From the IMG/VR virus record IMGVR_UViG_2636415833_000004: a stretch of DNA of 32,502 bases. One strand, written 5' to 3'. This stretch comes from a virus. Taxonomy: Duplodnaviria; Heunggongvirae; Uroviricota; Caudoviricetes. How positions within the stretch are numbered: position 1 is the first letter of the stretch; every line of letters starts with the position of its first letter. Under the pieces are notes generated by a model. That model ran no database searches, was not told the origin of the DNA, and was given only the letters and a program-made list of their open reading frames with translations. Of this stretch, positions 1 to 32,502 are shown piece after piece. The position numbers were made by a program, and so were the translations under genes.

Positions 1-237
1 ATGTACACCTATAAGATGATACAAGTACCGCCCAATATCTCAGTTAAAGCACGTGACAACAAAGCAGGAATAGCAGCAGCTTACCTTCAAGACGTGGTAA
101 ACGAACAAGCCGCCAACGGCTGGGAGTTTCAGCGGATAGACACTATTGGGATTGAAGAAAAGCCAGGGTGTTTCGGTGGCAGCAAGACAAACTTTACTCA
201 GTACTACGTTATCACTTTTAGAAAAGAAGTGGATTAA
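1..237 (+). CDS. DUF4177-like small protein (hypothetical)
   Basis: ATG at 1; 78 aa; sequence pattern (YK..V...GWE...small beta-rich domain) resembles DUF4177 proteins from memory; stop overlaps next start (TAATG). Confidence 0.45.
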   Translation: MYTYKMIQVPPNISVKARDNKAGIAAAYLQDVVNEQAANGWEFQRIDTIGIEEKPGCFGGSKTNFTQYYVITFRKEVD

Positions 238-452
238 TGTTAAAAGTCTTGAGTATTCGCCTTGTGTTGTTCTACCGAGCACATGCGCCAATGAATATTC
301 GTAACAGATGTCGTCACACCCCATCTTGTTCAAAATACACACTGATTGCATTAAAGCGTTTTGGATTCGTAAAGGGGTGGAAACTAGGTTTAAAGCGGAT
401 TTATCGTTGCCGTCCACCGAATGGCGGTATTGACTACCCGCCACACAAGTAA
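237..452 (+). CDS. YidD-like membrane protein insertion efficiency factor homolog
   Basis: 71 aa with the CRxxPSCSxY ... G(W)KLGLKRIxRCxP ... GG.DYPP pattern characteristic of the YidD family; coupled to upstream ORF. Confidence 0.6.
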   Translation: MLKVLSIRLVLFYRAHAPMNIRNRCRHTPSCSKYTLIALKRFGFVKGWKLGLKRIYRCRPPNGGIDYPPHK

Positions 453-457
453 TGCCT

Positions 458-484
458 AAGGCCGCCATAGTCGACGGCCTTTCT
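458..484 (+). terminator. putative rho-independent terminator after the yidD-like gene
   Basis: Inverted repeat AAGGCCG (458..464) / CGGCCTT (475..481) with 10-nt loop, followed by T-containing tract. Confidence 0.4.
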
Positions 485-916
485 CAAGACCAAAGCGTAA
501 ATTTCAGTTTCATATTTAACTAACTATATGTTTTTATTGTAATTTTTAAAATCTCTCAAGCATTCCCTCACCCTCAAGCCTTCACGTAAAATAATTTTTT
601 CTTTTATTTTCAATGTAATAAAAACAGGCCGATCACATTCGTGATCTTTCTGTTTTCAATTAACTGAAAAAGCACGTAATTTTTTCTGTTCCGCAGATCC
701 TTTTTAGATCCTTGCTGCGCGGGCTTTTGCGGCCCTTTATTGCAATATCCAGAACTGAAAAAACTTTAACCACGCACAAGCGGCGGGCGTGCGGGTGAGC
801 GCGGTTTTCGTCCCGCTGGCGTTCCGGTGTTCAGATTTTGACCGCGCGCCGTGTATCGAGCACCGCCAGACCTGCAGGACCGCCATAAATGACCGTGTTT
901 GCCGGAATGAGGACGT

Positions 917-938
917 AAAAAAGCCCGCGCAGGCGGGC
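917..938 (-). terminator. rho-independent terminator ending the minus-strand late tail operon
   Basis: On minus strand GCCCGC-CTGC-GCGGGC hairpin (923..938) followed by TTTTTT (complement of 917..922), 13 nt after stop of the 951..2597 gene. Confidence 0.55.
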
Positions 939-950
939 AATGAGAAGGGA

Positions 951-2597
951 TTAGCGTTCTATGATGGGGGATAGCTGCGCATGTAGCGTTGCAGCATTGA
1001 CAGATTCAGCCGTAAACAATGCGGCGGTTGTAGGTGGGCTACTGGGGCCGCACTGGCAGTTATGGATGTGCGCAGCGTCAGCCGCTGCTAGCCGTTGAAC
1101 AACCATCATCAGGTTATCCAACAGCACAAAAATATTTATTGCGTCCGTGCCGGTCCAACTCTTTCCGGCTTCAAAATGCTGCAATTCTTTAGCCACGCTA
1201 CGCCGCAGCTTGCCGACGACTTCAACCAACTGCCCGCCGACAGCGTGCCGGTGATCTCCTCCTGCTCCGGTGTCAATATCACCTGCAGTCATCTGCTCAA
1301 TAGCGCCCAGGGTATGCAGGATATGCGACCCGCCAACCTGTAACACATCATCACCCGTTACGCTGGCGCGACGCTCCGCGACGTCCGTCTGTTCTTCATC
1401 CACCGTCAACTTTCGCACCCGCGCAACTTCGGTCAGTGCCTGATCGGTTTCGCGGCTGACATCGCCGCGACTGTTTGTCTTATGCAGAACGCCCGCGCGC
1501 GACTGCTGCACCTGCTCACCCGCAGCAACAGCAGGCAGCGTCAACCCCTGCGCCATTACCTGGCGGATGTGTGGGCGGTCCGGGCGTGCCTCACTGAATC
1601 CCAGTTCGACCAGTGTTCCCGGTGCTGGGTACTGCATCAAGCCGCTATCGCTTCCGCCAAACCCAACCGGCAACGGCACAGCCTGATAAACAGGGACCGT
1701 TTGATCTGGTTTCCCGTCTTCATCAAGTAACTGAACATTGACGGCAAAACGCGGACGGAATGGATCTGATATGTCGCTATGGCCGGTCGTGTCGCTGATA
1801 GCCTCAACGCGGCCAATTTTTGGCAGGTGTAAACCTGCGGCCAGTTCCGGAAACTCCTTTTCAGCCTGGCGGCGGAATTGCGATTTTTGCGCCTCGCGGC
1901 CTTTGCTGTCTGTTACTGCCCATTTGACTGACATCTGGTCATCAGTCAGATCGATACGCTTAACCCGCTGGCCGTTAACGACAGCGCCAGGCCGCAGTGA
2001 CGGCACGCACACGATCCGCATAGTGTCGCCGCCAGTCTGCTGATCAGAAAATCCGGGCGGTATCTCAACGGGCAATGACGGCCATCGGGATTCCTGCCAA
2101 CTACCAACAAACACAACACCTTCGGGCAACTGCTGCCAGATATAATCCGGGATAGAAAAAGCGCGCCCCAGGTTGTTTAGCAACTGATAGCCGCTGCCTG
2201 AATGGGTAAAGTTAGGGATCGGCGTATCGGTGTATTTCTGCCCGTCTGGCAGCGCAAACGCCAGCCCGCACTGTTCAGTAACCCAGTTACAGACATCCCG
2301 TAATGTTGGGTGCTGTATTGAACAGGGCATAGGGCGCGCCAGTATTCCCGTTAATTCACGCACCAGGATACGCTGCCAGCCCTTTTCCGCCTGCTGACTA
2401 CGCTCAACAATACCAGTGAACCAGCGCAGCATTTTTCCGGAATACCCCAGATCCAGCGCGACCATTTTTCCCTGTAAGTTTTCATCACCGGGGACCGTGA
2501 CAAAACCCAACCCAGCGCCGGACAACTCCAGCGCCAGATGTACATTAACCGGCGTTACCGTCTGCGAACCGATATAAAAACGGCTTGTTATCTTCAT
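951..2597 (-). CDS. phage tail-module protein, candidate baseplate hub (gpD-like); function uncertain
   Basis: 548-aa ORF, ATG start with ATGA overlap onto upstream gene, last gene of the tail operon; hub and spike genes are otherwise missing from the module (positional inference only). Confidence 0.4.
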   Translation of the reverse strand: MKITSRFYIGSQTVTPVNVHLALELSGAGLGFVTVPGDENLQGKMVALDLGYSGKMLRWFTGIVERSQQAEKGWQRILVRELTGILARPMPCSIQHPTLRDVCNWVTEQCGLAFALPDGQKYTDTPIPNFTHSGSGYQLLNNLGRAFSIPDYIWQQLPEGVVFVGSWQESRWPSLPVEIPPGFSDQQTGGDTMRIVCVPSLRPGAVVNGQRVKRIDLTDDQMSVKWAVTDSKGREAQKSQFRRQAEKEFPELAAGLHLPKIGRVEAISDTTGHSDISDPFRPRFAVNVQLLDEDGKPDQTVPVYQAVPLPVGFGGSDSGLMQYPAPGTLVELGFSEARPDRPHIRQVMAQGLTLPAVAAGEQVQQSRAGVLHKTNSRGDVSRETDQALTEVARVRKLTVDEEQTDVAERRASVTGDDVLQVGGSHILHTLGAIEQMTAGDIDTGAGGDHRHAVGGQLVEVVGKLRRSVAKELQHFEAGKSWTGTDAINIFVLLDNLMMVVQRLAAADAAHIHNCQCGPSSPPTTAALFTAESVNAATLHAQLSPIIER

Positions 2598-3229
2598 TTG
2601 TCTTTGTCCGTTTTGACAGCTGATCCGGCCGTACCGTTTGACGTCGTATCCGCTTTTGATTCAGACGGCGACGGGGCCAGCCAATCATCAATTTTTTTCC
2701 AGAATTTATCTGATGACGACATTTCAGTGTCTGGCGGTGTATTTTCCCCAGAAGATGCACCCGGCGTCGTAATACCTGGCGTTGTCTGCGAAACAACCCC
2801 GCCCAGTTTTGAAAATACGTTGGCCTCTTTTTTCTCCGGCACACTGCTGTACTCCCGCAGAGTGAACGACACGTTCCACGCCCGCAGTGAATCCGATTCC
2901 GGCGCGCTCAGACGCCCGGTGAATGTCGCCTGGCGCATGTTGATCGCCGTGGCGGTGAGATTAGAAACGCGGTAAACCGTCTGCTTTCCGCCCTCGTCCA
3001 CCCCTTCCGCCAGTTCAAAAATACGCGTAAGAAATTCAACATTACGAAACGGAATCACGCCGCTGACGTTTAATTCCTTTGCTTTTATCCCGCCCTCACT
3101 TTTCTGCGTTCCCGACGTCTGGCCAGACTGATCTTTGTCTTTGAACGGCAAAACAGCCTCCACTTTCAGATTCAGCATTTTTACCGTTTCGCCGTTCAGC
3201 GTTAAAATTACTGGGTGTCTCGTGCTCAT
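2594..3229 (-). CDS. hypothetical tail-module protein (Ser/Thr/Pro-rich C-terminus)
   Basis: 211-aa ORF, ATG start, ATGA-coupled on both sides within the late operon. Confidence 0.4.
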   Translation of the reverse strand: MSTRHPVILTLNGETVKMLNLKVEAVLPFKDKDQSGQTSGTQKSEGGIKAKELNVSGVIPFRNVEFLTRIFELAEGVDEGGKQTVYRVSNLTATAINMRQATFTGRLSAPESDSLRAWNVSFTLREYSSVPEKKEANVFSKLGGVVSQTTPGITTPGASSGENTPPDTEMSSSDKFWKKIDDWLAPSPSESKADTTSNGTAGSAVKTDKDK

Positions 3230-4095
3230 ATGCAGCCCTTCAAAAACGACAGATCCGCGCCAGTGAACAGCACGACAGCAGTAAAAATAAAAGAATGGCC
3301 GGGCGGGCTACTGGATTCCAGCGCAGACGCCAGTGACGCACCGCCACCGCTTCCCTTCCAGGACCAGACCTGCGCGGCGGTTTCGTTCAGCTTGTCAAAG
3401 TCACCAGCCAGATCAGAAACAGCCTTTTCACGCAGCTTTACCAGTTCCGCCAATGTATCGACCGGCGCGCGGGTTTTATGTGCGGCCAGCATCGCCATTT
3501 CTGACAACAGCAGGCGGCGCGATTCACGGTGATTTTTTTCGATCAGGTCGCCAGACTCCGGCCACGCCGGATAGGTCAGCGCGCCGGGGCGTTGCATTTT
3601 CTGGGATTCCTTGCCAGCGTGAGCGCGGGCGGTGTTCAGTGCCTGCGTAAATCCGGGGGCGGGCAAGGTGTCACAGACTTTTGTCAGCTTGCTAATGAAG
3701 TCCCCAATCTGACCAGCGCAAACAAGTAAACAAACGGCGTCACCGCCTGCGCCCATTCTCAGATCTGCACCATCGCGCAATTTTTCGGCCAGCCGTTTGA
3801 CGGCGTTCGGCGGGCTAAGATAAGTGCCGCTTTCTTCCTCCTTACCCGCGCCAAACGTCCAGTTATGAACGGCGATTTGCTGCCCGTTCGTTGTCAGTTT
3901 ATCCAGTTCGACGCGCAGATCGGCAACCTGATCCGCCTGCCCCGCCAATTCTGGCTGCGGCCACTGCGCCCGCGATTCCAGCGCGCGCAATGCGTTAATG
4001 CCAGGGGATGACAGCGACGACAACGCACCGTTTAACGTGTCATGCGGCGTTTTCACTTCATCCGGCAGTTTTAACTGTCCATTACTCCACGCCAT
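3226..4095 (-). CDS. hypothetical protein, unknown function
   Basis: Track start at 4188 is TTG with a 118-nt overlap; first ATGs at 4113 and 4095, the latter preceded by a GGGG Shine-Dalgarno-like element; no recognisable motif. Confidence 0.35.
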   Translation of the reverse strand: MAWSNGQLKLPDEVKTPHDTLNGALSSLSSPGINALRALESRAQWPQPELAGQADQVADLRVELDKLTTNGQQIAVHNWTFGAGKEEESGTYLSPPNAVKRLAEKLRDGADLRMGAGGDAVCLLVCAGQIGDFISKLTKVCDTLPAPGFTQALNTARAHAGKESQKMQRPGALTYPAWPESGDLIEKNHRESRRLLLSEMAMLAAHKTRAPVDTLAELVKLREKAVSDLAGDFDKLNETAAQVWSWKGSGGGASLASALESSSPPGHSFIFTAVVLFTGADLSFLKGCI

Positions 4096-4559
4096 GAATA
4101 ACCCCGCTCCCATTCGCTGGAAACCAGCGCGTGTAACTGGCCGGGCGAATAACGCCAGGCATCCCGTAACTGCATAAATTCGGCACAAAACTCGCTACAA
4201 AACCACTTTTCAGGATTCCCACGGCAAAACAGCAAAAAGCCGATAACCCCGGCGATGTCGTATTTTTTCCCCGCGTACAGGCGGTAAAAACTGGCGATTT
4301 CCTGCGGGCTGGCGCTGATTTCGATCAAGTCCCATTTGTCAGAGGGTAAAGGCATTGTTTTAGCCCTGACCCCGCCATCACGGAACGATGACGAATAGCA
4401 GGTAAAATCCGTGCCGACGTCGTAGCACTGCGGCCCCACGGCGATTTCACAATGTGAATACGGACTGCGGGTAACAAGGCGTGTCACCCAGTCCGCCAGG
4501 CTGGCTAGTCCGTTGTGATCGCTGCGGCCACGATAAAACGCAATAAACACCGCGTTCAT
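4071..4559 (-). CDS. putative permuted papain-fold (YiiX/YaeF, NlpC/P60-superfamily-like) cysteine peptidase/amidase
   Basis: Track start 4568 is GTG; ATG at 4559 forms ATGA overlap with tail fibre assembly gene stop; conserved-looking His (YSHCEIAV) before Cys (WFCSEFC), the order typical of permuted NlpC/P60 enzymes; assignment from memory. Confidence 0.4.
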   Translation of the reverse strand: MNAVFIAFYRGRSDHNGLASLADWVTRLVTRSPYSHCEIAVGPQCYDVGTDFTCYSSSFRDGGVRAKTMPLPSDKWDLIEISASPQEIASFYRLYAGKKYDIAGVIGFLLFCRGNPEKWFCSEFCAEFMQLRDAWRYSPGQLHALVSSEWERGYSWRGVMDS

Positions 4560-5158
4560 GGTTGCCACCCCAGGGACCAGTCGTAAGCCTCAACGGCGGC
4601 AATATCGCCCAGGGCATCCACTGCCGCAATATGCGCCTGCGCAACGGCAAACAAACGCATATCGTGTTCAATGGTCACAAACTCAAACTGTGCGGCGATT
4701 GCGTTGGTCAGTTCAATCAGCCCGTTATTTTTGGTTTGCCACATCAGACCGGGCGGAACCGCGCCCGCCTGTCCCATTTTTGCCAGCGTCATCTGCTGAA
4801 TGCGGCTGTTAGCGTCGCTATGGAAGCGATTCCCGTCGATCACGATGTAATCGGCGGTGACGGCGTCCCTATGTGCTTTTATATCCTGTTCAACCTGCGC
4901 TTTAATCTGCTTCAGCGCGGCGGCAAATGCTGCCGCGTCATAAATCCATTTATCACCGTCCAGGCGATAATATTCGCCCGGTGGCGGCGTTGTTACGAGC
5001 TTTCCAGCAGCGGGATTTACCCAGCAATCACGATCGCGGTAACGCCACTGCACATCCGTTAATTGCATGACCGTTTCAGGCAGAACAATGTCAAACTGAT
5101 CGGTGTCCAGCCATGCTAGGACCTTCATTGATTCAGAATCAAAATATACATATTTCAT
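4556..5158 (-). CDS. tail fibre assembly protein (gpG-like chaperone)
   Basis: 200-aa ORF immediately downstream of the tail fibre gene, ATG start; position and size typical of tail fibre assembly proteins. Confidence 0.6.
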   Translation of the reverse strand: MKYVYFDSESMKVLAWLDTDQFDIVLPETVMQLTDVQWRYRDRDCWVNPAAGKLVTTPPPGEYYRLDGDKWIYDAAAFAAALKQIKAQVEQDIKAHRDAVTADYIVIDGNRFHSDANSRIQQMTLAKMGQAGAVPPGLMWQTKNNGLIELTNAIAAQFEFVTIEHDMRLFAVAQAHIAAVDALGDIAAVEAYDWSLGWQP

Positions 5159-5161
5159 TGA

Positions 5162-7171
5162 TCACCATGACAATTTAACAAAACCCGGCGACCCATTGCC
5201 GCCCGGGAAACAGTTCGCACCAGAAGTCCCATAAGCACCAGCCGACCCGCCCGCACCGTATCCGGTGCCATTGTGACTACCACCGATAACCCCGCAACCA
5301 CCATCGCCATATACTGACGACGCTCCATTATTGCCCGCAGTGGCTTTTGTAGTACCAGTACCGCCAGTAGTACCACCATAACCACCAGAACCACCGGGTG
5401 ACGACACTCCCGAAAATGAAGACGCGCCGCCAGCAGTCCCCGAATTACCCTTGGTCATATTGCCTGCTGATGACGTGACTACGGTTCCCCCTACCCCCCC
5501 ACCTCCGACAACGACAGAAAGGACCGCGCCAGGTGTGACGGTGACAATTGTCGTCACCGGTTTTGACGCACCACCCCCACCACCAGAATATGCACCACCG
5601 CCACCGCCACCGCCGCCACCGCCGAGCACCTCTACCGACATTTTTTTTACACCGGCAGGGACAGTAAATGACCCATTCGCGGTGTACATTGCGTACTTAT
5701 TTAAGTAGCGCGCATCAGCATTTGTTACGGTGATAAAGTCCGGCGCGCCGGTAATATCCGACCAGGGGTGCTTATGGCTTGCGGCAGCTGCATTTACGTC
5801 GCTGTACGTCAGCGTGATGTCCGCTGACAACGCCTTATTGTTAACCTTGCGCGTTGTCGGAACGGCGTTTACATCGCTGTACGTCAGCGTGATGTCTGCT
5901 GACAGCGCCTTATTGTTCACCTTGCGCGTTGTCGGCACAGCGTTTACATCGCTGTACGTCAGCGTGATGTCTGCTGACAGCGCCTTATTGTTCACCTTGC
6001 GCGTTGTCGGCACAGCGTTTACGTCGCTGTACGTCAGCGTGATGTCCGCTGACAGCGGCTTATCGTTCACTTTGCGCGTTGTCGGCACGGCGTTTACATC
6101 GCTGTATGTCAGCGTAATGTCTGCTGACAGTGCCTTATTGTTCACCTTGCGCGTATCCTGCACCGCGTGAACAATGCGCGAATCATCCCCGGCAGCTACC
6201 GTCCCCGCCGCCGTTCCCACGTTACGGGTTGCAGAATTCCCCAGTTTTAAATTTTCGCGGGATTTCACTACATCATCCAGATCGGACAGATTTAGCGACC
6301 GGCGTAAATAGCGCTTATCCAGATCGTCACTGTTACGCACTGGCCGTAAATCAGTGACCGCCCCGTCTGCGGCAATTTCAGCGATTTTGAATACGTAGTG
6401 GGTTTTCCCCGCAGCGTCCGAATATTCAGCCAGATCGCCCGACGTAATAACGCAGATATCAGTGACCGGCACGCAGGCAGTCATGACAGACCCCTGCCAG
6501 ACAGTATCCAGCCAGACGGCGGCGGGTTTAGTCCCGATCGCGACATCCTGCGCGGCTTCGTTCGCCAATCGCAAACCGGCCACATAACCCAACCCAGGCA
6601 GGCAGTTATATTTCACCCCGCTACGTTGAACCAGCCACCCATCATCAAAAAACAGCGCACTGCCGTAATGATCGATATTCAGTAAACGCTGATAATCATC
6701 AATACCCGTCAGACGGGCGGTAAAATCGATCTGCCACGTTTCGGCAGGTGTATTAATCCCTGTCTTGTCTGCAGCACCGTTAAATTCAATCAAAAACGAG
6801 CGGGTAAACGCGTTTCCCTGTTCCGTCGCCGTCGTTTTCACCTTTTCCAGCGCCGGGACCGTTGTCACCATCGCTAAAAGGCCCGTTTTTTTGCAAATCA
6901 GTCCGATCCAGTTAAACGAAAAATTGCCGACGTTTGTTCCCAGGGTAAACGAGTACGCAACCGTGTTTTTATTAACCACGCCCGCAGCGTTGACGGATTC
7001 GCGGTAAACAATTTGCGCGGCATCCGGCAGACCGGCGTCACGGTTTATCACCGCATCCGGATCAAGGCCGGGCACATTAGCCAAAACAAATTCATCCAGC
7101 GAAATGTCGCCCGGCGTCAGCAGATCAGCGGCTTGCCATTGCTCAAACGCCGTCGTGATAATTGTTGCCAT
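5162..7171 (-). CDS. tail fibre protein with tandem 25-aa repeats and glycine-rich C-terminal domain
   Basis: 669 aa; N-terminus MATIITTAFEQW resembles P2 H-type fibre N-termini; five tandem copies of TRKVNNKALSADITLTYSDVNAVPT; C-terminal ~150 aa dominated by Gly runs. Confidence 0.75.
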   Translation of the reverse strand: MATIITTAFEQWQAADLLTPGDISLDEFVLANVPGLDPDAVINRDAGLPDAAQIVYRESVNAAGVVNKNTVAYSFTLGTNVGNFSFNWIGLICKKTGLLAMVTTVPALEKVKTTATEQGNAFTRSFLIEFNGAADKTGINTPAETWQIDFTARLTGIDDYQRLLNIDHYGSALFFDDGWLVQRSGVKYNCLPGLGYVAGLRLANEAAQDVAIGTKPAAVWLDTVWQGSVMTACVPVTDICVITSGDLAEYSDAAGKTHYVFKIAEIAADGAVTDLRPVRNSDDLDKRYLRRSLNLSDLDDVVKSRENLKLGNSATRNVGTAAGTVAAGDDSRIVHAVQDTRKVNNKALSADITLTYSDVNAVPTTRKVNDKPLSADITLTYSDVNAVPTTRKVNNKALSADITLTYSDVNAVPTTRKVNNKALSADITLTYSDVNAVPTTRKVNNKALSADITLTYSDVNAAAASHKHPWSDITGAPDFITVTNADARYLNKYAMYTANGSFTVPAGVKKMSVEVLGGGGGGGGGGAYSGGGGGASKPVTTIVTVTPGAVLSVVVGGGGVGGTVVTSSAGNMTKGNSGTAGGASSFSGVSSPGGSGGYGGTTGGTGTTKATAGNNGASSVYGDGGCGVIGGSHNGTGYGAGGSAGAYGTSGANCFPGGNGSPGFVKLSW
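5786..6154 (-). repeat. five tandem 75-bp in-frame coding repeats inside the tail fibre gene
   Basis: Near-identical 75-bp units visible directly in the DNA; encode aa ~340-462 of the fibre; not CRISPR (no spacers, fully coding). Confidence 0.85.
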
Positions 7172-7177
7172 TGTTAT

Positions 7178-7723
7178 TTATTCCCTGATAAGTGACGCGG
7201 CGTGACACACATAGTCATTGTGTACGCTGCCCGCCTGAATATTGATCGGCGTGGATGTTAACGACTGGAAGCGATAGCGGCGGCAGGTGCGCCCGTACTG
7301 CCGGACAATTTCACGCAGCAAATCACCGTGTTCAGAGATCTGCCTGTCGGTCAAATCCAACAAAATGACGTCCCAGTCAATACCGTCTACACGCTCATTT
7401 ATCCCGACAAAACCTATTTCCAGCCGTTCAAATATCCGGGCAAAACCCGCCGTGCTGCCTGCATCCTGCGCATTAATGAACGCGTAATTCACGCGGCGGC
7501 GGAACAGATCCAGCGGCTCCGCGTTTAAGCGGGTGACGTCACGCTGCCAAGCCAGCAAAAAGAGGATCGTTTCGTTACAGGTCAGCGCATCAAACTGCTG
7601 CAACGGCCAGCGCAGCCACGCGTCAAGCCAAAGCCAGAAACGTTTGCACGCTGCCGCCAGCTTTTGCGGTTCGCCTTTGTTCATCCAACAGGGCAATTTA
7701 ATGTTCATCATGCGCTGCCCCAT
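7178..7723 (-). CDS. baseplate/tail protein, P2 gpI-like
   Basis: 181 aa; LLAWQRDV segment resembles the LPWLAWAFSVD region of P2 gpI; located between J-like and fibre genes as in P2. Confidence 0.6.
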   Translation of the reverse strand: MGQRMMNIKLPCWMNKGEPQKLAAACKRFWLWLDAWLRWPLQQFDALTCNETILFLLAWQRDVTRLNAEPLDLFRRRVNYAFINAQDAGSTAGFARIFERLEIGFVGINERVDGIDWDVILLDLTDRQISEHGDLLREIVRQYGRTCRRYRFQSLTSTPINIQAGSVHNDYVCHAASLIRE

Positions 7724-8892
7724 TTCACGCTCAATGACCGCAAGCGCGGAATATTCAGTTCACTGACGATGTCATCAAGAGAAAATTCAACAGACGACAG
7801 GGCGGGAAACGCCTCGTGAATTTCTTCACCCAACTTAGAAAAGCCAAACCGCGACCAGGGCCACGTTTTGGTAACGTCATACGCTGAATTCTCACGAAAC
7901 GCGCAGCGCACCATGTTTTCAACGACCCCCGGCAGATCAGCACGTTCAGCATCGGTAATCATCGCGTTATCCGGGGTGTGAAGCGTCACTTCAAGTTCAT
8001 GAAAGGTTTCCGGCATAGGGAAACATTGCATATCGTCGCCGTGTCCGTGGTTTCCCTGCCCCATCACGTAATCATTTACGGCTGCAATAAACGGATCACT
8101 GATCACACCTGCATCCAGCAATAAATACGCGTTAGCTGTTCCCGGTCCGCGCGGGGCGTCATGTAAGAAGAAAATGCGATCGGTACTCAATCCGGCCACA
8201 CTGGCGATCGCAGAGCGGTACACGGCGTCAATGTGATAGTTACCCACGACGTTAAACTGGTTACGGATACGCGGGCGAAATTCGTCGTCAGACTCACGAT
8301 CAGCGCCTGGCTTCGTCAGCCAGTCATCGCCGGTCGTCACTTCCGCAACTCCTGCCACTGCGACGGGTAAAACATGGTAATAACCGGGCGCAAGGTTCCA
8401 GGCACTGCCCGCAGTGTCAGCCGTACAGGCGATCGATAGCTGCGCAATACCTGCGGGGATCATCGTCGTCGCATCCACAATCAGGCGATAAACTTCACCG
8501 TTAACGCGTTCGGTCTGAATGACAGTGCCTGCGGGAATTGTCACATTTTCATCGGCACTGGTTTTAATAAACGTCACCGCGCCCTGGGCGCACGTCGCCG
8601 CCTTACGTTCCAGACGGACCGCCCACGCCAGCAGGTCAAGCCACGTCCCAATCGCTGTAGCAACAAAAAGGTTAGTCAGAACCACATCTGCCAGCACGTC
8701 ACGCAGCCACAGCACCGGTTTAGTGACAATGGCGGAAATCAGACGCCAGAACGGCGACATTAACGACGTGTTAGTGACCAGCCCTTCGTCGTCGGCGACA
8801 GCCTGAAACTTCGCCTGAATTTCCTTTTCCGTACCCGGCAGGCCCGCGTCATCCAACAGGGCGCGGTAATCGGGTTTAGGTGCATCACTCAT
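7708..8892 (-). CDS. baseplate J-like protein
   Basis: Track start 8913 is TTG; ATG at 8892 has GAGG 7 nt upstream and an 8-nt overlap with upstream stop; W-J-I-H-G order as in P2. Confidence 0.6.
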   Translation of the reverse strand: MSDAPKPDYRALLDDAGLPGTEKEIQAKFQAVADDEGLVTNTSLMSPFWRLISAIVTKPVLWLRDVLADVVLTNLFVATAIGTWLDLLAWAVRLERKAATCAQGAVTFIKTSADENVTIPAGTVIQTERVNGEVYRLIVDATTMIPAGIAQLSIACTADTAGSAWNLAPGYYHVLPVAVAGVAEVTTGDDWLTKPGADRESDDEFRPRIRNQFNVVGNYHIDAVYRSAIASVAGLSTDRIFFLHDAPRGPGTANAYLLLDAGVISDPFIAAVNDYVMGQGNHGHGDDMQCFPMPETFHELEVTLHTPDNAMITDAERADLPGVVENMVRCAFRENSAYDVTKTWPWSRFGFSKLGEEIHEAFPALSSVEFSLDDIVSELNIPRLRSLSVKWGSA

Positions 8893-9220
8893 AAACAACC
8901 TCAACAGGATCAATCAGTCCGAATTCATACGTTTCTGCCGTCACAATGACGCGGCCTGCCGCTTCCTCATACACGCGCACCGTTCCGGGGATTAGGCGGT
9001 TATCCGTTTCCACCATCAGAATAATTTGCAGATAAACATCATTGCGCATGACAGCGGAACGCTGGCCGATAAGGTGCGTTGCCAGATTGCTTTCAATGAT
9101 GGCGTGTTTAATGTCCTGACCAATGCTGACGCGGTTGTCACATAGCGTTGGTTCACGTCCGGTATTCAAAAGAAAATCACCGTTAACAATTTTCAGATCG
9201 ATATACAGTTGTTCAGTCAT
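8885..9220 (-). CDS. small baseplate protein, candidate gpW/gp25-like
   Basis: 111 aa, ATGA-coupled to tape measure stop, immediately upstream of J-like gene; size and position fit gp25-like wedge proteins. Confidence 0.45.
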   Translation of the reverse strand: MTEQLYIDLKIVNGDFLLNTGREPTLCDNRVSIGQDIKHAIIESNLATHLIGQRSAVMRNDVYLQIILMVETDNRLIPGTVRVYEEAAGRVIVTAETYEFGLIDPVEVVYE

Positions 9221-11550
9221 CCCGCCGACATCTCCGCCATTTCCGCTATTTGCTGGGCGTCCTGCGCCTGCTGCACATACACATTGACGTTACCCACGCT
9301 GCGGCTGTTATTTATATTGGTCGTGCTTTTTGTTGTTTTGCTGCTGACGTTGGCTACACCCGGATCAAGCACCCCGCCGCGTAATACGGCTGGGCTGGAA
9401 GGTGGCGCAGGCGGCTGCGCGCCAGGGACAACAAACGCAGAGGCAACACCCGACACTGGCGCAACCAGGGGCGACGCGCCCCCCGGAATAGCGGCGGCAA
9501 CTGACGCCGCCTGCGCAGCCGTTCCCGTCTGGCCCGGCGCTGCGGTTCCTTTTAACTCAATGTTGACGCCGGGCAGTTTGTTTAACTGCTCAACAATGCC
9601 GTTATAGACGCCGAAAAATTGCTGGGCGATTGAATCCCACAAACCGGAAAACAACTGGCCGACCGACTCAACGCCCGACCTGAAAGCATCAGCAAATGAA
9701 AATTCAGAGAAAGCGGCGCAGACGCTGTTCCAGCCCGCGACCACATCCGGCCAGACCTTAACCAGCCAACTGACAGCACTGATCAGCAGATTGATCGGAA
9801 ACAGAATGGCGTCGAAAGCTGCAGCAACGACAGAACCGGCCATGCTGCCAGCGTCAGAAAAAGAGGACAGTTCATTTTCGGTATACTGAATCGGTGTCAG
9901 CAGGTCGCCAAACCAGCCGCAAAGACTTTTCAGGCCATTCCACAACCAACTAACCACGGAACAGACAGCAGAAAATACCGGCCCCAACGCGGCGATCACA
10001 CCTTGCAACACCTGCGACTTTTGCGCCGCCTGCATGAAGCCAGTGATAAAACCGCTGAAAAATGCCTTGATCGGATTCCAGAACTTAACGACAGCGACAA
10101 CAACCGCACCGATCGCCAGCGCAATAAGCGCAATCAGCCCCCAGATCGGGGCAGTGACTGCGGCCAGACTCCCGCCAAATGACATCAACGCAAGGCGCGC
10201 AGCAAATAAGGTGTTACGGAAAAACCGCAACGCCCCCGAAAAATTAAGAATTGCACCAGCACCACGCGCCAGAAGTTTAAACAGCGGGGTGATCCCGGTG
10301 AAAATCCCCGCCAGCCGGATTCCGGCCCCAGCCAACTTTAAACCGCCCAGCATGACCGTAAATGCGGCCCCGGCTGCGGTGGCGCTGATAATTGCTGCCG
10401 TAACAATCCCGATCCAGCGCGTAATGTTCGGGAATTTATTCAGCCAGACGACAGCCGACTGGGCGACCTTTGTCATTTTTATCAGTAGCGGTTCCAGAAC
10501 CGGCAACAACGCAGACCCCACAGCAATTTTTACCGCCGTAATACCTGCGGCGGCGCGCTCCCACGGATCGGCAACCGTGGCGGCGGCGCGTTTTACGTCG
10601 TCCAGCCCGTCGATCGCGTCGATCTCGCTGATACTGCGTTTCAGCCCGTCCGTATCGCTGATCAGCAACTTGATCAGGGAAACCGCTTCATCACTGCCAA
10701 ACGCTTTTTTCAGCAGGTCAGAATCCGCCACTTTGCTGATATTCCCGAACCGCTTATGCAGCATGTCGAGAATTGCAGGCATTGACTTCATTTGCCCGGT
10801 GGCATCGGTAAACGACATTTTCAGCGTTTTCTGGGCGTTCCCTACCCCCGCCAGAAACGCCTTATATTTTGTCCCGGCTTCACTGCCTGACATTGTTGAC
10901 TGCAACTGACCCAGGATCGCGAATTGTTCCGCACTGCTGCGGCCTGCTGTTTGCGCAGCGGCCCCCAGTGACGTAAACGCCTGCGACATTGATTCACCGT
11001 CAGATTTAAACAGGTTGGCCGCATAGGCGGTTTGCCCGCCGATTTTCTCAGCCCATTTAATTTTGCCCATGCCGTCAGCAGTCTGTTTAAAGATGCCGTA
11101 CATGGTCCCCATATAGTTTGTGATCGTCTGCGTATCGGCCTTTGTCGCCTTTGCAACAACCGCTGACGTGGTTGTGAATCCGGTCAATTCATCAGCAGAC
11201 AATCCAGAAATTGCGGACTGAATATCGTAAGACGCGCTGACGATCTCCGCCGCGCTGCCGCCGTACTGCATACTGAATTGAAGCGCCGCGTTTTTAAGCT
11301 GCTTTAATCCCGTTTCGGTTACGTCCAGCGCCTTTACAGAGTCCAGCGCGCGGCGCATTTCGATCGCCGGTTCCAGCCCGCCTTTTAATGCCTGGCCTGC
11401 GGCCCACATTGCCGCCGTTCCCATTGCAACCTGCTGCGCGCCGCTTTTTGCCGTCTGGCCCAGTGCGCTGACCTGCTGACGAATACCGCGCAGTGGGGCG
11501 CTTGCGCGGTCAATCAGAGAAATAATATAAGTCAGCGATTCACTAGCCAT
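9217..11550 (-). CDS. tail tape measure protein
   Basis: 777 aa, Ala/Gly-rich with extended helical and hydrophobic segments, directly downstream of chaperone gene with frameshift signature. Confidence 0.8.
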   Translation of the reverse strand: MASESLTYIISLIDRASAPLRGIRQQVSALGQTAKSGAQQVAMGTAAMWAAGQALKGGLEPAIEMRRALDSVKALDVTETGLKQLKNAALQFSMQYGGSAAEIVSASYDIQSAISGLSADELTGFTTTSAVVAKATKADTQTITNYMGTMYGIFKQTADGMGKIKWAEKIGGQTAYAANLFKSDGESMSQAFTSLGAAAQTAGRSSAEQFAILGQLQSTMSGSEAGTKYKAFLAGVGNAQKTLKMSFTDATGQMKSMPAILDMLHKRFGNISKVADSDLLKKAFGSDEAVSLIKLLISDTDGLKRSISEIDAIDGLDDVKRAAATVADPWERAAAGITAVKIAVGSALLPVLEPLLIKMTKVAQSAVVWLNKFPNITRWIGIVTAAIISATAAGAAFTVMLGGLKLAGAGIRLAGIFTGITPLFKLLARGAGAILNFSGALRFFRNTLFAARLALMSFGGSLAAVTAPIWGLIALIALAIGAVVVAVVKFWNPIKAFFSGFITGFMQAAQKSQVLQGVIAALGPVFSAVCSVVSWLWNGLKSLCGWFGDLLTPIQYTENELSSFSDAGSMAGSVVAAAFDAILFPINLLISAVSWLVKVWPDVVAGWNSVCAAFSEFSFADAFRSGVESVGQLFSGLWDSIAQQFFGVYNGIVEQLNKLPGVNIELKGTAAPGQTGTAAQAASVAAAIPGGASPLVAPVSGVASAFVVPGAQPPAPPSSPAVLRGGVLDPGVANVSSKTTKSTTNINNSRSVGNVNVYVQQAQDAQQIAEMAEMSAG

Positions 11551-11553
11551 AAT

Positions 11554-11996
11554 TTATCCAAATAATTTAGCGACGCCATTCGCAACGCCAATACTGAAAT
11601 TTTCCCAGTAATGGTTATCAAGCCAGACAGCGCGGGCTAATGTCTGCTCTGAATCATCACCATCAGGCAGATAATAACGGCGCAGGGTTAGCATTTGTTC
11701 CAGCCCGTTATTTTCAATAGCCCGCACGCGGGCAGTTATTTTTTTACAACAATATCCAGTTCCGGCGCGTACTGTTTATTAACAGCCGCCGCGATCTGAA
11801 TGGCTGCACCTGGCTTTTTCAGGATGCCGTTTAATGCGTCCTTACTTTCGCGGGAAACAATGGCGCGCACATATTCAACTGATGGCGTAACTTTGTTATC
11901 CATTGCCATTTCATTGATAAAAGAGTTATAGGCGACTTCGTTCGGTTCGAAAACAACATCCACACCGGAAATAGTCAGCGTAATAGATTCATCCAT
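11554..11996 (-). CDS. predicted -1 frameshift fusion product of tail chaperone (E+E'-like)
   Basis: -1 frame is open for 61 codons from the slippery site to TAA at 11554..11556, exactly filling the gap before the tape measure ATG at 11550. Confidence 0.5.
11720..11745 (-). promoter_or_regulatory. programmed -1 ribosomal frameshift site: A AAA AAA slippery heptamer plus downstream hairpin
   Basis: Seven consecutive A (complement of 11739..11745) at the last two codons of the chaperone; GCCCGC/GCGGGC inverted repeat (11720..11733) begins 5 nt downstream. Confidence 0.5.
11736..11996 (-). CDS. tail assembly chaperone (P2 gpE-like)
   Basis: 86 aa, ATG start, immediately upstream of tape measure gene; ends in A7 slippery run. 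Confidence 0.65.
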   Translation of the reverse strand: MDESITLTISGVDVVFEPNEVAYNSFINEMAMDNKVTPSVEYVRAIVSRESKDALNGILKKPGAAIQIAAAVNKQYAPELDIVVKK

Positions 11997-12045
11997 TTTT
12001 ATTTATCCAGAATAAAGAAGTTAATATTTTAAAGCGTTTAAATGG

Positions 12046-12384
12046 TTATTTAACGCCGTTGTGTTCCAGACTGAAATGATTTCCGTCTGGTTTACTGAAA
12101 CGACCGCCCCACGTCCCGCCGAGCGATTCCCAATACTCCCCAAGCGGCAAGTAATCACGACTGTCTGTCTTATATTCGCCTTTGATAAACAGATTAAAAT
12201 CGACGGCCAGTCGCTGCGTATGCAAACTGTTTTTAATGCCGCTGCCTTTTTTGGCATTCAGTGCCGCCTGTTCCGGCGTGCGGTACGCTTCACCAAATGT
12301 CAGCCAAAAGCCATTCGCGTTGGCGTACTGGATTAATAAAGCGATCATTGATGTAAATCGCTGCTGCTTTTCACTCAGTGTCAT
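12046..12384 (-). CDS. endolysin, peptidase M15 family (L-alanyl-D-glutamate peptidase-like)
   Basis: ATG at 12384 with GGGAG 9 nt upstream, 14-nt overlap with holin stop; H-x6-D (HTQRLAVD) and D-x2-H (DGNH) zinc-ligand motifs. Confidence 0.75.
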   Translation of the reverse strand: MTLSEKQQRFTSMIALLIQYANANGFWLTFGEAYRTPEQAALNAKKGSGIKNSLHTQRLAVDFNLFIKGEYKTDSRDYLPLGEYWESLGGTWGGRFSKPDGNHFSLEHNGVK

Positions 12385-12673
12385 TTGTCTTGCTCCCGTT
12401 CCTGGACTGCGCACGATTACGCAGCCATAGTTCAACCGCCTGATAGCCCGCAATACCGAAAGCAGCCCCCAGACCGTTTATTGCAACGGGGTGTAAATCA
12501 GGGAACTGAATCAATGCAACACCGGCCACCATCGACACCGCAGCGCCTAAAATTACGCGTCCAATAATTAAACGCAGTGTGATCGGTTCAGCGGTATTCA
12601 ACACCTTACCCAATGCAATTAATGCGCCAATCCCCGCCAAAGTGAGAATGCTTTTTTCATGCGGTGTTAACAT
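12371..12673 (-). CDS. holin (three predicted transmembrane segments, charged C-terminus)
   Basis: 100 aa with three hydrophobic helices and a basic/polar C-terminal tail, immediately upstream of and overlapping the endolysin gene. Confidence 0.7.
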   Translation of the reverse strand: MLTPHEKSILTLAGIGALIALGKVLNTAEPITLRLIIGRVILGAAVSMVAGVALIQFPDLHPVAINGLGAAFGIAGYQAVELWLRNRAQSRNGSKTNDTE

Positions 12674-12677
12674 ATAA

Positions 12678-13139
12678 TTACCCGATTAAATCGCGGGTAT
12701 CTTCATCTGACAGATAAGGAATACCATTAATTTTGATAAATTCAGGCGCAGTCACTTTATATTTAATTTTATAAACTGATTTTTCGCCGCCTGCGGTGTC
12801 CACGTCCAGCAAACTGTCAATTGCCAGCTTACATCCAAAAGCCTCGACTTTAATTTTTTCGCTTCCCGCCTTTGCATAAAATAAAATGTCTTCCGGTTCA
12901 ATTCCGCGATAACTGCCAGCCGATGCCGCCGCATCATGGATACGTAAAAAGTTTTTGGTATCCAGTTCCATGTCACCTTCGGCGCTGACGTCGCCGTCAA
13001 CATAACCATCAGGAATGCCGCGCGTTTTCGCTACGTCAGAGTTATCAGTAATAGTCAGTGTAATTTTATTTACATGAATCGTGGTATTGAATAACGTAAT
13101 ATCAAACGCCATTCCCGAAATGCGTTTAGAACCCGACAT
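12678..13139 (-). CDS. putative tail tube protein
   Basis: Track start 13145 is TTG; ATG at 13139 has GAGG upstream; about 153 aa directly downstream of putative sheath gene. Confidence 0.5.
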   Translation of the reverse strand: MSGSKRISGMAFDITLFNTTIHVNKITLTITDNSDVAKTRGIPDGYVDGDVSAEGDMELDTKNFLRIHDAAASAGSYRGIEPEDILFYAKAGSEKIKVEAFGCKLAIDSLLDVDTAGGEKSVYKIKYKVTAPEFIKINGIPYLSDEDTRDLIG

Positions 13140-13141
13140 AA

Positions 13142-14281
13142 TCAAGCCTCATTCTGTACAGACAGATCAACCATAATATTTACGCCAATAACCAGCGGGC
13201 ATTCAGTCGGGCGCGCCTGTACGTAAATATTTACATGCGTTGAATCAATCCATGTAATAACAATATCACCCTCTTTTGGTGAATAGACTTCACCGGGGAA
13301 TGACACGCCGTTAATAGTGGTACTTTTCGCCATCGTGCGCAGCGGTTTAGCAAACTGCATTTGATGATATTCAACGCTGGACGGCGTGGAATTTAACGAG
13401 CGGTTACCAATATTGCGGATTGCAAGCAAACGCACCTGGCGCGCGACTTTATCAACAATGCGCAGAATGCGGATTGACTGATAATCGCTGCCTTTAGCAG
13501 CCAGCAGCGGGCCATCATTCCAGTAAATGCCCTCAAAATCCGCATACGTGACCGGAACAGAATAACGCGCAGCGTCCAGCGCCTGCACAATATCCGCTGT
13601 TACCGTCTCTCCGTTTTTGTCTTTAGTTGCGTTGCCAACAGACACGAGCGATCCAGTTAAAACGCGCGCGGGAGTATCTGCAATTGTCACCAGCCGATTA
13701 CATAAACGTCCAGCAATTACACCTGGCAAATTCTCATAAAGACGGGGAACCAGCATAACGCCATCAGCAACTAACCCCGTTTGCCATTGCGTTAAAGCGG
13801 CGGAATATTGTTGCCATGTCATGTCACCGCCAACAGGATTTTTAACGGGTAAAATAAACCATGTCCAACGACCGTATGTCGCGATTAATTCCTGGCGGAG
13901 AGCGGCAGCTTCTTTGGCGCTTTTAGTTAGAGAAAAACCGGACTCTTCTTCATTCCAGTCAGCAAAATCCTCTAACAATACAACGCCCTCAAAACTTCCG
14001 TATTTTTGGCATTTTTTAACAGCATCCTGCCACTTTTCGTCAGAATCCATAAAATAAACCGATGCCGACCAATTTTGCCCCGCATTCATCATGGCGGCGC
14101 GAATATCGTCACCCGCTGAACTTGTAATTTTGTCTAAATCAGTTTGAGTATTTAGCGTGTAAAAACCTGGGGTGTAATTTTCAAGCGGCGCATAGCTGAC
14201 GAACAATAAATGCCGCCCTATTTCATTTACAGTGCCTTGCGCCAAATCAATTTGATTAACCTGAACTTGTGGAAAAGTCAT
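13142..14281 (-). CDS. putative tail sheath protein
   Basis: 379 aa, ATGA-coupled to upstream gene, followed by a ~150-aa tube-sized gene; positional and size inference. Confidence 0.5.
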   Translation of the reverse strand: MTFPQVQVNQIDLAQGTVNEIGRHLLFVSYAPLENYTPGFYTLNTQTDLDKITSSAGDDIRAAMMNAGQNWSASVYFMDSDEKWQDAVKKCQKYGSFEGVVLLEDFADWNEEESGFSLTKSAKEAAALRQELIATYGRWTWFILPVKNPVGGDMTWQQYSAALTQWQTGLVADGVMLVPRLYENLPGVIAGRLCNRLVTIADTPARVLTGSLVSVGNATKDKNGETVTADIVQALDAARYSVPVTYADFEGIYWNDGPLLAAKGSDYQSIRILRIVDKVARQVRLLAIRNIGNRSLNSTPSSVEYHQMQFAKPLRTMAKSTTINGVSFPGEVYSPKEGDIVITWIDSTHVNIYVQARPTECPLVIGVNIMVDLSVQNEA

Positions 14282-14910
14282 TTTTTTCTCACCTTTTTTA
14301 ATTCCTGCGCTAATATTCGCGCGTTATGTTTTGAGCGGGTATCCAGCCAGGGGCGCGGCGGCGCGGGGATGTCCCATTCTTTTTTCGCGGCTTCTTCTTT
14401 CAGAATGCGAATGATTAGCCCCGCCTGACCCTGCTTAATGTTCTGCGTAATCCATTTAATTGACGGCGTTTTTTTCTTTTTGCCCTGTTTAACCGTGTAA
14501 CCAAGCTGGCGCAGCTTTACCGCCTGACCACGCGTGACCGGCGCATCATATGCAGGCTGGCCGCGCTGGCGCTTGAGCTGCGCAGCCGTCACATGCTCCG
14601 GCTTACCGTAGTGATGGCGCGCTGCCATATCGCTATGAACAGGGTTTTTCCAGTGCAACTTCACATCGTCAGAAGTCGGCGTAATACTCATTAGCGCAGG
14701 AATGCGGCGCATCATTTTTTTACTGCCACGCTGGCGCTTTTCCCATCCGCGCCCGTCCGGCGTTCGCTGCGCCCTGGCTTTCTGTTGCGCTTCCCGCTTA
14801 ATCCGCCTGGCGGCATTCTGCAAAACCTGCCGCCTTTTTGCCGGTGGCAGTTCCAGCGCCGCAAGCCTGATTAATGCTTCACGCTGGCCGCGCAGATCGG
14901 TTCTAATCAC
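14278..14910 (-). CDS. phage virion morphogenesis / tail completion protein (gpS-family-like)
   Basis: Track start 15084 is TTG and overlaps upstream gene; GTG at 14910 with GGGGTGG upstream; segment ARRIKREAQQKARAQRTPDGRGW resembles virion morphogenesis family; basic C-terminus. Confidence 0.5.
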   Translation of the reverse strand: MIRTDLRGQREALIRLAALELPPAKRRQVLQNAARRIKREAQQKARAQRTPDGRGWEKRQRGSKKMMRRIPALMSITPTSDDVKLHWKNPVHSDMAARHHYGKPEHVTAAQLKRQRGQPAYDAPVTRGQAVKLRQLGYTVKQGKKKKTPSIKWITQNIKQGQAGLIIRILKEEAAKKEWDIPAPPRPWLDTRSKHNARILAQELKKVRKK

Positions 14911-15382
14911 CGGCCACCCCAACAGACAGATCGTAATGTTCTGCCGTCCAGATCTCCGGCTCAGACAATGACCAGCGCCTGCCGTCCCACTCAATAACCC
15001 CCTGCGCATCTTCGCGAACACACAGCGGGCAACTGAATTTAATCGTGATTTCCACGTCGGCGATTTCCTCCGCCGACTCAGCAATCACCAGTGACGGATC
15101 GGGCAATTCCAGTTCATCCCGGCGCGTGTCACAATCTGCCAGCCAGCCAGTAATCAGGCAGAACAGCAGCGCAGGCGGATAAACACGGAACGGGTAATTT
15201 TCGAATGACAGCACCGCGTCAAACTGTAATTGCGCCATTTCGCTATACAGCCCCATATCGCGCGGGGCATAAACCAGCGACGCGTTTTCCATCCATGAAT
15301 CAAGGCAGGCTGACACCTTCGGCGGCAACTTGCCGATCAGATATTCAGTCAACGCATTAAGCTGCGTGCGTGTCGGCGTCAT
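14903..15382 (-). CDS. putative tail completion protein (gpR-like)
   Basis: 159 aa, ATG start ATGA-coupled to L-like gene; sits between head completion and S-like genes. Confidence 0.45.
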   Translation of the reverse strand: MTPTRTQLNALTEYLIGKLPPKVSACLDSWMENASLVYAPRDMGLYSEMAQLQFDAVLSFENYPFRVYPPALLFCLITGWLADCDTRRDELELPDPSLVIAESAEEIADVEITIKFSCPLCVREDAQGVIEWDGRRWSLSEPEIWTAEHYDLSVGVAGD

Positions 15383-15831
15383 AACAGCCTCACCGTGGCG
15401 CGGGCATAGCCCATAATCTGGCGGATAACCTGCGCAGCTTCACCGCGTAAGCCGTCCGCCGTTTCCTGCAATTCCGCGCCGGGGTGCGTTTCACGACGTC
15501 CCACGGTGGCAAATTCCGGCATTAAATCGGCTTTCGCCCTGGCAAAAACAGCCTTTTTGTAAGACTCAGTCAGCGCGTTAGCCCCTTCACACGACGGCCC
15601 CGGAACATCTGCCGCAGAGGAATACCCCTTGCCGTGTTGAATATCGGTCCAGGTATCCAGATCACGGTTTACGCTGTCAATTGCCGCAAGTAGCGCCGCG
15701 ATAACCGTCGCATTGGCGATACTGGCGGGGATCTGGCGGCGTTCCTCAAATTCTCCGGCGTTAATATCCGGCCAGAACCCCACGTTTTTGATCACGCGGT
15801 CCTGGTAATTCGCCGTTTTGCCGGAAAACAT
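15379..15831 (-). CDS. L: head completion/stabilisation protein (P2 gpL-like)
   Basis: 150 aa, ATG start overlapping M stop (TAATG); position after terminase small subunit as in P2. Confidence 0.6.
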   Translation of the reverse strand: MFSGKTANYQDRVIKNVGFWPDINAGEFEERRQIPASIANATVIAALLAAIDSVNRDLDTWTDIQHGKGYSSAADVPGPSCEGANALTESYKKAVFARAKADLMPEFATVGRRETHPGAELQETADGLRGEAAQVIRQIMGYARATVRLL

Positions 15832-16643
15832 TAAACCCCCTCAGTTTCAGAAGTCGCGGGCTGACCGGCGTCCACGGCGTGATCGGCGATTTCTTCGCCT
15901 ACACCCTCAGCCGCGCCCGCGCCGCGTTGCGGAGTCGTTTCAAGTTTGCGCAGACGTGCCGCGATACGTTCACGCAGAGATTTAACCCCCGCGTTTTTGT
16001 AAAGCGTGCCTGCCGCGTCCAGGCATAAATCGGCCTGACGCAATGCTGCCGGATCATCCAGATTTGCGGGATTAACGCGCCCATCAGCACCGCGCAGGAT
16101 CAGGAAACCGGCCAGTTTGTAATATTTCGCCGTCAACTGTTCGTTGAGCTTCCAGCACTCAGTCACATTCTTAAAAGTTTGAGAGAAAAACGGCTCAATA
16201 CTACGCCCCGCTTCAAACTCACTTTCTGACCAGTCCAGCACTTCATCAGCCACCGTTCCGGCCAGATTGTTACGGAAACCTTCCGGTGACTCCTGACCCT
16301 GTTCAATCGCGATATCAGCCCAATTCAGCGCTTGTTCAAACTTTCTGACGTCCATCAGCCAGACAATGCACCAGACGAAAACCGGATTTTGATAGATGTC
16401 GCCCGCTTCCAGGTACTTTTCAGCCCACGGCAACCAGCGCGGCAGCATAACGTCACGCTTCATTTGAAAGCGTTCTGCGTTGCTATGCAGATCGCGCAGC
16501 GTCCCGACATCCTGACGTAACTGCAAAAGCTGCACATACAAACTACTGTCATCCAGACCAACCGCGCGGGGCGCGGCTTCGCCGGTCATAACCTGACGGG
16601 CACGGATACTTTCAACATGACGTTGAAAAGGCGTTAACGGCAT
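15831..16643 (-). CDS. M: terminase endonuclease (small) subunit, P2 gpM-like
   Basis: 270 aa; N-terminal FQRH...REAAP and LPRWLPW motifs match remembered P2 gpM (PAQRHM, REAAP, LPFWLPW). Confidence 0.75.
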   Translation of the reverse strand: MPLTPFQRHVESIRARQVMTGEAAPRAVGLDDSSLYVQLLQLRQDVGTLRDLHSNAERFQMKRDVMLPRWLPWAEKYLEAGDIYQNPVFVWCIVWLMDVRKFEQALNWADIAIEQGQESPEGFRNNLAGTVADEVLDWSESEFEAGRSIEPFFSQTFKNVTECWKLNEQLTAKYYKLAGFLILRGADGRVNPANLDDPAALRQADLCLDAAGTLYKNAGVKSLRERIAARLRKLETTPQRGAGAAEGVGEEIADHAVDAGQPATSETEGV

Positions 16644-16652
16644 AGCTGACCC

Positions 16653-17645
16653 TTACTTAATAGTTACCGCAGCTTCATCGATCGCGGCGTACAGCGCGGG
16701 AATTTCCAGCGCATAGCCCTGCATACGCCACCAGGATGACTCGAACGCCTTACGGTCACCGACGTGCTTCGCCTCACGGCGCTGCGTGCCGGTTTGCGTA
16801 TAGCAATGCAGGTTTTTAGGGATAGTCACGGCAATGCGTTTGCCCGGGAAAAACGGTGGCGTGACATGACGGCGACCGGCGATTGATTTCAACATCGGCG
16901 TAAAGGCGGCTTTTTCGGTCGGCTTATCGGTCTGGTTTGCCATGCGCAGCTGTTCAGCGGCAATCAGATCAGAACCGGCCAGCACCGTTAATTGTGGGTG
17001 TTCACGGAATTGCGCTGGCAGCATCGCGATCACATCCAGCGCCGCAGCGTCCAGGGTTAAATAATCCCCGCCAGCGCCGATCGACACGGCTGCGGTGAGA
17101 ACGTGAGAACCGTTGTCGTATTCCTTAGAAATCTGATGCCAGCCCTTGTTAACATCTTCGCCGTTCGGGTTCGCCACCGGATCGGTATTTTCGGCAAAAC
17201 TTTTACCATTAAAGCCGATGCGCAGGATGTCCAGCGCGAAGGATTCGTTTGCAAACTCAGTGACGAGTTTAAAGAACTCACCAGGCGTCCCGGAATTCGC
17301 CCAGACAGCCAAAAGCGCCCACTTCAGGCGCGCGCAGGAATCCGTTTCGCGCAATTCGTATTCATTGCCATCAACGCCCAGATCGACGCCAAATCGCCCA
17401 TCTTTTTTACGTCCAGTTAAAAGTTTAGAAACGCCAGCTTCAACAACCGCGCCTTTAATCTGGTTAACCGACAGCATAGAAATTTCTTTCAGAAATGCCG
17501 TTGAATCCAGCAACGCTTTACGCAGTTTAATTTCCTGCGGCTGGCTGATAGTGAACATATGTTTCGTGGTGGCGACGCTATACGCTTTCGCCAGCGTCAC
17601 CGCGTACTGGTTAATAAGCTTTTCAGCTTCCGGGGTAAGAATCAT
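16653..17645 (-). CDS. N: major capsid protein, P2 gpN-like
   Basis: 330 aa; segment SIGAGGDYLTLDAAALD matches remembered P2 gpN (VGKGGDYASLDALVMD); between scaffold and terminase small subunit. Confidence 0.8.
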   Translation of the reverse strand: MILTPEAEKLINQYAVTLAKAYSVATTKHMFTISQPQEIKLRKALLDSTAFLKEISMLSVNQIKGAVVEAGVSKLLTGRKKDGRFGVDLGVDGNEYELRETDSCARLKWALLAVWANSGTPGEFFKLVTEFANESFALDILRIGFNGKSFAENTDPVANPNGEDVNKGWHQISKEYDNGSHVLTAAVSIGAGGDYLTLDAAALDVIAMLPAQFREHPQLTVLAGSDLIAAEQLRMANQTDKPTEKAAFTPMLKSIAGRRHVTPPFFPGKRIAVTIPKNLHCYTQTGTQRREAKHVGDRKAFESSWWRMQGYALEIPALYAAIDEAAVTIK

Positions 17646-17681
17646 TTATTTATTCCTGATAATTTTAATTAACACCCGGCT

Positions 17682-18527
17682 TTACACCAGATATTCCGGC
17701 ACGCCCTGCGCAGGTTCGCCGTTCGGCTGTTCCGTCGCTTCACCAGACAGCGCAGTAAATTTTTGAAGTAGCTGATCAACCTTGCCATCAAGCGCGGTGA
17801 ATTGCTCCACGGTCACGACTTGCGGCTGATCGCCTTCCAGACCGTTTTGATTATTTTCAATAACAGTCGTGTTTTGTTTTGCGCTGAATGATTTAATTTC
17901 ATCTACGGCGGTCCCCATTTTTTCCACAGCGGTATTAAACACGCTCATTAATTGCGTGAATTGCTGTTCATTCATTTTGTCGTCTTCCTGGTTATTGTCT
18001 GGATCGCGCGCGCCCTGTTCAGGTGACTGCGGCAGACGCGAAAACAGGCGGGTTAAAAAAGATTCTTTGTCTGCAACTTCGGTCATCGGTTCGCCACTGC
18101 AAAAACTGATAACATTCGGCGCGCCGGAAAATTCGAGACGATCGGTCCCGGTACTGGCGGGCAAATCGGTAACGGCAATCCCCGCAAGGTAATGCTTTCC
18201 GGTACTGGCGAAATTTTCCAGAATTTCTACTGATGGAAATAGCTTTTGCTGATCATCACGGTTTAACGACATCATCCATTTATTAGGCAAGAAACGCGCA
18301 TATAACTTAACTTTGCCGTTAACCGTTTCGCACTTAACACTATGAACAGTGCCGAGGTTGTACCATTTTTGATGGCGGTCAACGCTTGACGGCCAAATCA
18401 TGGCCGTATACTCCGCCGCGTTATAAGTTTCCGCAGCTTCCGTCAGCCATTGTTCTTTTATTTCCCGCCCGTCTACAGTCGGGCCAGCAGTGGCAACACA
18501 AAACCACGCGGTGGGTGTTTGTTTCAT
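17682..18527 (-). CDS. O: capsid scaffolding protein, P2 gpO-like
   Basis: 281 aa; TVDGREI and TGKHYLAGIAVTDLPAS match remembered gpO motifs (TCDGRVI, TGKCYLVGLAVTDDPAS); first gene of minus-strand late operon. Confidence 0.8.
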   Translation of the reverse strand: MKQTPTAWFCVATAGPTVDGREIKEQWLTEAAETYNAAEYTAMIWPSSVDRHQKWYNLGTVHSVKCETVNGKVKLYARFLPNKWMMSLNRDDQQKLFPSVEILENFASTGKHYLAGIAVTDLPASTGTDRLEFSGAPNVISFCSGEPMTEVADKESFLTRLFSRLPQSPEQGARDPDNNQEDDKMNEQQFTQLMSVFNTAVEKMGTAVDEIKSFSAKQNTTVIENNQNGLEGDQPQVVTVEQFTALDGKVDQLLQKFTALSGEATEQPNGEPAQGVPEYLV

Positions 18528-18679
18528 AAGTTACCCTCATTTCGATAAAGTAAAGTAAAACACCCAGCCGTTTTATTTTCATGCCGTTAATTTCTGACTA
18601 TTTCGGATATAAGCCGTTATCAGAATTAAAGCGAATATAGACCGGATACCCGACGTTTTTTAAATGCAAAAATCCCCTC
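18528..18679. promoter_or_regulatory. divergent late promoter region between O and P operons
   Basis: 152-bp AT-rich intergenic region; three GCCGTT direct repeats (about 18567, 18583, 18613); no TGT-N12-ACA dyad seen. Confidence 0.4.
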
Positions 18680-20449
18680 ATGAAATATTCAGACGAATTA
18701 AGGGGAATGGCGAAAGCCCTTTATTTAAAGGGACTCACCCCGAAAGAAATCGCCGCCCAGTTAAATCTGCCATCTGCGCGGATCATTTATCACTGGGCTG
18801 ATGTGGGTGAATGGCGCGACCAGATGAAGGTCGTAAACATTGAAGACGCGATCGCGCGCCGCATTGCCCTGCTGACTGACCGGGAAAAGAAAACACCTGG
18901 AGAACTGGACGAACTGGACCGCCTGATCGGCCATCACGTCAAACTGCTGACATCCAGAAATAAGCACGCTGAAAGGATGGCGGAAATAGACGCTCGCGGA
19001 CCCGGCAACACACCGCGCGCAGCCGCCGCAGATGACTGCGACAACCCACGTCAGAAGAAGCGGCGGGCAAACGACGTCAGCCACCTGACCGCAGCGGACT
19101 TTGAACACTTTATTTCTACCCTGTTCGGCTACCAGCAGCGACTGCATGAGAACTTAAGCCAGAAGATCCGCAATATCCTTAAAAGCCGTCAGATCGGCGC
19201 GACATACTATTTTGCATTTGAAGCGTTCGAAAACGCGACGCTGACCGGCGACCCTCAAATTTTCTTATCCGCCAGTAAGCGCCAGTCTGAGGTTTTCCGG
19301 TCATACATCGTCAATATCGCTTTGCAGGAATTCGGCGTTACGCTGAAAGGCAACCCGATCAAACTGAACACCGCGCACGGCATCGCAGAACTGCATTTTC
19401 TGGCGACCAACAGCAACACCGCGCAGTCGAATTCAGGTCACGTTTATATTGATGAATATTTCTGGATACCGAAATTTAATCGCCTTAATGACGTTGCGTC
19501 AGCGATGGCGACCCATGACAGATGGCGTTTAACGTACTTTTCCACACCGTCCGCTAAAACGCATGAGGCTTACCCGTTCTGGACCGGTGAAACATGGAAA
19601 GGCGGCAATAAAAAGCGCCGGGCGGCAGTCTTCCCGACGTTTGACGAAATGCGCGACGGCGGGCGACTTTGCCCGGATAAACAATGGCGGTACGTCATCA
19701 CCCTGGAAGATGCGATCGCGGGCGGCTTCAATCTGGCCAACATTGACGACTTGCGCGATCGCTACAGTGAAACCGCTTTTGCCATGCTGTTTATGTGCCA
19801 GTTTGTGGACGACAAAAACAGCGTGTTCAGGTTTTCCGACGTGGTGCGCTGCGGTGTGGAAACCAGCAAATGGAAGGATTACCACCCCGACAGCGCGTGC
19901 CCGTATAACGGGGAAGTGTGGGGCGGGTTCGACCCGGCGCGAACCGGCGACAACGCAACGTTTGTCATTGTTGCCATTCCATCCACCCTGGCCGAAATGT
20001 TCCGCGTTCTGGAAAAGTACCACTGGCGCGGTTTGTCGTTTCAGTACATGGCGGACCAGATAGAAAAGCTGTTCAGGCAGTTCAATATGACGTTTATCGG
20101 CGTTGACGTGACCGGCATCGGCTACGGCGTGTTTGAACTGATCCAGAACTTCGCCCGCCGCCAGGCAGTGGCAATCCGCTACAACGTCGAAACAAAAACC
20201 CAGCTTGTACTGAAAATGATAGACGTCATCGAAAACCAGCGGATCGAATGGGACGCCCAGGAAAAGGACATTGCAGCGTCATTTATGAGCGTCAAAAAGG
20301 CGACCACGCAGAGCGGCGACAACCTGACGTTCATTGCAGACCGCAGCGCAGAGCACGGTCACGCCGATGTTTTCTTTGCAATCGCTCACGCGCTCTTTAA
20401 TGAGCCGTTGAACTGGAAAAATAAACGTAAATCAACATGGGCCGTATAA
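18680..20449 (+). CDS. P: terminase large (ATPase) subunit, P2 gpP-like
   Basis: 589 aa, ATG start, divergent from O as in P2; immediately followed by portal gene. Confidence 0.85.
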   Translation: MKYSDELRGMAKALYLKGLTPKEIAAQLNLPSARIIYHWADVGEWRDQMKVVNIEDAIARRIALLTDREKKTPGELDELDRLIGHHVKLLTSRNKHAERMAEIDARGPGNTPRAAAADDCDNPRQKKRRANDVSHLTAADFEHFISTLFGYQQRLHENLSQKIRNILKSRQIGATYYFAFEAFENATLTGDPQIFLSASKRQSEVFRSYIVNIALQEFGVTLKGNPIKLNTAHGIAELHFLATNSNTAQSNSGHVYIDEYFWIPKFNRLNDVASAMATHDRWRLTYFSTPSAKTHEAYPFWTGETWKGGNKKRRAAVFPTFDEMRDGGRLCPDKQWRYVITLEDAIAGGFNLANIDDLRDRYSETAFAMLFMCQFVDDKNSVFRFSDVVRCGVETSKWKDYHPDSACPYNGEVWGGFDPARTGDNATFVIVAIPSTLAEMFRVLEKYHWRGLSFQYMADQIEKLFRQFNMTFIGVDVTGIGYGVFELIQNFARRQAVAIRYNVETKTQLVLKMIDVIENQRIEWDAQEKDIAASFMSVKKATTQSGDNLTFIADRSAEHGHADVFFAIAHALFNEPLNWKNKRKSTWAV

Positions 20450-21484
20450 ATGGCAAAACGTAAAAAACAACAACCAGCCCCGGCCCTCGCGCCAGCTATT
20501 CAAAAACAGATGTCTTTTAGCGTGGAATTCGGCGACGCCGAGCGCGTGCCGTGCCTGGGTTCATATGATGGCGTAACAGATGAAGGAGACGGCTACTGGA
20601 CGCCGCCCATTGACCGGGAAGCGCTGGCAAAATTGCCCGACATCGCAACGTACCACGGCGCATGTCTGGGGGCGCGCGCGAAAATGGTCGCGGCGGGTTT
20701 TCTTCGCGGCGGCGGTCTGACGCCTGAAACCGCCCTGGCGCTGGCCGTTAACTTCGTGACGTTCGGTGACGTGGCGCTGTTAAAGATCCGCAACGGCTTC
20801 GGGCAGGTCGTGCGCCTGTACCCGCTGCCGTCTGTTTATGTGCGGCGTTCCACTGACGGCAAAACAAAATTATTGTTACGCGACGGCGAATATAAAGAAT
20901 ATGCCGCAAAAGATATTATTTTTATCCGTCAGTACGATACGTTGCAGCAGATTTACGGAAAACCGGATTATTTAGGCGGCATCCAGTCGGCGATGTTAAA
21001 TAGTGACGCGACCATGTTTCGCCGCAAATATTATCGTAATGGGGCGCATTTAGGTTATATCCTGTATGCCACCGATCCGGATTTATCACCAGAAATGGAA
21101 AAGGCCATTTCTGAAAAAATAGAACAGTCAAAAGGCGCGGGTAATTTCCGCAGTATGTTTATTAACATCCCCAACGGTAAACCAGACGGCGTTAAAATTA
21201 TCCCTGTGGGTGATGTCGCAACAAAAGATGAATATGTGAATATCAAGCGCATATCCGCACAGGACCAGTTAACCGCCCATCGCTTCCCGCCTGGCCTTGC
21301 GGGCATTATTCCGGATAACGTGGGCGGACTGGGCGACCCGTTAAAAGTCCGTGCCGTATATCAATTAGATGAAGTCTGGCCCATGCAGGCGCTAATTGAG
21401 AATGCAATCAATAGTGATTCTGAAATTACCCGCGCAATGCAGGTGTTATTCAAAAAACCGAAAGCGATAGAGGATGAAAAATAA
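20450..21484 (+). CDS. Q: portal protein, P2 gpQ-like
   Basis: 344 aa (same length as P2 gpQ); FRRKYYRNGAHLGYILYATD matches remembered P2 Q segment FRRKYYENGAHAGYIMYVTD. Confidence 0.85.
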   Translation: MAKRKKQQPAPALAPAIQKQMSFSVEFGDAERVPCLGSYDGVTDEGDGYWTPPIDREALAKLPDIATYHGACLGARAKMVAAGFLRGGGLTPETALALAVNFVTFGDVALLKIRNGFGQVVRLYPLPSVYVRRSTDGKTKLLLRDGEYKEYAAKDIIFIRQYDTLQQIYGKPDYLGGIQSAMLNSDATMFRRKYYRNGAHLGYILYATDPDLSPEMEKAISEKIEQSKGAGNFRSMFINIPNGKPDGVKIIPVGDVATKDEYVNIKRISAQDQLTAHRFPPGLAGIIPDNVGGLGDPLKVRAVYQLDEVWPMQALIENAINSDSEITRAMQVLFKKPKAIEDEK

Positions 21485-21798
21485 TGGCTAAACGGTTAAA
21501 ATATACCCCGCTCAAAAATAGATTAAGGGGAAACAAATTGCGCAGCCCGAAAATTATCTGTCCGGAATGCAACGGCAATTCAACGATCAAAAAGACCGTG
21601 CGGAAACATCCCCATCTATCAGATGTTTATTGCGCCTGTAATAACGTTGAGTGCGGTCATACTTTCGTCGTTAATATAACATTTTCTCACACATTAAGCC
21701 CCAGCGCGCTTTCATCTGACCGCGCTATCAAAACGCTGATCGATATGATGTCGCCAGAACAAAAACAAAAAACATTATACCTGTTGTTACCAAGCTAA
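21484..21798 (+). CDS. ogr: Ogr/Delta-family zinc-finger late transcription activator
   Basis: CPEC...YCACNNVECGHTF matches the Ogr C-x2-C ... C-x4-C zinc finger (YHQCQNVNCSATF in P2); ATG overlaps Q stop (TAATG); alternative TTG start at 21538 with AAGGGG upstream. Confidence 0.65.
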   Translation: MAKRLKYTPLKNRLRGNKLRSPKIICPECNGNSTIKKTVRKHPHLSDVYCACNNVECGHTFVVNITFSHTLSPSALSSDRAIKTLIDMMSPEQKQKTLYLLLPS

Positions 21799-21830
21799 AA
21801 AAAGGGCAGATTTGAACTGCCCATTATCTT
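21797..21830 (-). terminator. rho-independent terminator between convergent ogr-like and cargo genes, strongest on minus strand
   Basis: GGGCAG (21804..21809) / CTGCCC (21817..21822) stem with 7-nt loop; A7 on plus strand gives U7 on minus strand directly after the hairpin. Confidence 0.65.
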
Positions 21831-23151
21831 ATTCAGTCCCCTTTTCCATCTGCTGTGGCTTATCTGCAACTACAGAGGGTTTAGCCTTACGATCAAGGAT
21901 ATTTTTAACATAGTTTACATTATCAATCGAAGAATCAAGAAATTTAGAAAAAGCTTTAGAGTTTAACATTTCCATCCATGGTGTTGAGTGATCATCACCT
22001 TGGACAAATCTTAATGGGGCTTCCTCTAGACGGGTTAAAGCAGAATCAAACAACCGAGTAGCGAATGTTCCATCATCAAGTTGCGATGCTTCTTTTCTGT
22101 AACCCTCATATGCTTTTGCAACGGCAGACTTAAAGGCATAATCTTCTGCTAGCTTAAATCTTTGATTAATTTGCTTTGTAGACAACCACGCAAACCAAAG
22201 CGGCGCGCCGATACTAAATATGGATAGTATTAATTGCGTTGCAATCACTATTGCACTGGTATCTGGTTGCGCTAAAACATTGGATAATGCTTTTAACCTT
22301 TCATAACCAACAAACCCACCGGCAATTAATGCCGCAGATAATCCTGCTACCCATAAACGAATGCTACAGTTTAACTTATTCGCTTTGATCTCAAAAGCTC
22401 CCGCTAACCCTTTTGAAGTCGAAGCACGAATAGCTTCCTCACATTTCGAAAGATAATTTTCTGCGATCTCTTTTTTTGCATTTAACTCTTCTTTTATCTT
22501 TTCCCCTTCGTTTAGACAAACATCCATTAAGACATTCGAATGAGATGCTTCTTCTTTTGCCTTTAAAATGTACTCTTTTATTTCCGTTAATTCTGCCTTG
22601 TATTTATTTAACTCTTCCATATATACCGGTAGATTATCAGCTGCGGCATATGCATCGTTAATCAATTTAATTTTACCTTCCAGTGTTTCAATTTCTGGAG
22701 TAGCTTGTCTTACTCTTGCATCCATACTCCGTATTTTACGTGCTAATTTCTGAGGTACGGCATCCGTATCCTGGAGTCGGTCGAAGGAAATCAAAGAATC
22801 TAAAAATGAAGATATATATGTCATGGTCATTAAAAATGAAGGAATCGCTTGTACACCATTTCCATTATAAAAGCTAGGAGCAAGGTCAGAATGTACCTTT
22901 GTTACGACTTTTCTTACATAGTCGAGTTCATCTAGTTCGAAATCAGTTAATTTAAGCATCTCTAATTTTTTTGACTTCTCGATCATTCTTTCAATATAGT
23001 CAGAAAAGTCTTTTGGCAACATTACAGGATGACCGATGCCAAATGCTTCTATAAGCCATTTATTTTTATGCCCATATGATTTTTCAGACTCATCAAAATA
23101 ATCTTTTAATTTATCTAGAGCATTTATAAATTCATTTAACTCAGCGTACAT
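21829..23151 (-). CDS. hypothetical coiled-coil / two-transmembrane-helix protein; candidate accessory (defence or exclusion) gene
   Basis: 440 aa, ATG with GAGGT 5 nt upstream; visibly AT-rich; coiled-coil N-terminal half, two hydrophobic helices (aa ~265-283 and ~299-323), ~115-aa C-terminal domain; no similarity recognised to phage core proteins. Confidence 0.75.
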   Translation of the reverse strand: MYAELNEFINALDKLKDYFDESEKSYGHKNKWLIEAFGIGHPVMLPKDFSDYIERMIEKSKKLEMLKLTDFELDELDYVRKVVTKVHSDLAPSFYNGNGVQAIPSFLMTMTYISSFLDSLISFDRLQDTDAVPQKLARKIRSMDARVRQATPEIETLEGKIKLINDAYAAADNLPVYMEELNKYKAELTEIKEYILKAKEEASHSNVLMDVCLNEGEKIKEELNAKKEIAENYLSKCEEAIRASTSKGLAGAFEIKANKLNCSIRLWVAGLSAALIAGGFVGYERLKALSNVLAQPDTSAIVIATQLILSIFSIGAPLWFAWLSTKQINQRFKLAEDYAFKSAVAKAYEGYRKEASQLDDGTFATRLFDSALTRLEEAPLRFVQGDDHSTPWMEMLNSKAFSKFLDSSIDNVNYVKNILDRKAKPSVVADKPQQMEKGTE

Positions 23152-23321
23152 ATTTTACCTCAAGCCATTTTATATTTTATACTTGCAGAACAAATATAAG
23201 CCTAAATTAATAATATACCTTCCATTGCTGACAATAATAAACCATGCATCAATTCCGCTGATATTACCAAATCTGCTTGAGTAAATCGCCTATAACTTCT
23301 CTCCTAAAATAACATTAACAT
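23152..23321 (-). promoter_or_regulatory. AT-rich promoter region upstream of the cargo gene
   Basis: 170-bp AT-rich intergenic region; minus strand carries tandem TATAAAAT -10-like motifs shortly upstream of the SD. Confidence 0.35.
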
Positions 23322-25886
23322 TCATACGGTTACCACAGCCCGCCAGCGCGCCATCAGTTCCACAGTTTGTTTTTTCGCCAGCACACGCCGCCACGGCTGG
23401 AACGTGTCAATCAGGATCAGTTCGCCGGTGTTCATGTTAGCCCGGTAAACGTTGTCAATAACTGTCGCCTGTCCGCCTTGCGCCAGTGCCAGCGATTGCG
23501 CGCGGCCCAGCGGTATTTTGCGCAATTTCGCCCACTCCATGACGCGCGCGGCCAGTTCTGCCGCTGCAGCCGTGACCGGTTTTTCAGTCTCGCGAATGAC
23601 CGCCGCCGCACGTAAATAATTTTCTGCGCGCAGCTGGTCCGCGCCCGAACAGTCCGCCGTCGCTAATTGATTCGCCAGCGCTTCGAACTCGTCAGCAGCC
23701 GATTGTTTACGCTGTTTTTTGTGCGTCAGACACTCAGCGCGCAGGCGTTTGCGTTGTTCCCGTGTCAATTTGCCGATCAGAACCTGTTCGGGATCTCCCG
23801 GTGGCGGCGCACCGCTGTTTTTCTCTCCCAAAAAGTCCGCTTCACTGTTTATATTTTGTTCATCTTTTGCTGTTTTTTCATGCTCCGTACAGTTATTGAC
23901 ACGAGTCCTAGCGGGCGCAGACGCGCCCTTAAGGTCAAAAGATGAACAGCCATCACCGGGGCGCTCCGCGCTCTCCGGCGATTTTTTAACAATGCGAAAA
24001 TCCCGCAACCTGGTTATTACCGGCGGGATATTAATCAGCGGCATAAATACACCGCGGATAACCGTCAGATATTCGCCCCAGCTGTTAGGCTCCGGTTTAT
24101 CCTGATAAAACGTGCGCAACGGTAAATCCGCGCGTTTTGCCAGCGGTCCGCCCATGAGATTAACAAACCCGCCCCAATCCCCCGCGTCCGCTGCGGCGTG
24201 GATCTCGGCAAACAGCGGATTAATCTGATCAGCGGCCTGTTGATTCCCCAGCCTCCGCAGTTCGCGGTACACCGACACCGGCACACCGCCCAAAAACTGG
24301 AACTGCCTGATCCCCCACGTAGACGCCCACGCGGTCGCATGTTGCGCCGTGTCTTTCAGTGGACGTCCGCTTTCGTCGTCGCGCTCATTATCCAGCGCGT
24401 AACCGTCGATATTTTTAGAGACGTATTTGACGATATAGCCCGTAGCGGTTCCCCGCTCGGGATCAATCGGTTTGAAATCGAAACGCGGCTGTATGCCGTG
24501 TTTCGTCGTTAATTCGTCGGCGTCCTCAGCTGTTGCGTAACGCTGCATGACGTCGCGTAGCGCCTCCTGATGCTCCGGCAGAGTGAATAACAGGCCGTGC
24601 CAGTGCGGCGTTGCGTCGTGATGCGCCTCGGCTACACGTAAGCCAAAAGCGCCGATTTCCTGGCGCGCCAGCTCGGCGCGGATACGCTGCCAAATGGTAT
24701 TCAGGTATTTTTGAGACTCGCGCGGGCTAGCGCCTTGCCACTTAGGATTACGATGACCAAACGCGGTAAACGCGTGATATTTTGACGGCGCGGTAATAGT
24801 AAAAAAGCTGCCGACAAATCCCTGCTCATTGGCTACTCGCTCAAAACCGCCGATTCGCGTCATAAGCTCGGTGCGGCGTATCGCTGGATTGGACGCGCTT
24901 TTTTCTATCTGCTCCAGCAGTGAAAAACGCTCGCCTGATTCAACGTCTTCTATTTCCAGTCTTGACATGATGTCGCGATTACGCTCGCGACGCTCCCGCC
25001 ACGCATTCACGCGTTCTTTACTACAATAGGTTGACACGCTGCGGCGCACGTCGCCCAGGGAGATCCGCAAATGCTCCCGCCAGCGCACGGCGTAACGCAG
25101 TAAATTGCGGTTCCAGTAGCGCGCGTCGATCATTTTGCTGATCGCTGCCGCCAGCTCGTCGGGCAACAAGCGTTTTTTGTTTGCCCTTGCCGCCGTGACG
25201 TGAAAAACGTTAGCCAACGTTTTCAATTCAGCGTAAAACCGCCGGCCAGTTTCGATTTCGTCCAGGTGTTCACAATCTGCGGCAATTTCTGCCAGTGTGG
25301 CGTTTGCGTAAATTGCGACGTCCTGCGCCAGTAATTCAACATCCTCCGGCGAATAATCAGGCAGTGTGTCGAAACGACGGATCAGATCGGTGAGTTGTTC
25401 AAAATTGTGATAGAGCGGCTCAAGGCCAACAAACGGCGTTTCATAAACCCGCCCAGCATTGCGGGGCGGGCTTATGGAATACTGCTGCATAACGGCGGAA
25501 ATGTGGATTAATTCGCGGCTGGCGATATCTCGCAGCGCCAGCGCCGCGACGTGTCGCCCCTGCTTTTCGTGAGAACGTTCAACGCGCGCCATCATGCGGC
25601 GGCGGATGAATGTCGGATATGGCTGAAAAGTGGATTTTACACGCTGCCAGAATTCGTATTCTGCGGCGAACTCCTGCGGATCATGTTTCGGCGTCCGGTC
25701 AACGCTAATTGCTGCGCGCGGGGCGTTCCACGCGTATGGATACAGTGTAGTGTCTGCGCCGCTCCCCAGGAACGGGGGCGGCGGTGTTGGGGCGTAGCGT
25801 CCGCGCGTCAATTGATAGACGCCAGCCACAGAGCAGCGAATGGATCGATTTCGTTGTAATAGGCGGTCATAAATCCGCCTCTTCAA
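23322..25886 (-). CDS. A: replication initiation protein, P2 gpA-like (rolling-circle HUH endonuclease); true start uncertain
   Basis: YAWNAPR near N-terminus, TPHWHGLLF (HUH) and YIVKYVSKNIDGYALD (active-site Tyr) match remembered P2 A motifs; track start 25886 is TTG, an internal GTG near 25829 fits the P2 alignment. Confidence 0.85.
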   Translation of the reverse strand: MKRRIYDRLLQRNRSIRCSVAGVYQLTRGRYAPTPPPPFLGSGADTTLYPYAWNAPRAAISVDRTPKHDPQEFAAEYEFWQRVKSTFQPYPTFIRRRMMARVERSHEKQGRHVAALALRDIASRELIHISAVMQQYSISPPRNAGRVYETPFVGLEPLYHNFEQLTDLIRRFDTLPDYSPEDVELLAQDVAIYANATLAEIAADCEHLDEIETGRRFYAELKTLANVFHVTAARANKKRLLPDELAAAISKMIDARYWNRNLLRYAVRWREHLRISLGDVRRSVSTYCSKERVNAWRERRERNRDIMSRLEIEDVESGERFSLLEQIEKSASNPAIRRTELMTRIGGFERVANEQGFVGSFFTITAPSKYHAFTAFGHRNPKWQGASPRESQKYLNTIWQRIRAELARQEIGAFGLRVAEAHHDATPHWHGLLFTLPEHQEALRDVMQRYATAEDADELTTKHGIQPRFDFKPIDPERGTATGYIVKYVSKNIDGYALDNERDDESGRPLKDTAQHATAWASTWGIRQFQFLGGVPVSVYRELRRLGNQQAADQINPLFAEIHAAADAGDWGGFVNLMGGPLAKRADLPLRTFYQDKPEPNSWGEYLTVIRGVFMPLINIPPVITRLRDFRIVKKSPESAERPGDGCSSFDLKGASAPARTRVNNCTEHEKTAKDEQNINSEADFLGEKNSGAPPPGDPEQVLIGKLTREQRKRLRAECLTHKKQRKQSAADEFEALANQLATADCSGADQLRAENYLRAAAVIRETEKPVTAAAAELAARVMEWAKLRKIPLGRAQSLALAQGGQATVIDNVYRANMNTGELILIDTFQPWRRVLAKKQTVELMARWRAVVTV

Positions 25887-26271
25887 TCATGCGGTAAGCG
25901 ATCGCGTAAAATACGGGCGAATGAGGGTGCGCGGTAAAAAGCTCTTCAAGAAAGTCAGGGTAAATACTCAGTTTAAGCAGATCACCTCTTGTCAGACCCC
26001 AATTAATAAGCACATAGCTATACACAAATAACAGATCAAAACTCAGCAAAACATCGCCAGTCCCCGTCTTATAAACATCAGTAATCACCCCGGCGACACA
26101 AGCCCCTGTCGCCGTTGGCGGATTCTTTCCTGTATCGTCAAAAACAAACTCACGGATAAATAAAAAATCTTCTTTTATATAATCCCCCTCATTTAACAGC
26201 ACCGCGCGTCTTTCGCGTTTTAACACTGGCTGAAAATAATCCGGCTGAATCGCTACTATGTGAATTGTCAT
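25867..26271 (-). CDS. hypothetical early-operon protein
   Basis: 134 aa, ATG start ATGA-coupled to upstream ORF, directly upstream of A. Confidence 0.5.
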   Translation of the reverse strand: MTIHIVAIQPDYFQPVLKRERRAVLLNEGDYIKEDFLFIREFVFDDTGKNPPTATGACVAGVITDVYKTGTGDVLLSFDLLFVYSYVLINWGLTRGDLLKLSIYPDFLEELFTAHPHSPVFYAIAYRMIEEADL

Positions 26272-26465
26272 TCCGCACCCCTCAAATCAATATTGTCACC
26301 GGGTAAAACTCTAATTGCCTGATATCGCGTGGAACGCGTGATCTGTTCATTGCGGTAAAACCCGTCAATAAACACTTCGGCATCAATTAAATACTGCTCA
26401 TTCTTTTTTATTTCCCATATGTCAAATACACGGGTAATGACGGCGGGCGCACTAGTCCTGGTCAT
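26268..26465 (-). CDS. hypothetical small protein
   Basis: Track start 26561 is GTG inside the dam C-terminal region; ATG at 26465 gives 65 aa with a 14-nt overlap to dam stop. Confidence 0.35.
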   Translation of the reverse strand: MTRTSAPAVITRVFDIWEIKKNEQYLIDAEVFIDGFYRNEQITRSTRYQAIRVLPGDNIDLRGAE

Positions 26466-27468
26466 AGAATTCACTCCCCGCGCTCGCACAAAGATCGACA
26501 CTGTCACAAGCTCCGCAGCCGCCATCAGGGCAACCCCAAACCGTGCGGCGTTGGGTGTCACAACTACACGGACGGCCAGTAATCAGACGACCCCCGCAAT
26601 ATTCACAATGTGGGATATATCCGATCACTTCTTTTGCAGTCGCGCGTTTGCTGGTATTGGCACTGACTGACCGTTGAACATTAATTTCCTGAAATGTAAA
26701 CGACACGTATATTTCTCGCGCGGCGGGTGTGTCGCTGTTTGAAATAACAACTTTTGCAGCACCACGCGCACTTATTTCTAATAATTTCTGAACTAAGCGG
26801 CAGTGATCGTCCCGCGTAAATCTCTGTCCGTAATACGTGGTAAAGTCTGCGGTTTCGCTGGCGGGTAAATATGGCGGATCGCAGTAAATAACGAGATTAG
26901 GCCCGAATGTCAGCATTGATAATGTGTCATCAAAATTAAGATTGAGAAACACTGCGTTTGTATCATTCGCCTTTTCTGCAAACCGCCGGATCTCCTCTTC
27001 GGGAAAATACGGCGCTGTCTTATGTTGACCAAACGGAACATTGTATTCCAGTTTATTGTTATAGCGGCAAACGCCGTTATAACCGTGCCGATTCAAATAG
27101 AGAAACCGCGCCGACTGCATTAACGACAATCTCAGTGATAAGGGGCGGCGACCGCATTCGTGGTAACTTGTATTTAGTTCGTTAAATTCTTTGCGAATCT
27201 TTAAATAATATTCTTTTGAATTACCTTCTTTAAATAATTCCCGTGCAACGTCAATAAATAGATTAGTGCGATGCTTCACGTTTTCATACGTATTTATCAG
27301 ATCTGAATTAATATCAGCTAAAACATACTTATCATAACTTGTGTTTAAAAATACCGAACCGCCGCCAACAAATGGTTCCATCAGACAATAACCCTTTGGC
27401 AAGTGCGGCAGCAGCTCAGGCAAAGCGCGAGTTTTTCCACCTGCCCACTTCAAAAACGGTCTGATCAT
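26452..27468 (-). CDS. dam: DNA adenine methyltransferase (Dam-like, N6-adenine) with C-terminal Cys-rich extension
   Basis: N-terminal FLKWAGGKTR (AdoMet motif I) and DPPY catalytic motif; about 60 extra C-terminal residues with CEYCGG...CSCD...CPDGGCGACD. Confidence 0.8.
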   Translation of the reverse strand: MIRPFLKWAGGKTRALPELLPHLPKGYCLMEPFVGGGSVFLNTSYDKYVLADINSDLINTYENVKHRTNLFIDVARELFKEGNSKEYYLKIRKEFNELNTSYHECGRRPLSLRLSLMQSARFLYLNRHGYNGVCRYNNKLEYNVPFGQHKTAPYFPEEEIRRFAEKANDTNAVFLNLNFDDTLSMLTFGPNLVIYCDPPYLPASETADFTTYYGQRFTRDDHCRLVQKLLEISARGAAKVVISNSDTPAAREIYVSFTFQEINVQRSVSANTSKRATAKEVIGYIPHCEYCGGRLITGRPCSCDTQRRTVWGCPDGGCGACDSVDLCASAGSEFYDQD

Positions 27469-27686
27469 TTTTTATATTCCTTGTTATATCGTTCGTGAGT
27501 TAATAAAGTCCATTGCTGGCCGTCGTTTTTACTCAGTAACCGCCAACATCTGCCGATTGCAATTGACAGATAACCAGTCGCCAGCCGCCGCACTTTATCG
27601 CGGCGACCCTGTCGGAATTCATTAATTAAATTGTGTGCCTGATCAACAACGCAGGCGGGGCAATTATCATTTTTCCGGCGAATCAT
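27465..27686 (-). CDS. hypothetical small protein with CxxC motif
   Basis: 73 aa, ATG start, ATGA-coupled to dam. Confidence 0.4.
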   Translation of the reverse strand: MIRRKNDNCPACVVDQAHNLINEFRQGRRDKVRRLATGYLSIAIGRCWRLLSKNDGQQWTLLTHERYNKEYKK

Positions 27687-28254
27687 GATTCACCTTCTCC
27701 GCGCGAACGGCAGAAATGTTTTTGATATCGTCGCTTAATCTGGCAATCTGGTTAATAACGTCATTCATTGCGTGATGCGGATGTTCCAGAACCGCGCGCA
27801 TTGATGAATGACCGCATATTGTCAGCGCGATTTCTGCAACCGTTCTAACGTCGCGAGCATTCCAGAAATTCCAGGCCGGACGAATCCCTGTCAGGCGCAT
27901 TGAGTGATAAATAACTGGTAAATCAAAATCAGTGCCGCGCGCCCATATTTTTAAATTGTCTGAATCATCACAAAAACAACAAAAATCGTTCAACTTATAG
28001 AGCGACTCTGATAAAGGCAAGCCAGCATCAGATACAAGCTCATCTCTTGCGCATAAATTTTGCTTCATCCACCATTTAACAGTATCCGCACCAATTGTCG
28101 CCCCTTTGTATTGAGCATCAGCAACATTGACGGGAATATAAATAGACATCCCAATCTCGCCAGTTCGGGGATCGAAAAATGCGGCAGCAATAGAAACAAT
28201 TGCGGCAGTTGGTTTATTGTCTAATGTTTCAATGTCAATCATTATATTATTCAT
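27667..28254 (-). CDS. 3'-5' exonuclease, DnaQ-like (DEDD family)
   Basis: N-terminal MIDIETLD Exo I motif and conserved His/Asp near C-terminus (HHAMNDV). Confidence 0.65.
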   Translation of the reverse strand: MNNIMIDIETLDNKPTAAIVSIAAAFFDPRTGEIGMSIYIPVNVADAQYKGATIGADTVKWWMKQNLCARDELVSDAGLPLSESLYKLNDFCCFCDDSDNLKIWARGTDFDLPVIYHSMRLTGIRPAWNFWNARDVRTVAEIALTICGHSSMRAVLEHPHHAMNDVINQIARLSDDIKNISAVRAEKVNHDSPEK

Positions 28255-28256
28255 GA

Positions 28257-28472
28257 TTAGATTCCGTATGGTGAAGAGGGAAGAGATGGACGGCTCAGCG
28301 CATTAGTAAGACGACGGCGCATGGATTGTATAAATGCAACAACATCAGGATCTGTTGATGCCAGTGTTAATTCGCCTGCGTTACGCGTTTTTATAGTCAT
28401 TCCGCGCTCTTCAAGCTCCGGTAAAAATGAATGCAATACAAAACTGTATTCATCCCGTTTAGTCATAGACAT
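28257..28472 (-). CDS. hypothetical protein
   Basis: 71 aa, ATG start, within the early operon. Confidence 0.4.
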   Translation of the reverse strand: MSMTKRDEYSFVLHSFLPELEERGMTIKTRNAGELTLASTDPDVVAFIQSMRRRLTNALSRPSLPSSPYGI

Positions 28473-28549
28473 ATAATTACCCGTTTTTAGGTTGAAAGAA
28501 TCCGCACCACTTTTTAAAGTGATGTGTGATATTTAATAAATTCAGTTAA

Positions 28550-28780
28550 TTAAAAATAGCGTTTAATTAATTTAATCAATGCGGCTATTACGCCCCTGTT
28601 TATTTTTTGCGTATATACAAAAGGCCTGTTTCTGCCCTTAATAAACTGAACTTTTGCCGGTTCAGGCTTAAAATAACGCCCGTCCGGTGTTTCAATCCAG
28701 CCGCGCGTCGATTTGCAATGTGTGACCTGGCAACCGTTACGTAATAGACTGGCGAATGAAGGAATTTGTTGTTCACTCAT
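28550..28780 (-). CDS. hypothetical protein
   Basis: Track start 28831 is TTG; ATG at 28780 forms ATGA overlap with upstream ORF stop. Confidence 0.35.
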   Translation of the reverse strand: MSEQQIPSFASLLRNGCQVTHCKSTRGWIETPDGRYFKPEPAKVQFIKGRNRPFVYTQKINRGVIAALIKLIKRYF

Positions 28781-28998
28781 AAAAGACACTCTGAAAGGGA
28801 AACGACGCCAAATATTAGCAACCAGCCACAAAATACATCTAAAAATAATGGTGCCGCCGCTTCAATATCCCTGTGTAATGCGTCAATAAAACGGATTCTG
28901 TTGCTACTGTTTTTTAATCTTCCGTAGGACCAAACAACAACGGCCCCCAAAATAAAAACCGCAACATTAAATATCCCCGAAAAAAAATATTGGCTCAT
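28777..28998 (-). CDS. hypothetical small membrane protein (two predicted TM helices)
   Basis: 73 aa, ATG start, two hydrophobic segments. Confidence 0.4.
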   Translation of the reverse strand: MSQYFFSGIFNVAVFILGAVVVWSYGRLKNSSNRIRFIDALHRDIEAAAPLFLDVFCGWLLIFGVVSLSECLL

Positions 28999-29009
28999 TG
29001 CGCACCCGT

Positions 29010-29246
29010 TTATCTGCCAGTAATGGCAAGCTTTAGATCAGCGATCAGGCGGTCCAGTTGGTGGCGTCCGTCATCGTTCAGTGCGTCAATGCCGTAATCA
29101 AACGCGGCCAGAATTGCCATTTCCATTTCGCGGGATTCGATCGCGACGGGCAGTCGCTTACCCGGTTGCACATATACCGGCACGTCGTACCCTTCATAAA
29201 ACGGATCGACTTCCCGCGCCTTTTCTGTGTTAAGTGGATTAAACAT
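29010..29246 (-). CDS. hypothetical early protein
   Basis: Track start 29258 is TTG; ATG at 29246 with strong GAGAGG Shine-Dalgarno 4-5 nt upstream. Confidence 0.45.
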   Translation of the reverse strand: MFNPLNTEKAREVDPFYEGYDVPVYVQPGKRLPVAIESREMEMAILAAFDYGIDALNDDGRHQLDRLIADLKLAITGR

Positions 29247-29254
29247 TTTTCCTC

Positions 29255-29674
29255 TCAATTAAACGCTGTCGTTTTTGTCAGGCTGGCTTCGGCAGTCATA
29301 AAAGCTCTGGCATACCATGCAACCATATTGATTTGTCTTAGTTCGCGACGATTTGGATCGACACGCGGCACTAATGGCAGATAGCCGCGCTCAGCATCGC
29401 TTTGAACCTTACGCAAAGACTGTCCGAAGAATTCGGAAAATTCCTGCACTGTTAAAACCGGTTTAATGCCACTACTAAGGATATGTTTCAGTGCGCGGTC
29501 AATTGCCATTAGTTCACGTTCAGAACGACTATCAGGGGATCGCCGAGCGCGGCGCTGATGATTGCTTTGAGTCTGTTCGGGTAAAAACGCGCCTTGTGCC
29601 AGTTCAACGACCGGGTAGTAACCAGGATCAGCCTCCTGATGTGCGGGTAAAGCTCTGTTTTGCTCTGGTGTCAT
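29255..29674 (-). CDS. Cox/Apl-like HTH early regulator (putative excisionase/switch protein)
   Basis: First gene of early operon, divergent from C; ATG 29674 with AGGA upstream; C-terminal LTVQEFSEFFGQSLRKVQSDAERGYLPLV resembles P2 Cox (IPYQEFAKLIGKSTGAVRRMIDKGKLPVI); an internal ATG at 29509 would give a Cox-sized 84-aa product. Confidence 0.55.
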   Translation of the reverse strand: MTPEQNRALPAHQEADPGYYPVVELAQGAFLPEQTQSNHQRRARRSPDSRSERELMAIDRALKHILSSGIKPVLTVQEFSEFFGQSLRKVQSDAERGYLPLVPRVDPNRRELRQINMVAWYARAFMTAEASLTKTTAFN

Positions 29675-29771
29675 TTGATATCCTGTCTGTTTAGATTGGT
29701 TTCGCTTGTCTTCAAGTAGTCTAATTAGACTGCATGAAGGGAAATTTAATGTCTAATTGGACTACTGTCAA
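29675..29771. promoter_or_regulatory. immunity switch region: candidate early promoter with operator repeats
   Basis: Minus strand TTGACA (29771..29766), 17-bp spacer, TAAATT (29748..29743); 13-bp direct repeats GTCTAATTAGACT (29719..29731) and GTCTAATTGGACT (29751..29763), the first within a perfect 14-bp palindrome AGTCTAATTAGACT (29718..29731). Confidence 0.55.
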
Positions 29772-30032
29772 ATGAAACTTGGTGAAAAATTAAAAGCGAT
29801 TAGAGCAGCCGAAGGTCTTAGTCAGAATGAGTTTTGCGAATTTATTGACTTATCTATAAATACGCTTAGGAAATATGAAACGGGGGGGTATGAACCTGGT
29901 GGTAGTGCTTTGGTTAAAATCGCCCAACACCCGCGCTTTCAAAAATACACGCTATGGCTGATGTCTGACATCACCGCACCAGAAGCAGGTCAGATAGCAC
30001 CAGTTACCAAAGAAGAGAAAAAGACCGGTTAA
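29757..30032 (+). CDS. C: P2 C-type immunity repressor (HTH); likely true start ATG at 29772
   Basis: C-terminal HPRFQKYTLWLMSDITAPEAGQIAPV matches remembered P2 C (TPQFTKYTLWFMTNQIAPESGQIAPA); track start 29757 is TTG, ATG at 29772. Confidence 0.75.
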   Translation: MDYCQMKLGEKLKAIRAAEGLSQNEFCEFIDLSINTLRKYETGGYEPGGSALVKIAQHPRFQKYTLWLMSDITAPEAGQIAPVTKEEKKTG

Positions 30033-30074
30033 TCACCGCCCGCACTGCGGGCGAATAATACATAAGGAAAATGT

Positions 30075-30524
30075 ATGTCAAAAGATAATGATACATTTAT
30101 ACCCCCAATACGCCCACCTCGTAATTCCCGCTATGAAGAACCATCACCAGAACTTATGAAAAGGCTACAACAAGTTACCCCTGAATTATTCGCTGAATTT
30201 TTGATGTCAAAAAACGCCGCTCAGTTCTGCATATCATGTGGATTTACTAAATTAACAATGTCCGAAAACGGAGTTTATAACGGTGCAAAGACTCCCGAAA
30301 ACTATGACTCTTTATCGCAAATCGATCAGGAGAAATTCGCAGCTGATAATACTCTCTGGTATGTAACGCCCGTGTTTGTGAATACTCATACAAAAATAAG
30401 ATTAGCCGATGTCGAATATAAAATTAATTGCCCAAACTGCGGGCATATCAGCATTTATCGCGCCCGCCCGGTCGTCGCATGGATAGAAGAGAATCGCAAG
30501 GAATGCAAAAATGAGTCAGACTAA
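30075..30524 (+). CDS. hypothetical zinc-ribbon protein (two CxxC pairs)
   Basis: 149 aa, ATG with AAGGAAA SD; Cys52/Cys55 (CISC) and Cys119/Cys122 (CPNC); inserted between the two C-type repressor genes. Confidence 0.55.
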   Translation: MSKDNDTFIPPIRPPRNSRYEEPSPELMKRLQQVTPELFAEFLMSKNAAQFCISCGFTKLTMSENGVYNGAKTPENYDSLSQIDQEKFAADNTLWYVTPVFVNTHTKIRLADVEYKINCPNCGHISIYRARPVVAWIEENRKECKNESD

Positions 30525-30945
30525 GGATAATGTTCATCATATAAGAGAACGTCAGGTACCCATAAATAATGAGTCCACAAACAGTAGTGACGACGGAGGC
30601 AACGGCATGAACAGCCTAATAAAACGCGTTGAAAAACTGGAAGACAATACCGGTGTAATTGTTAAAGAACTTACCCATCTCAACGCGCGCGCTGATGACT
30701 TCGCCTCAAAGGGCGATCTGCGTGAACTCAAGGCGCAGATAACTGGGGATATGAAAGAACTCCGTGCGCAGATGACCGGAGATATGCGCGAGCTTAAGGC
30801 ACAGATTAGCGGCGAACTCAAAGAGTCCAGGTCCGCAACCAGGGAAGATCTTGCAAAGGGATTACATAAGCAAATGATATGGCTATGCTCTGCCCTTTTC
30901 GCTACAGCAGGAGTCATAATCGCTTTGGTAAAAGATCTGTTCTAA
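30511..30945 (+). CDS. hypothetical coiled-coil protein with 11-residue repeats and C-terminal transmembrane anchor
   Basis: 144 aa; repeats GDLRELKAQIT / GDMKELRAQMT / GDMRELKAQIS; hydrophobic C-terminal helix MIWLCSALFATAGVIIALV; overlaps upstream gene by 14 nt. Confidence 0.55.
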   Translation: MSQTKDNVHHIRERQVPINNESTNSSDDGGNGMNSLIKRVEKLEDNTGVIVKELTHLNARADDFASKGDLRELKAQITGDMKELRAQMTGDMRELKAQISGELKESRSATREDLAKGLHKQMIWLCSALFATAGVIIALVKDLF

Positions 30946-31059
30946 TTGTGCGATATATTACTTTTTAATAAATTACACAAAAAATATACAACATATATTT
31001 TATATTGATTGATAATTACCATTTATTACATACATGAATTACTGATAAGCAGTTTTGGC

Positions 31060-31090
31060 TAAAATTTGTTCGTGTGCGAACAATACATTT
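31060..31090. promoter_or_regulatory. operator-like inverted repeat upstream of second C-type repressor
   Basis: TTGTTCG-tgtg-CGAACAA inverted repeat at about 31066..31083 in an AT-rich intergenic region; coordinates approximate to +/-2. Confidence 0.3.
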
Positions 31091-31126
31091 GCGCCCTGAA
31101 TGCCAATAATAGCAATCGAGGTGTAT

Positions 31127-31405
31127 ATGTCCTTGCGTAACCGCTTATTCTTGATAATTAATGCTGAAAATCTCACTATCTGCGAATTCGCGATATTTTG
31201 TGATATTTCGAAGAAGACACTGTATCAATTCAGGCAGCAAATAATAATGACGCTGCCTGATATTGATTTATTGAAGATCACCCGAAACCCCAGATTCAAT
31301 AAATATACGTTATGGATGATGACAAATAAGACCGCAGCATCATCCGGGCAAATCGATCCGGCGCTTTTCCCTCTTCGCTCGCCAAAACAATCTATTAACC
31401 AATAA
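31127..31405 (+). CDS. second P2 C-type repressor paralog, immediately upstream of int
   Basis: ATG 31127 with GAGGTG SD (track start 31100 is an upstream ATG); NPRFNKYTLWMMTNKTAASSGQIDPA aligns with the first C-like protein and P2 C. Confidence 0.6.
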   Translation: MSLRNRLFLIINAENLTICEFAIFCDISKKTLYQFRQQIIMTLPDIDLLKITRNPRFNKYTLWMMTNKTAASSGQIDPALFPLRSPKQSINQ

Positions 31406-31509
31406 CCCGAACTGGCAACAAATTGAACAGTTATATATTGCTGCCCGTGTTACCCAGTTCAGTTCGTCAGCAAATGACGACCAGCATTCACAGCCGGAGA
31501 AAATGACAA

Positions 31510-32502
31510 ATGACCATTACTAAAAAGGACAACGGAAAATACATGGTTGATGTTCGGCCTGCGGGGCGTTCCGGGAAGCGCGTCAGGCGTTCATTCTCCA
31601 CTAAATCAGAGGCTGTCACCTTTGAACGCTGGATAATAGCCAGTGCTAATAATAAAGAATGGCTGGAAAAACCAGCTGATCGGCGTCGGTTATCTGAACT
31701 GATCGAATTGTGGTGGAAGAACCACGGGCAAACGCTCACCGACTGCAAAAACCGGTTATGGATTTTGAATGCCTCATGCGCGCGCTTAAATAATCCACGT
31801 ATAACCCAACTCACCGCCCAGCTTTTTGCAGAGTACCGAACAAAACGGCGGGCAGAAGGGATCGCGCCAAAAACGTTAAATAATGAACAACGATACTTGA
31901 AGTCAGTGTTCAGTAAATTGAAAGAACTGGATCTATTCTGGGATAACAACCCAATGACTGGACTCGCAGAACTGAAACTGACCGAATCAGAACAGGGATA
32001 TTTTACTGACGAACAGATTAGAACGGTTCTGACAGAGTTAACAGGCGACAACAAGCTGATAGCCAAACTTTGTCTGTCCACCGGTGCACGATGGAGTGAA
32101 GGTGCAAAATTAACCAGGCAGAGACTGGTTAACGGCATGGTGACATTTACAAAAACCAAAAATGGCAAATCACGTTCAGTTCCTATCGGTAAGGAACTGG
32201 AAATGGAGTTAATGCAGAGGATTGAAGTACACGACAAACAACTGATTTTCCCGGATGCGAGCTATCAGACTGCACGAAAAGTTATTAAAGGCGCTGTTCC
32301 TGATCTACCTGACGGACAGGCAACTCACGCTTTCAGGCACACTTTCGCCTCTCATTTCATGGCAAACGGAGGAAACATATTGGTACTTCAACGAGTCCTG
32401 GGCCATCACAAAATCCAACAAACGATGACGTATGCCCACTTTGCCCCTGATCATTTGTTTGATGCGGTGACATTAAACCCATTAGCTACGATGAAAATAT
32501 AA
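31510..32502 (+). CDS. int: tyrosine integrase, P2 Int-like
   Basis: 330 aa; C-terminal catalytic region HAFRHTFASHF ... LGHHKIQQTMTYAHF (His-x-x-Arg and Tyr); directly downstream of C-type repressor as in P2. Confidence 0.85.
   Translation: MTITKKDNGKYMVDVRPAGRSGKRVRRSFSTKSEAVTFERWIIASANNKEWLEKPADRRRLSELIELWWKNHGQTLTDCKNRLWILNASCARLNNPRITQLTAQLFAEYRTKRRAEGIAPKTLNNEQRYLKSVFSKLKELDLFWDNNPMTGLAELKLTESEQGYFTDEQIRTVLTELTGDNKLIAKLCLSTGARWSEGAKLTRQRLVNGMVTFTKTKNGKSRSVPIGKELEMELMQRIEVHDKQLIFPDASYQTARKVIKGAVPDLPDGQATHAFRHTFASHFMANGGNILVLQRVLGHHKIQQTMTYAHFAPDHLFDAVTLNPLATMKI

Follow-up and report, generated by a model that had tools for sequence, protein, structure and literature searches.

The left end of virus record IMGVR_UViG_2636415833_000004, whose entire stretch of 32,502 nucleotides is called the window in the following, raises the question of where the phage genome stops and what the approximately 500 bp between the two leftmost genes and the tail operon represent. 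A first, sequence-only reading of this interval (453..950) had left two explanations: either the prophage junction lies within it and the genes at 1..452 belong to the host, or these genes are prophage cargo and the junction is located left of the window.

Location of the prophage-host junction

In E. coli 40EC, a prophage 99.9% identical to the window is inserted at the yeaE/mipA site. A 20-bp att core, AAAACAGGGCGTGACGCCCT, is present twice at the ends of this prophage, and both copies lie outside of the window:

228 bp left of window base 1: left att copy, abutting yeaE (40EC)
about 160 bp past the integrase stop: right att copy (40EC)

Unlysogenised strains revealed the empty site, a single yeaE-mipA intergenic hairpin (...GCAAAACAGGGCGTGACGCCCTGTTTTTATGC...) with the att core within it. 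The match on the yeaE side ended exactly at the att core in every one of the 5426 complete E. coli genomes, and host homology stopped at L001 11772. The junction of yeaE and phage DNA was common to seven of these genomes. Window 1..1200 was recovered from eight of the 5426 genomes, each time together with the tail gene (8/8), and was missing from the remaining 5418. The eighth carrier, N1420, was 84-87% identical and possessed the same block of DUF4177-yidD, AT-rich and GC-rich DNA, adjoining yecA. The block abuts a sequence that we recognised by eye and take to be the 3′ half of the tRNA-Leu gene leuZ, and homology of N1420 to the window started only ~25 nt before the ATG of the DUF4177 gene. 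No tRNA genes were detected in the window, and ARAGORN did not call the partial leuZ of N1420. Since the same block is associated with different int/att modules (yeaE-mipA and leuZ), 1..950 is travelling phage DNA.

A junction inside 453..950, with the DUF4177-yidD operon as host DNA, would agree with the sharp shifts in composition at ~480 and ~770, and with two genes whose products look like small proteins of the housekeeping type and whose transcription runs against that of the tail operon. However, neither the core repeats nor the end of the host homology, by which an attL or attR would be recognised, are located in this interval. Moreover, the block and the tail gene occur together even at the second integration site, leuZ, and phage P88 has homologs of both genes. 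The sequence-only reading had proposed to compare a prophage-free genome and to search for the direct repeat, and had stated that an att core found elsewhere would speak against its own suggestion; this is what the comparison disclosed. The empty-site comparison thus rules out a junction inside 453..950, to which we assign practically no probability, and with it the assignment of 1..452 to the host. Window 1..950 is phage DNA throughout, the prophage-host junction being situated outside the window. Of the two explanations, the one placing the junction to the left and regarding the genes as prophage cargo is supported. The provirus call, listed as IMG/VR UViG_3300028969_000137, begins at a gene start and stops at a gene stop; it appears to have been trimmed at gene boundaries and falls short of the left att copy by ~228 bp and of the right one by ~160 bp.

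The cargo operon

The genes described initially as DUF4177-like and YidD-like are both present on the plus strand, the stop codon of the first overlapping the start codon of the second (TAATG):

1..237, plus strand: cargo gene 1, 78-aa DUF4177-like protein (phrog_12383, E 1e-37)
237..452, plus strand: cargo gene 2, 71-aa YidD-family protein (Pfam PF01809)
458..481, plus strand: hairpin behind the cargo operon (AAGGCCG...CGGCCTT), -11.3 kcal/mol, z -1.8

Judging from the profile scores, the product of gene 1 is best called DUF4177-like. It reached 23.6 bits against Pfam DUF4177 (PF13783), which is under the cutoff of 25, and covered the N-terminal 43 of 65 profile positions; its membership in phrog_12383 is firm. 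The PF01809 match of gene 2 gave 66.5 bits (cutoff 27) over profile positions 3-66 of 67, and RefSeq labels this gene yidD in all eight carrier E. coli genomes. Gene 2 is translationally coupled to gene 1 through the TAATG overlap. PADLOC gave no match for either protein. The record of phage P88 contains, near its end, a DNA homolog of the pair with 71% identity, behind which a hok/gef toxin gene is located; homology to P88 at the DNA level ends at window 445. The operon had also been credited with a terminator of its own. The hairpin is indeed there and is kept in L013 and N1420, but its T-run is poor (TTTCTC) and it was absent from the consensus terminator scan, which leaves it a weak candidate.

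A block shared with P4-like satellites

When E. coli genomes were searched with 453..950 at high sensitivity, the eight carriers were recovered, and four other genomes gave a match of 89-95 bp. It comprises window 729/735-823 at ~80% identity and includes a ~40-bp core, GGGCGTGCGGGTGAGCGCGGTTTT(C/G)GTCCCGCTGGCGTT, which is nearly identical in phage and satellites. The matched loci are P4-like satellite islands harboring a DUF927 primase gene, an Ogr/Delta zinc-finger gene and an integrase gene or integrase remnant, and the match is placed between the Delta gene and a Phd/YefM-YoeB cassette. The satellites have the arm and the core in common with the phage and nothing right of ~+25.

P2 and its satellite P4 are reported to have essentially a single homologous region in common, the core cos packaging signal, which is adjoined by variable gene hotspots (PMC9122126; PMC8628076). 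This led us to consider the shared block as part of a cos site. We are now fairly confident that 453..950 is the cos region of a temperate phage of the P2 family (Peduoviridae, ESSI-2-like) rather than a prophage-host junction. The segment ~782-812, within the conserved block 729-823, would then be a cos of the P2/P4 type. The interval is organised as follows:

482..728, unstranded: AT-rich left arm of the putative cos, 32% GC; candidate cosB-like recognition/bending region
714..735, unstranded: short GC dyad GCTGCGCGGGCTTTTGCGGCCC between repeat cluster and core
729..823, unstranded: block common to P4-like satellites, which holds the proximal AACTGAAAAA (753-762) and the core
782..812, unstranded: putative cos core GGCGGGCGTGCGGGTGAGCGCGGTTTTCGTC, aligned to ESSI-2 ends; unique in the window
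824..916, unstranded: variable, non-coding GC-rich spacer between cos and terminator
917..938, minus strand: intrinsic terminator of the tail/baseplate operon, stem GCCCGC-CTGC-GCGGGC at 923-938, T6 at 917-922
951..2597, minus strand: last gene of the tail operon, 548-aa baseplate protein (phrog_2258, E 5e-206)

Ends of related phage genomes

By large terminase (61% amino acid identity), the closest sequenced phages are Cronobacter phage ESSI-2 and Escherichia phages ESSI2_ev129, ev040, ev015 and ev239. ESSI-2 and its relatives have the gene order of the window, and their linear records open just beyond the baseplate gene and close after int and the cargo. The ESSI-2 record starts with GCGGGTGCGGTGTAGTGCCGTTTTTGTC... 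and ends with ...AAAACTGAAAAAATTTTGCGATCCAAAACTTGCAGGCGGGTGCGGTGTAG. A 15-nt repeat, GCGGGTGCGGTGTAG, is found at both ends, as expected with both cohesive ends written out; in principle it could be an assembly overlap instead. The virion-derived sequence of ESSI2_ev129 still contains Nextera adapters, one of them joined to ...CCGCAGGCG and the one at the opposite end to GTAGCGCC... (GTAGCGCCGTTTTTGTC...). The right end of ev239, which is also virion-derived, is likewise terminated by an adapter and stops at the site of ev129; its left end is chimeric. The record of ESSI2_ev040 ends elsewhere and not at the cos-homologous site.

The window aligns to the ESSI-2-type end site as AACTGAAAAAACTTT..AAGCGGCGGGCGTGCGGGTGAGCGCGGTTTTCGTC (full alignment: AACTGAAAAAACTTTAACCACGCACAAGCGGCGGGCGTGCGGGTGAGCGCGGTTTTCGTC). 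About 6 of 23 core positions differ and a 2-nt indel is present. Nick sites can be placed approximately only; the alignment to the terminal repeat of ESSI-2 suggests a cohesive-end (cosN) segment at ~783-799. With up to three mismatches allowed, the core matched the window at a single position. A degenerate pattern spanning both alleles, TGCGGNNNAGYGCSGTTTTYGTC, matched at least 120 IMG/VR viral contigs, in ~100 of which the homolog of the baseplate gene ends ~200 bp right of the core on the opposite strand; the corresponding distance in the window is 165 bp. The site thus occupies a single-copy, syntenic and non-coding position. A P2-type terminase is encoded as well: the small subunit at 15831..16643 belongs to PF05944 (E 8e-39), and 492 records of Peduoviridae-type phages gave a match to the large subunit at 18680..20449. 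Between the ogr gene, which follows the portal gene, and the next gene there are only ~30 bp, read as a terminator hairpin, and therefore no room for cos at the location that it has in P2.

BLAST did not detect the ESSI-2 cos because the homology is too short and diverged; it was found by reading the record ends and by scanning with the degenerate pattern. Against phage records, blastn returned only the P88 cargo homolog for 1-1000 and chance matches for 740-835, and megablast of 1-25000 against phages gave no match. An exact 22-mer scan of a one-genome-per-species collection, whose E. coli representative is without the phage, hit only unrelated Phycisphaerales/Planctomycetota MAGs.

Architecture of the site

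The arrangement of motifs was compared over 112 distinct related sites, satellites included. The layout was at least 90% conserved and consisted of four blocks:

~100-130 bp left of the core: ACTGAAA cluster, direct and inverted, conserved across the 112 sites
~-75 to -55 from the core: short GC dyad, conserved across the 112 sites
~-38 to -28 from the core: proximal AACTGAAAAA, conserved across the 112 sites
core: ending GTTTT(C/T)GTC, conserved across the 112 sites

All four are found in the window. As noticed in the first inspection, the segment 481-770 is AT-rich (33% GC) and contains inverted repeats. The palindrome GATCAC-ATTC-GTGATC, reported near 631..647, is located at 631-646, in the middle of a more extended, imperfect hairpin at 607-670 with a folding energy of -17.4 kcal/mol (z -4.4; 0/200 shuffles as good). 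ACTGAAA occurs at 13 sites in the window, three of which reside within 502-760, namely at 502-508(-), 663-669(+) and 754-760(+). The first two belong to the arm, where an inverted but degenerate copy is present at 681-690; TTTTCAAT repeats and, at 631-710, four GATC sites are found there as well. Although non-coding, 453-830 is 87-100% identical in L013 and N1420. The GC dyad at 714-735 folds as RNA no better than shuffles (z +0.3), and over 14 nt (715-728) it matches the tail terminator (919-932) perfectly in inverted orientation. ESSI-2-type sites (CCAGCGCTGGCGCGGCCTGG) and P4 (CCGCGCCATTCCCGGCGCGG) each have an analogous GC dyad at this position. By its motif content, the AT-rich segment is likely the arm of cos that is recognised by terminase; the ACTGAAA repeats, the palindrome at 607-670 and the GATC cluster may each play a role there.

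Two features of the right half were correctly seen from the letters alone. The stretch at 771-915 is rich in GC (64%; the entire window has 50% and the neighbouring tail gene 56%), and the tail operon ends with a minus-strand terminator at 917..938, which folds with -12.5 kcal/mol (z -2.7) and is located 12 nt after the stop of the baseplate gene.

Alternative explanations for the non-coding interval

A small toxin/RNA module, e.g. a type I toxin-antitoxin system of the hok/sok type, could also account for a segment such as 481-770, which is strongly conserved yet non-coding and contains an unusually stable hairpin (607-670); in P88, hok/gef is situated between the DUF4177/yidD-like genes and the tail gene. 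Such a module should comprise a small hydrophobic toxin ORF and an antisense RNA overlapping it. All ORFs of at least 25 aa in 480-770, however, encode basic or hydrophilic peptides and none is hydrophobic and Hok-like. No Rfam family reached its threshold: searches of the whole window at gathering thresholds and of 400-1000 at E values up to 10 gave nothing credible, the best hits (E 0.24 to 0.36) being far below gathering scores. In addition, the homology to P88 breaks off before the segment begins, and the motif layout is common to the cos arms of ESSI-2-type phages and P4. We consider a hok/sok-type module to be very improbable.

For the GC-rich stretch, a degraded gene had been suggested. 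Its GC content is like that of coding DNA of the phage, and it is overlapped by two ORFs, 737..940(-) with 67 aa and 789..974(+) with 61 aa. These are the only ORFs in the stretch; both run through the terminator and neither has a Pfam match, in line with the initial statement that no credible ORF exists here. Furthermore, the left third of the stretch is a highly conserved non-coding site, the DNA of 770-830 being preserved even in satellites without the downstream gene. The region 830-915 is replaced or full of 1-3 nt indels in comparison to L013 and N1420, with both flanks conserved. Since this part diverges by indels between close relatives, it is probably a spacer rather than a gene remnant. 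The equivalent interval of P2 is likewise annotated as non-coding, and there is little to be said for a remnant at 770..915, which we regard as very unlikely.

The remaining alternative is that the block 729-823 acts as a transcriptional control element, i.e., an Ogr/Delta-dependent late promoter or a terminator/antiterminator, and not as cos. P2 helper and P4 satellite cross-activate each other's late promoters. In the satellites, the block lies upstream of the divergent Ogr/Delta gene and ~100 bp before the Phd/YefM-YoeB operon, and terminator-like hairpins are predicted at 714-735 and 788-803. On the other hand, the TGT-N12-ACA dyad of late promoters is absent from all of 1..7000, and a scan of 700-830 revealed no sigma-70-like promoter. 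In the phage, only convergent terminators lie downstream on either strand, and three related phage records end at the homologous site. The satellites may have a promoter at another place in their AT-rich arm, which would be compatible with cos. We therefore give this alternative only a slim chance and retain the cos region as the preferred explanation of 453..950.

Core alleles in phages and satellites

The core exists in two types. The window type was found in the satellites L006, L007 and L014, the last one from IMG/VR, and the ESSI-2 type in L040, L103 and L115, the three satellite matches of the pattern scan. All six satellites possess a DUF927 primase gene and an Ogr/Delta gene. E. coli Z1323HEC0462 and PapRG-04-4 are examples of strains harboring satellites with the window-type core. 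As each core is carried by both phages and satellites, each cos allele is common to one phage lineage and one satellite lineage. Outside this rare phage lineage, the window-type core (GGGCGTGCGGGTGAGCGCGGTTTT) turned up only in a single sub-lineage of P4-like satellites, which carries Phd/YefM-YoeB. The ESSI-2-type core is common to the frequent phages and the other satellites.

Tentatively, the cos alleles might define helper-satellite pairings in ESSI-2-like Peduoviridae, and, more speculatively, the GATC palindrome together with the Dam methylase of the phage might gate cos; we think this possible but rather doubtful. If packaging were allele-specific, the rare phage would be a dedicated helper of the Phd/YefM-YoeB satellites, and the divergence of cos would reflect the escape of helpers from satellite parasitism or satellites tracking their helpers.

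Discussion

The observations comprise homology and synteny, the att sites and the record ends of related phages; they suggest the following course of events. On circular or concatemeric DNA, the order would be int, attP, ~230 bp, the DUF4177-yidD operon, the AT-rich arm, the cos core, the GC-rich spacer, the terminator and the baseplate/tail operon. By analogy to P2/P4 and lambda, the terminase (small subunit 15831..16643, large subunit 18680..20449) would recognise the arm with its ACTGAAA repeats and the GC-rich core. Staggered nicks introduced by it inside ~783-799 would create cohesive ends, and nicking at this point would therefore place the cargo operon at one end of the virion DNA and the baseplate gene at the opening of the other. 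The convergent hairpins at 458-481 (+) and 923-938 (-) may block transcription of cargo and tail genes across cos and thus insulate it. P4-like satellites harboring arm and core would be packaged by the terminase of the helper. Cleavage at cos in this phage, binding of the repeats by terminase and transcriptional insulation are all proposed here on the basis of the known systems.

These results settle the annotation of the left end: the two leftmost genes are phage cargo, and the ~500 bp of non-coding DNA are best explained as a packaging site. The site appears to be a cos of the P2/P4 type from the ESSI-2-like branch, in which cos lies beside the end of the tail genes and attP and not beside the portal gene. 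This location was already implicit in the public ESSI-2 record, which starts at the homologous site. New are the explicit motif architecture, the diverged core allele of a phage lineage that is rare in E. coli, and its counterpart in a sub-lineage of satellites. The signature of ACTGAAA repeats and a core ending GTTTTYGTC would locate cos in more than 100 uncultivated relatives, and it also singles out P4-like satellites with a probable dependence on these relatives.

In the ESSI-2-like relatives of P2, the position of cos at the tail-gene end next to attP creates an interval between att and cos, whose content varies: ev129 contains a serine acetyltransferase gene, ev040 an Abi-family gene and an acetyltransferase gene, and ev239 an O-acetyltransferase gene. 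Judging from these gene contents, the interval probably is a cargo slot, comparable to the hotspots beside cos in P2 and P4, and DUF4177-yidD one of several alternative morons.

Comparison with known packaging sites

The site resembles cos of P2 and P4 in several respects. For these phages, PMC9122126 quotes 19-nt cohesive ends, GGCGAGGCGGGGAAAGCAC, from Ziermann & Calendar 1990. In both systems, a G-rich core follows ..AAGCGG(G)C; on one side there is an AT-rich arm with an ACTG(A/G)AA motif and a GC dyad, and on the other a GC-rich spacer of ~100-140 bp ending in the convergent terminator of a structural operon. In P2, too, cos and the terminator tQ are separated by an equivalent stretch of non-coding DNA. 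In P4, a TTTTTACTGAAAAAAG / ACTGAAAAAA motif is placed at -119 relative to cos and is accompanied by a GC dyad, likewise ahead of cos; the offsets resemble those in the window. The P2 interval from cos to tQ is colinear with window 766-943 in a gapped alignment (score 58; shuffles 29 +/- 5, maximum 51), which takes in the stretch AAGCGG(G)CGGGCG(A/T)G.CGGG and the terminator. This alignment is modest, since its z of ~5 refers to mononucleotide shuffles and derives partly from the terminator, the core itself being diverged. Shared, too, are the occurrence in both the helper phage and P4-like satellites, the variable cargo genes adjoining the site and the P2-type small and large terminase.

Unlike P2 and P4, whose core is homologous, the window has a clearly diverged core that can be aligned only with gaps. 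While cos of P2 is flanked by the old/tin cargo and by the portal gene Q, that of the window would lie between the attP-proximal cargo and the last baseplate gene, and this different position would therefore make the virion map permuted relative to P2. The ogr gene follows the portal gene in the window and the tail genes in P2. As in the hotspots of P2 and P4, accessory genes with their own transcription signals are found directly beside cos and vary between similar phages. In contrast to the P2 hotspot, which is bounded by gpA and gpQ, the slot in the window is bounded by attP and cos, and its cargo has no PADLOC match. The speculative gating of cos by methylation, involving the GATC palindrome and the phage Dam methylase, would be similar to the P1 pac site.

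The closest similarity exists to ESSI-2 (Seongnamvirus), ESSI2_ev129 (Quadragintavirus) and ESSI2_ev239 (Evevirus). They share with the window the gene order, a site ~200 bp beyond the baseplate stop, the inverted pair of ACTGAAA motifs, the GC dyad, the proximal AACTGAAAAA, the core followed by GTTTT(C/T)GTC, and the cargo slot between int and cos. They differ from it in the large terminase, which is only 61% identical, and in the core allele, which is GGGCGTGCGGGTGAGCGCGG in the window and GGCGGGTGCGGTGTAG(T/C)GCCG in the three phages. The cargo differs as well, comprising DUF4177-yidD in the window and a serine acetyltransferase, O-acetyltransferase or Abi gene in the ESSI-2-type phages.

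Dam sites and an inverted repeat around the probable cos core

The AT-rich arm of the inferred cos core (window 782-812) carries four GATC (Dam) sites within 80 bp (631-710), two of which fall in the palindrome GATCAC-ATTC-GTGATC. No further GATC site was found in window 1-630 or in 711-1252. Across the whole window the motif is in excess (163 sites, against 104 +/- 8 expected), and a Dam-type methylase is encoded by the phage itself (26452..27468). The core is also flanked by a perfect 14-nt inverted repeat, CTGCGCGGGCTTTT / AAAAGCCCGCGCAG (715-728 and 919-932), whose left arm lies in the GC dyad to the left of cos, while the right arm is the tail-operon terminator. The relative L013 has this repeat as well.

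Record ends and occurrence of the 22-mer

Nextera/TruSeq adapter sequence has been retained at the ends of the RefSeq/GenBank records of two Escherichia phages:

L010 (NC_049394.1) 1-43 and 30879-30927: adapter-bearing ends of ESSI2_ev129
L016 (NC_049392.1) about 1-120 and last about 75 nt: adapter-bearing ends of ESSI2_ev239

The ev239 record contains a poly-A tail as well, and its first ~120 nt are apparently chimeric. The adapters are a contamination of public entries, yet they mark physical ends.

In the collection with one genome per species, the exact 22-mer GCGTGCGGGTGAGCGCGGTTTT was detected in five Phycisphaerales/Planctomycetota MAGs (L018-L022) and was absent from all other genomes. 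In that clade, the 22-mer presumably belongs to a conserved but unrelated sequence.

Modules of related prophages and phages

The prophage of E. coli N1420 (L005) appears to be integrated into the tRNA-Leu gene leuZ at about 2320-2375. We take the junction sequence to be the 3' half of leuZ, the other half not being visible there; ARAGORN called no tRNA at this junction. Integration at leuZ indicates that a different int/att module has been joined to the same cargo-cos-tail block. For the 99.9% identical prophage of E. coli 40EC, the integrase comparison locus was:

NZ_CP070920.1 2056783-2057775: integrase of the 40EC prophage

Measured from the left, this integrase starts at about 32169 versus 31510 in the window, i.e., ~659 bp further; the two prophages therefore differ by indel(s) somewhere in the interval from window 13200 to 27900.

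A DUF4177-like/YidD-like pair, 71% identical to that of the window, is present in phage P88 (Xuanwuvirus; L004, NC_026014.1, 148-887), where the annotation covers the first gene only. There, the pair and the hok/gef-family toxin gene that follows it occupy the interval from the tail gene to the record end. Since P88 possesses a homologous pair, this cargo moves between different Peduoviridae.

In seven IMG/VR contigs (L024, L033, L041, L047, L081, L138, L140), an ESSI-2-type cos is followed by merely a baseplate-gene fragment and then, within 3-7 kb, by an integrase gene. These contigs might represent prophages in decay, or else small cos-bearing elements of a different kind.

Comparison with P4, P2 and P1

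P4-like satellites with the window-type cos harbor a Phd/YefM-YoeB toxin-antitoxin pair directly after cos, where P4 has its cos-adjacent hotspot:

L006 4192-4697: Phd/YefM-YoeB pair
L007 4186-4691: Phd/YefM-YoeB pair

A late activator was assigned in the window:

21484-21798: Ogr/Delta zinc-finger late activator (PF04606, E 6e-13)

This gene, annotated merely as 'transcriptional regulator' in relatives, directly follows the portal gene and precedes a bidirectional terminator, whereas in P2 ogr is situated after the tail genes. Finally, the GATC cluster together with the phage's own methylase may be reminiscent of P1 pac, where cleavage is gated by methylation.

Follow-up and report, generated by a model that had tools for sequence, protein, structure and literature searches.

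A predicted permuted NlpC/P60-type cysteine hydrolase encoded next to a DUF4376 tail-fibre chaperone in an HP1/K139-type prophage of E. coli

Retargeting of phages and tailocins relies on swapping tail fibres and their chaperones, which are usually viewed as a two-gene module. Chaperones of the DUF4376 type remain on the fibre tips or cap them transiently (PMC10579305, PMC7882524). In the Alteromonas myovirus V22, the fibre gene (ORF26) is followed by those for the DUF4376 chaperone (ORF27) and for a 'permuted papain-like amidase' (ORF28), with the start of ORF28 overlapping the stop of ORF27. The V22 paper merely lists gp28 as 'viral metabolism-related'. Outside phages, the closest described enzymes are those of the YiiX-YaeF family (Peptidase C92, PF05708), in which His precedes Cys and for which H49, Y115 and C128 of YiiX have been published as the catalytic His, Tyr and Cys (PMC3142127). 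The S1 pockets of permuted NlpC/P60 enzymes are hydrophobic, and those enzymes that have been characterised act as lipid amidases, phospholipases or acyltransferases (PMC3142127; PMC12994826). The lipid-targeting permuted NlpC/P60 proteins Tox-Act1 and TseH (T6SS phospholipases), LRAT/PLAAT and MARTX RID are far more distant from the protein described here; they are secreted toxins or eukaryotic enzymes with other accessory elements and genomic contexts. NlpC/P60 proteins are best known as cell-wall endopeptidases, and tail-associated NlpC/P60 domains exist, as in gpK of phage lambda. With regard to gene order, the position right after the tail-fibre assembly gene is taken in P2 by Z/fun, an independently expressed lysogenic-conversion gene, and in HP1, K139 and Kappa by an orf33-type gene.

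The stretch of DNA analyzed here in its entirety (32,502 nt, referred to as the window) corresponds to the complete prophage of an HP1/K139-type phage (Peduoviridae) in E. coli. Its tail module is encoded on the minus strand and starts with a 669-aa tail fibre (5162..7171; PF12571 and PF21722) that comprises a collar-type N-terminus, five tandem repeats and a glycine-rich C-terminal domain. It is followed by a 200-aa tail-fibre assembly protein or chaperone with a C-terminal DUF4376 domain (4556..5158; PF14301, E 3.4e-12), a 162-aa permuted papain-fold (permuted NlpC/P60, YiiX-like) cysteine hydrolase (4071..4559, ATG start at 4559), a 289-aa protein belonging to phrog_1677 (3226..4095, ATG start at 4095), a 211-aa 'baseplate complex protein' of the HP1 ORF34 family (2594..3229; PF25759, E 2.9e-53) and a 548-aa baseplate hub/spike protein of the HP1 ORF35 family (951..2597; phrog_2258, E 4.9e-206). 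The genes for chaperone and hydrolase share an ATGA stop/start overlap (4556..4559, minus strand) indicative of translational coupling, those for the 162-aa and 289-aa proteins overlap by 25 nt, and successive 4-nt overlaps link the 289-aa, 211-aa and 548-aa genes. A terminator-like hairpin, GCCCGCCTGCGCGGGC, followed by a T-run (923..938, minus strand) marks the end of the late operon, and K139 has an annotated terminator at the equivalent position.

Both the 162-aa and the 289-aa ORF are real minus-strand genes under purifying selection. A sequence-only reading of the same DNA had placed them at 4559..4071 and 4095..3226 and had described their GC content as phage-like; both points hold, GC and GC3 resembling those of the neighbouring genes. 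Compared with a sibling prophage, dN/dS amounts to 0.16 for the 162-aa and 0.24 for the 289-aa gene, values that stem from just 7-8 differences each. Megablast of the region against a phage collection gave zero matches, Pfam, NCBIfam and PADLOC returned nothing for either of the two proteins, and the PADLOC defence-system models did not match any of four genes tested. Neither a transmembrane segment nor a signal peptide is evident in the two proteins. The same reading had treated the two genes as one unassigned unit in a variable locus corresponding to Z/fun of P2. They do not form one unit. Upon comparison with relatives they part company: the 289-aa gene is a fixed core gene of HP1-like phages, and the 162-aa gene, which is absent from HP1, K139, phiO18P and YenM324, pairs with the chaperone gene upstream. 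The hydrolase lies outside the HP1 baseplate gene set, and it is the hydrolase gene that separates the 289-aa gene from the fibre-assembly gene in the window, unlike the arrangement in HP1, K139 and Kappa.

The 162-aa protein, for which 327 homologues were collected at E<=1e-3, adopts the papain fold in its circularly permuted NlpC/P60 form; the Cys121/His36 pair is intact, and the Tyr100 conserved in the family is present. The motif YSHCEIAV with His36 (4454-4452) is located N-terminal to WFCSEFC with Cys121 (4199-4197), just as the sequence-only reading had noticed, and its suggestion of a permuted papain fold is supported by profile comparisons. A PDB search with the family profile led to 3kw0 (E 0.0099), in which fSHtgIiv lies opposite ySHCeIav and iCSEF opposite fCSEf, and hhalign against a YiiX-family profile (E 3e-4) placed H36, Y100 (4262-4260) and C121 on H49, Y115 and C128. 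PDB searches started from the single sequences of the 162-aa and 289-aa proteins produced chance matches only. The AF2 model of the 162-aa protein reached a pLDDT of 87.5 and a pTM of 0.84. The permuted topology is present, with the candidate catalytic His on the N-terminal strand and the Cys starting the C-terminal helix. Invariant in an alignment of 31 sequences are H36, C37, E38, C54, D61, Y100, D101, C121, S122 and E123.

Members of the YiiX-YaeF family share with the 162-aa family not only the order and alignment of His, Tyr and Cys but also the SH..I, D-G-V-R and CSE motifs. Nevertheless, the two differ in several respects. YiiX-type enzymes comprise 195-202 aa instead of 162 aa, lack the additional invariant residues Cys37, Cys54, Asp61 and Asp101, and possess an acidic third triad residue that orients the His and for which no conserved equivalent is found on the corresponding strand of the 162-aa family. 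Depending on the method, Glu64 of YiiX/BcPPNE aligns with Tyr55, Ser56 or Ser57 (S/A), and the register is uncertain at this point. Candidates for a residue that orients His36 are Ser56, Ser58, Glu38 and Asp61. The family also stays below the gathering threshold of PF05708 (27 bits), with no match for the 162-aa protein itself and one of 31 homologues at E 0.092. Moreover, YiiX is a stand-alone chromosomal gene, whereas the hydrolase is phage-encoded and coupled to a tail-fibre chaperone. The canonical NlpC/P60 order with Cys before His is not realized in the 162-aa protein; Pfam searches gave no NlpC_P60, SH3 or LysM matches and Pfam/NCBIfam searches no cell-wall-binding domain. We regard it as a soluble, cytoplasmic predicted enzyme that, judging from its permuted relatives, probably hydrolyses acyl or amide bonds and does not attack the cell wall. 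A specificity for lipid or acyl substrates may be extrapolated from the same relatives. The literature yielded no experimental work on members of the 162-aa family. In PHROGs the family carries the name 'enoyl-CoA hydratase/carnithine racemase-like', which we reject as a misleading, propagated misnomer because neither fold nor motifs support it.

Homology to gp28 of phage V22 is clear from profile comparison (hhalign probability 96.9%, E 1.5e-10), and the two loci agree in the order of fibre, DUF4376 chaperone and hydrolase genes, including the stop/start overlap. At the same time, gp28 is only about 25% identical to the 162-aa protein, consists of 136 aa and, with 19.8 bits, is nearer to PF05708 than the protein from the window.

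The linkage seen in V22 is a general one. As defined here, a chaperone-hydrolase fibre module has the hydrolase gene immediately 3' of a DUF4376 chaperone gene on the same strand, with stop and start overlapping or abutting; in the window the two genes are arranged in this way, with a 4-nt overlap. When hydrolases were clustered at 80% identity, 31 of the 34 clusters exhibited an abutting chaperone-like ORF, the upstream protein of 23 of the 34 representatives contained DUF4376 according to Pfam, and the downstream neighbour varied. Pairing occurs at 65 of 75 loci in a collection with one genome per species, these locus counts not being phylogenetically independent. A reverse search from chaperone similarity alone was seeded with a narrow set of chaperones (A4), as a more diverse alignment of 34 sequences (A3) varied too much; it yielded 80 loci with the hydrolase present at about 64 of the 77 that had downstream sequence. 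Even chaperones just 30-40% identical still precede divergent hydrolases. Among 69 non-identical junctions in related loci, the overlap measures 4 nt in 49 cases and 8 nt in eight, and not a single chaperone-hydrolase fusion in one ORF was found among 179 loci. The succession of DUF4376 and hydrolase genes is encountered in Mu-like Salmonella and P2-like Neisseria elements, wastewater Mu-like contigs, SuMu, the siphophage Mcat7 and Acidovorax phage AP1. The SuMu homologue is gp51.

Taken together, chaperone and hydrolase constitute a two-gene module in which the DUF4376-type tail-fibre chaperone comes first and the hydrolase second. The two genes are translationally coupled (ATGA) and co-diverge, and the pair moves jointly among P2-, Mu- and HP1-like myophages, lambda-like siphophages and the marine Alteromonas phage V22. 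A sibling of the prophage in the window speaks for a role of the hydrolase that is independent of receptor specificity. The C-terminal two thirds of its fibre and the N-terminal part of its chaperone have been swapped (43-83% identity); its hydrolase has remained 100% identical, and identity at the DUF4376 end of its chaperone amounts to 89-92%. Exceptions to the pairing exist. At one locus (L125), the gene after a chaperone of 51% identity encodes a Dam methylase and not the hydrolase, and about ten more distant chaperone loci are devoid of the hydrolase. In Ralstonia jumbo phage RP12 the hydrolase gene stands alone without a recognisable chaperone, in pAN the protein upstream has no match, and at two loci the hydrolase directly follows the fibre gene.

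On balance, we lean towards the 162-aa hydrolase being a predicted, late-expressed enzyme of the host-recognition module that partners the DUF4376 chaperone and functions as a thiol acyl/amide hydrolase or acyltransferase independently of the receptor. Its partner within the chaperone would be the conserved DUF4376 domain; from gene linkage alone we infer that the two proteins are in physical contact. Two kinds of substrate come into question, the complex of fibre and chaperone or an acyl- or lipid-linked envelope molecule that the fibre tip encounters, and in both cases the role would not depend on which receptor is recognized by the fibre. Fibre and chaperone of V22 produced in E. coli suffice for functional host binding, and the V22 hydrolase is therefore not required for folding or binding of the fibre (PMC7289586).

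The hydrolase could instead be a protease for maturation or uncapping that removes the DUF4376 cap or trims the fibre C-terminus after trimerisation and so acts as an in trans equivalent of self-cleavage by intramolecular chaperone domains. DUF4376 chaperones structurally resemble such self-cleaving domains and have been proposed as transient caps (PMC10579305). The papain fold is a peptidase fold, the hydrolase is tied to the chaperone by close 1:1 translational coupling and co-divergence, and it follows the conserved DUF4376 end and not the fibre tip. We nevertheless consider this unlikely, as in V22, even without the hydrolase, the fibre is functional and the chaperone dissociates (PMC7289586), characterised permuted members cut acyl or lipid bonds and not peptides (PMC3142127, PMC12994826), and no cleavage product is known for these fibres or chaperones.

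Improbable, too, is accessory cargo, an option named already in the sequence-only reading; in this view the hydrolase would serve superinfection exclusion, host takeover or lysis, e.g. as a cytoplasmic phospholipase, and would hitch-hike beside fibre cassettes like Z/fun in P2. The hydrolase is missing from the four phages named above and from some close relatives of the chaperone (L125) and is therefore dispensable. A P2-like Neisseria prophage carries it precisely at the Z/fun position, between assembly and sheath genes, lysis genes adjoin it in AP1 and pAN, and PHROGs places the family in the class 'moron, auxiliary metabolic gene and host takeover'. However, its likeness to Z/fun is purely positional. 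Unlike Z/fun, the hydrolase gene is coupled to the chaperone gene, is conserved together with it as a pair and has neither a promoter nor a terminator of its own. Promoter-like sites do not exceed chance (four observed, 5.1 expected), and the only one that could be placed for the hydrolase gene is a weak 9/12 match within the chaperone gene. The gene sits between the chaperone gene and three baseplate genes, with the sole terminator past the last of these (938-923), and appears, from this arrangement, to be transcribed with the late tail genes. Furthermore, most of the 69 non-identical junctions retain the ATGA overlap with the chaperone gene across distant lineages, the upstream neighbour is constant and the downstream neighbours are variable, PADLOC matches are lacking, and the divergence of the chaperone is matched by that of the hydrolase down to 30% identity, which argues against random cargo, for which co-divergence is not expected.

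That the hydrolase is a virion-associated peptidoglycan hydrolase aiding tail penetration of the cell wall, as also envisaged in the sequence-only reading, is very unlikely in spite of the renown of NlpC/P60 proteins as cell-wall endopeptidases and the location of the gene within a tail module, as the topology is permuted and not canonical, structural and biochemical studies of permuted members point to acyl or lipid and disfavour peptide substrates (PMC3142127, PMC12994826), the genetic partner is the chaperone of the fibre, i.e. of the distal tip far from peptidoglycan, and not the hub/spike, a cell-wall-binding domain is absent and the prophage already encodes a holin and an M15 endolysin.

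For the hydrolase as partner of the DUF4376 chaperone, the coupling of a catalytically intact predicted enzyme to the chaperone suggests a third player in a module so far viewed as two genes, one with a possible influence on how the fibre matures or is uncapped, or on the initial contact with the envelope. The coupling spans phages of Enterobacterales, Neisseriaceae, Pasteurellaceae, Moraxellaceae and marine Alteromonas. We tentatively put forward, as a possibility well short of an expectation, that many phage host-recognition modules contain an unrecognised third component, a cysteine acyl-hydrolase or acyltransferase docked on the DUF4376 chaperone at the fibre tip, which might modify the fibre covalently, uncap it or locally remodel outer-membrane lipid or glycolipid at adsorption, whatever the receptor.

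The 289-aa protein is simply the orthologue of HP1 orf33 and K139 orf37 and thus an ordinary core late tail gene product of HP1-type phages. It matches phrog_1677 with E 7e-60, and tblastn relates it to HP1 orf33 (2e-24) and K139 orf37 (1e-17), the homology to these and to Kappa KP43 extending over the full length or residues 67-289. A word-indexed homologue search retrieved only seven close relatives; an exhaustive HMMER search was needed and yielded 126 cluster representatives at E<=1e-3. The protein did not match any known fold, and no paper was found on vB_YenM_324, the source of a 'structural protein' label. Across four genera of HP1-like phages, the gene after that for fibre assembly is of the orf33 type. 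Its next neighbours are always the genes for ORF34 (PF25759) and the ORF35 hub/spike, with which the late operon ends, in the window just as in HP1, K139 and Kappa. The 289-aa protein probably has a structural or assembly function and is produced along with ORF34 and the ORF35 hub/spike. The latter is weakly VgrG-like: the 548-aa protein gives weak VgrG matches in PDB, and HP1 orf35 shows a sub-threshold match to the Phage_base_V OB-domain.

The window is a complete prophage of the HP1/K139 type. Across the region of interest it is 99.9% identical to a prophage of E. coli 40EC, and similar prophages are rare (7 of 5,426 complete E. coli genomes). The late-gene order was derived from the annotated sibling prophage of E. 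coli LZSFT34 and from scans of the window. All late genes are encoded on the minus strand and follow each other in the order capsid and terminase genes, tail completion genes, DUF2586 sheath and tube gene, holin and M15 endolysin, tail chaperone, tape measure (9217..11550), DUF2590, baseplate J (7708..8913) and I (7178..7723), tail fibre (5162..7171), DUF4376 fibre-assembly protein (4556..5158, here termed the chaperone), a 162-aa protein (4071..4559, here termed the hydrolase), a 289-aa protein (3226..4095), the 211-aa HP1_ORF34 'baseplate complex protein' (2594..3229), a 548-aa ORF35-type hub/spike protein (951..2597) and finally a terminator-like hairpin (938-923). The 162-aa and 289-aa ORFs are both real genes. 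Their coordinates and the YSHCEIAV and WFCSEFC motifs of the 162-aa protein, all reported in an earlier sequence-only reading, were confirmed, and their composition matches that of neighbouring genes. The hydrolase start overlaps the chaperone stop in an ATGA, the hydrolase gene shares 25 nt with the 289-aa gene, and 4-nt overlaps occur at the next two junctions downstream (289-aa/211-aa and 211-aa/548-aa). The 162-aa protein has 327 homologues, and the 289-aa protein belongs to a small family with 126 representatives after clustering at 50%. Values for dN/dS against the sibling prophage are 0.16 and 0.24, respectively, based on few differences. Both proteins lack signal peptides and transmembrane segments.

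[quoted passage not shown] It is not covered by any Pfam or NCBIfam model, we found no other curated model, and the literature yielded no description of the family. In PHROGs it is labelled 'enoyl-CoA hydratase/carnithine racemase-like' (phrog_1128), a name inherited from old Haemophilus annotations for which there is no support. The family profile matches 3kw0 (E 0.0099) exactly via the His and Cys motifs, and hhalign against a YiiX-family profile (E 3e-4) places His36, Tyr100 and Cys121, all invariant within the family, opposite YiiX His49, Tyr115 and Cys128, which have been identified as catalytic (Xu et al., PMC3142127). The permuted papain fold proposed from the sequence is thus upheld, with Cys, His and Tyr intact, and the AlphaFold model built with 31 homologues is confident (pLDDT 87.5, pTM 0.84). 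The acidic third residue (YiiX Glu64) has no conserved counterpart; three alignments place Ser57, Tyr55 or Ser56 there. Either a different residue orients His36, or the enzyme has a dyad instead of a triad, which is what has been reported for PPPDE1 and LRAT (PMC3142127). Judged by the Pfam threshold, the protein falls outside C92 and is a distant relative from the same permuted clade. The fold has been assigned automatically before, as 'cysteine peptidase' in metagenomic annotation and as 'permuted papain-like amidase' in Alteromonas myovirus V22.

Over its full length the 289-aa protein matches phrog_1677 (E 7e-60), and it also matches HP1/HP2 orf33, K139 orf37, Kappa KP43, phiO18P gp44 and proteins of F108 and enterobacterial ESSI-2-like phages. 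Genes of this family are always followed by ORF34 and then ORF35, the latter weakly VgrG-like. A single column is invariant across 30 sequences, and such poor conservation is in keeping with a structural protein. Homologues of P2 gpU, gpD, gpV and gpX are not recognisable in HP1-type tails, and orf33, orf34 and orf35 probably provide the hub-proximal parts of the baseplate jointly.

The idea that the hydrolase and 289-aa genes form one coupled pair is not supported: the conserved partner of the hydrolase is the upstream chaperone gene and not the downstream one, while the 289-aa gene is orf33 and belongs with ORF34 and ORF35. In four genera of HP1-like phages, represented by HP1, K139, phiO18P and Yersinia phage YenM324, the hydrolase is absent, and orf33, orf34 and orf35 come directly after the fibre and assembly protein genes. 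In unrelated tail architectures the hydrolase always directly follows a DUF4376 protein, and what comes next differs: com and mom in a Mu-like Salmonella prophage, com and then a methylase in the Mu-like Haemophilus phage SuMu, two small unassigned ORFs and then DNA methylases in Mu-like wastewater contigs, the sheath gene in a P2-like Neisseria prophage, a small ORF and then gpL in the Moraxella siphophage Mcat7 and holin in the Acidovorax podophage AP1 (PMC11597636). When 94 hydrolase-carrying loci were grouped into 34 clusters at 80% identity, 31 clusters had a chaperone-like ORF ending a few bases from the hydrolase start, with a variable downstream gene; Pfam identified DUF4376 in 23 of the 34 upstream representatives and Caudo_TAP in six. 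In a one-genome-per-species collection the pairing occurred in 65 of 75 loci, from Enterobacterales, Neisseriaceae, Pasteurellaceae, Moraxellaceae and others, and an orf33 homologue was nearby in only one. Conversely, 80 loci were retrieved solely with two motifs from the DUF4376 domain of the chaperone, and the hydrolase came immediately after the chaperone in about 64 of the 77 with downstream sequence, including chaperones of 30-40% identity, which were followed by correspondingly divergent hydrolases. Among 69 non-identical junctions, 49 are 4-nt ATGA-type and eight are 8-nt overlaps; no gene fusion was found. The loci counted are not phylogenetically independent, yet they show the pattern in widely differing phage lineages. 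We found no mention in the literature of this conserved coupling as a systematic feature.

Exceptions exist. In a P2-like IMG/VR contig (3300013182_000039, 3629-4399) a DUF4376 chaperone of 51% identity precedes a Dam-type DNA methylase and then sheath and tube genes, so the slot after the chaperone can also hold true cargo. Ralstonia jumbo phage RP12 (4995-5438) and its relatives RP31 and the FLC phages, with genomes of about 280 kb, carry solitary, divergent homologues (about 31% identity) on the strand opposite to their neighbours, with neither fibre nor chaperone nearby. Phage pAN has an unrecognisable protein upstream of the hydrolase, and in two loci the hydrolase directly follows the fibre gene.

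In phage V22, ORF26 is the receptor-binding fibre, ORF27 its DUF4376 chaperone and ORF28 the annotated amidase, with a start that overlaps the stop of ORF27. ORF28 is a homologue of the 162-aa family (hhalign probability 96.9%, E 1.5e-10) and bridges towards Pfam C92 (19.8 bits, under threshold); the V22 authors placed it merely among metabolism-related genes. Co-expression of GFP-fibre and chaperone alone sufficed for binding to host cells (PMC7289586), and the hydrolase was therefore dispensable for fibre folding and receptor binding in that assay.

Comparison with the LZSFT34 sibling in 150-nt windows gave 95-100% identity everywhere except at about 4650-6400, where identity drops to 43-83% over the C-terminal two thirds of the fibre and the N-terminal portion of the chaperone. 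This is a clean swap of a host-range cassette with its right-hand breakpoint within the chaperone gene, upstream of the DUF4376-encoding end (89-92% identical). The hydrolase is 100% identical, so the change in fibre specificity left it untouched, which speaks against an enzyme that destroys or masks a particular receptor and favours a general function linked to the DUF4376 domain. The fibre itself features five near-identical tandem copies of a unit of about 25 aa (TRKVNNKALSADITLTYSDVNAVPT) at residues ~375-500, followed by a glycine-rich C-terminal PF21722 domain (~500-669). The number of promoter-like sites in 500..7400 is no higher than expected by chance (4 versus 5.1), none could be placed for the hydrolase save a weak 9/12 match within the chaperone gene, and the sole convincing terminator lies after the last of the baseplate genes. 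From its position in the late operon, the hydrolase is almost certainly made late together with orf33-35, because these must be made late.

We propose that the enzyme works with the DUF4376 domain, in complex with it or acting on it, and that it would cleave or transfer an acyl or amide bond by thiol chemistry. An acyl- or lipid-linked substrate is favoured over peptidoglycan, since those permuted NlpC/P60 enzymes that have been characterized possess hydrophobic S1 pockets and act as lipid amidases, phospholipases or acyltransferases (PMC3142127; PMC12994826). It might reside in the host envelope and be reached on the fibre tip, or it might be the fibre-chaperone complex itself, which would be uncapped or modified. 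DUF4376 chaperones have been proposed to resemble self-cleaving intramolecular chaperone domains and to act as transient fibre caps (PMC10579305), and Mu Tfa remains on the fibre tip (PMC7882524). That the hydrolase is a protease uncapping the fibre in trans appears rather improbable to us. We are equally doubtful that it is unrelated cargo: many relatives dispense with the gene, and it sits at the Z/fun position in a P2-like prophage, but its coupling to and co-divergence with the chaperone speak against mere hitch-hiking. A peptidoglycan hydrolase for penetration, in line with the cell-wall role considered in the sequence-only reading, is very unlikely given the acyl and lipid substrates of permuted relatives. 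The hydrolase-chaperone module poses a clear question that could be addressed cheaply by experiment in a pre-existing system.

Other parts of the prophage also deserve mention. A low-GC island at ~21500-23500 (0.35-0.40 versus about 0.55 in the flanks) holds a 440-aa ORF without Pfam match (21829..23151, minus strand) between an ogr-like gene and the gpA replication gene. A HEPN-domain protein fills the same slot in the LZSFT34 sibling, suggesting that this is a hotspot for variable defence or moron genes. Past the operon terminator, the left end (1-452) contains two small ORFs, one of 78 aa and one of 71 aa that is YidD-like; in LZSFT34 this pair separates the chromosomal gene yeaE from the prophage, and it may be either phage cargo or host flank. 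Within the hub/spike gene, positions 2350-2381 (plus-strand coordinates) perfectly match a 32-nt spacer (GTTAATTCACGCACCAGGATACGCTGCCAGCC) that about 20 complete E. coli genomes carry in type I-E CRISPR arrays. The protospacer is directly followed on the plus strand by CTT, corresponding to a canonical AAG PAM on the target strand, and on the basis of match and PAM this prophage lineage appears to be a natural CRISPR target.

Follow-up and report, generated by a model that had tools for sequence, protein, structure and literature searches.

HP1-type order of tail and lysis genes in an Escherichia coli prophage without a recognisable Rz/Rz1 spanin pair

The window, the whole 32,502-nt stretch of DNA that was analysed, contains a region that we read, with a probability of about 0.88, as the middle of the late gene string for morphogenesis and lysis in an E. 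coli prophage that is an HP1-type rather than a P2-type peduovirus. The genes run in the order L, R-like, S-like, sheath, tube, holin, M15 endolysin, chaperone (with a -1 extension), tape measure, DUF2590, J, I and fibre (Table 1), which corresponds gene-for-gene to the order in Haemophilus phage HP1, Aeromonas phage phiO18P and Escherichia phage ESSI2_ev239 and recurs across various Enterobacterales genera, in 43 syntenic loci found with the window's endolysin. From portal to fibre the block is collinear with those three phages at 32–61% amino-acid identity, holin and endolysin excepted, so the architecture is that of a standard HP1-like peduovirus. The missing spanin is the one real deviation from this standard.

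HP1-like gene order is the defining, published architecture of its group (PMC2771037), with Lavigne et al. cited for this tail order as the group standard; the HP1-like branch of the Peduoviridae has been described since 1996 (HP1, Esposito et al. 1996) and was separated from the P2-like phages in 2009. In HP1 (Hpunavirus) and phiO18P (Bielevirus), the late genes follow the order L, orf21 (R), orf22 (S), orf23 (sheath), orf24 (tube), hol and lys, continuing with the spanin, orf26 (chaperone), orf27 (tape measure) and orf28–31, and their tail proteins are 32–61% identical to those of the window, where the HP1-specific Pfam families PF10758, PF10772, PF10761 and PF25759 are all present. Megablast of the region against the sequenced phages of INPHARED gave no match, and relatives were therefore sought at the protein level, at which the best INPHARED identities were 61% for TerL and 48% for the sheath. 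By TerL (61%), the closest sequenced phages are those of the ESSI-2 group (Escherichia/Cronobacter; Evevirus; ESSI2_ev239, NC_049392), whose portal-to-fibre order is identical to that of the window. ESSI2_ev239 also shares the holin family (58% identity), the M15 endolysin (81%), the DUF2586 sheath, the HP1_Orf24 tube and the chaperone with its frameshift site, the heptamer there being A_AAA_AAC. Because its structural proteins are only 32–61% identical to those of the ESSI-2 type, the prophage in the window likely represents a separate genus-level lineage.

Table 1 Features of the late gene string and its surroundings, in coordinates of the window; the start of the S-like gene and the limits of genes within 951–8892 are taken from the PGAP annotation of the E. 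coli 40EC prophage.
Feature	Position	Strand	Evidence and remarks
Ogr/Delta-type activator gene	21484–21798
Gene string, scaffold gene to last tail gene	18527 to 951	minus (all)	stops and starts overlap or nearly abut
gpL-type head completion/head-tail adaptor	15379–15831	minus	PF05926 7.6e-38; phrog_71; last P2-like head-module gene
gpR-like tail terminator	14903–15382	minus	PF06891 9.2e-17; phrog_65 'tail terminator' 2.8e-19
gpS-like tail completion/Neck1, 210 aa	14278–14910	minus	PF05069 5.5e-6; phrog_26 1.1e-16
Contractile tail sheath, HP1 orf23/DUF2586 family, 379 aa	13142–14281	minus	PF10758 1.3e-103; phrog_907 'tail sheath' 4.9e-117
Tail tube, HP1 Orf24 family, 153 aa	12678–13139	minus	PF10772 7.2e-61; phrog_1182
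Holin, 100 aa	12371–12673	minus	PF04550 8.9e-40; phrog_175; at least 2 hydrophobic segments (TMD scan)
M15 zinc-peptidase endolysin, 112 aa, soluble	12046–12384	minus	PF13539 6.9e-10; phrog_1768/465 'endolysin'
AT-rich spacer, 49 nt	11997–12045		endolysin stop to chaperone ATG; site of Rz/Rz1 in relatives
Tail assembly chaperone, 86 aa	11736–11996	minus	PF10963 1e-33; HP1 orf26 position
Slippery heptamer A_AAA_AAA	11739–11745	minus	directly before chaperone stop codon; predicted -1 frameshift site
GC-rich hairpin GCCCG-CGTG-CGGGC	11720–11733	minus	palindromic; 5 nt downstream of slippery site
-1 frame chaperone extension, DUF6890	11554–11738	minus	61 codons after predicted shift; PF21830 8.9e-21; phrog_7050
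Tape measure, 777 aa	9217–11550	minus	PF10145 7e-31; phrog_28 1.2e-95; several hydrophobic segments
DUF2590 protein in gpW (baseplate wedge) position	8885–9220	minus	PF10761 3e-38
Baseplate_J	7708–8892	minus
I-like protein	7178–7711	minus	Tail_P2_I, weak
Fibre	5162–7171	minus
DUF4376 protein	4556–5128	minus
Two unknown proteins	4071–4559 and 3226–4095	minus
HP1_ORF34 baseplate protein	2594–3229	minus	
548-aa baseplate protein	951–2597	minus
Strong terminator-like hairpin and T-run	923–938	minus	6 GC pairs, then TTTTTT; just past last tail gene

The 379-aa and 153-aa proteins, which the sequence-only reading had called sheath and tube from their positions, now have direct support for these roles. 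Profile searches place them in DUF2586 and HP1_Orf24, respectively, and not in unrelated families; the corresponding PGAP names are "DUF2586 domain-containing protein" and "phage protein". The DUF2586 family comprised 1,114 hits. Alignments of the two families gave hhalign probabilities below 1% against P2 FI and FII, and structure prediction was therefore needed; tblastn likewise found no match between the two proteins and FI or FII, and sequence-only searches of the PDB with single sequences and profiles returned chance matches only. Confidence in the AlphaFold2 models is medium, at a pLDDT of about 70 (69.8 for the sheath and 70.4 for the tube). In Foldseek searches of the PDB, the top 37 matches to the sheath model are all contractile sheaths (diffocin, phage 812, AFP, PVC, Milano and Mu), the best being diffocin CD1363 (6gkw; E 7e-8, TM 0.51). 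The tube model has the tube-protein fold, a beta-sandwich with one helix, and its best match is the diffocin tube CD1364 (6gkx), with a modest E value of 1.5e-4, followed by Hcp5, P74-26, A-1(L) and T6SS Hcp. These models point to HP1-specific sheath and tube families with fold-level support, in which the DUF2586 protein would polymerise as a contractile sheath round a tube of HP1_Orf24 protein.

Downstream of the lysis genes, the chaperone is predicted to be a programmed -1 frameshift gene. Of 48 related loci, 46 have a heptamer reading A_AAA_AAA or A_AAA_AAC at the corresponding position, HP1, phiO18P and ESSI2 among them, and in 46 the -1 frame stays open for 60–64 codons. In the window, the predicted junction reads ...VVKK|ITARV..., and frame arithmetic puts the end of the extension 4 nt before the tape-measure ATG. 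The arrangement is analogous to lambda G-T and P2 E+E′, and the chaperone and its frameshifted form would hold the tape measure during tube assembly. The hairpin just beyond the slippery site may perhaps stimulate shifting, but this is a weak suggestion because the hairpin, intact in the Salmonella-derived loci L059 and L060, is degraded in L006 and L056.

On the head side of the sheath, the gpL-type protein is 41–48% identical to its homologues in HP1, phiO18P and ESSI2 and 30% identical to P2 L, and the gpR-like and gpS-like genes occupy the HP1 orf21 and orf22 positions, the latter with a PF05069 score (26.8 bits) barely above the cut-off of 24.3. R and S would finish the tail. On the opposite side, the DUF2590 protein is a homologue of HP1 orf28 (57% identity); it has no tblastn match in P2 and therefore no sequence link to P2 W, its function being assigned by position. 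Together with J, I, the fibre and the distal HP1_ORF34-type proteins, it would build the baseplate. Open-reading-frame calls and family searches recover every gene of the earlier list, at its place and on the minus strand, and add four tail/baseplate genes (951–4559) beyond the G-position gene at which that list had ended.

Because the genes lie on one strand, overlap or nearly abut, and end at a terminator-like hairpin that is likely the end of the late transcript, late co-expression is most likely. The genes from 18527 to 951 would thus be transcribed together late in infection, driven by the Ogr/Delta-type activator. Promoter and terminator scans inside the operon stayed at chance level, as did the P2-type activator motif TGT-N12-ACA, which is not enriched. 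A 440-aa cargo gene gave nothing convincing with PADLOC or Pfam. A prophage 99.9% identical to this one is carried by E. coli 40EC.

The placement of the lysis genes between tube and chaperone, proposed from the sequence at the outset, is confirmed by open reading frames and family assignments. The holin is 55% identical to P2 gpY and 58% identical to the ESSI2 holin. The endolysin called earlier is indeed present, corrected to 112 residues with a start that overlaps the end of the holin gene by 14 nt, and it is 81% identical to the ESSI2_ev239 enzyme. A TMD scan of the endolysin found no signal or SAR segment and no hydrophobic segment, and its H55-x6-D62 and H103 may be the zinc ligands. The holin would accumulate in the inner membrane until, at a set time, it opens that membrane and gives the soluble M15 peptidase access to the peptidoglycan, which the enzyme would cut. 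The usual third step of lysis, fusion of the inner and outer membranes by an Rz/Rz1 pair, has no gene here. In HP1, hol and lys lie between ORF24 (tube) and ORF25 (PMC7312051), and the slot between tube and chaperone is fixed across HP1-like phages. Its contents vary: HP1 has a pinholin and a SAR muramidase (PMC7312051) and phiO18P a lysozyme with an inserted methylase, the holin and endolysin genes of both phages being unrelated to those of the window. Because of these unrelated holins and endolysins, and of the gpY-like holin in the window, limited mosaicism is real: the slot is fixed, and the lysis cassette in it is a swappable module.

The absence of a spanin, already suspected from the sequence, is borne out by several lines of evidence. 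In ESSI-2-type phages, overlapped Rz (110 aa) and Rz1 (lipobox LSAC) genes lie between endolysin and chaperone, where the window has only a 49-nt spacer. In all 43 syntenic loci the gap holds an Rz homologue and spans 482–603 nt, compared with 53 nt by the same measure in the window; an overlapped lipoprotein Rz1 is seen in ESSI2_ev239, L061 and L010, and a spanin is present in each of the four reference phages, including HP1 and phiO18P (PMC6139136). The window contains no sequence similar to the Rz proteins of ESSI2, HP1 or phiO18P, and no recognisable Rz/Rz1 remnant emerged when its endolysin-to-chaperone spacer was aligned with the stretch between Rz and chaperone in relatives. A six-frame lipobox scan of the whole window found no lipoprotein ORF, and the same scan did recover the o-spanins, known or expected, of ESSI2_ev239, HP1, phiO18P, P2 (lysC) and two other relatives. 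PHROG scans of 10 of the 13 small unknown ORFs gave no spanin match, and no small membrane ORF except the holin is conserved across the clade. These searches cover the canonical topologies, namely i-spanins with an N-terminal TMD and lipobox o-spanins or u-spanins. Several individual candidates were rejected. A 78-aa ORF within the endolysin gene (12021–12257), considered as an o-spanin, is without a proper lipobox, and the N1420 relative does not conserve it; a 33-aa out-of-frame 'LLSC' ORF (3240–3341) lies inside a tail gene and is too short after the Cys; and membrane-like ORFs of 97 aa (26268–26561) and 73 aa (28777–28998) are in the early region and match no spanin family, the second also not being conserved in N1420.

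The same absence extends to relatives of this prophage. No spanin is found in any clade member examined, namely L004–L006, L054 and L056 and also the Salmonella-derived L059 and L060, whose sheaths are 66% and 74% identical to that of the window, and in the nearest outgroup examined, from Jejubacter (about 50%), the spanin slot holds two genes. We tentatively propose, at somewhat less than even confidence, that a clade of HP1-type prophages, diversified and seen in E. coli, Salmonella and E. albertii, has dispensed with the Rz/Rz1 pair; it encodes no lipoprotein in any frame. Its sheath clusters are 66–99% identical, with the spanin slot itself examined in the E. coli and Salmonella-derived members and the E. 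albertii member known only from its sheath cluster. The ancestor of this Escherichia/Salmonella clade would have lost Rz/Rz1 or swapped its whole lysis cassette for one without the pair.

Three other explanations were considered, one concerning the gene order and two the spanin. The head module does follow P2 order, with Q-P on one strand and O-N-M-L on the other, as open reading frames, the gpL family, tblastn and PGAP names agree, and P2 (Peduovirus) shares with the window an Ogr-type activator, an A-type replication endonuclease, an integrase, a gpY-like holin and the E/E′-type frameshift principle. The tail does not: the P2 record reads Q P / O N M L X Y K lysA lysB lysC R S / V W J I H G / FI FII E T U D, as the earlier contrast had it, with X-Y-K-lysA-lysB-lysC between L and R/S, V-W-J-I-H-G ahead of FI-FII-E-T-U-D, and a sheath and tube of the FI and FII families, to which those of the window have no detectable sequence similarity. 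A recent recombination that gave a P2-type phage a tail and lysis block of foreign origin, making it an unusual hybrid, would account for the restriction of tblastn matches with P2 to head genes, the holin, part of T, A and int, for the lower G+C of the sheath-to-chaperone block (42–50%, against 54–57% in its flanks) and for cassettes that differ among HP1, phiO18P and the ESSI2/window type. We consider this very improbable. Identities to HP1, phiO18P and ESSI2_ev239 by tblastn are 33–60% for the head and 32–61% for the tail, and this comparable divergence of two collinear modules means that the head-tail combination predates the whole HP1-like group; the published status of the architecture and its recurrence across Enterobacterales genera argue in the same direction. 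The 'mosaic tail' of the sequence-only reading therefore holds for its non-P2 order and swappable lysis cassette, but not as a noteworthy mosaic, since the order is the HP1-like standard.

The spanin gap could instead be a recent deletion in a decaying or cryptic prophage. Most of the region is present in just 8 of 5,426 complete E. coli genomes, and by INPHARED megablast and protein comparison the clade has no cultured phage, being known here from prophage and contig sequences. Cryptic decay is nonetheless unlikely. A spanin-less junction of 28–53 nt is kept in E. coli and Salmonella-derived contigs whose sheaths are 66–99% identical and at different integration sites (yeaE/mipA versus tRNA-Leu/yecA), the structural ORFs and frameshift signal are all intact, and the presence of this junction in every clade member examined shows that it is not the decay of one prophage. 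A non-canonical or elsewhere-encoded equivalent is doubtful, although about 13% of phages of Gram-negative hosts have no recognisable spanin and alternative topologies have been proposed (Kongari et al., PMC6139136); it could be a coiled-coil membrane protein with a tail anchor, a disruptin-like cationic peptide, or spanins that resident lambdoid prophages provide in trans. The lysis slot has no room for another gene, and the spanin-family and clade-conservation scans described above yielded no candidate. [quoted passage not shown] The spanin-less phages of Kongari et al. 2018 (such as phiKT and Petty), in which, as here, holin and endolysin are identifiable and neither an i-, o- or u-spanin nor a lipoprotein ORF is found in any frame (PMC6139136), are unrelated virulent phages, whereas the apparent loss here falls inside a family whose other sampled members keep Rz/Rz1. 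Such a loss, at a fixed slot in an otherwise Rz/Rz1-bearing family, gives a natural comparison with and without the pair.

The practical value of these results is chiefly that of a correction. When the tail of a P2-like prophage departs from P2 order, this does not signal recombination but marks the HP1-like branch, and fold-level support allows DUF2586 and HP1_Orf24 proteins to be annotated as sheath and tube. The spanin-less clade offers a lead that is modest but can be used: it pairs phages with and without a spanin, almost alike in holin and endolysin, in a genetically tractable host, and systems of this kind for studying outer-membrane disruption have been asked for (Kongari et al., PMC6139136). 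If the clade does lack spanins, its members would either release progeny without a dedicated outer-membrane step or encode an unrecognised outer-membrane disruptor. Because close spanin-positive relatives share the same holin and endolysin, these prophages would then provide a clean natural system for asking when enterobacterial spanins are dispensable.

The tail and lysis genes at 8885-15382 follow the known standard architecture of the HP1-like group. The window, 32,502 nt long, equals IMG/VR contig UViG_3300028969_000137. This 6.5-kb region, 99.9% identical to a prophage of E. coli strain 40EC between yeaE and mipA, is covered by minus-strand genes whose stops and starts overlap or abut, a layout that continues far past both ends. 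Gene order was read from Pfam and PHROGs profile searches of the window's ORFs, and these searches, together with the ORF layout, confirm the order and contents described in the sequence-only reading in every item. That reading also held that the tail order departs from that of P2, and the P2 record, checked directly, agrees (Q P / O N M L X Y K lysA lysB lysC R S / V W J I H G / FI FII E E' T U D). It further proposed a mosaic tail module, and here only part of the claim survives. Three phages, HP1 of Haemophilus, phiO18P of Aeromonas and ESSI2_ev239 of Escherichia, are annotated with the window's order (L, tail terminator, Neck1/S, sheath, tube, holin, endolysin, spanin, chaperone, small ORF, tape measure, DUF2590, J, tail protein, fibre), which argues against a newly formed mosaic; moreover, Lavigne et al. 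2009 set 'HP1-like viruses' apart from 'P2-like viruses' (PMC2771037), and HP1 hol and lys sit between ORF24, the tube gene, and ORF25 (PMC7312051). In tblastn comparisons, the window is collinear with the three phages from portal to fibre at 32-61% identity, with comparable divergence of head and tail genes, and P2 matches are limited to Q, P, O, N, M, L, the holin, a piece of T, A and int. The highlighted arrangement is thus ordinary for HP1-type phages.

What stands is a limited but real mosaicism, in which a fixed slot between tube and chaperone holds differing lysis cassettes: a pinholin and SAR muramidase in HP1, a lysozyme with an inserted methylase in phiO18P, and a P2-gpY-like holin with an M15 peptidase in the window and ESSI2. 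The window holin is 55% identical to P2 gpY (tblastn). All sequenced phages are distant, with best identities of 61% for TerL and 48% for sheath, each to an HP1-like phage; the element is therefore a new lineage, but of a type already known. G+C content is 42-50% in the sheath, tube, holin, endolysin and chaperone genes (11554-14281) and 54-57% in the neighbouring R, S, L, tape-measure and J genes; the low values could stem from a different origin of these genes or from a bias tied to expression.

Profile searches place the 379-aa and 153-aa proteins in HP1 families, and neither hhalign comparison with P2 FI or FII nor sequence searches of solved structures detected a link for either. We therefore predicted both structures from alignments of database homologues and compared the models with the PDB by Foldseek. 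The top 37 matches of the sheath model (pLDDT 69.8) are all contractile sheath proteins, led by the diffocin sheath CD1363 (E 7e-8, TM 0.51) and followed by those of phage 812, AFP, PVC, Milano and Mu. The tube model (pLDDT 70.4) best matches the diffocin tube CD1364 (E 1.5e-4), then Hcp and phage tube proteins. At moderate model confidence, the sheath and tube calls, originally positional only, thus hold at the level of fold.

The chaperone ORF ends ...GTA AAA AAA TAA, with the heptamer A_AAA_AAA directly before the stop and a GC hairpin 5 nt 3' of it. A -1 slip would yield ...KK-ITARVRAIENNG..., running through the DUF6890 ORF and ending just short of the tape-measure start. A_AAA_AAA or A_AAA_AAC with a -1 frame free of stops for 60-64 codons is found in 46 of 48 related loci, HP1, phiO18P and ESSI2 among them; judged from sequence, these loci keep the conserved G/GT or E/E' layout, in which -1 frameshifting probably occurs. 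Neither heptamer is present at the chaperone stop in the other two loci, from Erwinia psidii (L031, ~5074-5092, ending ...GTAAAGGCATAA) and Photorhabdus tasmaniensis (L042, ~5076-5094, ending ...GTAAAGGAATAG), where the frame may shift elsewhere, if it shifts.

The chaperone gene also contains a perfect match to a type I-E CRISPR spacer of 32 nt from E. coli (TTACGCCATCAGTTGAATATGTGCGCGCCATT), with a canonical AAG PAM just 5' of the protospacer. Eight or more complete E. coli genomes have the spacer inside a region annotated as CRISPR, and the same 35-nt match occurs in up to ~19 E. coli genomes, with 7/8 among those listed so annotated. A search with the 6.5-kb region gave hints of further short matches.

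Features of the window and the evidence for each
Feature	Position	Strand	Evidence
DUF4177-like 78-aa and YidD-family 71-aa proteins	1-452	+	71-aa: PF01809, 1.8e-18
Terminator-like hairpin	938-923		strong; terminator scan
Four further tail/baseplate genes past DUF4376 protein	to 951		one in 'HP1 ORF34 baseplate complex protein' family
162-aa distal-tail gene	4071-4559	-	phrog_1128
Baseplate_J, then Tail_P2_I, fibre, DUF4376 protein	downstream of DUF2590		Tail_P2_I match weak
DUF2590	8885-9220	-	PF10761
Tape measure	9217-11550	-	PF10145
DUF6890 ORF	11554-11727	-	PF21830
Tail assembly chaperone	11736-11996	-	PF10963
Slippery heptamer	11745-11739		A_AAA_AAA
Protospacer	11859-11890	-	TTACGCCATCAGTTGAATATGTGCGCGCCATT
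PAM	11891-11893		AAG
M15 peptidase (112 aa)	12046-12384	-	PF13539
Holin	12371-12673	-	PF04550
153-aa protein	12678-13139	-	PF10772 'Bacteriophage HP1 Orf24', 7e-61
379-aa protein	13142-14281	-	DUF2586, 1e-103; phrog_907 'tail sheath', 5e-117
gpS-like completion protein	14278-14910	-	PF05069, barely over cut-off; phrog_26, 1e-16
gpR-like tail terminator	14903-15382	-	PF06891, 9e-17
gpL head completion	15379-15831	-	PF05926
440-aa cargo gene	21829-23151	-	phrog_34659
149-aa and 144-aa genes, overlapping	30075-30945 (144-aa: 30511-30945)	+	

Outside the tail and lysis genes, the window carries apparent cargo. The 440-aa gene (G+C ~37%, two hydrophobic segments) is flanked by ogr and the replication gene, where P2 has tin/old; it matches only a PHROG of unknown function, with no Pfam and no convincing PADLOC match. 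Its 98% identity in the N1420 prophage, where structural genes are only ~73-92% identical, suggests that a hotspot gene was exchanged recently. Past the last tail gene, the 78-aa protein and the 71-aa membrane protein insertion efficiency factor are 98-99% conserved in N1420 at a different chromosomal site and are therefore phage cargo, not host DNA. Between repressor and integrase, the 149-aa protein has Cys pairs resembling a zinc ribbon, and the 144-aa protein combines coiled-coil heptad repeats with a transmembrane anchor at its C terminus; N1420 carries a WYL-domain protein and a membrane protein there instead, and the position looks like a variable slot for lysogeny-expressed cargo. The phrog_1128 label of the 162-aa gene ('enoyl-CoA hydratase/carnithine racemase-like, moron') looks misplaced among baseplate genes; this gene has no Pfam match and is 67% identical in N1420.

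The lysis cassette lacks a recognizable spanin, as had been noted from sequence. The endolysin stop and the chaperone ATG are only 49 nt apart. There is no Rz homologue anywhere in the window, no candidate with an N-terminal TMD near the lysis genes, no PHROGs spanin match from the small unknown ORFs submitted, and no o-spanin lipobox in a six-frame, all-starts scan of the entire window, a scan that recovered the o-spanins of ESSI2_ev239, HP1, phiO18P, P2 (lysC), a Jejubacter prophage and a Salmonella prophage. Possible spanin substitutes were considered and rejected, among them the 144-aa coiled-coil protein, which N1420 lacks. In HP1 (L001), the scan also found an 88-aa lipoprotein ORF at 11710-11976 (MQKIKIGLMAACLTMLLAC...) that overlaps the end of orf25 and is without annotation in the RefSeq record; this ORF presumably encodes the o-spanin of HP1, counted as two-component by Kongari et al., who list HP1, K139 and phiO18P under such families (PMC6139136).

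Damage to one copy does not explain this absence, as the junction recurs in E. coli LZSFT34 (~95% nucleotide identity) and N1420 (~80%), in a second IMG/VR contig (sheath 87% identical) and in two Salmonella-derived contigs (sheath just 74% and 66% identical); the N1420 copy has another integration site, integrase and immunity region. By contrast, ESSI2_ev239 has Rz, with an N-terminal TMD, and an overlapped Rz1 lipoprotein (lipobox LSAC) in the gap. An endolysin scan of a genome collection gave 47 loci, 43 with the sheath-tube-holin-M15-chaperone order, and all 43 have a 482-603-nt endolysin-chaperone gap containing an ESSI2 Rz homologue. In Jejubacter, the nearest outgroup examined (sheath ~50% identical), two genes fill the slot. 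Read most simply, spanins were lost once in the ancestor of an Escherichia/Salmonella clade, or the entire cassette gave way to one that has none.

Judging from how the genes are arranged and from what is known of their families, head-completion, tail and lysis proteins would most likely be made together from a single long late transcript or a small number of them, under the Ogr-type activator. At a programmed time the holin would permeabilize the inner membrane, after which the cytoplasmic M15 peptidase would degrade the murein. Outer-membrane rupture could follow passively, perhaps through shear or low divalent-cation conditions, or through an unrecognized factor. Lambda spanin mutants can lyse without spanins under shear or low divalent cations.

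Spanin-less phages are a recognized minority, ~13% in Kongari et al. (PMC6139136). The loss described here is a small clade-wide variant, open to experimental test. Truly spanin-independent release in a clade of enterobacterial temperate phages, to which we assign slightly less than even odds (roughly 0.45), would be of moderate interest if true.

Follow-up and report, generated by a model that had tools for sequence, protein, structure and literature searches.

The 3′ end of a tail assembly chaperone gene in an HP1-like (Peduoviridae) prophage of E. coli very probably carries a G/GT-type -1 programmed ribosomal frameshift site, at which a short and a long chaperone would be produced from one start codon. 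The site lies on the minus strand of a 32,502-nucleotide stretch of viral DNA, referred to here as the window and corresponding to IMG/VR contig UViG_3300028969_000137. Among the recoding events of tailed phages, frameshifting in tail chaperone genes ranks with the most conserved. The original prediction had read such a frameshift from this single sequence, and a signature of that kind is weak evidence until relatives are compared; the comparison is decisive. The prediction is now supported by the assignment of the short product to the Phage_TAC_10 family, its position next to the tape measure gene, the conservation of heptamer and extension, and the coding constraint on the extension. The reading is strong because, across relatives, the heptamer is conserved, the extension is coding and mostly without a start codon, and no in-frame fusion of the two halves is found.

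The features of the locus, all on the minus strand, are the following.

9217..11550, tail tape measure protein gene (Pfam PF10145 PhageMin_Tail, E = 7e-31; RefSeq 'phage tail tape measure protein')
11554..11739, -1 frame extension (T-like domain), 61 sense codons and TAA, entered by re-reading A11739
11670..11715, second predicted stem-loop, AUAACGGGC... pairing with ...GCGCCGUUAU
11720..11733, GC hairpin, inverted repeat GCCCGC-GU-GCGGGC, effectively a 5-bp stem with a 4-nt loop, 5 nt past the heptamer
11736..11738, zero-frame stop TAA abutting the heptamer, a possible 'shifty stop' contributor
11739..11745, slippery heptamer A_AAA_AAA (X_XXY_YYZ in the zero frame), made up of the last base of GTA and the last two sense codons
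11736..11996, zero-frame tail assembly chaperone gene (G-like), 86 aa and TAA, predicted mass 9.37 kDa
join(11996..11739, 11739..11557), predicted frameshift product GT, 147 aa, 16.32 kDa
holin gene (Pfam Phage_holin_3_2) and M15 endolysin gene (Peptidase_M15_4), located in the interval from the chaperone gene to the tube gene
12678..13145, tail tube gene, HP1 type (Pfam Phage_HP1_Orf24)
13142..14281, tail sheath gene, HP1 type (Pfam DUF2586)

The chaperone ORF runs from the ATG at 11996 to the TAA at 11738..11736, and its 3′ end reads GTT GTA AAA AAA TAA. The codons and the seven-A run that had been placed there were verified on the minus strand. The 86-aa product matched Pfam PF10963 (Phage_TAC_10) over the entire profile, positions 1-82 of 82 (E = 1e-33; 115.7 bits against a gathering cutoff of 25.7 bits). 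Genes are arranged in the order sheath, tube, holin, M15 endolysin, chaperone, extension and tape measure, which matches the order in HP1. The criteria for G/GT pairs of Xu, Hendrix & Duda (2004; summaries in PMC3091744 and PMC5009743) place the two genes between a major tail or tube gene and the tape measure gene. The chaperone gene here is immediately 5′ of the tape measure gene, whose product is its presumed client, and lysis genes separate it from the tube gene, as they do in HP1. The stop codon of the M15 endolysin gene (12046) is about 50 nt from the chaperone ATG with no spanin ORF in between; one or more spanin (Rz-like) genes are annotated between endolysin and chaperone in HP1, YenM324, phiO18P and SI7 (L003, L084, L086 and L091).

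Translation of the minus strand verified that the -1 frame stays open for 61 codons up to a stop at 11554..11556. The sense codons occupy 11739..11557, beginning with AUA and followed by TAA at 11556..11554, and their product is ITARVRAIENNGLEQ...AKLFG. The +1 frame, read on from the end of the chaperone gene, meets a stop after 7 codons. The tape measure ATG, at 11550, is 3 nt past the stop of the extension. The extension matched Pfam PF21830 (DUF6890; E = 5e-20, 71.3 bits against a gathering cutoff of 23.6 bits) over residues 105-146 of the fused product. In the PHROG collection, the chaperone half corresponds to PHROG 1214 and the extension to PHROG 7050, both listed as 'unknown function'. 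NCBIfam contains no model for either half. A Glu-C peptide spanning the junction of the predicted fusion would be LDIVVKKITARVRAIE.

A long open -1 frame has little meaning in this window. The frame is open for at least 60 codons past the stop in 23 of the 77 ORFs of at least 80 aa, since neighbouring genes are tightly packed and overlap, and the open frame was thus rejected as evidence in itself. Ten A7 runs occur on the minus strand of the window. One of them, at 14287..14278, forms a second A_AAA_AAA followed by a stop (TGA) at the end of a virion-morphogenesis gene, and its -1 frame is that of the sheath gene (ATG at 14281). This A7 and stop were used as a negative control. The run looks like the A-rich spacer of the ribosome-binding site of the sheath gene (AAGGTGAG), and it was rejected as a second recoding site, not being conserved in a 91%-identical relative, L006 (GAGGAAAAAATGA).

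The junction was compared in 80 IMG/VR loci with 58-100% protein identity and in eight named phages with identities down to about 35% (HP1, F108, phiO18P, PV94, yong1, 1.202.O, SI7 and YenM324). The unique relatives number 79 and range from HP1 to phages of Vibrio and Pseudoalteromonas. The named relatives of the locus belong to Peduoviridae and include ESSI-2-like phages, YenM324, phiO18P, PV94, SI7, HP1/HP2 and F108, among others. In the 80 loci and the eight named phages, the chaperone gene ends in GTA AAA AAC or GTA AAA AAA followed by a stop, with rare NTA variants. Among the unique relatives the heptamer is in frame in 79/79, as A_AAA_AAC in 73 and A_AAA_AAA in 6. The -1 frame is open for 59-63 codons and reaches just 5′ of the tape measure start where this was checked, and the +1 frame meets a stop after 1-9 codons in almost every relative and after up to 40 in a few. 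Thus the heptamer followed by an open -1 frame, which characterises G/GT pairs, is a property of the whole set. The stop codon abuts the heptamer in 78 of the 79. The exception is phage ACA1, in which the zero-frame stop is located 7 codons (21 nt) past the heptamer, yet the in-frame A7 is retained.

Codon choice at the slip site was examined against the remainder of the same genes. The codon preceding the A run is always NTA (GTA in 76 of the 79, and CTA, ATA and TTA in one each), whereas GTA accounts for only 16% of Val codons elsewhere. The penultimate Lys codon is AAA in 79/79, as against 76% of Lys codons elsewhere. The last codon is either AAC (Asn) or AAA (Lys); AAG does not occur, nor does AAT, the more frequent Asn codon in other parts of these genes. 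NTA AAA AAM is therefore retained in every sequence despite amino acid changes, and the replacements of V by L or I keep the final A. This pattern of codon use indicates that selection at the slip site is acting on the RNA sequence itself and not on the encoded amino acids. Inspection by eye of the most frequent 18-nt sequences 5′ of the heptamer (CTGGAAATTGAAGT and similar) showed no Shine-Dalgarno-like stimulator comparable to that of dnaX.

The same run could act during transcription. RNA polymerase stuttering on the A7 (T7 in the template) would add one A and put DUF6890 in phase, and since the run here is homopolymeric, the protein made after one such insertion would be the same, joined at VKK-ITAR. 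Bacteria and IS elements make use of transcriptional slippage on A runs (PMC5009743, a review). The A7 itself is found in only the six relatives noted above; the other 73 have just six A's and then C. A run of six A's is short for productive polymerase slippage, as the known cases have about nine. In addition, the run is always in the X_XXY_YYZ register, and the covarying stem that most relatives have 8 nt past it shows the geometry of a ribosomal stimulator. Transcriptional slippage is disfavoured on account of the A6C in 73/79, the fixed register and the downstream stem, and we consider it very unlikely as the source of the long product.

The extension was next considered as a coding sequence. 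Its column entropies at codon positions 1, 2 and 3 are 0.51, 0.40 and 1.22 bits overall, and 0.42, 0.48 and 1.21 bits in codons 1-15. A motif, L-x-x-R-V-x-x-I-E-x-N-x-L-x-Q, is conserved right after the slip site. Judged from this third-position-dominated variation, the extension is protein-coding from the first post-slip codon and under purifying selection. The original prediction held that no conventional start codon opens this frame, and in this it was mistaken, for a GTG at 11727 (codon 5) and an ATG at 11694 (codon 16) lie in frame. On the sequence of this lineage taken alone, the domain may be separately initiated.

DUF6890 would then be an independent small gene starting from GTG 11727 or ATG 11694, with the A run incidental. 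The annotation appears to favour this: PGAP lists a separate 46-aa 'DUF6890 family protein' in 7/7 E. coli genomes with the locus, and several phage records list two genes. However, neither GTG 11727 nor ATG 11694 is preceded by a Shine-Dalgarno-like motif, and such motifs are almost absent from the extension frames of the 79 relatives. In 48 of the 79, the first ATG, GTG or TTG is at codon 48 or later of about 63, so that independent initiation cannot produce the domain there. At the level of the family, therefore, the second ORF is one lacking its own start and coding from the slip site, as in G/GT systems. The 15-18 residues 5′ of the annotated start are conserved, with variation concentrated at third positions, and the heptamer is conserved at synonymous sites. 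The N-termini of the database proteins are ragged, beginning anywhere from query position 3 to 22. A separate gene is accordingly a most improbable account of the extension.

Database searches gave the same picture of two halves in two frames. A tblastn search for the fused sequence recovered both halves in 68 phage records, in each case as separate pieces whose frames differ. The 56 protein matches to the fused query are all of 82-87 aa and cover the chaperone half only. A HMMER search with the extension in 1.84 billion representative proteins gave 27 genuine matches of 30-81 aa, and among those 1.84 billion no in-frame fusion of the extension to the chaperone was found. Two long matches in this search were rejected as unrelated repeat proteins. 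A sequence search for solved homologs likewise returned spurious repeat-protein matches only; the fold may be compatible with tail assembly chaperones. Neither the DUF6890 model (44 positions; Pfam match at about 11683..11557) nor PHROG 7050 (47 positions) covers the first 15-18 or so residues past the slip site, and both were thus apparently built from calls truncated at arbitrary internal starts.

RNA structure downstream of the heptamer was then analyzed. The GC-rich inverted repeat at 11720..11733 is present as originally described, 5 nt past the heptamer. The local hairpin has a minimum free energy of -9.1 kcal/mol and a z-score of -1.76, and 12 of 200 dinucleotide shuffles fold as well. 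It is found at the identical position in four relatives (L045, L054, L072 and L075), and other local hairpins occur past the heptamer in PV94 and SI7. The closest relative, L006, has neither the local hairpin nor the stem of the majority. Of the suggestion that the hairpin is a conserved stimulator, its existence and its shared position in four relatives hold good, whereas the marginal z-score and its absence in L006 weigh against conservation. It is plausibly a lineage-specific replacement stimulator, though a weak candidate, and it is unnecessary to the argument for frameshifting. A 79-nt fold that includes the second predicted stem-loop has a free energy of -23.4 kcal/mol and a z-score of -1.90. 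In Rfam, no family matched 11450..12100 at E ≤ 1.

In the relatives, the 50 nt past the heptamer are usually among the most structured segments of both ORFs (median percentile 0.06; 40 of 53 unique junctions at or below 0.2). Most commonly the structure is an 8-bp stem that begins 8 nt past the heptamer, alignment columns 16-23 being paired with columns 39-46. In all, 85.6% of its cells are paired, as against 14-46% in slid controls. Double changes are seen at six of the eight pairs, in 25 cells, and 0/500 shuffles reach the observed values; the pair 23-39, for example, is G:C in 27 sequences and A:U in 11. The sequence analysed here does not have this stem, as only 5 of the 8 pairs can be formed.

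That hairpin and A/T run form a terminator or another non-coding signal, with the open -1 frame a chance or decaying ORF, is effectively refuted by the coding constraint on the extension: a consensus scan does flag 11720..11733 followed by AGTTATTTTT as terminator-like on the plus strand, and long -1 extensions are common in the window, with the second A7 and stop at 14287..14278 evidently not a recoding site, but all genes here are on the minus strand, the plus-strand T-run begins 5 nt past the stem in a poor geometry, no U-run follows the stem on the minus strand, and the extension matches Pfam and PHROG families and is under purifying selection.

The locus was compared with the well-known tail chaperone pairs. 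In P2, E and E+E' are produced by a -1 frameshift at T_TTT_TTG (Christie et al. 2002, as cited in PMC3091744), and the heptamer was also read in a P2 sequence (L092). Both phages are Peduoviridae with a contractile tail, and in both a small chaperone gene directly 5′ of the tape measure gene has a -1 slip near its 3′ end, so that the two products share an N-terminus; they are of 91 and 142 aa in P2 and of 86 and 147 aa here. The extension ends at the tape measure start in both. The differences are in the slip site itself, which is A_AAA_AAA or A_AAA_AAC in this family, in the zero-frame stop, which is 6 codons past the heptamer in P2 and abuts it here, and in the holin and endolysin genes, which here separate the tube gene from the chaperone gene. 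The account of P2 in PMC3091744 reports no downstream stem, whereas most relatives here have one.

Alignment of the family profile with P2 E+E' by hhalign gave a probability of 0.2% and an E-value of 0.3, and beyond Phage_TAC_10 and DUF6890 no Pfam family, P2-type ones included, was matched at E ≤ 1. Homology to the P2 E+E' family was therefore rejected. The resemblance to P2 E/E+E' and lambda G/GT that had been pointed out originally is thus one of architecture, while homology, for which the P2 comparison was run, was not detected. Lambda is a siphovirus whose chaperone belongs to a different Pfam family, and its slip site is G_GGA_AAG, not the one used here. The roles of the lambda domains, the shared domain binding the tape measure protein and the extension recruiting the tube protein, are attributed in PMC5009743 to Levin 1993 and Xu 2004, 2013 and 2014; these roles have been shown for lambda, whereas for the present proteins we infer them.

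The true homologs are HP1 orf26 and ACA1 gp36/gp36a, with 47% (HP1) and 33% (ACA1) identity over both halves. Gene order, the A-rich heptamer and the -1 extension are shared with the HP1 group. The heptamer in HP1 is A_AAA_AAC and not the A_AAA_AAA found here, and the local 5-bp hairpin of this sequence contrasts with the majority long-range stem of the group. By these sequence relationships the locus is a member of the HP1 orf26 group (Phage_TAC_10 plus DUF6890).

The following course of events is proposed for the G/GT-type frameshift. Most ribosomes would translate the 86-aa chaperone and terminate at the TAA at 11738..11736. A minority would move one nucleotide back on A_AAA_AAA (11745..11739), with the two Lys-tRNAs re-pairing on AAA AAA, and A11739 would be re-read as the first base of AUA, leading into the 61 codons of the extension. 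The resulting 147-aa product would carry the shared N-terminal chaperone domain and the C-terminal DUF6890 domain, joined at VKK-ITAR. If lambda gpG/gpGT and P2 E/E+E' are taken as models, the shared domain would coat the tape measure protein, and the rare DUF6890 extension could recruit the tail tube protein and start tube polymerisation. A low rate of slipping would set the ratio of short to long product. From the sequences we infer the slippage itself, its efficiency, the stimulatory roles of stop codon and hairpin and the binding partners. In G/GT systems as summarised in PMC3091744 and PMC5009743, the two proteins are produced in unequal amounts, tail assembly depends on each of them, and neither is present in virions.

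In E. coli, ribosomes slip far more readily on A_AAA_AAG than on A_AAA_AAA or A_AAA_AAC (Atkins et al. 2016, PMC5009743), and the low rate of the latter two fits a G/GT system that needs only a few percent of the long form. As a 'shifty stop' (Weiss et al. 1987, as cited in PMC5009743), the abutting stop codon may contribute to frameshifting. Tentatively, and with more doubt than confidence, the abutting stop could have been selected as a part of the recoding signal. Slow decoding by release factor would then compete with -1 re-pairing, the kinetics of termination would set the G:GT ratio, the downstream stems would be interchangeable boosters gained and lost by individual lineages, and the A7 variants might add some transcriptional slippage. 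The turnover of boosters is suggested by the covarying 8-bp stem in most relatives, the local 5-bp hairpin here and the lack of either in L006. With heptamer and abutting stop fixed and the downstream structures alternative or absent, the HP1-like family offers a natural series for the turnover of -1 frameshift stimulators.

The frameshift at this locus is an unannotated case of the well-known phage G/GT mechanism, and in the searchable literature no experimental frameshift work was found for the HP1-like Phage_TAC_10/DUF6890 family. In GenBank, the record of Pseudoalteromonas phage ACA1 joins the two frames in one CDS, with the description 'projected programmed frameshift analogous to P2'. 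The extension is unannotated in HP1, PV94, 1.202.O and YenM324, and it is annotated as a separate small gene in F108, phiO18P, SI7, yong1 and RefSeq E. coli. It had been expected that standard ORF callers would miss the extension; NCBI PGAP does call it, as a separate gene cut short to 46 aa, which begins at ATG 11694 and is named 'DUF6890 family protein'. This holds for each of the seven complete E. coli genomes with the locus (100% identity), strain 40EC (NZ_CP070920) among them. The long product is thus split or omitted in RefSeq/PGAP and in most GenBank records of the HP1-like group. In thousands of prophage annotations an essential tail protein is missing, or a truncated 'DUF6890 family protein' stands in its place. 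DUF6890 and PHROG 7050 can be identified with the T-like domain that the frameshift adds at the C-terminus of the Phage_TAC_10 chaperone.

Several further observations were made in the window. A motif, TGGATAAAT, is common to the start regions of the chaperone and tape measure genes, where it lies just 5′ of the ATG on the minus strand, in the contexts CTGGATAAATAAAAATGG (about 12010..11996) and TTGGATAAATTATGG (about 11562..11548); the tape measure copy includes the stop codon of the frameshift extension. In a tail-fibre-like protein of 669 aa, encoded at 5162..7171 on the minus strand, a 25-aa unit, TRKVNNKALSADITLTYSDVNAVPT, is present about five times in tandem, and the C-terminal third of the protein is very glycine-rich, GGGGGGGGGGAYSGGGGG....

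The chaperone gene also has a counterpart in bacterial CRISPR arrays. A short match to positions 11859..11893 is present in a type I-E array in about 87 of 5426 complete E. coli genomes, whereas the prophage itself is present in only 7 E. coli genomes. In the array examined (L002, about 1511-1542), which adjoins queE/ygcE, the 32-nt spacer TTACGCCATCAGTTGAATATGTGCGCGCCATT is identical over 32/32 positions to 11890..11859. The protospacer is preceded by AAG (11893..11891), the canonical I-E PAM.

Follow-up and report, generated by a model that had tools for sequence, protein, structure and literature searches.

The gene between the replication endonuclease gene gpA and the portal gene of this P2-like E. 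coli prophage, ORF440, is supported by comparison of related prophages as a single-gene, AT-rich, swappable cargo of the gpA-portal hotspot. The best inference for this candidate is that it acts against phages, probably by abortive infection via the membrane. The reading as a whole, that ORF440 is mobile, self-contained hotspot cargo for competition between phages that aborts infection via the membrane, has in our estimate a probability of roughly 40%. Positions refer to the window, the entire 32,502-nucleotide stretch of tailed-phage DNA that was analysed (IMGVR_UViG_2636415833_000004). The locus has the following features.

20450-21484: portal gene (gpQ), PF04860.
21484..21798, plus strand: Ogr/Delta-like zinc-finger late activator immediately after the portal gene, left boundary (Pfam PF04606, 5.9e-13).
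21756..23330, no strand: swappable cargo cassette of 1.6 kb, completely different in related prophages (blastn against prophage L002).
21797..21822, minus strand: intrinsic-terminator-like hairpin and T7, with a 6-bp stem (5 G-C pairs) and a 7-nt loop, 6 nt past the ORF440 stop.
21829..23151, minus strand: ORF440, 440 aa, ATG start, stop codon 21829-21831; predicted inner-membrane protein of an uncharacterised family (phrog_34659).
23152..23321, minus strand: intergenic region upstream of ORF440, GC 0.29, with a Shine-Dalgarno sequence and tandem motifs; presumed promoter.
23322..25886, minus strand: replication endonuclease gpA, right boundary, upstream of ORF440 on the same strand (Pfam PF05840, 6e-98).

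The exchange of the cassette is seen directly when the window is compared by blastn to prophage L002 of E. coli S1-KEN-03-A: homology of ~94.5% stops at 21755 and restarts at 23331, and in place of the ORF440 cassette L002 carries an insert of 1532 bp that encodes a HEPN protein and sfsB. Similarly, seven E. coli genomes have flanks that are ~93% identical around an unrelated insert with sfsB, for which a HEPN-domain annotation is given in six of the seven; the flank identity of prophages carrying this HEPN and SfsB alternative is 93-95%. ORF440 itself is common to only one genome among the flank-sharing E. coli comparisons. The last ~43 nt of the Ogr/Delta-like gene, which is interposed on the portal side, fall inside the variable cassette, and on the far side of the portal gene the P2-type genes for scaffold, capsid and terminase follow. 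The window lacks the P2 cos 19-mer. An earlier note on this DNA had proposed a single-gene cargo at the P2 A-to-Q hotspot and a comparison of that interval across related prophages. The comparison bears out the proposal, in that the gene is swapped rather than conserved at its position and has an atypical GC content.

ORF440 differs substantially from its surroundings in composition, as the note had remarked. Its GC content is 0.362 (GC3 0.28), compared to 0.56 for gpA (GC3 0.60), 0.51 for the portal gene and 0.50 for the whole window, and it is the lowest-GC stretch of the window. The frame itself is a real gene under purifying selection: dN/dS is 0.116 relative to a 97.8%-identical copy in E. 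coli N1420, more than 1300 homologs were found, and the assigned start codon is backed by the conservation of M1 and the N-terminus across homologs. Seven of the eight amino-acid differences from the N1420 copy are within aa 1-235 and the eighth is at aa 439, such that aa 230-438 are free of replacements. CRISPR targeting specific to the ORF440-type gene was considered and rejected, as the same array also hits other genes of the N1420-type phage, namely those for terminase, capsid and portal.

The signals around the gene described in the note are likewise present. On the minus strand, 21822..21797 reads GGGCAG-ttcaaat-CTGCCC followed by T7, and the AT-rich region 5' of the gene has a GAGGT Shine-Dalgarno sequence (23157-23161, 5 nt ahead of the ATG) and tandem overlapping TATAAAATATAAAAT at 23181..23167, that is, tandem TATAAAAT motifs at 23167-23181. 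A consensus scan of the minus strand of this 170-bp upstream region found no sigma-70-like site, so that an own promoter for ORF440 is at most plausible.

ORF440 immediately follows gpA in the same orientation, with no terminator-like site found between the two, so that it may be co-transcribed with the early genes. A role in the phage core, be it in lysis timing, anchoring of replication at the membrane or morphogenesis, would fit this arrangement. We consider such a function the least probable of the explanations, hardly worth entertaining: ORF440 is missing from otherwise collinear close prophages, its GC3 is foreign to the phage backbone, homologs are present at non-phage loci in 80 genomes, and the phage has its own separate holin (PF04550) and M15 endolysin near 12.0-12.7 kb, ~9 kb from ORF440. 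For a holin or other lysis-cassette protein, which we rejected, ORF440 is too large at 440 aa and sits with early genes far from the endolysin. We found no homology of ORF440 to a structural, lysis or replication protein, in agreement with what the note had reported from inspection.

The protein has a central two-helix membrane hairpin, without a signal peptide, between two large domains, which are arranged as follows.

22447..23151, minus strand: N-terminal predicted cytoplasmic region, aa 1-235; variable within the family and presumably with a sensing or regulatory role.
21952..22446, minus strand: conserved core module, aa 236-400, comprising a juxtamembrane helix (TSKGLAGAF), the TM hairpin and a predicted cytoplasmic domain.
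22300..22368, minus strand: TM helix 1, aa 262-284, from hydropathy, with a small-xxx-small zipper.
22183..22260, minus strand: TM helix 2, aa 298-323, from hydropathy, with a conserved polar face.

The two transmembrane helices and the C-terminal domain that the note had described are recovered, with Kyte-Doolittle 19-residue means of up to 1.63 (aa 262-284) and 2.03 (aa 298-323; DNA 22183..22368 for the pair). The conservation of both helices was assessed over 392 sequences. TM1 carries a zipper, G270-x3-A274-x3-G278-x3-G282, together with W267, L271 and L275, and the family frequencies are 83% for G270, 93% for A/S274, 94% for G/A278, 96% for G282, 99% for W267 and 100% for L275. TM2 has a polar face of Q/H/N306, S310 and S313, and an interfacial motif, G315-A-P317-L-W319-F-A-W322. 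The hairpin loop is 16 residues long in 87% of family members and poorly conserved in sequence. The counts of K+R in the N-flank, loop and C-flank of the hairpin are 2.9, 1.75 and 2.9, and both large domains would be in the cytoplasm (N-in/C-in).

Conservation is concentrated in the juxtamembrane helix, the hairpin and the ~75 predicted cytoplasmic residues that follow, with a peak of 0.76-0.90 at aa 321-380. The invariant columns, found in two independent alignments, are K326, Q327, R331, E336, D337, Y338, K341, Y348, E349, G350, Y351, E354, R366, R374, E376, E377, P379 and R381, and the segment of the proposed effector domain reads K-Q-x3-R...EDYxFK...YEGY...R-x7-R-x-EE-x-P-x-R. The first ~230 residues, in contrast, are hypervariable among relatives (conservation 0.19-0.46, except for an island at aa 161-180). 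Indeed, a distant homolog from Vibrio retains the C-terminal module alone: hhalign gives a probability of 98.5% over aa 221-398 only, and similarity to the N-terminal region is undetectable even at the profile level. Such a pairing of a fixed, effector-like module with a hypervariable N-terminus is the pattern of a conflict gene.

The note had described the N-terminal half as one long coiled coil, and this holds only in part. The family-averaged hydrophobicity periodicity of 3.5 residues is significant only at aa 1-28 and ~141-238 (z 3.9-7.6; the heptad-periodic helices of aa 141-238 correspond to DNA 22438-22731), while residues 29-130 have conserved non-heptad motifs (HP and NGNGxQAIP) and conserved prolines interrupt the heptad-periodic stretches. 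A structure model from the single sequence (pLDDT 43, pTM 0.24) was too poor for a fold search, and no contacts were taken from a mean-field DCA of 392 sequences (Meff ~250), in which indel-edge artefacts prevailed.

From this anatomy a course of events can be proposed. ORF440 would be a horizontally mobile accessory gene, kept by the prophage to compete with other phages, in which the variable N-terminal helical region would sense, or be restrained by, a cytoplasmic cue of infection. Activated hairpins might then associate via the glycine/alanine zipper of TM1, with the Gln/Ser face of TM2 lining a leak, and the leak would collapse the membrane potential and abort the infection before progeny are made, making ORF440 a one-protein sensor-effector. 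Gating or nucleation of the assembly may fall to the C-terminal segment with its invariant charged and aromatic residues. The hairpin could also be a mere anchor, and the invariant charged residues after TM2, which a simple pore does not require, suggest a specific binding or catalytic role. More tentatively, and with less confidence than we place in abortive infection, the conserved module may be an undescribed membrane-effector domain that is unrelated to SLATT and that, coupled to a fast-evolving cytoplasmic sensor, constitutes a one-protein immune system found across phages, plasmids, islands and phyla.

The P22 proteins SieA and SieB, T4 Imm and HK97 gp15 are models for exclusion at the membrane that the cell survives. 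ORF440 might similarly keep the genomes of incoming phages or other mobile elements from entering, or stop them at a membrane-associated step, and its features as a predicted inner-membrane protein encoded at prophage cargo sites, by a stand-alone gene with its own terminator, agree with this; the inovirus and plasmid carriers of the family (below) would gain from shutting out competitors. We nevertheless think this unlikely. The sole predicted periplasmic part is the short, poorly conserved loop, so the tail or tape-measure protein of an arriving phage would find little to bind, and the conserved sequence is all in the membrane or cytoplasm. ORF440 also lacks similarity to SieB. The Sie proteins we know of are lineage-restricted, unlike the ORF440 family, in which an identity of ~30-40% is kept from Enterobacteria to Bacteroidota and Leptospira.

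The ORF440 family comprises 415 clusters (50% identity, E<=1e-30) of proteins of about 410-490 aa, and extends over Proteobacteria, Bacteroidota, Leptospira and Verrucomicrobia. The architecture is uniform and free of domain fusions in the best 150 of 1304 representative matches, and a Pfam search of seven members chosen for their length or divergence found nothing. In E. coli there are at least four subfamilies, of 431, 433, 440 and 463 aa. ORF440 matches phrog_34659 (E 4.6e-135, aa 33-428 on profile positions 29-417 of 433) and, more weakly, phrog_30912 (E 4e-13); membership in these phage families adds no mechanism, because both are annotated ‘unknown function’.

The genomic settings of the homologs are varied. 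In 14 of 43 non-identical viral-contig loci, the homolog adjoins the portal gene in convergent orientation, 13 directly and one (L012) across one small ORF. In E. coli RS571 the 433-aa paralog is found at the other P2 hotspot, Z/fun, where genes for tail-fibre assembly and sheath flank it; Vassallo et al. describe this hotspot as defence-enriched (PMC9519451). Other carriers include Providencia phage PSTCR8lys, an inovirus integrated close to DarT in a Vibrio plasmid, a plasmid site beside an integrase and an Abi-family gene, a tRNA-Asn integrase islet and a P2-like prophage on a Klebsiella plasmid. If the family is read as a one-protein immune system, its sharers are tailed phages, filamentous phages, plasmids and islands in several bacterial phyla. 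The homolog is AT-richer than its surroundings in all 43 viral loci, and the same holds for 73 of the 78 genomic ones (mean -8.7 points, Wilcoxon p 2e-13). No conserved partner gene was found across 43 viral and 80 genomic loci, and the commonest immediate neighbours are integrases. The association of the family with chromosomal defence islands is weak, because only a few of the 123 immediate neighbours (80 genomes) are known defence genes, with Gabija/OLD-like and NERD-UvrD genes occurring twice each among the neighbours of homologs.

These settings bear on whether ORF440 is an accessory ‘moron’ gene outside defence, with a role in stress tolerance, envelope function, virulence or maintenance of the mobile element. 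The gpA-gpQ hotspot of P2-like phages is documented as a reservoir of defence systems, but it also holds non-defence cargo, namely the cdt toxin and, in roughly one phage in four, partition systems; of 8 newly tested P2-hotspot systems, only 3 were protective against the authors' phage panel (PMC9122126). The majority of chromosomal neighbours are not defence genes, and one paralog adjoins the adhesin gene yeeJ. Moreover, the 433-aa paralog is very often split into fragments of 216 and 174 aa (333 and 322 contigs, compared to at most 133 contigs for each intact variant); since the split form is so frequent, loss of this paralog is evidently tolerated. Set against these points are the recurrence of the family at two anti-phage cargo sites and in unrelated phage types, its patchy, AT-rich and mobile distribution across phyla, and the conflict-gene pattern. 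On balance we find a role outside defence improbable, if slightly less so than non-lethal exclusion, and retain abortive infection as the preferred reading.

If the abortive-infection reading is true, the family would be an unnamed, phylum-spanning single-gene defence family of at least 415 clusters (50% identity, E<=1e-30), overlooked by Pfam, NCBIfam and PADLOC. It would add to the small set of systems in which one protein is both sensor and membrane effector, and could serve as a compact model of the conversion of a cytoplasmic cue into membrane damage. The gene is easily testable, being a self-contained unit of 1.3 kb that E. coli already carries along with its native regulatory sequence. 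Expectations should stay modest, however, as P2/P4 hotspots abound in genes of unknown function: the ORF440 family is one of 169 catalogued systems, and many genes of these hotspots prove defensive; a defence role would therefore be welcome rather than surprising.

Among known protein families, no relatives of ORF440 were found in Pfam, NCBIfam, PADLOC or the PDB. There was no significant match among the 5027 models of PADLOC-DB v2.0.0; the best were LmuB and type I MTase (E 8e-4) and ZorA (0.025), all on the heptad-rich aa 5-245, and these weak matches are coiled-coil noise. Similarly, a profile search of PDB sequences yielded only coiled-coil noise (syntaxin best, E 0.0085), and the Pfam matches of 50 family members were all to coiled-coil families, among them FapA, EzrA and Snapin. 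Literature searches by motif or by six accession numbers found no papers on the family, and its motif is absent from the supplements of a 2026 preprint on P2/P4 hotspots.

The note had raised the possibility of a SLATT-like 2TM module. ORF440 shares with the SLATT and other 2TM effectors of CBASS, retron, TIR and Gop-beta-cII systems a two-helix membrane hairpin (aa 262-284, 298-323), which is the core of the SLATT domain and the presumed killing module, as well as carriage in P2/P4 hotspots. A divergent effector of this type, with a partner that was lost or never shown, would explain why the two-TM hairpin leads into a helical cytoplasmic extension, and the mobile-element and defence setting. 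The comparison does not sustain this suggestion, and we consider it highly improbable. SLATT_1-6 and DUF4231 Pfam models gave no match to ORF440 (E<=1), to its C-terminal half (E<=10) or to 50 members (E<=1), in an HMM-versus-sequence search that is insensitive to very remote homology. Among the 25 commonest Pfam families of the 123 immediate neighbours there was no SMODS cyclase, SLOG, RT or TIR, and no signal-generating partner gene was seen in the 123 loci; ORF440, if it works at all, works without a partner enzyme. It also has ~260 N-terminal and ~115 C-terminal predicted cytoplasmic residues, and an N-terminal extension of 260 residues is atypical of SLATT effectors. P4 Gop is SLATT_4-like by HHpred (PMC9122126 Table S3), and hhalign of the ORF440 family profile with Gop, one single-sequence comparator only, gives a probability of 0.7%.

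Lambdoid SieB and lactococcal AbiZ and AbiC, stand-alone proteins of prophages or plasmids, have two TM helices and exert their effect at the membrane; they are the proposed model for how ORF440 might work. ORF440 differs from them in that it is 2-3 times larger, its hairpin is central rather than terminal and it has no PADLOC Abi match. Membership in SieB (hhalign probability 0.5%, no Pfam SieB match), kinship with a putative AbiC (hhalign probability <1%) and kinship with the P2-hotspot ‘2 TM’ system #96 (no similarity by hhalign) were each rejected.

ORF440 is less new than the note had implied, since a 54%-identical homolog is already listed as P2-hotspot system #102, a single gene with no Pfam, ‘2 TM’ and 32 occurrences (Rousset et al. 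2022 Table S5B, PMC9122126). The identity of 54% extends over 373 aa (E 9e-147), and system #102 is of the same protein family as ORF440, with the same gpA-gpQ hotspot, a single gene and two TM helices, although it belongs to a different subfamily. It was catalogued only, and the tested systems tabulated there do not include its motif (PMC9122126).

The P2 cargo genes tin and old and the Z/fun genes have no sequence relationship to ORF440, and the PADLOC Old models do not match it. Neither Old, which is an ATPase-TOPRIM nuclease, nor the soluble protein Tin is known to be a membrane protein. They nevertheless occupy the same two cargo positions as the ORF440 family, and are similarly dispensable to the phage and variable between relatives.

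The window (IMG/VR contig UViG_3300028969_000137) is a P2-related Escherichia coli / E. albertii prophage, in which ORF440, the 440-aa gene for a two-TM-helix protein, lies between the portal gene and the replication endonuclease gene gpA.

Local gene order (window coordinates)
17682-18527, minus strand, scaffold gene
18680-20449, plus strand, large terminase
20450-21484, plus strand, portal
21484-21798, plus strand, Ogr/Delta zinc finger
21829-23151, minus strand, ORF440
23322-25886, minus strand, gpA

We found the same prophage at all six places read, with its integrase gene beside chromosomal mipA in five (in L004 the locus ends within the integrase gene), and the exact ORF440 protein sequence is present in many assemblies under the deposited name 'hypothetical protein'. 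The Ogr/Delta-like late activator gene (21484-21798) comes immediately 3' of the portal gene, whose stop codon it overlaps; the ogr gene of P2 itself is near attP. The P2 cos 19-mer was not found in the whole window, even allowing three mismatches, the tail genes are of the HP1/DUF2586 type, and the lineage is a P2/HP1-like hybrid. The early operon includes an orphan Dam-like adenine methyltransferase (26452-27468, minus strand; PADLOC oMTase, 1.8e-91), and a 73-aa ParE-like ORF (PF24732; ~27465-27686, minus strand) adjoins a 3'-5' exonuclease in identical prophage copies; these two may have anti-restriction or addiction functions. Two overlapping plus-strand ORFs (30075-30524 and 30511-30945), in a low-GC (0.40-0.41) stretch that separates the repressor region from the integrase, encode a 149-aa protein with weak zinc-ribbon matches and a 144-aa helical/coiled-coil protein; neither matches Pfam or PADLOC, and the pair may represent a further, uncharacterised cargo locus.

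ORF440 is a real gene under selection. Relative to the E. coli N1420 copy (DNA 97.8% identical), its dN/dS is 0.116; all eight replacements fall at or before aa 229 or at aa 439, and 12 of the 18 synonymous changes are within aa 252-397. The ORF and its AT-richness are as the earlier note described, with a GC of 0.362 and a GC3 of 0.28 (0.56 and 0.60 for gpA) in the lowest-GC stretch of the window. Also present are the GAGGT Shine-Dalgarno, 5 nt 5' of the ATG, the tandem TATAAAAT motifs and the claimed terminator, a GC-rich 6-bp hairpin followed by T7 directly 3' of the stop codon. A consensus scan found no sigma-70-like site upstream on the right strand, and no terminator separates gpA from ORF440; a promoter of its own is therefore putative, and ORF440 may be transcribed by read-through from the early operon.

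The interpretation of ORF440 as hotspot cargo was borne out when the A-to-Q interval was compared across related prophages, since its contents are swapped between near relatives. Of eight complete E. coli genomes with these flanks, one has ORF440 and seven have an unrelated sfsB-bearing insert, in which a HEPN-domain protein is annotated in six. Homology to one such prophage ends at window position 21755 and restarts at 23331, and thus the cassette spans 21756-23330, essentially the extent first proposed. The alternative cargo in E. coli S1-KEN-03-A (L002, 4445-5730) and five other annotated genomes comprises a HEPN-domain protein of 259 aa, encoded convergently to the ogr-like gene, and a divergently oriented SfsB/Ner-like DNA-binding protein, and is probably another defence cassette. 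Comparison of window 17400-21800 and 21800-27500 with the N1420 prophage also showed that the mosaic changes abruptly at the cargo/ogr boundary: scaffold, terminase and portal genes are only 73-80% identical, against 95-98% identity for ORF440, gpA and the early genes, and therefore the cargo travels with the early/replication module.

Three different E. coli type I-E CRISPR spacers match ORF440 perfectly (32/32; 21886-21917, 22075-22106 and 22615-22646), in arrays of strains Combat11I9, AMSHJX01, F1267 and roughly a dozen more; the protospacers are all on the coding strand, and an ATG PAM precedes each. The array of AMSHJX01 has, in addition, perfect spacers to the terminase and portal genes of the N1420 prophage and a 28/32-nt match in its capsid gene; the memory is therefore aimed at the phage lineage rather than at ORF440 as such.

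ORF440 matches no Pfam, NCBIfam or PADLOC model and matches two PHROGs, both of unknown function; it belongs to a large, uniform family. There are 1369 matches in a 90%-clustered database, and 1304 (E≤1e-3), 625 (1e-10) and 415 (1e-30) representatives in a 50%-clustered library. The best 150 of the 1304 are 384-489 aa long, a few shorter and probably partial entries excepted, and all but two match in a single stretch. Hosts include Gamma-, Beta- and Alphaproteobacteria, Bacteroidota, Leptospira and Verrucomicrobia. The 433-aa paralog of E. coli and Shigella sonnei (P0027, P0135, P0136; L019 6001-7229) is mostly split, with 216-aa and 174-aa fragments in 333 and 322 contigs and intact variants in at most 133 contigs each; this suggests frequent inactivation, from cost, autoimmunity or relaxed selection.

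Homologs are AT-richer than their surroundings at 73 of 78 genomic and all 43 viral loci. The 43 viral loci leave out the window itself; in 14 of them the homolog adjoins the portal gene, convergent with it and downstream of gpA, directly in 13 and with one small ORF between in the other (L012). Other small variable genes often intervene. In E. coli RS571, the 433-aa paralog lies between tail-fibre assembly and sheath genes, that is, at the Z/fun site, a second defence-enriched P2 locus (Vassallo et al., PMC9519451). Other homologs are in a lambdoid-type Providencia phage, in a P2-like prophage on a Klebsiella plasmid (the 463-aa paralog), in an E. coli tRNA-Asn integrase islet, at the end of an integrated inovirus (RstA-like, Zot) on a Vibrio plasmid, a few kb from DarT, and, as a distant homolog, on a V. 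parahaemolyticus plasmid at a site adjoining an integrase and an Abi-family gene. This distribution of carriers is that of a mobile, stand-alone conflict gene. No conserved neighbour gene was found among 43 viral and 80 genomic loci; the commonest Pfam families among the 123 neighbours are integrases (5) and resolvases (2), and Gabija/OLD-like, NERD-UvrD and ResIII genes occur twice each.

The association of homologs with chromosomal defence genes is weak, consistent with a serious rival explanation, that ORF440 is non-defence cargo. For the gpA-gpQ interval, a hotspot of diversity, 1,650 gene arrangements are described and 169 systems were curated; it also holds partition and toxin genes, and only three of eight tested P2 systems scored as defensive (Rousset et al., PMC9122126).

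The two hydrophobic helices are where the earlier note saw them (aa 262-284 and 298-323); its long N-terminal coiled coil is confined to ~aa 141-238 and aa 1-28. Conserved prolines interrupt it, and aa 29-130 hold other conserved motifs. A single-sequence structure model was unusable, with no confident fold. The most conserved part is aa 321-380 (0.76-0.90), and the least conserved parts are aa 201-220 and the C-terminal tail. Family-wide, TM1 has W267, L271, L275 and G270-x3-A274-x3-G278-x3-G282, and TM2 has Q/H/N306, S310 and S313 on one face, followed by G-A-P317-L-W319-F-A-W322-L-S/A-T-K-Q. Both outer flanks of the hairpin are enriched in basic residues, and the 260-residue N-terminus has no signal peptide; by the positive-inside rule, the predicted topology is therefore N-in/C-in, which places both large domains in the cytoplasm. 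The family profile aligns with a 431-aa Vibrio homolog over aa 221-398 only (hhalign 98.5%), and the N-terminal 250 residues of this homolog are unrecognisable; the architecture is thus a fixed membrane/C-terminal module attached to an N-terminal region that diverges freely.

The best-supported reading, which we infer throughout, is one-protein defence: a variable cytoplasmic sensor would detect infection, and the zipper-bearing hairpin would then oligomerise and permeabilise the inner membrane, aborting the infection. Some anti-phage function for this candidate is plausible (probability about 0.6); this particular Abi mechanism is more tentative. The TM1-TM2 loop is poorly conserved and short, with a length of 16 residues in 87% of members; its shortness speaks against periplasmic contact with incoming virions, and thus abortive infection is favoured over classical entry exclusion; a block at the cytoplasmic face is possible. 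A simple pore model does not explain why the segment that follows TM2 is so dense in invariant charged and aromatic residues; these may form a gating, binding or catalytic site.

The speculative SLATT assignment is not supported, as there was neither an HMM match nor association with a partner gene; a single SLATT-related profile comparison was negative, but is a weak test. Profile comparisons found ORF440 unrelated to SieB, AbiC and another hotspot 2TM protein. ORF440 is an uncharacterised prophage-hotspot membrane protein of a kind already catalogued: system #102 of Rousset et al. (Table S5B), a 54% identical homolog annotated as '2 TM' with no Pfam and 32 occurrences, was not among the systems tested in that study (PMC9122126). 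Although a member of no named single-protein membrane Abi system, the ORF440 family would, if our inference holds, work in the same way as these systems.

Follow-up and report, generated by a model that had tools for sequence, protein, structure and literature searches.

The P2-like phage analysed here carries a DNA adenine methylase gene whose product joins an intact Dam catalytic core to a C-terminal tail of 53 residues containing eight cysteines. This tail is a genuine, selected coding extension, and it is one rare version of a modular, often exchanged tail carried by most Dams of this phage group. The explanation that we consider best, and moderately probable, is that the protein is an orphan GATC methylase whose tail would be a metal-stabilised adaptor having no effect on the sequence that is methylated.

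The element hosting the gene is a temperate phage of the P2-like type (Peduoviridae). The window, by which we mean the whole 32,502-nucleotide stretch of DNA that was analysed, contains gpA, Fil, ogr, portal and terminase genes, and its relatives are classified as Peduoviridae. In E. coli N1420, a 97.6%-identical stretch lies inside a prophage in which RefSeq annotates portal, terminase, ogr and integrase genes and which is integrated beside tRNA-Leu, tRNA-Cys and tRNA-Gly. A phage-borne methylase had been proposed in an earlier sequence-only reading of this DNA, and both the gene content and the integration of relatives beside tRNA-Leu in E. coli bear this out. The dam gene belongs to the early replication operon on the minus strand, in which Fil-like and small ORFs are followed by an exonuclease, a ParE-like ORF, dam, an ORF of 65 residues, an ORF of 134 residues and gpA; eight related loci likewise show a P2-like early operon. 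The members of this operon that matter here are the following.

27667 to 28254, minus strand: Rv2179c-like 3'-5' exonuclease, preceding the ParE-like ORF in the gene order.
27465 to 27686, minus strand: ParE-like ORF of 73 residues upstream of dam (PF24732, E=1.8e-17), in the same order in relatives.
26452 to 27468, minus strand: phage dam gene of 338 codons and a stop codon, starting with ATG, from the list of open reading frames.
26268 to 26465, minus strand: ORF of 65 residues downstream of dam, probably translationally coupled to it through a 14-nucleotide overlap with the dam stop.
23322 to 25886, minus strand: gpA replication endonuclease (PF05840, E=6e-98).

The dam reading frame of 338 amino acids is present on the minus strand at exactly the coordinates where it had first been placed, and an AAGGAA ribosome-binding site can be read about 10 nucleotides 5' of its ATG. 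RefSeq has the same 1017-nucleotide coding sequence, labelled 'DNA adenine methylase', in prophages of E. coli N1420 and Z1323PEC0010. The start of dam overlaps the stop of the ParE-like ORF (ATGA) and its stop is overlapped by the start of the 65-residue ORF, so that the genes form a tightly packed operon. No restriction endonuclease adjoins dam: its neighbours are the ParE-like ORF, the Rv2179c-like exonuclease, gpA and small ORFs. PADLOC ranks 'orphan methyltransferase' (oMTase PDLC03729, E=1.8e-91) first among its models for the protein; both results uphold the proposal that the enzyme is an orphan. GATC sites are over-represented in the window, with 163 observed against 104 +/- 8 expected, and consequently the phage does not avoid its presumed target.

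The methylase core of the protein and its two distinctive segments were located as follows.

26614 to 27468, minus strand: N6-adenine methyltransferase core of the Dam type (D12 class, alpha-type), residues 1-285, defined by PF02086, TIGR00571, PHROG_56, alignment to 2g1p, and AlphaFold with Foldseek.
26869 to 26880, minus strand: catalytic motif IV, DPPY, residues 197-200, read from the sequence and invariant in an alignment of 80 sequences (A1).
27121 to 27162, minus strand: insertion of about 12-14 residues relative to E. coli Dam, at approximately residues 103-116 in the helical DNA-binding domain, seen as a gap in the phmmer alignment to 2g1p.

This core is intact. Profile PF02086 spans residues 8-267 (E=2.6e-60, 204.7 bits against a cut-off of 22), the NCBIfam model TIGR00571 'dam' spans residues 2-282 (262.6 bits against a cut-off of 114.85) and PHROG_56 spans residues 1-285 (E=4.8e-87). 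Residues 3-283 align by phmmer to residues 5-266 of E. coli Dam, 2g1p (E=3e-68), and a full-length AlphaFold2 model built with 80 homologues, with pLDDT mostly above 90 in the core, matches 2g1p in Foldseek with a TM score of 0.92 normalised to the target, E=1e-26 and 40-41% identity. Family profiles, alignment and modelled fold thus agree on the Dam-family assignment that had been made from the motifs. The two motifs then cited are indeed there, DPPY as the catalytic one; the AdoMet motif, however, had been misplaced, since FLKWAGGK (residues 5-12) corresponds to motif X, which alpha-class Dam enzymes have at the N-terminus, and the classical AdoMet glycine loop, of the FxGxG form, is FVGGGS at residues 33-38. 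The glycine loop is invariant in alignment A1 and precedes DPPY in alpha-class order, and the columns of the insertion at about residues 103-116 are variable in the same alignment.

The closest counterpart of the core is the GATC-specific Dam of E. coli. Among the residues of that enzyme which we take to contact DNA or to recognise GATC (K9, Y119, N120, L122, R124, P134, R137 and Y138 in 2g1p), the phage protein keeps the equivalents of K9, Y119, N120, R124 and P134 and differs at three positions (L122V, R137Q and Y138H). Because of these three differences, GATC specificity of the phage enzyme is probable, not certain. The protein scores 271.9 bits with the equivalog model of the housekeeping enzyme, NF008152, under its cut-off of 441, and it is a phage paralogue separate from the host dam.

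Homology to Dam stops at about residue 283-285, and what follows was divided into two groups of cysteines and a terminal tip.

26455 to 26613, minus strand: C-terminal tail, residues 286-338, for which neither known Dams nor the profile libraries (Pfam, NCBIfam and PHROGs) offer a homologue, and which has a dN/dS of 0.13-0.27.
26560 to 26607, minus strand: cysteine group A, C288-x2-C291-x9-C301-x-C303 (HCEYCGGRLITGRPCSC), placed by its cysteine positions and conserved in two alignments of 7 sequences (A2 and A3).
26488 to 26532, minus strand: cysteine group B, C313-x4-C318-x2-C321-x5-C327 (CPDGGCGACDSVDLC), placed by its cysteine positions.
26455 to 26487, minus strand: acidic and aromatic C-terminal tip, residues 328-338 (ASAGSEFYDQD), semi-conserved in the clade as SEFYDED, DPLYE or DALYD.

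Past the end of homology there remain 53-55 residues, compared with 12 in E. coli Dam. An extension of about 60 residues had been announced, and it is real but smaller, coming to about 43 residues net of the E. coli Dam end. None of E. coli Dam, T4 Dam and DpnM has a counterpart of residues 286-338, and these residues match nothing in Pfam, NCBIfam or PHROGs even at E<=1. The count of at least eight cysteines can be made exact, as there are eight, all conserved, at positions 288, 291, 301, 303, 313, 318, 321 and 327, that is, 8 within 40 residues of tail against 5 in the whole 285-residue core. Group A occupies the position of a CxxCG...CPDCG pair found in most relatives, and in the most divergent of the seven sequences (A2 and A3) its CxC pair lies one column away. 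Group B, as the unit CPxGGCGxCx5C, stands alone directly after the Dam core in three relatives (P0042, P0098 and P0107), and therefore behaves as a separate module. The tail has few basic residues and an acidic stretch at its end.

Purifying selection on the tail is similar to that on the core, dN/dS (Nei-Gojobori) being 0.13-0.27 in the tail and 0.13-0.23 in the core. All eight cysteines are kept in a 999-nucleotide version with a 58% identical tail, from an eighth E. coli genome; in the comparison with the divergent E. coli 40EC copy (locus L002), synonymous sites are saturated and no cysteine is lost. Across the seven 90%-identity clusters with an eight-cysteine tail, the cysteines are conserved down to 35% tail identity, together with P, Y, G and R positions. 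The Cys-rich extension first noticed in the sequence is consequently real and conserved.

The distribution of such tails was examined in the 119 nearest full-length clusters (90% identity), which are 50-90% identical to the phage Dam and come from Escherichia, Salmonella, Citrobacter, Enterobacter, Serratia, Pectobacterium, Erwinia, Yersinia, Edwardsiella and others; every locus inspected among these relatives is a P2-like phage early operon. At least 20 residues follow the conserved KEVIG strand in 95 of the 119 clusters, at least four tail cysteines are found in 74, a tail opening with CxxC in 69 and a CPxCG in 49, and 24 clusters of similar core identity have almost no tail. That the extension is common to ordinary Dams had been named as a finding that would refute the first reading, and the answer is divided, as it is absent in E. 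coli Dam, T4 Dam and DpnM but Cys-rich tails are usual in the closest relatives. The types seen include CxxCG...CPDCG followed by a helix-like stretch, a 10-cysteine cluster, group B alone, a cysteine-free tail with WSGFDP and a near-absent tail. Identical tails also occur on different core ends (P0011 and P0091; P0013 and P0053), and this, with the variable or absent tails, indicates that the tail is modular, exchangeable and dispensable; since tail-less relatives exist, it is dispensable for the enzyme as such.

The combination of groups A and B is rare. About seven clusters have it, as do 7-8 of the 5426 complete E. coli genomes, and among 2.9 million IMG/VR contigs a tail profile recovered it in only 2, one of which matches the window. 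It is absent at the DNA level from 50,697 phage records, and its pattern has no relative in the GTDB species-representative genomes. A search with the tail alone against a collection of 5.8 billion proteins returned just a 76-residue fragment of the same gene, and profile A3, run against 1.84 billion protein representatives, yielded no true relative. The sole match of that profile, a 2447-residue and apparently eukaryotic repeat protein hit in 24 short stretches, was judged spurious. As the tail profile has no true match outside this gene, there is no evidence for a mobile domain shared with other proteins. A description of the tail was not found in the open-access literature on Cys-rich or zinc tails of Dam, on Dam of Peduoviridae or on phage phiT5282H. 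Dam genes in P2-like phages are already known and annotated; the tail falls outside every family model.

Eight cysteines conserved under purifying selection make metal binding a natural inference, with zinc as the default candidate. The occurrence of group B alone in other proteins, and the match of group A to the position of the CxxCG...CPDCG pair, argue for two separate four-cysteine sites, each of which would bind a metal, most likely Zn(II). The more specific statement that the cysteines are arranged like a zinc ribbon stays conjectural: there is one CxxCG knuckle, and no zinc-ribbon profile matches. A zinc ribbon has two CxxC or CPxCG knuckles on beta-hairpins; here the one classical knuckle is C288-EY-C291-G, its presumed partner being the CxC pair, and group B has the form Cx4Cx2Cx5C. 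When the tail profile was compared with the PDB, the best match was a small zinc-finger protein of the HVO_2753 type (9fhl), at a non-significant E=1.8, and Pfam scans of seven tail types of relatives gave nothing meaningful at E<=10. In both AlphaFold2 runs, one of the full-length protein (80 sequences) and one of the tail alone (7 sequences), the tail has a pLDDT below 50, a value that carries no information, given the shallow alignment and the lack of metals in AlphaFold2 models.

A different metal site may be considered for group B, which would hold a [4Fe-4S] cluster rather than zinc and would make the enzyme a redox- or iron-sensitive methylase. The spacing C-xn-C-x2-C-x5-C is that of the [4Fe-4S] ligands in endonuclease III and MutY, WhiB-like proteins, AddB, Cas4 and Dna2; Cx2Cx5C with C313 four residues upstream can be read directly from the sequence, and because of this match we keep the cluster as a live rival. 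Group B is moreover a self-contained four-cysteine unit in other family members, and its GCGACDSVDLC presumably resembles the cluster loop RCGSCIIEDLC of E. coli endonuclease III. Nevertheless, no iron-sulfur family in Pfam or the PDB matches the tail by profile, the first spacing is 4 residues against 6 in endonuclease III, zinc knuckles, too, typically have turns of the CPxxGC and CGxC types, the sole weak likeness in the PDB is to a small zinc-finger protein, and likeness in a short motif easily arises by chance. On balance we think an iron-sulfur cluster in group B unlikely, and zinc stays the default.

The following course of events would explain the gene. The phage Dam would methylate GATC on replicating phage DNA and keep this fast-replicating DNA fully methylated, which would shield it both from restriction enzymes that cut at GATC and from host processes that depend on hemimethylation. 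The metal-stabilised tail would be an accessory adaptor that engages a protein partner or makes a non-specific DNA contact, and it may thereby localise or regulate Dam during phage replication. The tail probably does not change the sequence that is methylated, since the hairpin that recognises the sequence is part of the core, where the phage enzyme and E. coli Dam largely agree in it, and since near-identical cores carry tails of unrelated composition or none.

The tail might instead be a DNA-binding or specificity-modifying domain that alters the sites, the processivity or the strand preference of the enzyme, in line with the original suggestion that it could affect targeting. Nucleic acid is a frequent ligand of small Cys4 modules, the last core strand leads straight into the tail, and three DNA-contact positions of E. 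coli Dam differ in the core. Few basic residues and an acidic end make a simple DNA-binding role less likely, however, and cysteine-free, absent or wholly different tails on near-identical cores speak against a part in specificity, so that we regard such a domain as distinctly improbable.

If the tail is an adaptor, the 65-residue ORF is possibly its partner. This ORF has no match in Pfam, PHROGs or PADLOC, nor, by BLASTP, to the ORF downstream of dam in phiT5282H. Its homologues follow dam in all five loci with the eight-cysteine tail (the window, L001, L005, L002 and L013), and small unrelated ORFs follow dam in three loci with other tail types (L011, L012 and L006); with five loci against three, linkage to the tail is not separable from common descent. 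A broader and speculative proposal, to which we give little credence, is that the tails of P2-like Dams form a modular adaptor system consisting of metal-binding knuckles, a linker and an acidic tip with a hydrophobic end. Some tips would copy the C-terminal peptide of SSB, as suggested by the endings ...WESEENPIPL and ...FDDLEAF in relatives, compared with DDDIPF in SSB, and the tips would tether methylation to the replisome or compete for SSB-binding partners. The eight-cysteine version would be a distinct member of this system, which might carry an iron-sulfur cluster in group B and might work with the 65-residue ORF.

The adaptor explanation presupposes that the tail has a function. It could otherwise be debris of read-through or recombination at a mosaic junction, tolerated because it is harmless to the enzyme, and the extreme variation of tails among relatives, the visibly decayed or shortened tails of P0072, P0080 and P0090, and the failure of AlphaFold to produce a fold would all suit such an origin. 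This is very unlikely and is already disfavoured by the observations given above, as the tail dN/dS of 0.13-0.27, with synonymous sites saturated, is that of a selected sequence, and the eight cysteines and several glycines and prolines are conserved down to 35% identity; cysteine is a rare residue whose persistence by drift is not expected. A sequencing or assembly frameshift in this contig is ruled out for practical purposes by the selection on the tail and by independent assemblies: seven complete E. coli genomes align across the whole 1.5-kb query at 94-98% identity, the two inspected carrying the same 1017-nucleotide coding sequence, a second IMG/VR contig (IMGVR_UViG_3300028969_000137) has a tail 100% identical to that of the window, and the frame is preserved in divergent dam homologues from Salmonella and other sources.

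The usual view of a phage-encoded Dam is that of a simple duplicate of the host methylase which gives protection from restriction. The selected, modular and rapidly swapped tails, often with four to ten cysteines, that most P2-like Dams carry suggest targeting or regulation through overlooked partners, and, if this were true, they would be the bacterial equivalent of the accessory zinc modules found on eukaryotic DNA methyltransferases. A family model would be worth building for the tail, an unannotated domain which also offers a simple handle on the role of a prophage Dam where the host already has a Dam of its own. In practical terms the consequences are modest. The enzyme is ordinary, and the appendage is small, yet real and selected.

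Among known systems, the nearest in structure is E. coli Dam (2g1p, 4rtj and others), the housekeeping GATC N6-adenine methyltransferase, with which the phage protein shares the fold, the motif order, FVGGGS and DPPY. It differs from that enzyme by an insertion of about 12 residues before the recognition hairpin, by L122V, R137Q and Y138H, by the 55 residues that follow the last shared strand, where E. coli Dam has 12, and by the eight cysteines. The Dams of Enterobacter phage phiT5282H and of Salmonella phages SEN4/SEN5 and SW3/SW5/SI7 are 53-55% identical to it, occupy the same early-operon position upstream of the replication endonuclease and carry a Cys tail after KEVIGVL. Unlike the A plus B arrangement of the window, the tails of phiT5282H and SW3 have CxxCG...CPDCG, then a helix and an acidic tip whose last residue is F, and that of SEN5 is a 10-cysteine cluster ending in ETW. 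The closely spaced CxxCG and CPxxG knuckles of HVO_2753-type zinc-finger proteins offer a local likeness, for which, at the E value obtained, we make no claim of homology. Finally, DNMT1 with its CXXC module and DNMT3 with its ADD module likewise join a catalytic methyltransferase core to a small Cys-rich zinc module that has no part in catalysis. These are cytosine-C5 enzymes whose zinc modules have defined ligands (CpG DNA and histone tails), and the comparison with them is an analogy only, there being no sequence relationship to the phage Dam tail.

The 65-aa ORF that follows dam is kept 3' of it wherever the tail is of the eight-Cys type (five loci out of five), whereas in loci with other tail types its place is taken by unrelated small ORFs. 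No family match was found for this ORF. It belongs to the following features around dam and gpA, the replication endonuclease gene:

27465..27686, minus strand: ORF with a ParE-like toxin domain (PF24732, E=1.8e-17)
26268..26465, minus strand: 65-aa ORF, with a 14-nt overlap with the dam stop
25867..26271, minus strand: 134-aa ORF between dam and gpA
21829..23151, minus strand: 440-aa ORF between the ogr-like gene and gpA

The 134-aa ORF has only weak PHROG matches, to phrog_1812 and to phrog_986 ('RNA-binding protein'). At a similar position in one eight-Cys relative (L013) an ORF carries PF12961 (DUF3850), an ASCH/PUA-like domain, which would put a possible reader of modified bases beside the methylase. 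On the other side of dam, the ParE-like ORF shares 20 nt with the exonuclease gene and 4 nt with the start of dam; this arrangement of exonuclease, ParE-like ORF and dam is kept in relatives, and no antitoxin for the ParE-like ORF is evident. The 440-aa ORF occupies the position of the tin/old variable hotspot of P2. Its sole match is PHROG_34659 (unknown function), apart from PADLOC hits to LmuB and to a type I methyltransferase that are both very weak, and it may be a phage-borne defence gene.

In several P2-like relatives the stretch from dam to gpA also includes a gene for a DNA cytosine methyltransferase, of which the window has none:

Locus L002, 2232..3122: DNA cytosine methyltransferase
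Locus L007, 4501..5490: DNA cytosine methyltransferase
Locus L008 (SW3), 4599..5522: DNA cytosine methyltransferase

The phage shows enrichment, not avoidance, of GATC, the presumed target of Dam, since the whole window holds 163 sites against the 104 +/- 8 expected from dinucleotide-preserving shuffles.

Two spacers from type I-E CRISPR arrays of E. coli match the dam gene itself, each over 32 of 32 positions:

26597..26628, plus strand: protospacer 1, within dam
27362..27393, minus strand: protospacer 2, within dam (spacer from E. coli strain F3_13_1_3)

Protospacer 2 is flanked on the minus strand by AAG, a canonical PAM. The spacer for protospacer 1, which spans Dam codons 281-291 at the junction of core and tail, matches dozens of complete E. 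coli genomes at 100% identity, every match being annotated as CRISPR. Judged from its flanks, a canonical 33-nt prespacer seems to have been inserted here in 'flipped' orientation, because CCG stands 5' of the match, yet AAG is found on the opposite strand at 26630..26628.

Within the core, the window's Dam differs from E. coli Dam by an insertion directly ahead of the DNA-recognition hairpin, in a region that is variable across the Dam family:

27121..27162, minus strand: insertion of ~12-14 residues (about residues 103-116, HECGRRPLSLRLSL)

At the other end of the protein, we surveyed the tips of relatives P0010-P0121 with tails of at least 20 aa (n=95). The last residue is F, L or W in 58 of them, mostly preceded by acidic residues, as in ...FDDLEAF, ...VDEDEF, ...WESEENPIPL and ...DNPETW. 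Example tails are:

L006 (phiT5282H), 4330..4472: relative's tail
L008 (SW3), 4230..4375: relative's tail

Such tips resemble the C-terminal peptide of SSB, DDDIPF, and the acidic tails found on replication proteins of phage T7, a pattern to which the window's own SEFYDQD is only a loose fit.

Follow-up and report, generated by a model that had tools for sequence, protein, structure and literature searches.

A P2-like prophage carrying a normal C repressor gene and a second, strongly changed C copy adjoining the integrase gene

The genetic switch of phage P2 is the textbook case of control by one repressor: the genes C and int are transcribed from the promoter Pc, facing cox. In Bacillus subtilis, the helix-turn-helix (HTH) repressor SinR is accompanied by a related small protein, SinI, which acts on the repressor by protein-protein contact. 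In the C family, Arg13, Tyr37 and Glu38 are strictly conserved as residues of DNA-backbone contact or positioning, and the substitutions Y37A and E38A abolish the activity of P2 C both in vivo and in vitro; Thr67 is the site of the sos mutation, with Ile as the sos substitution, which abolishes the binding of P4 E (PMC2995052).

The P2-like prophage described here possesses a normal immunity repressor gene, C1, and a second, strongly changed copy of C, designated C2, that adjoins int. The window, that is, the whole stretch of DNA analysed, comprises 32,502 nucleotides. The element is known only as a prophage, and a megablast search of the region against 50,697 phage records gave no match. The features of the region are listed below in coordinates of the window.

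29255..29674, minus strand: Cox-like gene (139 aa), the first gene of the leftward early operon; PHROG 575 'Cox-like excisionase and repressor', E=7.4e-9
29719..29763, no strand assigned: candidate C1 operator pair, two 13-nt direct repeats 32 bp apart, flanking the -10 of the leftward Pe-like promoter
29743..29771, minus strand: Pe-like early promoter, TTGACA-17-TAAATT (10/12, consensus scan)
29772..30032, plus strand: C1 (86 aa), canonical P2 C-type immunity repressor; Pfam HTH_3 1.4e-9, likeness to P2 C
30037..30053, plus strand: 7-bp GC hairpin CGCCCGC-ACT-GCGGGCG, read from the sequence directly after the C1 stop codon
30075..30945, plus strand: two overlapping cargo ORFs between C1 and C2, of 149 aa with CxxC motifs (PHROG 4293) and of 144 aa
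31057..31126, plus strand: conserved non-coding block upstream of C2, the presumed promoter/operator region of the C2-int unit
31066..31083, no strand assigned: perfect inverted repeat TTGTTCG-N4-CGAACAA, candidate operator, one copy in the window
31127..31405, plus strand: C2 (92 aa), diverged P2 C-family paralogue, identified by BLASTP, PHROG, structure matches and fold model
31389..31418, minus strand: conserved DNA element at the C2 stop/int junction, promoter-like TTGCCA-18-TAGATT (TAAATT in relatives)
31510..32502, plus strand: tyrosine integrase gene int (330 aa) at the prophage end; Pfam Int_N 7.5e-32, Phage_integrase 3.4e-21

C1 is 67.9% identical to P2 C (tblastn E=4e-31) and belongs to PHROG 147, the family of P2 C-type regulators (2.1e-28); its HTH_3 domain (PF01381) scores 38.3 bits with a cut-off of 23, above the gathering threshold. 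Arg13, Tyr37 and Glu38 (P2 C numbering; AIR...KYETG) can be read off the sequence, and an identity of 68% suggests the five-helix fold for C1. A previous sequence-only reading of this DNA had described the first ORF as divergent from a Cox-like operon and facing direct-repeat operators, which is borne out, as the repeats (GTCTAATTAGACT at 29719-29731 and GTCTAATTGGACT at 29751-29763, with no other copy in the window) are real and flank the -10 of the Pe-like promoter. Both ORFs lie where they had been placed; for the first, the ATG at 29772 is a better start than the TTG at 29757, with which the reported region begins. The Cox-like gene is a weak match of Pfam Phage_Cox (E=0.028) and is 98% identical in E. 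coli relatives. Two more distant loci, L070 and L002 (Enterobacter), have an equivalent promoter, TTGACA-18-TAATAT, at the same place.

In seven E. coli genomes, the HTH half of C1 and the direct repeats are exchanged as one cassette, the new allele arriving with its own repeats. The exchanged segment reaches from position 29705 or so up to the YTLWLM codons (about 29950), with the crossover inside those conserved codons of C1; outside the cassette, cox, the cargo, C2 (97%) and int (99%) are all 97-99% identical to the window. C1 is in all likelihood the immunity repressor, given its identity with P2 C, the operators and the Pe-like promoter in place, and the joint swapping of the HTH half with the repeats. 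Its sites of action would be the two direct repeats that overlie the Pe-like promoter, from which the Cox-like operon is read. E. coli LZSFT34 (NZ_CP132728) is a lysogen, with the prophage at about 569.7-578.9 kb.

The claim that the two ORFs are paralogous and both P2 C-like proved correct. As was found by BLASTP, the products of C1 and C2 share 32 identities over 78 residues (41%, E=1e-17), and C2, like C1, falls into PHROG 147 (1.5e-15). Alignment with P2 C, which had been proposed as a check, identified C2 as a member of the family (37.5% identity, E=4e-8), and phmmer matched it by sequence to the P2 C structures 2l49/2xcj (E=1.5e-8). A recent DNA duplication was considered and discarded: no direct repeat of at least 20 nt joins C1 and C2, and their divergence is therefore old. 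In the AlphaFold model of C2 (pLDDT 86-94 for residues 1-60), helices span residues 3-13, 18-25, 29-36, 45-52 and 58-65, and the best PDB match in Foldseek is P2 C (2xcj_A, TM-score 0.66/0.71). The five-helix fold of P2 C, with an HTH of the Cro/cI type, is thus predicted for C2 as well. A PADLOC search with C2 gave no convincing match.

C2-type proteins were searched for in a 5.8-billion-cluster collection, with a single sequence and with a profile, by an exhaustive HMMER scan of 1.84 billion representatives, by scans of genome, viral and metagenome contigs, and by blastn against E. coli genomes. The cluster collection contained 5 such proteins and the exhaustive scan found 2 representative clusters. 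The searches yielded five distinct C2-type lineages with six sequence variants, both alleles of the window/E. coli lineage being counted, and the remaining matches in all of them were canonical C proteins. The phylogenetic analysis placed the C2 subfamily on a monophyletic long branch. The gene is maintained by selection in what is a small set of enterobacterial prophages.

The C2 ORF is intact in all six variants. The dN/dS of the whole gene is 0.12-0.46, with synonymous sites near saturation; for the N-terminal half, the comparisons that allow a ratio give 0.2-0.5, and in the others pS is saturated and pN is 0.26-0.38. Judging by these values, C2 is under purifying selection, its N-terminal half included. 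C2 is to all appearances a functional gene, since the ORF is intact with a low dN/dS, the Shine-Dalgarno sequence and the upstream DNA are conserved, and the fold model is confident. The same evidence bears on the proposal of a recombination scar, in which C2 would be a non-functional, unexpressed remnant of recombination between two immunity regions. Such recombination is clear here from the crossover inside C1; the Pfam scan of C2 gave no HTH_3 match even at E<=1, leaving it below the gathering threshold, and PGAP leaves the ORF unannotated in 7/7 complete E. coli genomes carrying it. However, C2 as a leftover is contradicted by the intact ORF, by dN/dS well below 1 in both halves, and by the recurrence of the order canonical C ... 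C2-int without cargo, with different cargo or behind three canonical C genes. In addition, the Enterobacter copy is annotated by NCBI as a transcriptional regulator. A remnant is, in our opinion, scarcely credible.

The most marked change in C2 concerns the residues thought indispensable in the C family. Arg13 and Glu38 are present in 62/62 canonical C proteins compared and absent in 8/8 C2-type sequences, and Arg20 is likewise lost in every C2-type protein. The replacements are Ile or Met at Arg13, Ile or Gly at Arg20, Phe or Leu at Tyr37, and Arg, Met, Lys or Tyr at Glu38; the C2 of the window has Ile11, Phe35 and Arg36 at the positions of Arg13, Tyr37 and Glu38. Since invariant backbone residues are replaced and P2 C with Y37A or E38A is inactive, canonical DNA binding by C2 may be lost. 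The net charge of the HTH half was tried as a proxy for such a loss and rejected, as the hand count (about +2 for C2, about 0 for C1) does not discriminate.

It had also been suggested that C2 is a second repressor of a different immunity type. Taken fully, this would make C2 a true immunity repressor with another specificity, captured from a heteroimmune P2-like phage and rendering the lysogen immune to both. The helix-3 residues of C2 do differ from those of C1, and other loci have canonical C genes in tandem whose recognition helices differ (see below). Nevertheless, this reading is highly unlikely. No element with a C2-type protein as the cox-facing primary repressor was present among the loci found; C2-type genes are located downstream of a canonical C in 4/4 contigs with upstream context, the L071 contig starting 240 nt before C2. 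No direct-repeat operator pair was found upstream of C2, and the loss of Arg13 and Glu38 likewise argues against an immunity repressor, E38A being inactive in P2 C.

Possible, if somewhat unlikely, is the reading that C2 acts by protein contacts, as a decoy or modulator, and not by repression at an operator. Candidates for titration by C2 would be RNA polymerase and the partners of C, among them satellite antirepressors of the P4 epsilon kind; mixed dimers between C2 and the C of a P2-like phage, resident or incoming, are also conceivable. The pattern of retained and lost residues agrees with this: the C fold, the hydrophobic dimer surface and a family-invariant C-terminal surface patch are kept, and the invariant DNA-positioning residues are gone. 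All C2-type proteins possess Glu16, Lys60, Tyr61, Met66, Gly75, Gln76, Ile77 and Pro79, and 5/7 have Thr67; at position 78, Asp stands in place of Ala/Ser, and Pro72 is lost. The C-terminal half is the most conserved part, the 26 invariant positions of the alignment falling mostly in residues 43-82. Among C2 orthologues, helix 3 differs at its DNA-facing positions, with most of the upstream DNA conserved, and C2 itself remains constant across the swap of the C1 immunity cassette. On the other hand, the N-terminal half is still under purifying selection, basic or polar residues are kept in helix 3, Thr67 is replaced by Leu in L070 and by Ile, the sos substitution, in L071, and the strict linkage to int is left unexplained. 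A bolder version, which we consider unlikely, presents C2 as a repressor mimic that has no operator binding and absorbs P4 epsilon-type antirepressors or poisons the repressors of rival P2-like phages by mixed dimers. Wider still would be the reading in which the stacking and fusing of C genes is a general, undescribed route of switch diversification in P2-like prophages. If the mimic reading were true, C2 would be a prophage-encoded defence against hijacking or competition, made from the phage's own immunity gene.

C2 is linked to int in every lineage whose contig extends that far: in the window/E. coli lineage, L002, L070 and L071, 90-130 nt separate the C2-type gene from the int downstream of it, and the L072 contig ends before int. 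Integrase identity is 60-67% in C2-type loci and at most 53% in all other loci, the C2-type integrases forming a closer group. In L070, a T-run comes after the stem of the hairpin that follows C1, and the structure is scored as an intrinsic terminator (606-622); in the window, cargo takes the place of the T-run. The spacing, the grouping of the integrases and the terminator after C1 in L070 indicate that C2 and int are a co-inherited module. The junction element is present in all C2-type loci except L071 and absent from the other 69 loci, and in L070 it is conserved though located after the C2 stop codon. A terminator or attenuator in the 3' end of C2 was rejected, the CCGGG...CCCGG hairpin being weak (-6.3 kcal/mol, z=0.71) with no covariation.

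The second ORF, noted before as lying upstream of int, is thus tied to it and has conserved upstream DNA of its own. The block at 31057..31126 is 64-69% identical to L002, L070 and L072 and 48% identical to L071, and these 70 nt are far better conserved than the synonymous sites of the adjoining 5' half of C2, merely 2-25% of which are unchanged. L002 and L072 share the exact Shine-Dalgarno sequence GAGGTG (31118-31123 in the window, before ATG 31127), and L070 and L071 have a degenerate form of it, a purine-rich site of this kind preceding the start codon in every C2-type locus. The inverted repeat reported at about 31066..31083 is present and perfect; as an operator it is weakened by its short length, borderline significance and partial conservation. 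The AT-rich intergenic region of 181 bp contains three perfect 7-nt inverted repeats, with 0.39 expected (p about 0.04), and in distant relatives the right arm alone is conserved. A weaker GTTC-N6-GAAC occurs in L070 and L072 and is absent in L002. The conserved CGAACAATACATTT box has no further occurrence beyond chance, and an enrichment of GAAC/GTTC in the C2-int spacer, seen by eye, was dropped because it is not conserved in L002. A consensus scan found no good rightward sigma-70 promoter in the conserved block directly upstream of C2. Rightward, the intergenic region offers a single candidate, a 9/12 site (30972-30999) in its poorly conserved AT-rich part, and a conserved TAATAT-type hexamer upstream of C2 fits the -10 of a leftward promoter equally well.

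The explanation we prefer, granting it a little less than an even chance, is that C1 is the immunity repressor and C2 a functional old paralogue that sets the transcription of the C2-int unit. C2 would have arisen by an old duplication at the C-int junction and would not be an immunity determinant. Together with int it would form a conserved two-gene module with its own upstream DNA and ribosome-binding site, parted from C1 and Pc by the terminator-type hairpin after C1 and the cargo insertion site. As a dimeric HTH protein with altered DNA contacts, C2 would bind upstream of its own gene, with the repeat at 31066-31083 as the candidate site; the binding would set transcription of the C2-int unit, and this control would replace the P2 arrangement, in which int is coupled directly to Pc. 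The analysis establishes paralogy, fold, purifying selection, linkage to int, the loss of invariant residues and the independence of C2 from the immunity type of C1. Regulation by C2 of its own unit is most likely and control of int plausible; that C2 binds DNA, where it binds and in which direction it regulates is what we infer. The drift of the DNA-facing helix-3 positions, with most of the upstream DNA conserved, speaks against C2 as an autoregulator: it is not expected of a sequence-specific one, unless the operator lies in the variable stretch from -70 to -50.

Control of the cargo by C2 had been put forward as another option. C2 lies 1.1 kb downstream of C1 with the cargo in between, the 144-aa ORF encoding a coiled coil and a C-terminal hydrophobic helix; PADLOC gave no convincing match for the cargo proteins. 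In L070 the cargo is absent, and in L002 an unrelated 293-aa ORF takes its place. Since relatives keep C2 with other cargo or none, such control is unlikely.

Loci with several C genes are not limited to this lineage. Among deposited phage genomes, 126-157 have a C-type gene, exactly one in each case, whereas more than one is present in about 15% of the IMG/VR loci fetched, and the phenomenon may therefore exceed one lineage. Tandem canonical C genes with different recognition helices were found in L005, L024, L034, L037, L050, L061/L063 and L066, three canonical C genes in the short contig L072, where an assembly artefact is conceivable, and fused double-C proteins in P0006, P0007, P0009 and P0065. 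Repressor stacking therefore does occur; no description of tandem canonical C genes was found in the literature searched. L034-type loci carry an old pair of copies, with 36-49% identity inside one locus; as each copy has orthologues in the other loci (53-94%), the pair is inherited stably.

The locus can be regarded as a variant of the P2 switch. Here int has come away from the immunity gene and has as its partner a specialised C paralogue without residues believed essential to the family; the gap between C1 and C2 serves as a cargo insertion site. If C2 regulates int, the locus demonstrates how integration control can uncouple from immunity; if C2 acts by protein contacts, it would represent a new kind of counter-measure in phage-satellite or phage-phage conflict. 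As C2 is unannotated in all the complete E. coli genomes that carry it, such features are being missed.

In the parts of the hotspot literature on P2-like prophages covered here, no mention was found of a C paralogue bounding an insertion site (PMC9122126; PMC13586616). The integrase-to-primase interval, within which the C1-C2 cargo lies, is reported as a minor hotspot with 8% of P2 defence systems; in the main hotspot, GpA-portal, the window has a 440-aa ORF (21829-23151). Roughly 8,000 P2-like prophages are catalogued in PMC13586616.

Compared with P2 C (PDB 2XCJ/2L49) and the heteroimmune Wphi and P2 Hy dis, C1 agrees in family, size, position as the cox-facing first gene, direct-repeat operators over Pe and invariant residues. 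C2 shares with P2 C the family by sequence, the predicted five-helix fold, the C-terminal half PRFxKYTLWxM...GQIxPA and the place directly upstream of int, as in the P2 C-int operon. In contrast to P2 C, it is a second copy that does not face cox, has no direct-repeat operator pair, lacks Arg13, Arg20 and Glu38, has Phe/Leu for Tyr37, escapes the Pfam HTH_3 model and stays constant when the immunity cassette swaps. Tandem canonical C loci resemble the C1/C2 pair in having more than one C-family gene upstream of int and, in the L034-type lineage, in the stability of the pair; unlike in C1/C2, both copies keep Arg13 and Glu38 and are directly adjacent, with no cargo between them. For C2 as a decoy or modulator, SinR/SinI offers a model by analogy, with the difference that SinI has no HTH domain, whereas C2 keeps the full predicted fold.

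The window contains a P2-like prophage with genes for GpA (23322-25886), a Dam methylase and a 3'-5' exonuclease, a Fil-like gene and an Ogr/Delta-like gene. A 440-aa ORF (21829-23151, minus strand) that has no match in Pfam is located between gpA and the Ogr/Delta-like gene adjoining the packaging genes; passages of a 2026 survey of thousands of P2-like prophages describe this interval as their main accessory/defence hotspot (PMC13586616). The right end of the prophage carries two repressor-like genes, C1 and C2.

Features of the right end of the prophage
29255-29674, minus strand, Cox-like gene
29772-30032, plus strand, C1
30075-30945, plus strand, two overlapping cargo ORFs
30946-31126, AT-rich gap
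31127-31405, plus strand, C2
31510-32502, plus strand, tyrosine integrase (int)

The products of C1 and C2 are 41% identical across 78 residues (E=1e-17), match PHROG 147 (2.1e-28 and 1.5e-15, respectively) and resemble P2 C, the repressor of phage P2 (67.9% and 37.5% identity), so the sequence-only reading was correct in describing them as paralogous repressors of the P2 C type. C1 is recognised by Pfam as HTH_3 (1.4e-9); C2 gives no Pfam HTH match even at E<=1, and its best identity to deposited phage C proteins does not exceed about 44%. The AlphaFold model of C2 includes a confident five-helix domain (pLDDT 86-94, residues 1-60), and the closest PDB structure is that of P2 C (2xcj, TM-score 0.66/0.71).

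C1 carries the immunity. A consensus scan revealed a leftward promoter, TTGACA-17-TAAATT, directly adjoining the C1 start codon, and the direct-repeat operators that C1 had been said to face are present as two 13-nt repeats (29719-29731 and 29751-29763), 32 bp apart on either side of the promoter -10. This arrangement is that of P2 (PMC2995052, PMC1904268). The same prophage occurs beside mipA/yeaG in seven complete E. coli genomes, where cox, C2 and int are 98%, 97% and 99% identical to those of the window, and C1 only 62%. The DNA alignment with the E. coli prophages (L001 6705-6955, and L003) demonstrates a clean cassette exchange that starts in the intergenic region at about 29705 and ends near 29950 within the YTLWLM codons of C1, where the right-hand crossover lies; both flanks are essentially identical. 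The exchanged cassette comprises both operator repeats and the HTH half of C1 (helices 1-4), and the replacing allele brings its own repeats. This indicates that the operator and the recognition domain co-vary for C1, and that the exchange leaves C2 unaffected.

C2 and its orthologues (C2-type proteins) are rare. Single-sequence and profile searches of a 5.8-billion-cluster protein collection found only five of them, and an exhaustive HMMER scan of 1.84 billion representatives placed two C2-type clusters before the canonical C proteins, as all other C proteins compared are called here. Four loci outside the lineage of the window and E. coli encode them.

Further C2-type loci
L002, Enterobacter sp. 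MF024: cox (minus strand), C (98 aa), unrelated 293-aa cargo, C2-like gene (69% identity), int (62%)
L070, Logan contig: cox (minus strand), C, intrinsic terminator, C2-like gene, int; without cargo
L071, Logan contig: C2-like gene, int; too short for further context
L072, 1.5-kb Logan contig: three tandem canonical C genes, then a C2-like gene; a possible assembly effect, to be treated with caution

The C2-type proteins make up a monophyletic long branch, with a mutual identity of 49-100% and at most 43% to any canonical C. The integrases of these loci are mutual closest relatives (60-67% identity versus at most 53% for all other loci). C2 travels with int, independently of the immunity cassette and of the cargo. 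The C2 ORF is intact yet lacks a PGAP annotation in all seven complete E. coli genomes (e.g. L001 7950-8515, LZSFT34, NZ_CP132728), and the Enterobacter orthologue is the sole one with a protein record.

The two-gene cargo operon of the window (30075-30524 and 30511-30945) encodes a 149-aa protein with two CxxC motifs (PHROG 4293, unknown function) and a 144-aa protein with a coiled coil and a C-terminal hydrophobic helix. The Enterobacter 293-aa protein belongs to PHROG 3989 and has a BRCT-like C-terminus and a weak PADLOC PDC-S48 match. The gap between C1 and C2 looks like a cargo insertion site, and the cargo possibly comprises defence or exclusion genes. Since the distance from the (last) C gene to int, usually 70-130 nt, reaches 0.7-1.3 kb in L016 (6246-6941), L058 (6078-6773) and L024 (6294-7619), insertions at this junction seem to recur in P2-like loci.

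The sequence-only reading also considered C2 as a recombination scar. Recombination as a process is supported by the alignment of the window with E. coli prophages, which demonstrates a crossover in the conserved 3' half of C; a dead scar is excluded for practical purposes, being contradicted by the selection data. The Nei-Gojobori dN/dS of six C2 sequence variants is 0.12-0.46 for the whole gene and 0.07-0.53 for the C-terminal third; for the N-terminal half, most pairs show saturation at synonymous sites (pS 0.47-0.99, pN 0.13-0.38). Besides, each C2-type locus has a purine-rich Shine-Dalgarno-like site ahead of the start codon, which reads GAGGTG in the window, L002 and L072 and is degenerate in L070 and L071; the 70 nt upstream of C2 in the window are 64-69% identical to those of L002, L070 and L072, far exceeding adjoining synonymous sites, of which 2-25% are unchanged. 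C2 is a diverged C paralogue maintained by selection. C1 and C2 have no common DNA repeat of at least 20 nt, and therefore their split is ancient.

Arrays of two to four tandem C-family genes upstream of int were also found in P2-like loci.

Tandem C genes
L024, 5696-6294
L034, 5986-6582
L037, 5657-6255
L050, 5992-6618
L061/L063, 5830-6431
L066, 5523-6150

All of these except L024 share a C pair whose first copies are orthologous to one another, as are the second copies; this pair is old and stably inherited. The tandem of L005 (2024-2816) is a duplication taking in 34 nt of upstream DNA, and the three canonical copies of L072 (46-1395) have common 132-nt 3' repeats, in a 1.5-kb metagenome contig where an assembly artefact is possible. 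Four proteins of the HMMER scan (P0006, P0007, P0009 and P0065; 163-195 aa) contain two complete C-type domains in series; they may be genuine fusions or products of gene-calling or frameshift errors, and give a hint that paired C domains are able to work together.

Residues were compared by aligning P2 C with 71 different C-like sequences of the fetched loci, at positions chosen from the crystal-structure paper (PMC2995052); the canonical set (62) takes in both copies of every tandem pair.

Residues distinguishing C2-type proteins (P2 C numbering)
Arg13: canonical, Arg in 62/62; C2-type, Ile or Met
Arg20: canonical, Gln, Lys or Arg; C2-type, Ile or Gly
Tyr37: canonical, Tyr in 59; C2-type, Phe or Leu
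Glu38: canonical, Glu in 62/62; C2-type, Arg, Met, Lys or Tyr

The crystal-structure paper presents Arg13 and Glu38 as strictly conserved and as positioning the DNA-backbone contacts (PMC2995052); all canonical tandem copies possess both. The absence of family-invariant residues from C2, together with the failure to find an element with a C2-type protein as primary repressor, makes it unlikely that C2 is a captured heteroimmune repressor. C2-type proteins retain the hydrophobic dimer-interface positions and Glu16, Lys60, Tyr61, Met66, Gly75, Gln76, Ile77 and Pro79, which belong to an invariant surface patch proposed to contact RNA polymerase or another protein (PMC2995052). Almost all residues invariant within the subfamily lie in 43-82, and the DNA-facing positions of helix 3 vary. 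C2 might act via this hyper-conserved C-terminal patch and the dimer surface; such a protein-contact role would fit the disappearance of Arg13 and Glu38 and a helix 3 that drifts while the upstream DNA is conserved, but it leaves the linkage of C2 to int unexplained, and we regard it as rather improbable. Examples would be the titration of an antirepressor of the P4 epsilon type, or mixed dimers between C2 and other C proteins. Thr67, where the sos mutation abolishes binding of P4 E (PMC2995052), is present in 5/7 C2-type proteins, and its replacement by Leu or Ile in two orthologues argues against this role.

The DNA around C2 has signals of its own. The hairpin following C1 (30037-30053) has the same stem as the L070 terminator, where a T-run follows; in the window the cargo starts in place of the T-run, so that read-through from Pc, the promoter of the C gene, into the cargo is plausible. 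The inverted repeat noticed earlier upstream of C2 does exist: TTGTTCG-N4-CGAACAA (31066-31083) is perfect, but it is short and its significance is borderline (p about 0.04). Its right arm and the adjoining CGAACAATACATTT box are retained in relatives; the repeat takes a weaker form, GTTC-N6-GAAC, in L070 and L072 and is absent from L002. In a consensus scan, the conserved block directly preceding C2 showed no good rightward promoter; rightward candidates in the intergenic region were limited to one 9/12 site (30972-30999), which falls in the AT-rich part where conservation is poor. A leftward promoter-like site (31106-31133, minus strand), the -35 of which overlaps the C2 start codon, is present in the window, L002 and L072. 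Another, TTGCCA-18-TA(A/G)ATT, at the junction of the C2 stop and int (31389-31418, minus strand), is shared by every C2-type locus but L071, is missing from the remaining 69 loci, and is conserved in L070 despite its position 3' of the stop codon there. These sites flanking C2 may be protein-binding sites instead of promoters; the junction element, if active, would produce antisense transcription across C2. A hairpin inside the 3' end of C2 was rejected as a signal, being no better than shuffled sequence.

Of the two readings left, the preferred one is that the C2-int unit would be regulated locally by C2 as an HTH protein, in keeping with the fold of C2, the conserved DNA that it has upstream, the separation of int from Pc by terminator and cargo, and the selection on the HTH half. 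The statement as a whole is credible while falling somewhat short of probable, and its mechanism a little further short.

No deposited phage record has more than one C-like place among the 126, 157 and 128 found with C2, C1 and a tandem-type C as queries, respectively. A 2011 survey of P2-like regulatory regions covers 31 phages, with 13 C proteins of the P2 type, and a search of it by terms yields no passage on duplicated C genes (PMC3448106). The passages of the 2026 survey located by term search describe a minor accessory-gene hotspot between integrase and primase and make no mention of a C paralogue (PMC13586616).

Follow-up and report, generated by a model that had tools for sequence, protein, structure and literature searches.

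The divergent C and Cox-like genes and their promoters

The window analysed here, the whole 32,502-nucleotide stretch of IMG/VR record IMGVR_UViG_2636415833_000004, carries two divergent genes separated by a gap of 97 bp. The rightward gene (29772-30032, plus strand) encodes an 86-aa C immunity repressor, whose N-terminal HTH is followed by a conserved C-terminal segment. The protein matched Pfam HTH_3 (1.4e-9), phrog_147 (2.1e-28) and the P2 C structures 2L49/2XCJ (E 1.2e-13). The C-terminal segment contains a motif, F..YTLW.M..AP..GQI.P, that was invariant in the family alignment; in P2 C the conserved C-terminal segment carries dimerisation. Gene callers (in 5/5 places, L017-L021), the family alignment and a second copy of the gene elsewhere all agreed on the ATG at 29772 as the C start. 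An integrase gene lies downstream of C. The leftward gene (29674-29255, minus strand) is the first early gene and encodes a 139-aa Cox-like protein. Its residues 71-125 form a Cox-like domain, which matched phrog_575, 'Cox-like excisionase and repressor' (7.4e-9), and the protein gave no Pfam match, Phage_Cox included.

Three further ORFs separate C from int. The first two (30075-30945, plus strand) lie in the lysogenic operon and are candidate lysogenic-conversion or defence cargo: one encodes 149 aa, belongs to phrog_4293 and has below-threshold zinc-finger/zinc-ribbon Pfam matches, and the other encodes 144 aa, which by eye suggest coiled-coil repeats and a C-terminal hydrophobic stretch. 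The third, just upstream of int (31127-31405, plus strand), is a second C-like ORF. Its product matched phrog_147 (1.2e-15) and keeps the C-terminal YTLW...GQI motif; it had no Pfam HTH match, and its identity to phage C proteins in the phage collection did not exceed 44%. Enterobacter sp. MF024 has a 69% homologue within the same order of primary C, cargo ORF, C-like ORF and int. This second C-like ORF may be a relic or a modulator.

A first-pass annotation of the sequence had proposed an early promoter, here Pe, aimed at the Cox-like gene on the minus strand, and its coordinates were exact. A TTGACA -35 hexamer (29771..29766) abuts the C start codon and is followed by a 17-nt spacer and a TAAATT -10 hexamer (29748..29743), with a predicted start site at ∼29736. 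An alternative -10, TTAAAT (29749..29744, minus strand), would have a 16-nt spacer. Pe was the sole promoter-like match in 29200-30200, agreeing with the consensus at 10/12 positions, a yield that by itself was not above chance (1 match per kb vs 2.1 in shuffles). The assignment is nevertheless solid because of positional conservation rather than consensus match. In a family sample of 92 loci, representing 56 distinct upstream sequences, TTGAC(A) was found near the C start in 56/56 distinct upstream regions and no more than 1 nt from it in 46 of them. The family -10 follows the pattern TAnnnT, 16-18 nt from the -35, and the sequence between the promoter elements varies freely. The same layout is annotated in the P2 record AF063097, where the Pe -35 overlaps the C start in the same place as here and is followed by a 17-nt spacer; C sites are annotated there in the Pe spacer and just beyond the -10, with Pc ∼50 bp further and facing Pe.

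One contig of the same immunity, IMGVR_UViG_3300011584_000016 (L111), carries an A>G change at 29743 that converts TAAATT into TAAATC. Either Pe is weakened or crippled in this contig, or the true -10 is the neighbouring TTAAAT with its 16-nt spacer.

Consensus searching of the plus strand for the lysogenic promoter Pc yielded no convincing promoter and nothing above 8/12. The best candidate (GTGTCA, 18 nt, TAGATT; 29668-29697, plus strand; 8/12 match) would start at ∼29704; its leader would be 68 nt long, and its transcript would overlap that of Pe by 33 nt. The position of this putative Pc matches that in P2, in which the Pc -10 follows the Pe -10 at a distance of ∼50 bp and transcription from the two promoters is convergent. 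The Pc of P2 is likewise weak (PMC1904263).

Paired palindromes within an exchangeable immunity cassette

Two related dyads, O1 and O2, are found in the Pe region. O1 (AGTCTAATTAGACT, 29718-29731) is a perfect 14-bp dyad located 11 nt downstream of the -10, corresponding to about +5 to +18 of the Pe transcript. O2 (TGTCTAATTGGACT, 29750-29763) is an imperfect dyad inside the Pe spacer, which keeps 12/14 positions of the dyad. The first-pass annotation had pointed out a pair of 13-bp repeats, one in the spacer and the other past the -10 within a perfect 14-bp palindrome, and we confirmed their coordinates: GTCTAATTAGACT (29719-29731) and GTCTAATTGGACT (29751-29763) match at 12/13 positions and have starts 32 bp apart. 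O1 and O2 also mirror one another across 16 nt (29715-30 vs 29751-66, 94% complementary). AGTCTAATTAGACT is the only perfect 14-bp palindrome in the window, against a chance expectation of ∼2 for 32.5 kb. Significance lies not in the palindrome as such but in its pairing and its location. When up to two mismatches were allowed, the whole-window matches to GTCTAATTRGACT were O1 and O2 only, both within the 97-bp gap (4 strand-matches vs 0.8 expected). More widely, dyad-symmetric sites occupy the O1 position in roughly half of the 56 distinct family sequences.

O1 is itself surrounded by an extended 30-bp imperfect dyad (CTTCAAGTAGTCTAA/TTAGACTGCATGAAG, 29710-29739; 87% complementary), the outer arms of which read CTTCA...TGAAG; O2 is without such an extension. 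Longer dyads of 20-36 bp that contain O1 and start at about the predicted Pe +1 were also seen in L004, L022, L024, L030, L034, L039, L066 and WPhi (L108). The extended dyad could form a 5′ hairpin on the early mRNA or provide extended repressor contacts. A potential third operator at 29684, 34 bp to the left of O1, was discarded, its 4 mismatches being at chance level and its sequence being shared with heteroimmune alleles.

The first-pass annotation had equated the repeats with the P2 arrangement, in which C binds direct repeats flanking the Pe -10. We retain the repeats flanking the -10 as predicted operators because of their conserved position, the annotated layout of P2 and their co-variation with the C DNA-binding domain. 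The likeness to P2 does not extend to the sites themselves, which are 14-bp dyads 32 bp apart and not P2-like direct repeats.

The co-variation emerged from an alignment of three alleles, those of the window, L001 and L024. The L001 allele is that of 7 complete E. coli genomes, whose prophage shows ∼98% identity to the window in either flank and diverges in between. The divergent segment defines an exchangeable immunity cassette (approximately 29716-29948) comprising O1, the Pe -10, O2 and C codons 1 to ∼59. Its boundaries are sharp, with flanks ∼98-100% identical between E. coli prophage alleles, and its right junction falls inside C, just before the conserved C-terminal motif. Among the three alleles, 26-28/28 of the last residues of C are identical, vs 14-40/58 residues in common in the N-terminal HTH part. 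Entirely different palindrome pairs occupy the same alignment columns: AGTCTAATTAGACT/TGTCTAATTGGACT in the window, GGGTACGTATTTGTACCC/GGGGCAAATTTGTACC in L001 and CTCCTATATAGGAG twice in L024. Identity between the Cox-like proteins is 95-98% overall and complete across the Cox-like domain. The palindromes thus track the HTH domain of C and not Cox, which is the expected signature of repressor operators. A cassette of ∼230 bp, made up of the operators and the C HTH domain, recombines between E. coli prophages that are otherwise near-identical.

The same alignment bears on the 70-aa N-terminal extension of the Cox-like protein, which is of doubtful constraint. Codons 1-46 differ among the three alleles by 9 nonsynonymous and 4 synonymous changes, vs 0 nonsynonymous and 10 synonymous changes in codons 56-139. 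This pattern could reflect weak constraint on the extension or a true start at Met56 (29509). As regards C, Pectobacterium C proteins having the same 'SINTL' recognition-helix residues are associated with different repeats, and specificity is therefore not readable from helix 3 alone.

Copies with the same immunity as the window are almost identical, with just two SNPs in the gap, the A>G at 29743 in L111 and an A>G at 29715 in L017. Identical or near-identical copies of the prophage adjoin mipA elsewhere (five places shown, L017-L021). Of the 64 collection blocks listing the protein, at least 24 include contigs that encode an identical C, with E. coli as the cluster label, and the same operator pair is also present on contig IMGVR_UViG_3300028969_000137, whose length (32,502 nt) equals that of the window. 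The immunity allele was found in 0/5,426 complete E. coli genomes, where the flanks alone match. Ten E. coli immunity classes have been mentioned (PMC3448106). We conclude that this is a new or uncharacterised immunity allele in a well-known kind of switch; for annotation, the value of the analysis is that Pe, two predicted operators and the C start are now fixed for it.

The operator region is also matched by CRISPR spacers. A 32-nt spacer in type I-E arrays of 5 complete E. coli genomes (e.g., STEC383; L003 1201-1233) matches the window exactly at 29740-29771 (plus strand). The protospacer spans the Pe -10, O2 and the -35, and is preceded by a canonical AAG PAM (29737-29739). This match suggests that the spacer-bearing E. 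coli hosts met the sequence on an invading element.

Tandem C-type repressor genes within one lysogenic operon were observed in E. coli prophages L024 (1501-2341) and L025 (1501-2048). In L024, C1 is preceded by palindromic operators of its own, C2 combines a separate SD with 98% identity to the C of the window, and C3 is the L001-allele C. In L025, at least C1 and C2 are present. These arrays look like several immunities stacked in one prophage.

Scanning of metagenomes for the operator pair retrieved mostly an unrelated system in AT-rich contigs and not P2-like phages. In ∼40 unrelated contigs of this kind (L112-L153; e.g., L121 7201-7245, L136 8325-8369, L151 7559-7603), the same palindrome, (A)GTCTAATTAGAC(T), is paired 32-33 bp apart, with its first copy between the hexamers of a consensus TTGACA/TATAAT promoter. 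In L128, L136 and L151 the pair is upstream of a gene of ∼285-291 aa whose N-terminus resembles SGNH-type esterases by eye. The metagenome pair appears to belong to an unrelated regulator whose operator and geometry coincide with those described here.

The mini-ORF upstream of C

A plus-strand mini-ORF (MSNWTTVK) runs from an ATG at 29749 to a TGA at 29773-29775, and its stop overlaps the C ATG at 29772 as ATGA. Its SD, GAAGGGA, lies 6 nt upstream and is stronger than that of C (-5.3 vs -3.0 kcal/mol), which ranks it among the top 10% for plus-strand ATGs (10th percentile -5.0, 5th -5.7). All of these elements, coordinates included, are present as first annotated. Counted from an in-frame ATG at 29734, the mini-ORF would comprise 13 codons (MKGNLMSNWTTVK).

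From these elements it had been proposed that a leader peptide couples C translation to its own. If so, the mini-ORF (29749-29775, or from 29734) would be a translated leader, and termination at ATGA would re-initiate or unmask translation of C. The strength of its SD and the overlap of its stop with the C start would fit such a role. A leader transcribed from a left-lying Pc would moreover fold into a 16-bp O1:O2 hairpin (-22.6 kcal/mol) ending 5 nt before the C ATG; as the mini-ORF begins at the 3′ margin of the hairpin loop, its translation would melt the 3′ arm. Against this, the hairpin is an automatic result of two palindromic operators. The stem also accounts for the one Rfam match, a sub-threshold miRNA-hairpin hit (22 bits vs a gathering score of 84). 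Among relatives, a uORF ending in ATGA was found in 10/55 distinct sequences, vs 5.4 ± 1.9 in shuffles, and Dickeya L026 likewise has a uORF of 13 codons. However, the 10 relatives fall into ∼7 related groups, which makes the excess weak, and neither the peptide nor its length nor its start is conserved, the starts of relatives ranging from -14 to -50 and their peptides being unrelated.

When the 60 nt upstream were dinucleotide-shuffled, 12% of the shuffles gave a uORF ending in ATGA, which is the expectation for the window's uORF by chance alone. The L001 allele has no uORF on the same backbone, nor do P2 and WPhi, and C2 of L024, close relative of the window's C, is preceded by its own AGGAGAGG SD and no uORF. 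In favour of translation, the A>G of L111 turns GGGAAAT into GGGAGAT upstream of the mini-ORF, a better SD by eye. A uORF with an SD and a stop overlapping the downstream start is thus found here, with no conservation in presence or position. With no conservation, absence from L001 and a 12% chance expectation, the proposed coupling was not borne out, and a translated leader seems quite improbable. Most probably, the mini-ORF arises incidentally: the margin of O2 supplies part of its ATG, and its stop exists because the second codon of C starts with A.

A more elaborate version would combine both elements: the O1:O2 hairpin of the Pc leader would hide the weak ribosome-binding region of C, and translation of the mini-ORF (8 or 13 codons), with its SD and start in the loop, would open the 3′ arm and hand ribosomes over at ATGA. 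We hold this to be very unlikely. If true, the DNA of the operator pair would double as an RNA translational gate on repressor synthesis. More generally, if coupling through the mini-ORF were real, a classic switch would gain a level of translational control, but the evidence for such coupling is thin.

The predicted switch and its relation to known systems

The locus is the transcriptional switch between lysis and lysogeny in an E. coli prophage of P2-like (Peduovirus) type. Its repressor is a homologue of P2 C, the position of Pe is kept family-wide, the two sites are unique in the window, and the sites co-vary with the HTH of C. From the sequence we infer the transcription start sites, the location of Pc, and the stoichiometry and cooperativity of C. 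In the proposed mechanism, Pe would fire leftward into the Cox-like gene and the early operon, and C would be read rightward from a weak promoter further left, so that the two transcripts would converge. C would shut off Pe through the two 14-bp dyads, that of O2 within the spacer and that of O1 spanning approximately +5 to +18. With centres 32 bp apart, equivalent to three helical turns, O1 and O2 would present the same face of the helix; each would be bound by one symmetric C dimer, and the cooperative pair would occlude RNA polymerase. As a whole, this P2-type reading, comprising Pe, C shutoff via two 14-bp dyads and a putative convergent Pc, is in our judgement highly probable.

Recognition of each dyad by a dimer was weighed against a P2-style recognition, in which the two 13-bp elements would be direct-repeat half-sites. 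The elements do also form a direct repeat matching at 12/13 positions. The C proteins of P2, P2 Hy dis and WPhi have all been described as direct-repeat binders (PMC1904268; PMC2995052), and the half-sites of WPhi (GTCACCAATA twice) are not palindromic. Against this reading, O1 forms a perfect 14-bp dyad and O2 retains 12/14 of its positions, and the sister alleles and about half of the family are dyad-symmetric as well. A symmetric dimer fits a dyad without special assumptions. The crystal structure of P2 C shows such a symmetric dimer, spanning two consecutive major grooves, and its authors remarked on the oddity of a symmetric dimer for a direct-repeat binder (PMC2995052). By analogy with that structure, a 14-bp dyad is most likely the natural target of a symmetric C dimer, and we regard half-site recognition at this locus as unlikely.

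Alternatively, the ligand of the palindromes might not be C but the Cox-like protein or a host factor, given that Cox/Apl proteins also bind the Pe-Pc region in P2-type switches (PMC3448106). Yet the palindromes differ among three alleles whose Cox-like proteins are near-identical and share an identical Cox-like domain, and they track the C HTH domain instead. The Cox sites of P2 are direct repeats one helix turn apart. Apl sites, too, have been described as direct repeats at that spacing (PMC7498355). Assignment of the palindromes to Cox or a host factor is accordingly extremely doubtful, and C remains the preferred ligand of O1 and O2.

Comparison with characterised switches placed the locus within the P2 type while setting its operators apart. 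The 186-type CI/Apl/CII switch resembles it in having convergent promoters and inverted-repeat operators (PMC1904263). In 186, however, CI has 196 aa and two domains, the operators include distal sites and an establishment promoter depends on CII, whereas C here has 86 aa and a single HTH. The 32.5-kb window contained no further operator copies, and a switch of this type was excluded on the basis of the 86-aa single-HTH C and the lack of distal operators. The R-M controller protein C.Esp1396I and lambdoid repressors such as P22 c2 are similar in another respect, being small HTH dimers that bind repeated palindromic sites cooperatively, with one dimer per site, and the fold similarity of P2 C to such regulators was pointed out by the authors of its structure (PMC2995052). 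Both differ in family and in biology, and C.Esp1396I has a centre-to-centre distance of 15 bp; we claim no membership.

P2 Hy dis has a repressor of the same C family and two repeated sites (PMC1904268), but these are 8 bp long, flank the -35 and lie 26 bp (2.5 turns) apart. WPhi (AY135739) comes closer, since its copies lie on either side of the -10, separated by about three helical turns (34 vs 32 bp), and its TTGACA abuts the C ATG. Its C is able to bind a single site alone (PMC1904263). WPhi nevertheless has a different repressor sequence, and its sites (GTCACCAATA) are 10-bp direct repeats with no internal symmetry. The class of L004/L-413C, with CCTATATAGG twice, 34 bp apart, is distinct from that of WPhi, as comparison with the WPhi sequence showed.

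P2 itself (AF063097) shares with the window a homologous C, the Pe -35 at the C start, the 17-nt spacer and sites in the spacer and past the -10, as well as a divergent Cox-like first early gene and int downstream of C. Its half-sites are 8 bp long and non-palindromic (ATCTAAAC), lie 22 bp apart flanking the -10, and the distal one begins 3 nt after the -10. In the window, 32 bp separate two 14-bp dyads, the distal of which follows the -10 after 11 nt. The window differs further in the length of its Cox-like protein (139 vs 91 aa), which has no Pfam Phage_Cox match, and in the two cargo ORFs and second C-like ORF between C and int. In spacing and placement the sites of the window are closer to those of WPhi than to those of P2, and their internal symmetry matches neither, as read from the sequences.

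Taken together, the locus has the small C homologue, the divergent Cox-like gene, the Pe -35 at the C start and the paired class-specific sites of a P2-type switch, with palindromic operators in place of non-palindromic direct repeats. On this evidence, non-palindromic direct repeats are a trait of P2, Hy dis and WPhi rather than family-wide, and the comparison suggests that the non-palindromic direct-repeat binding of P2 is a special case and not the rule of the C family.
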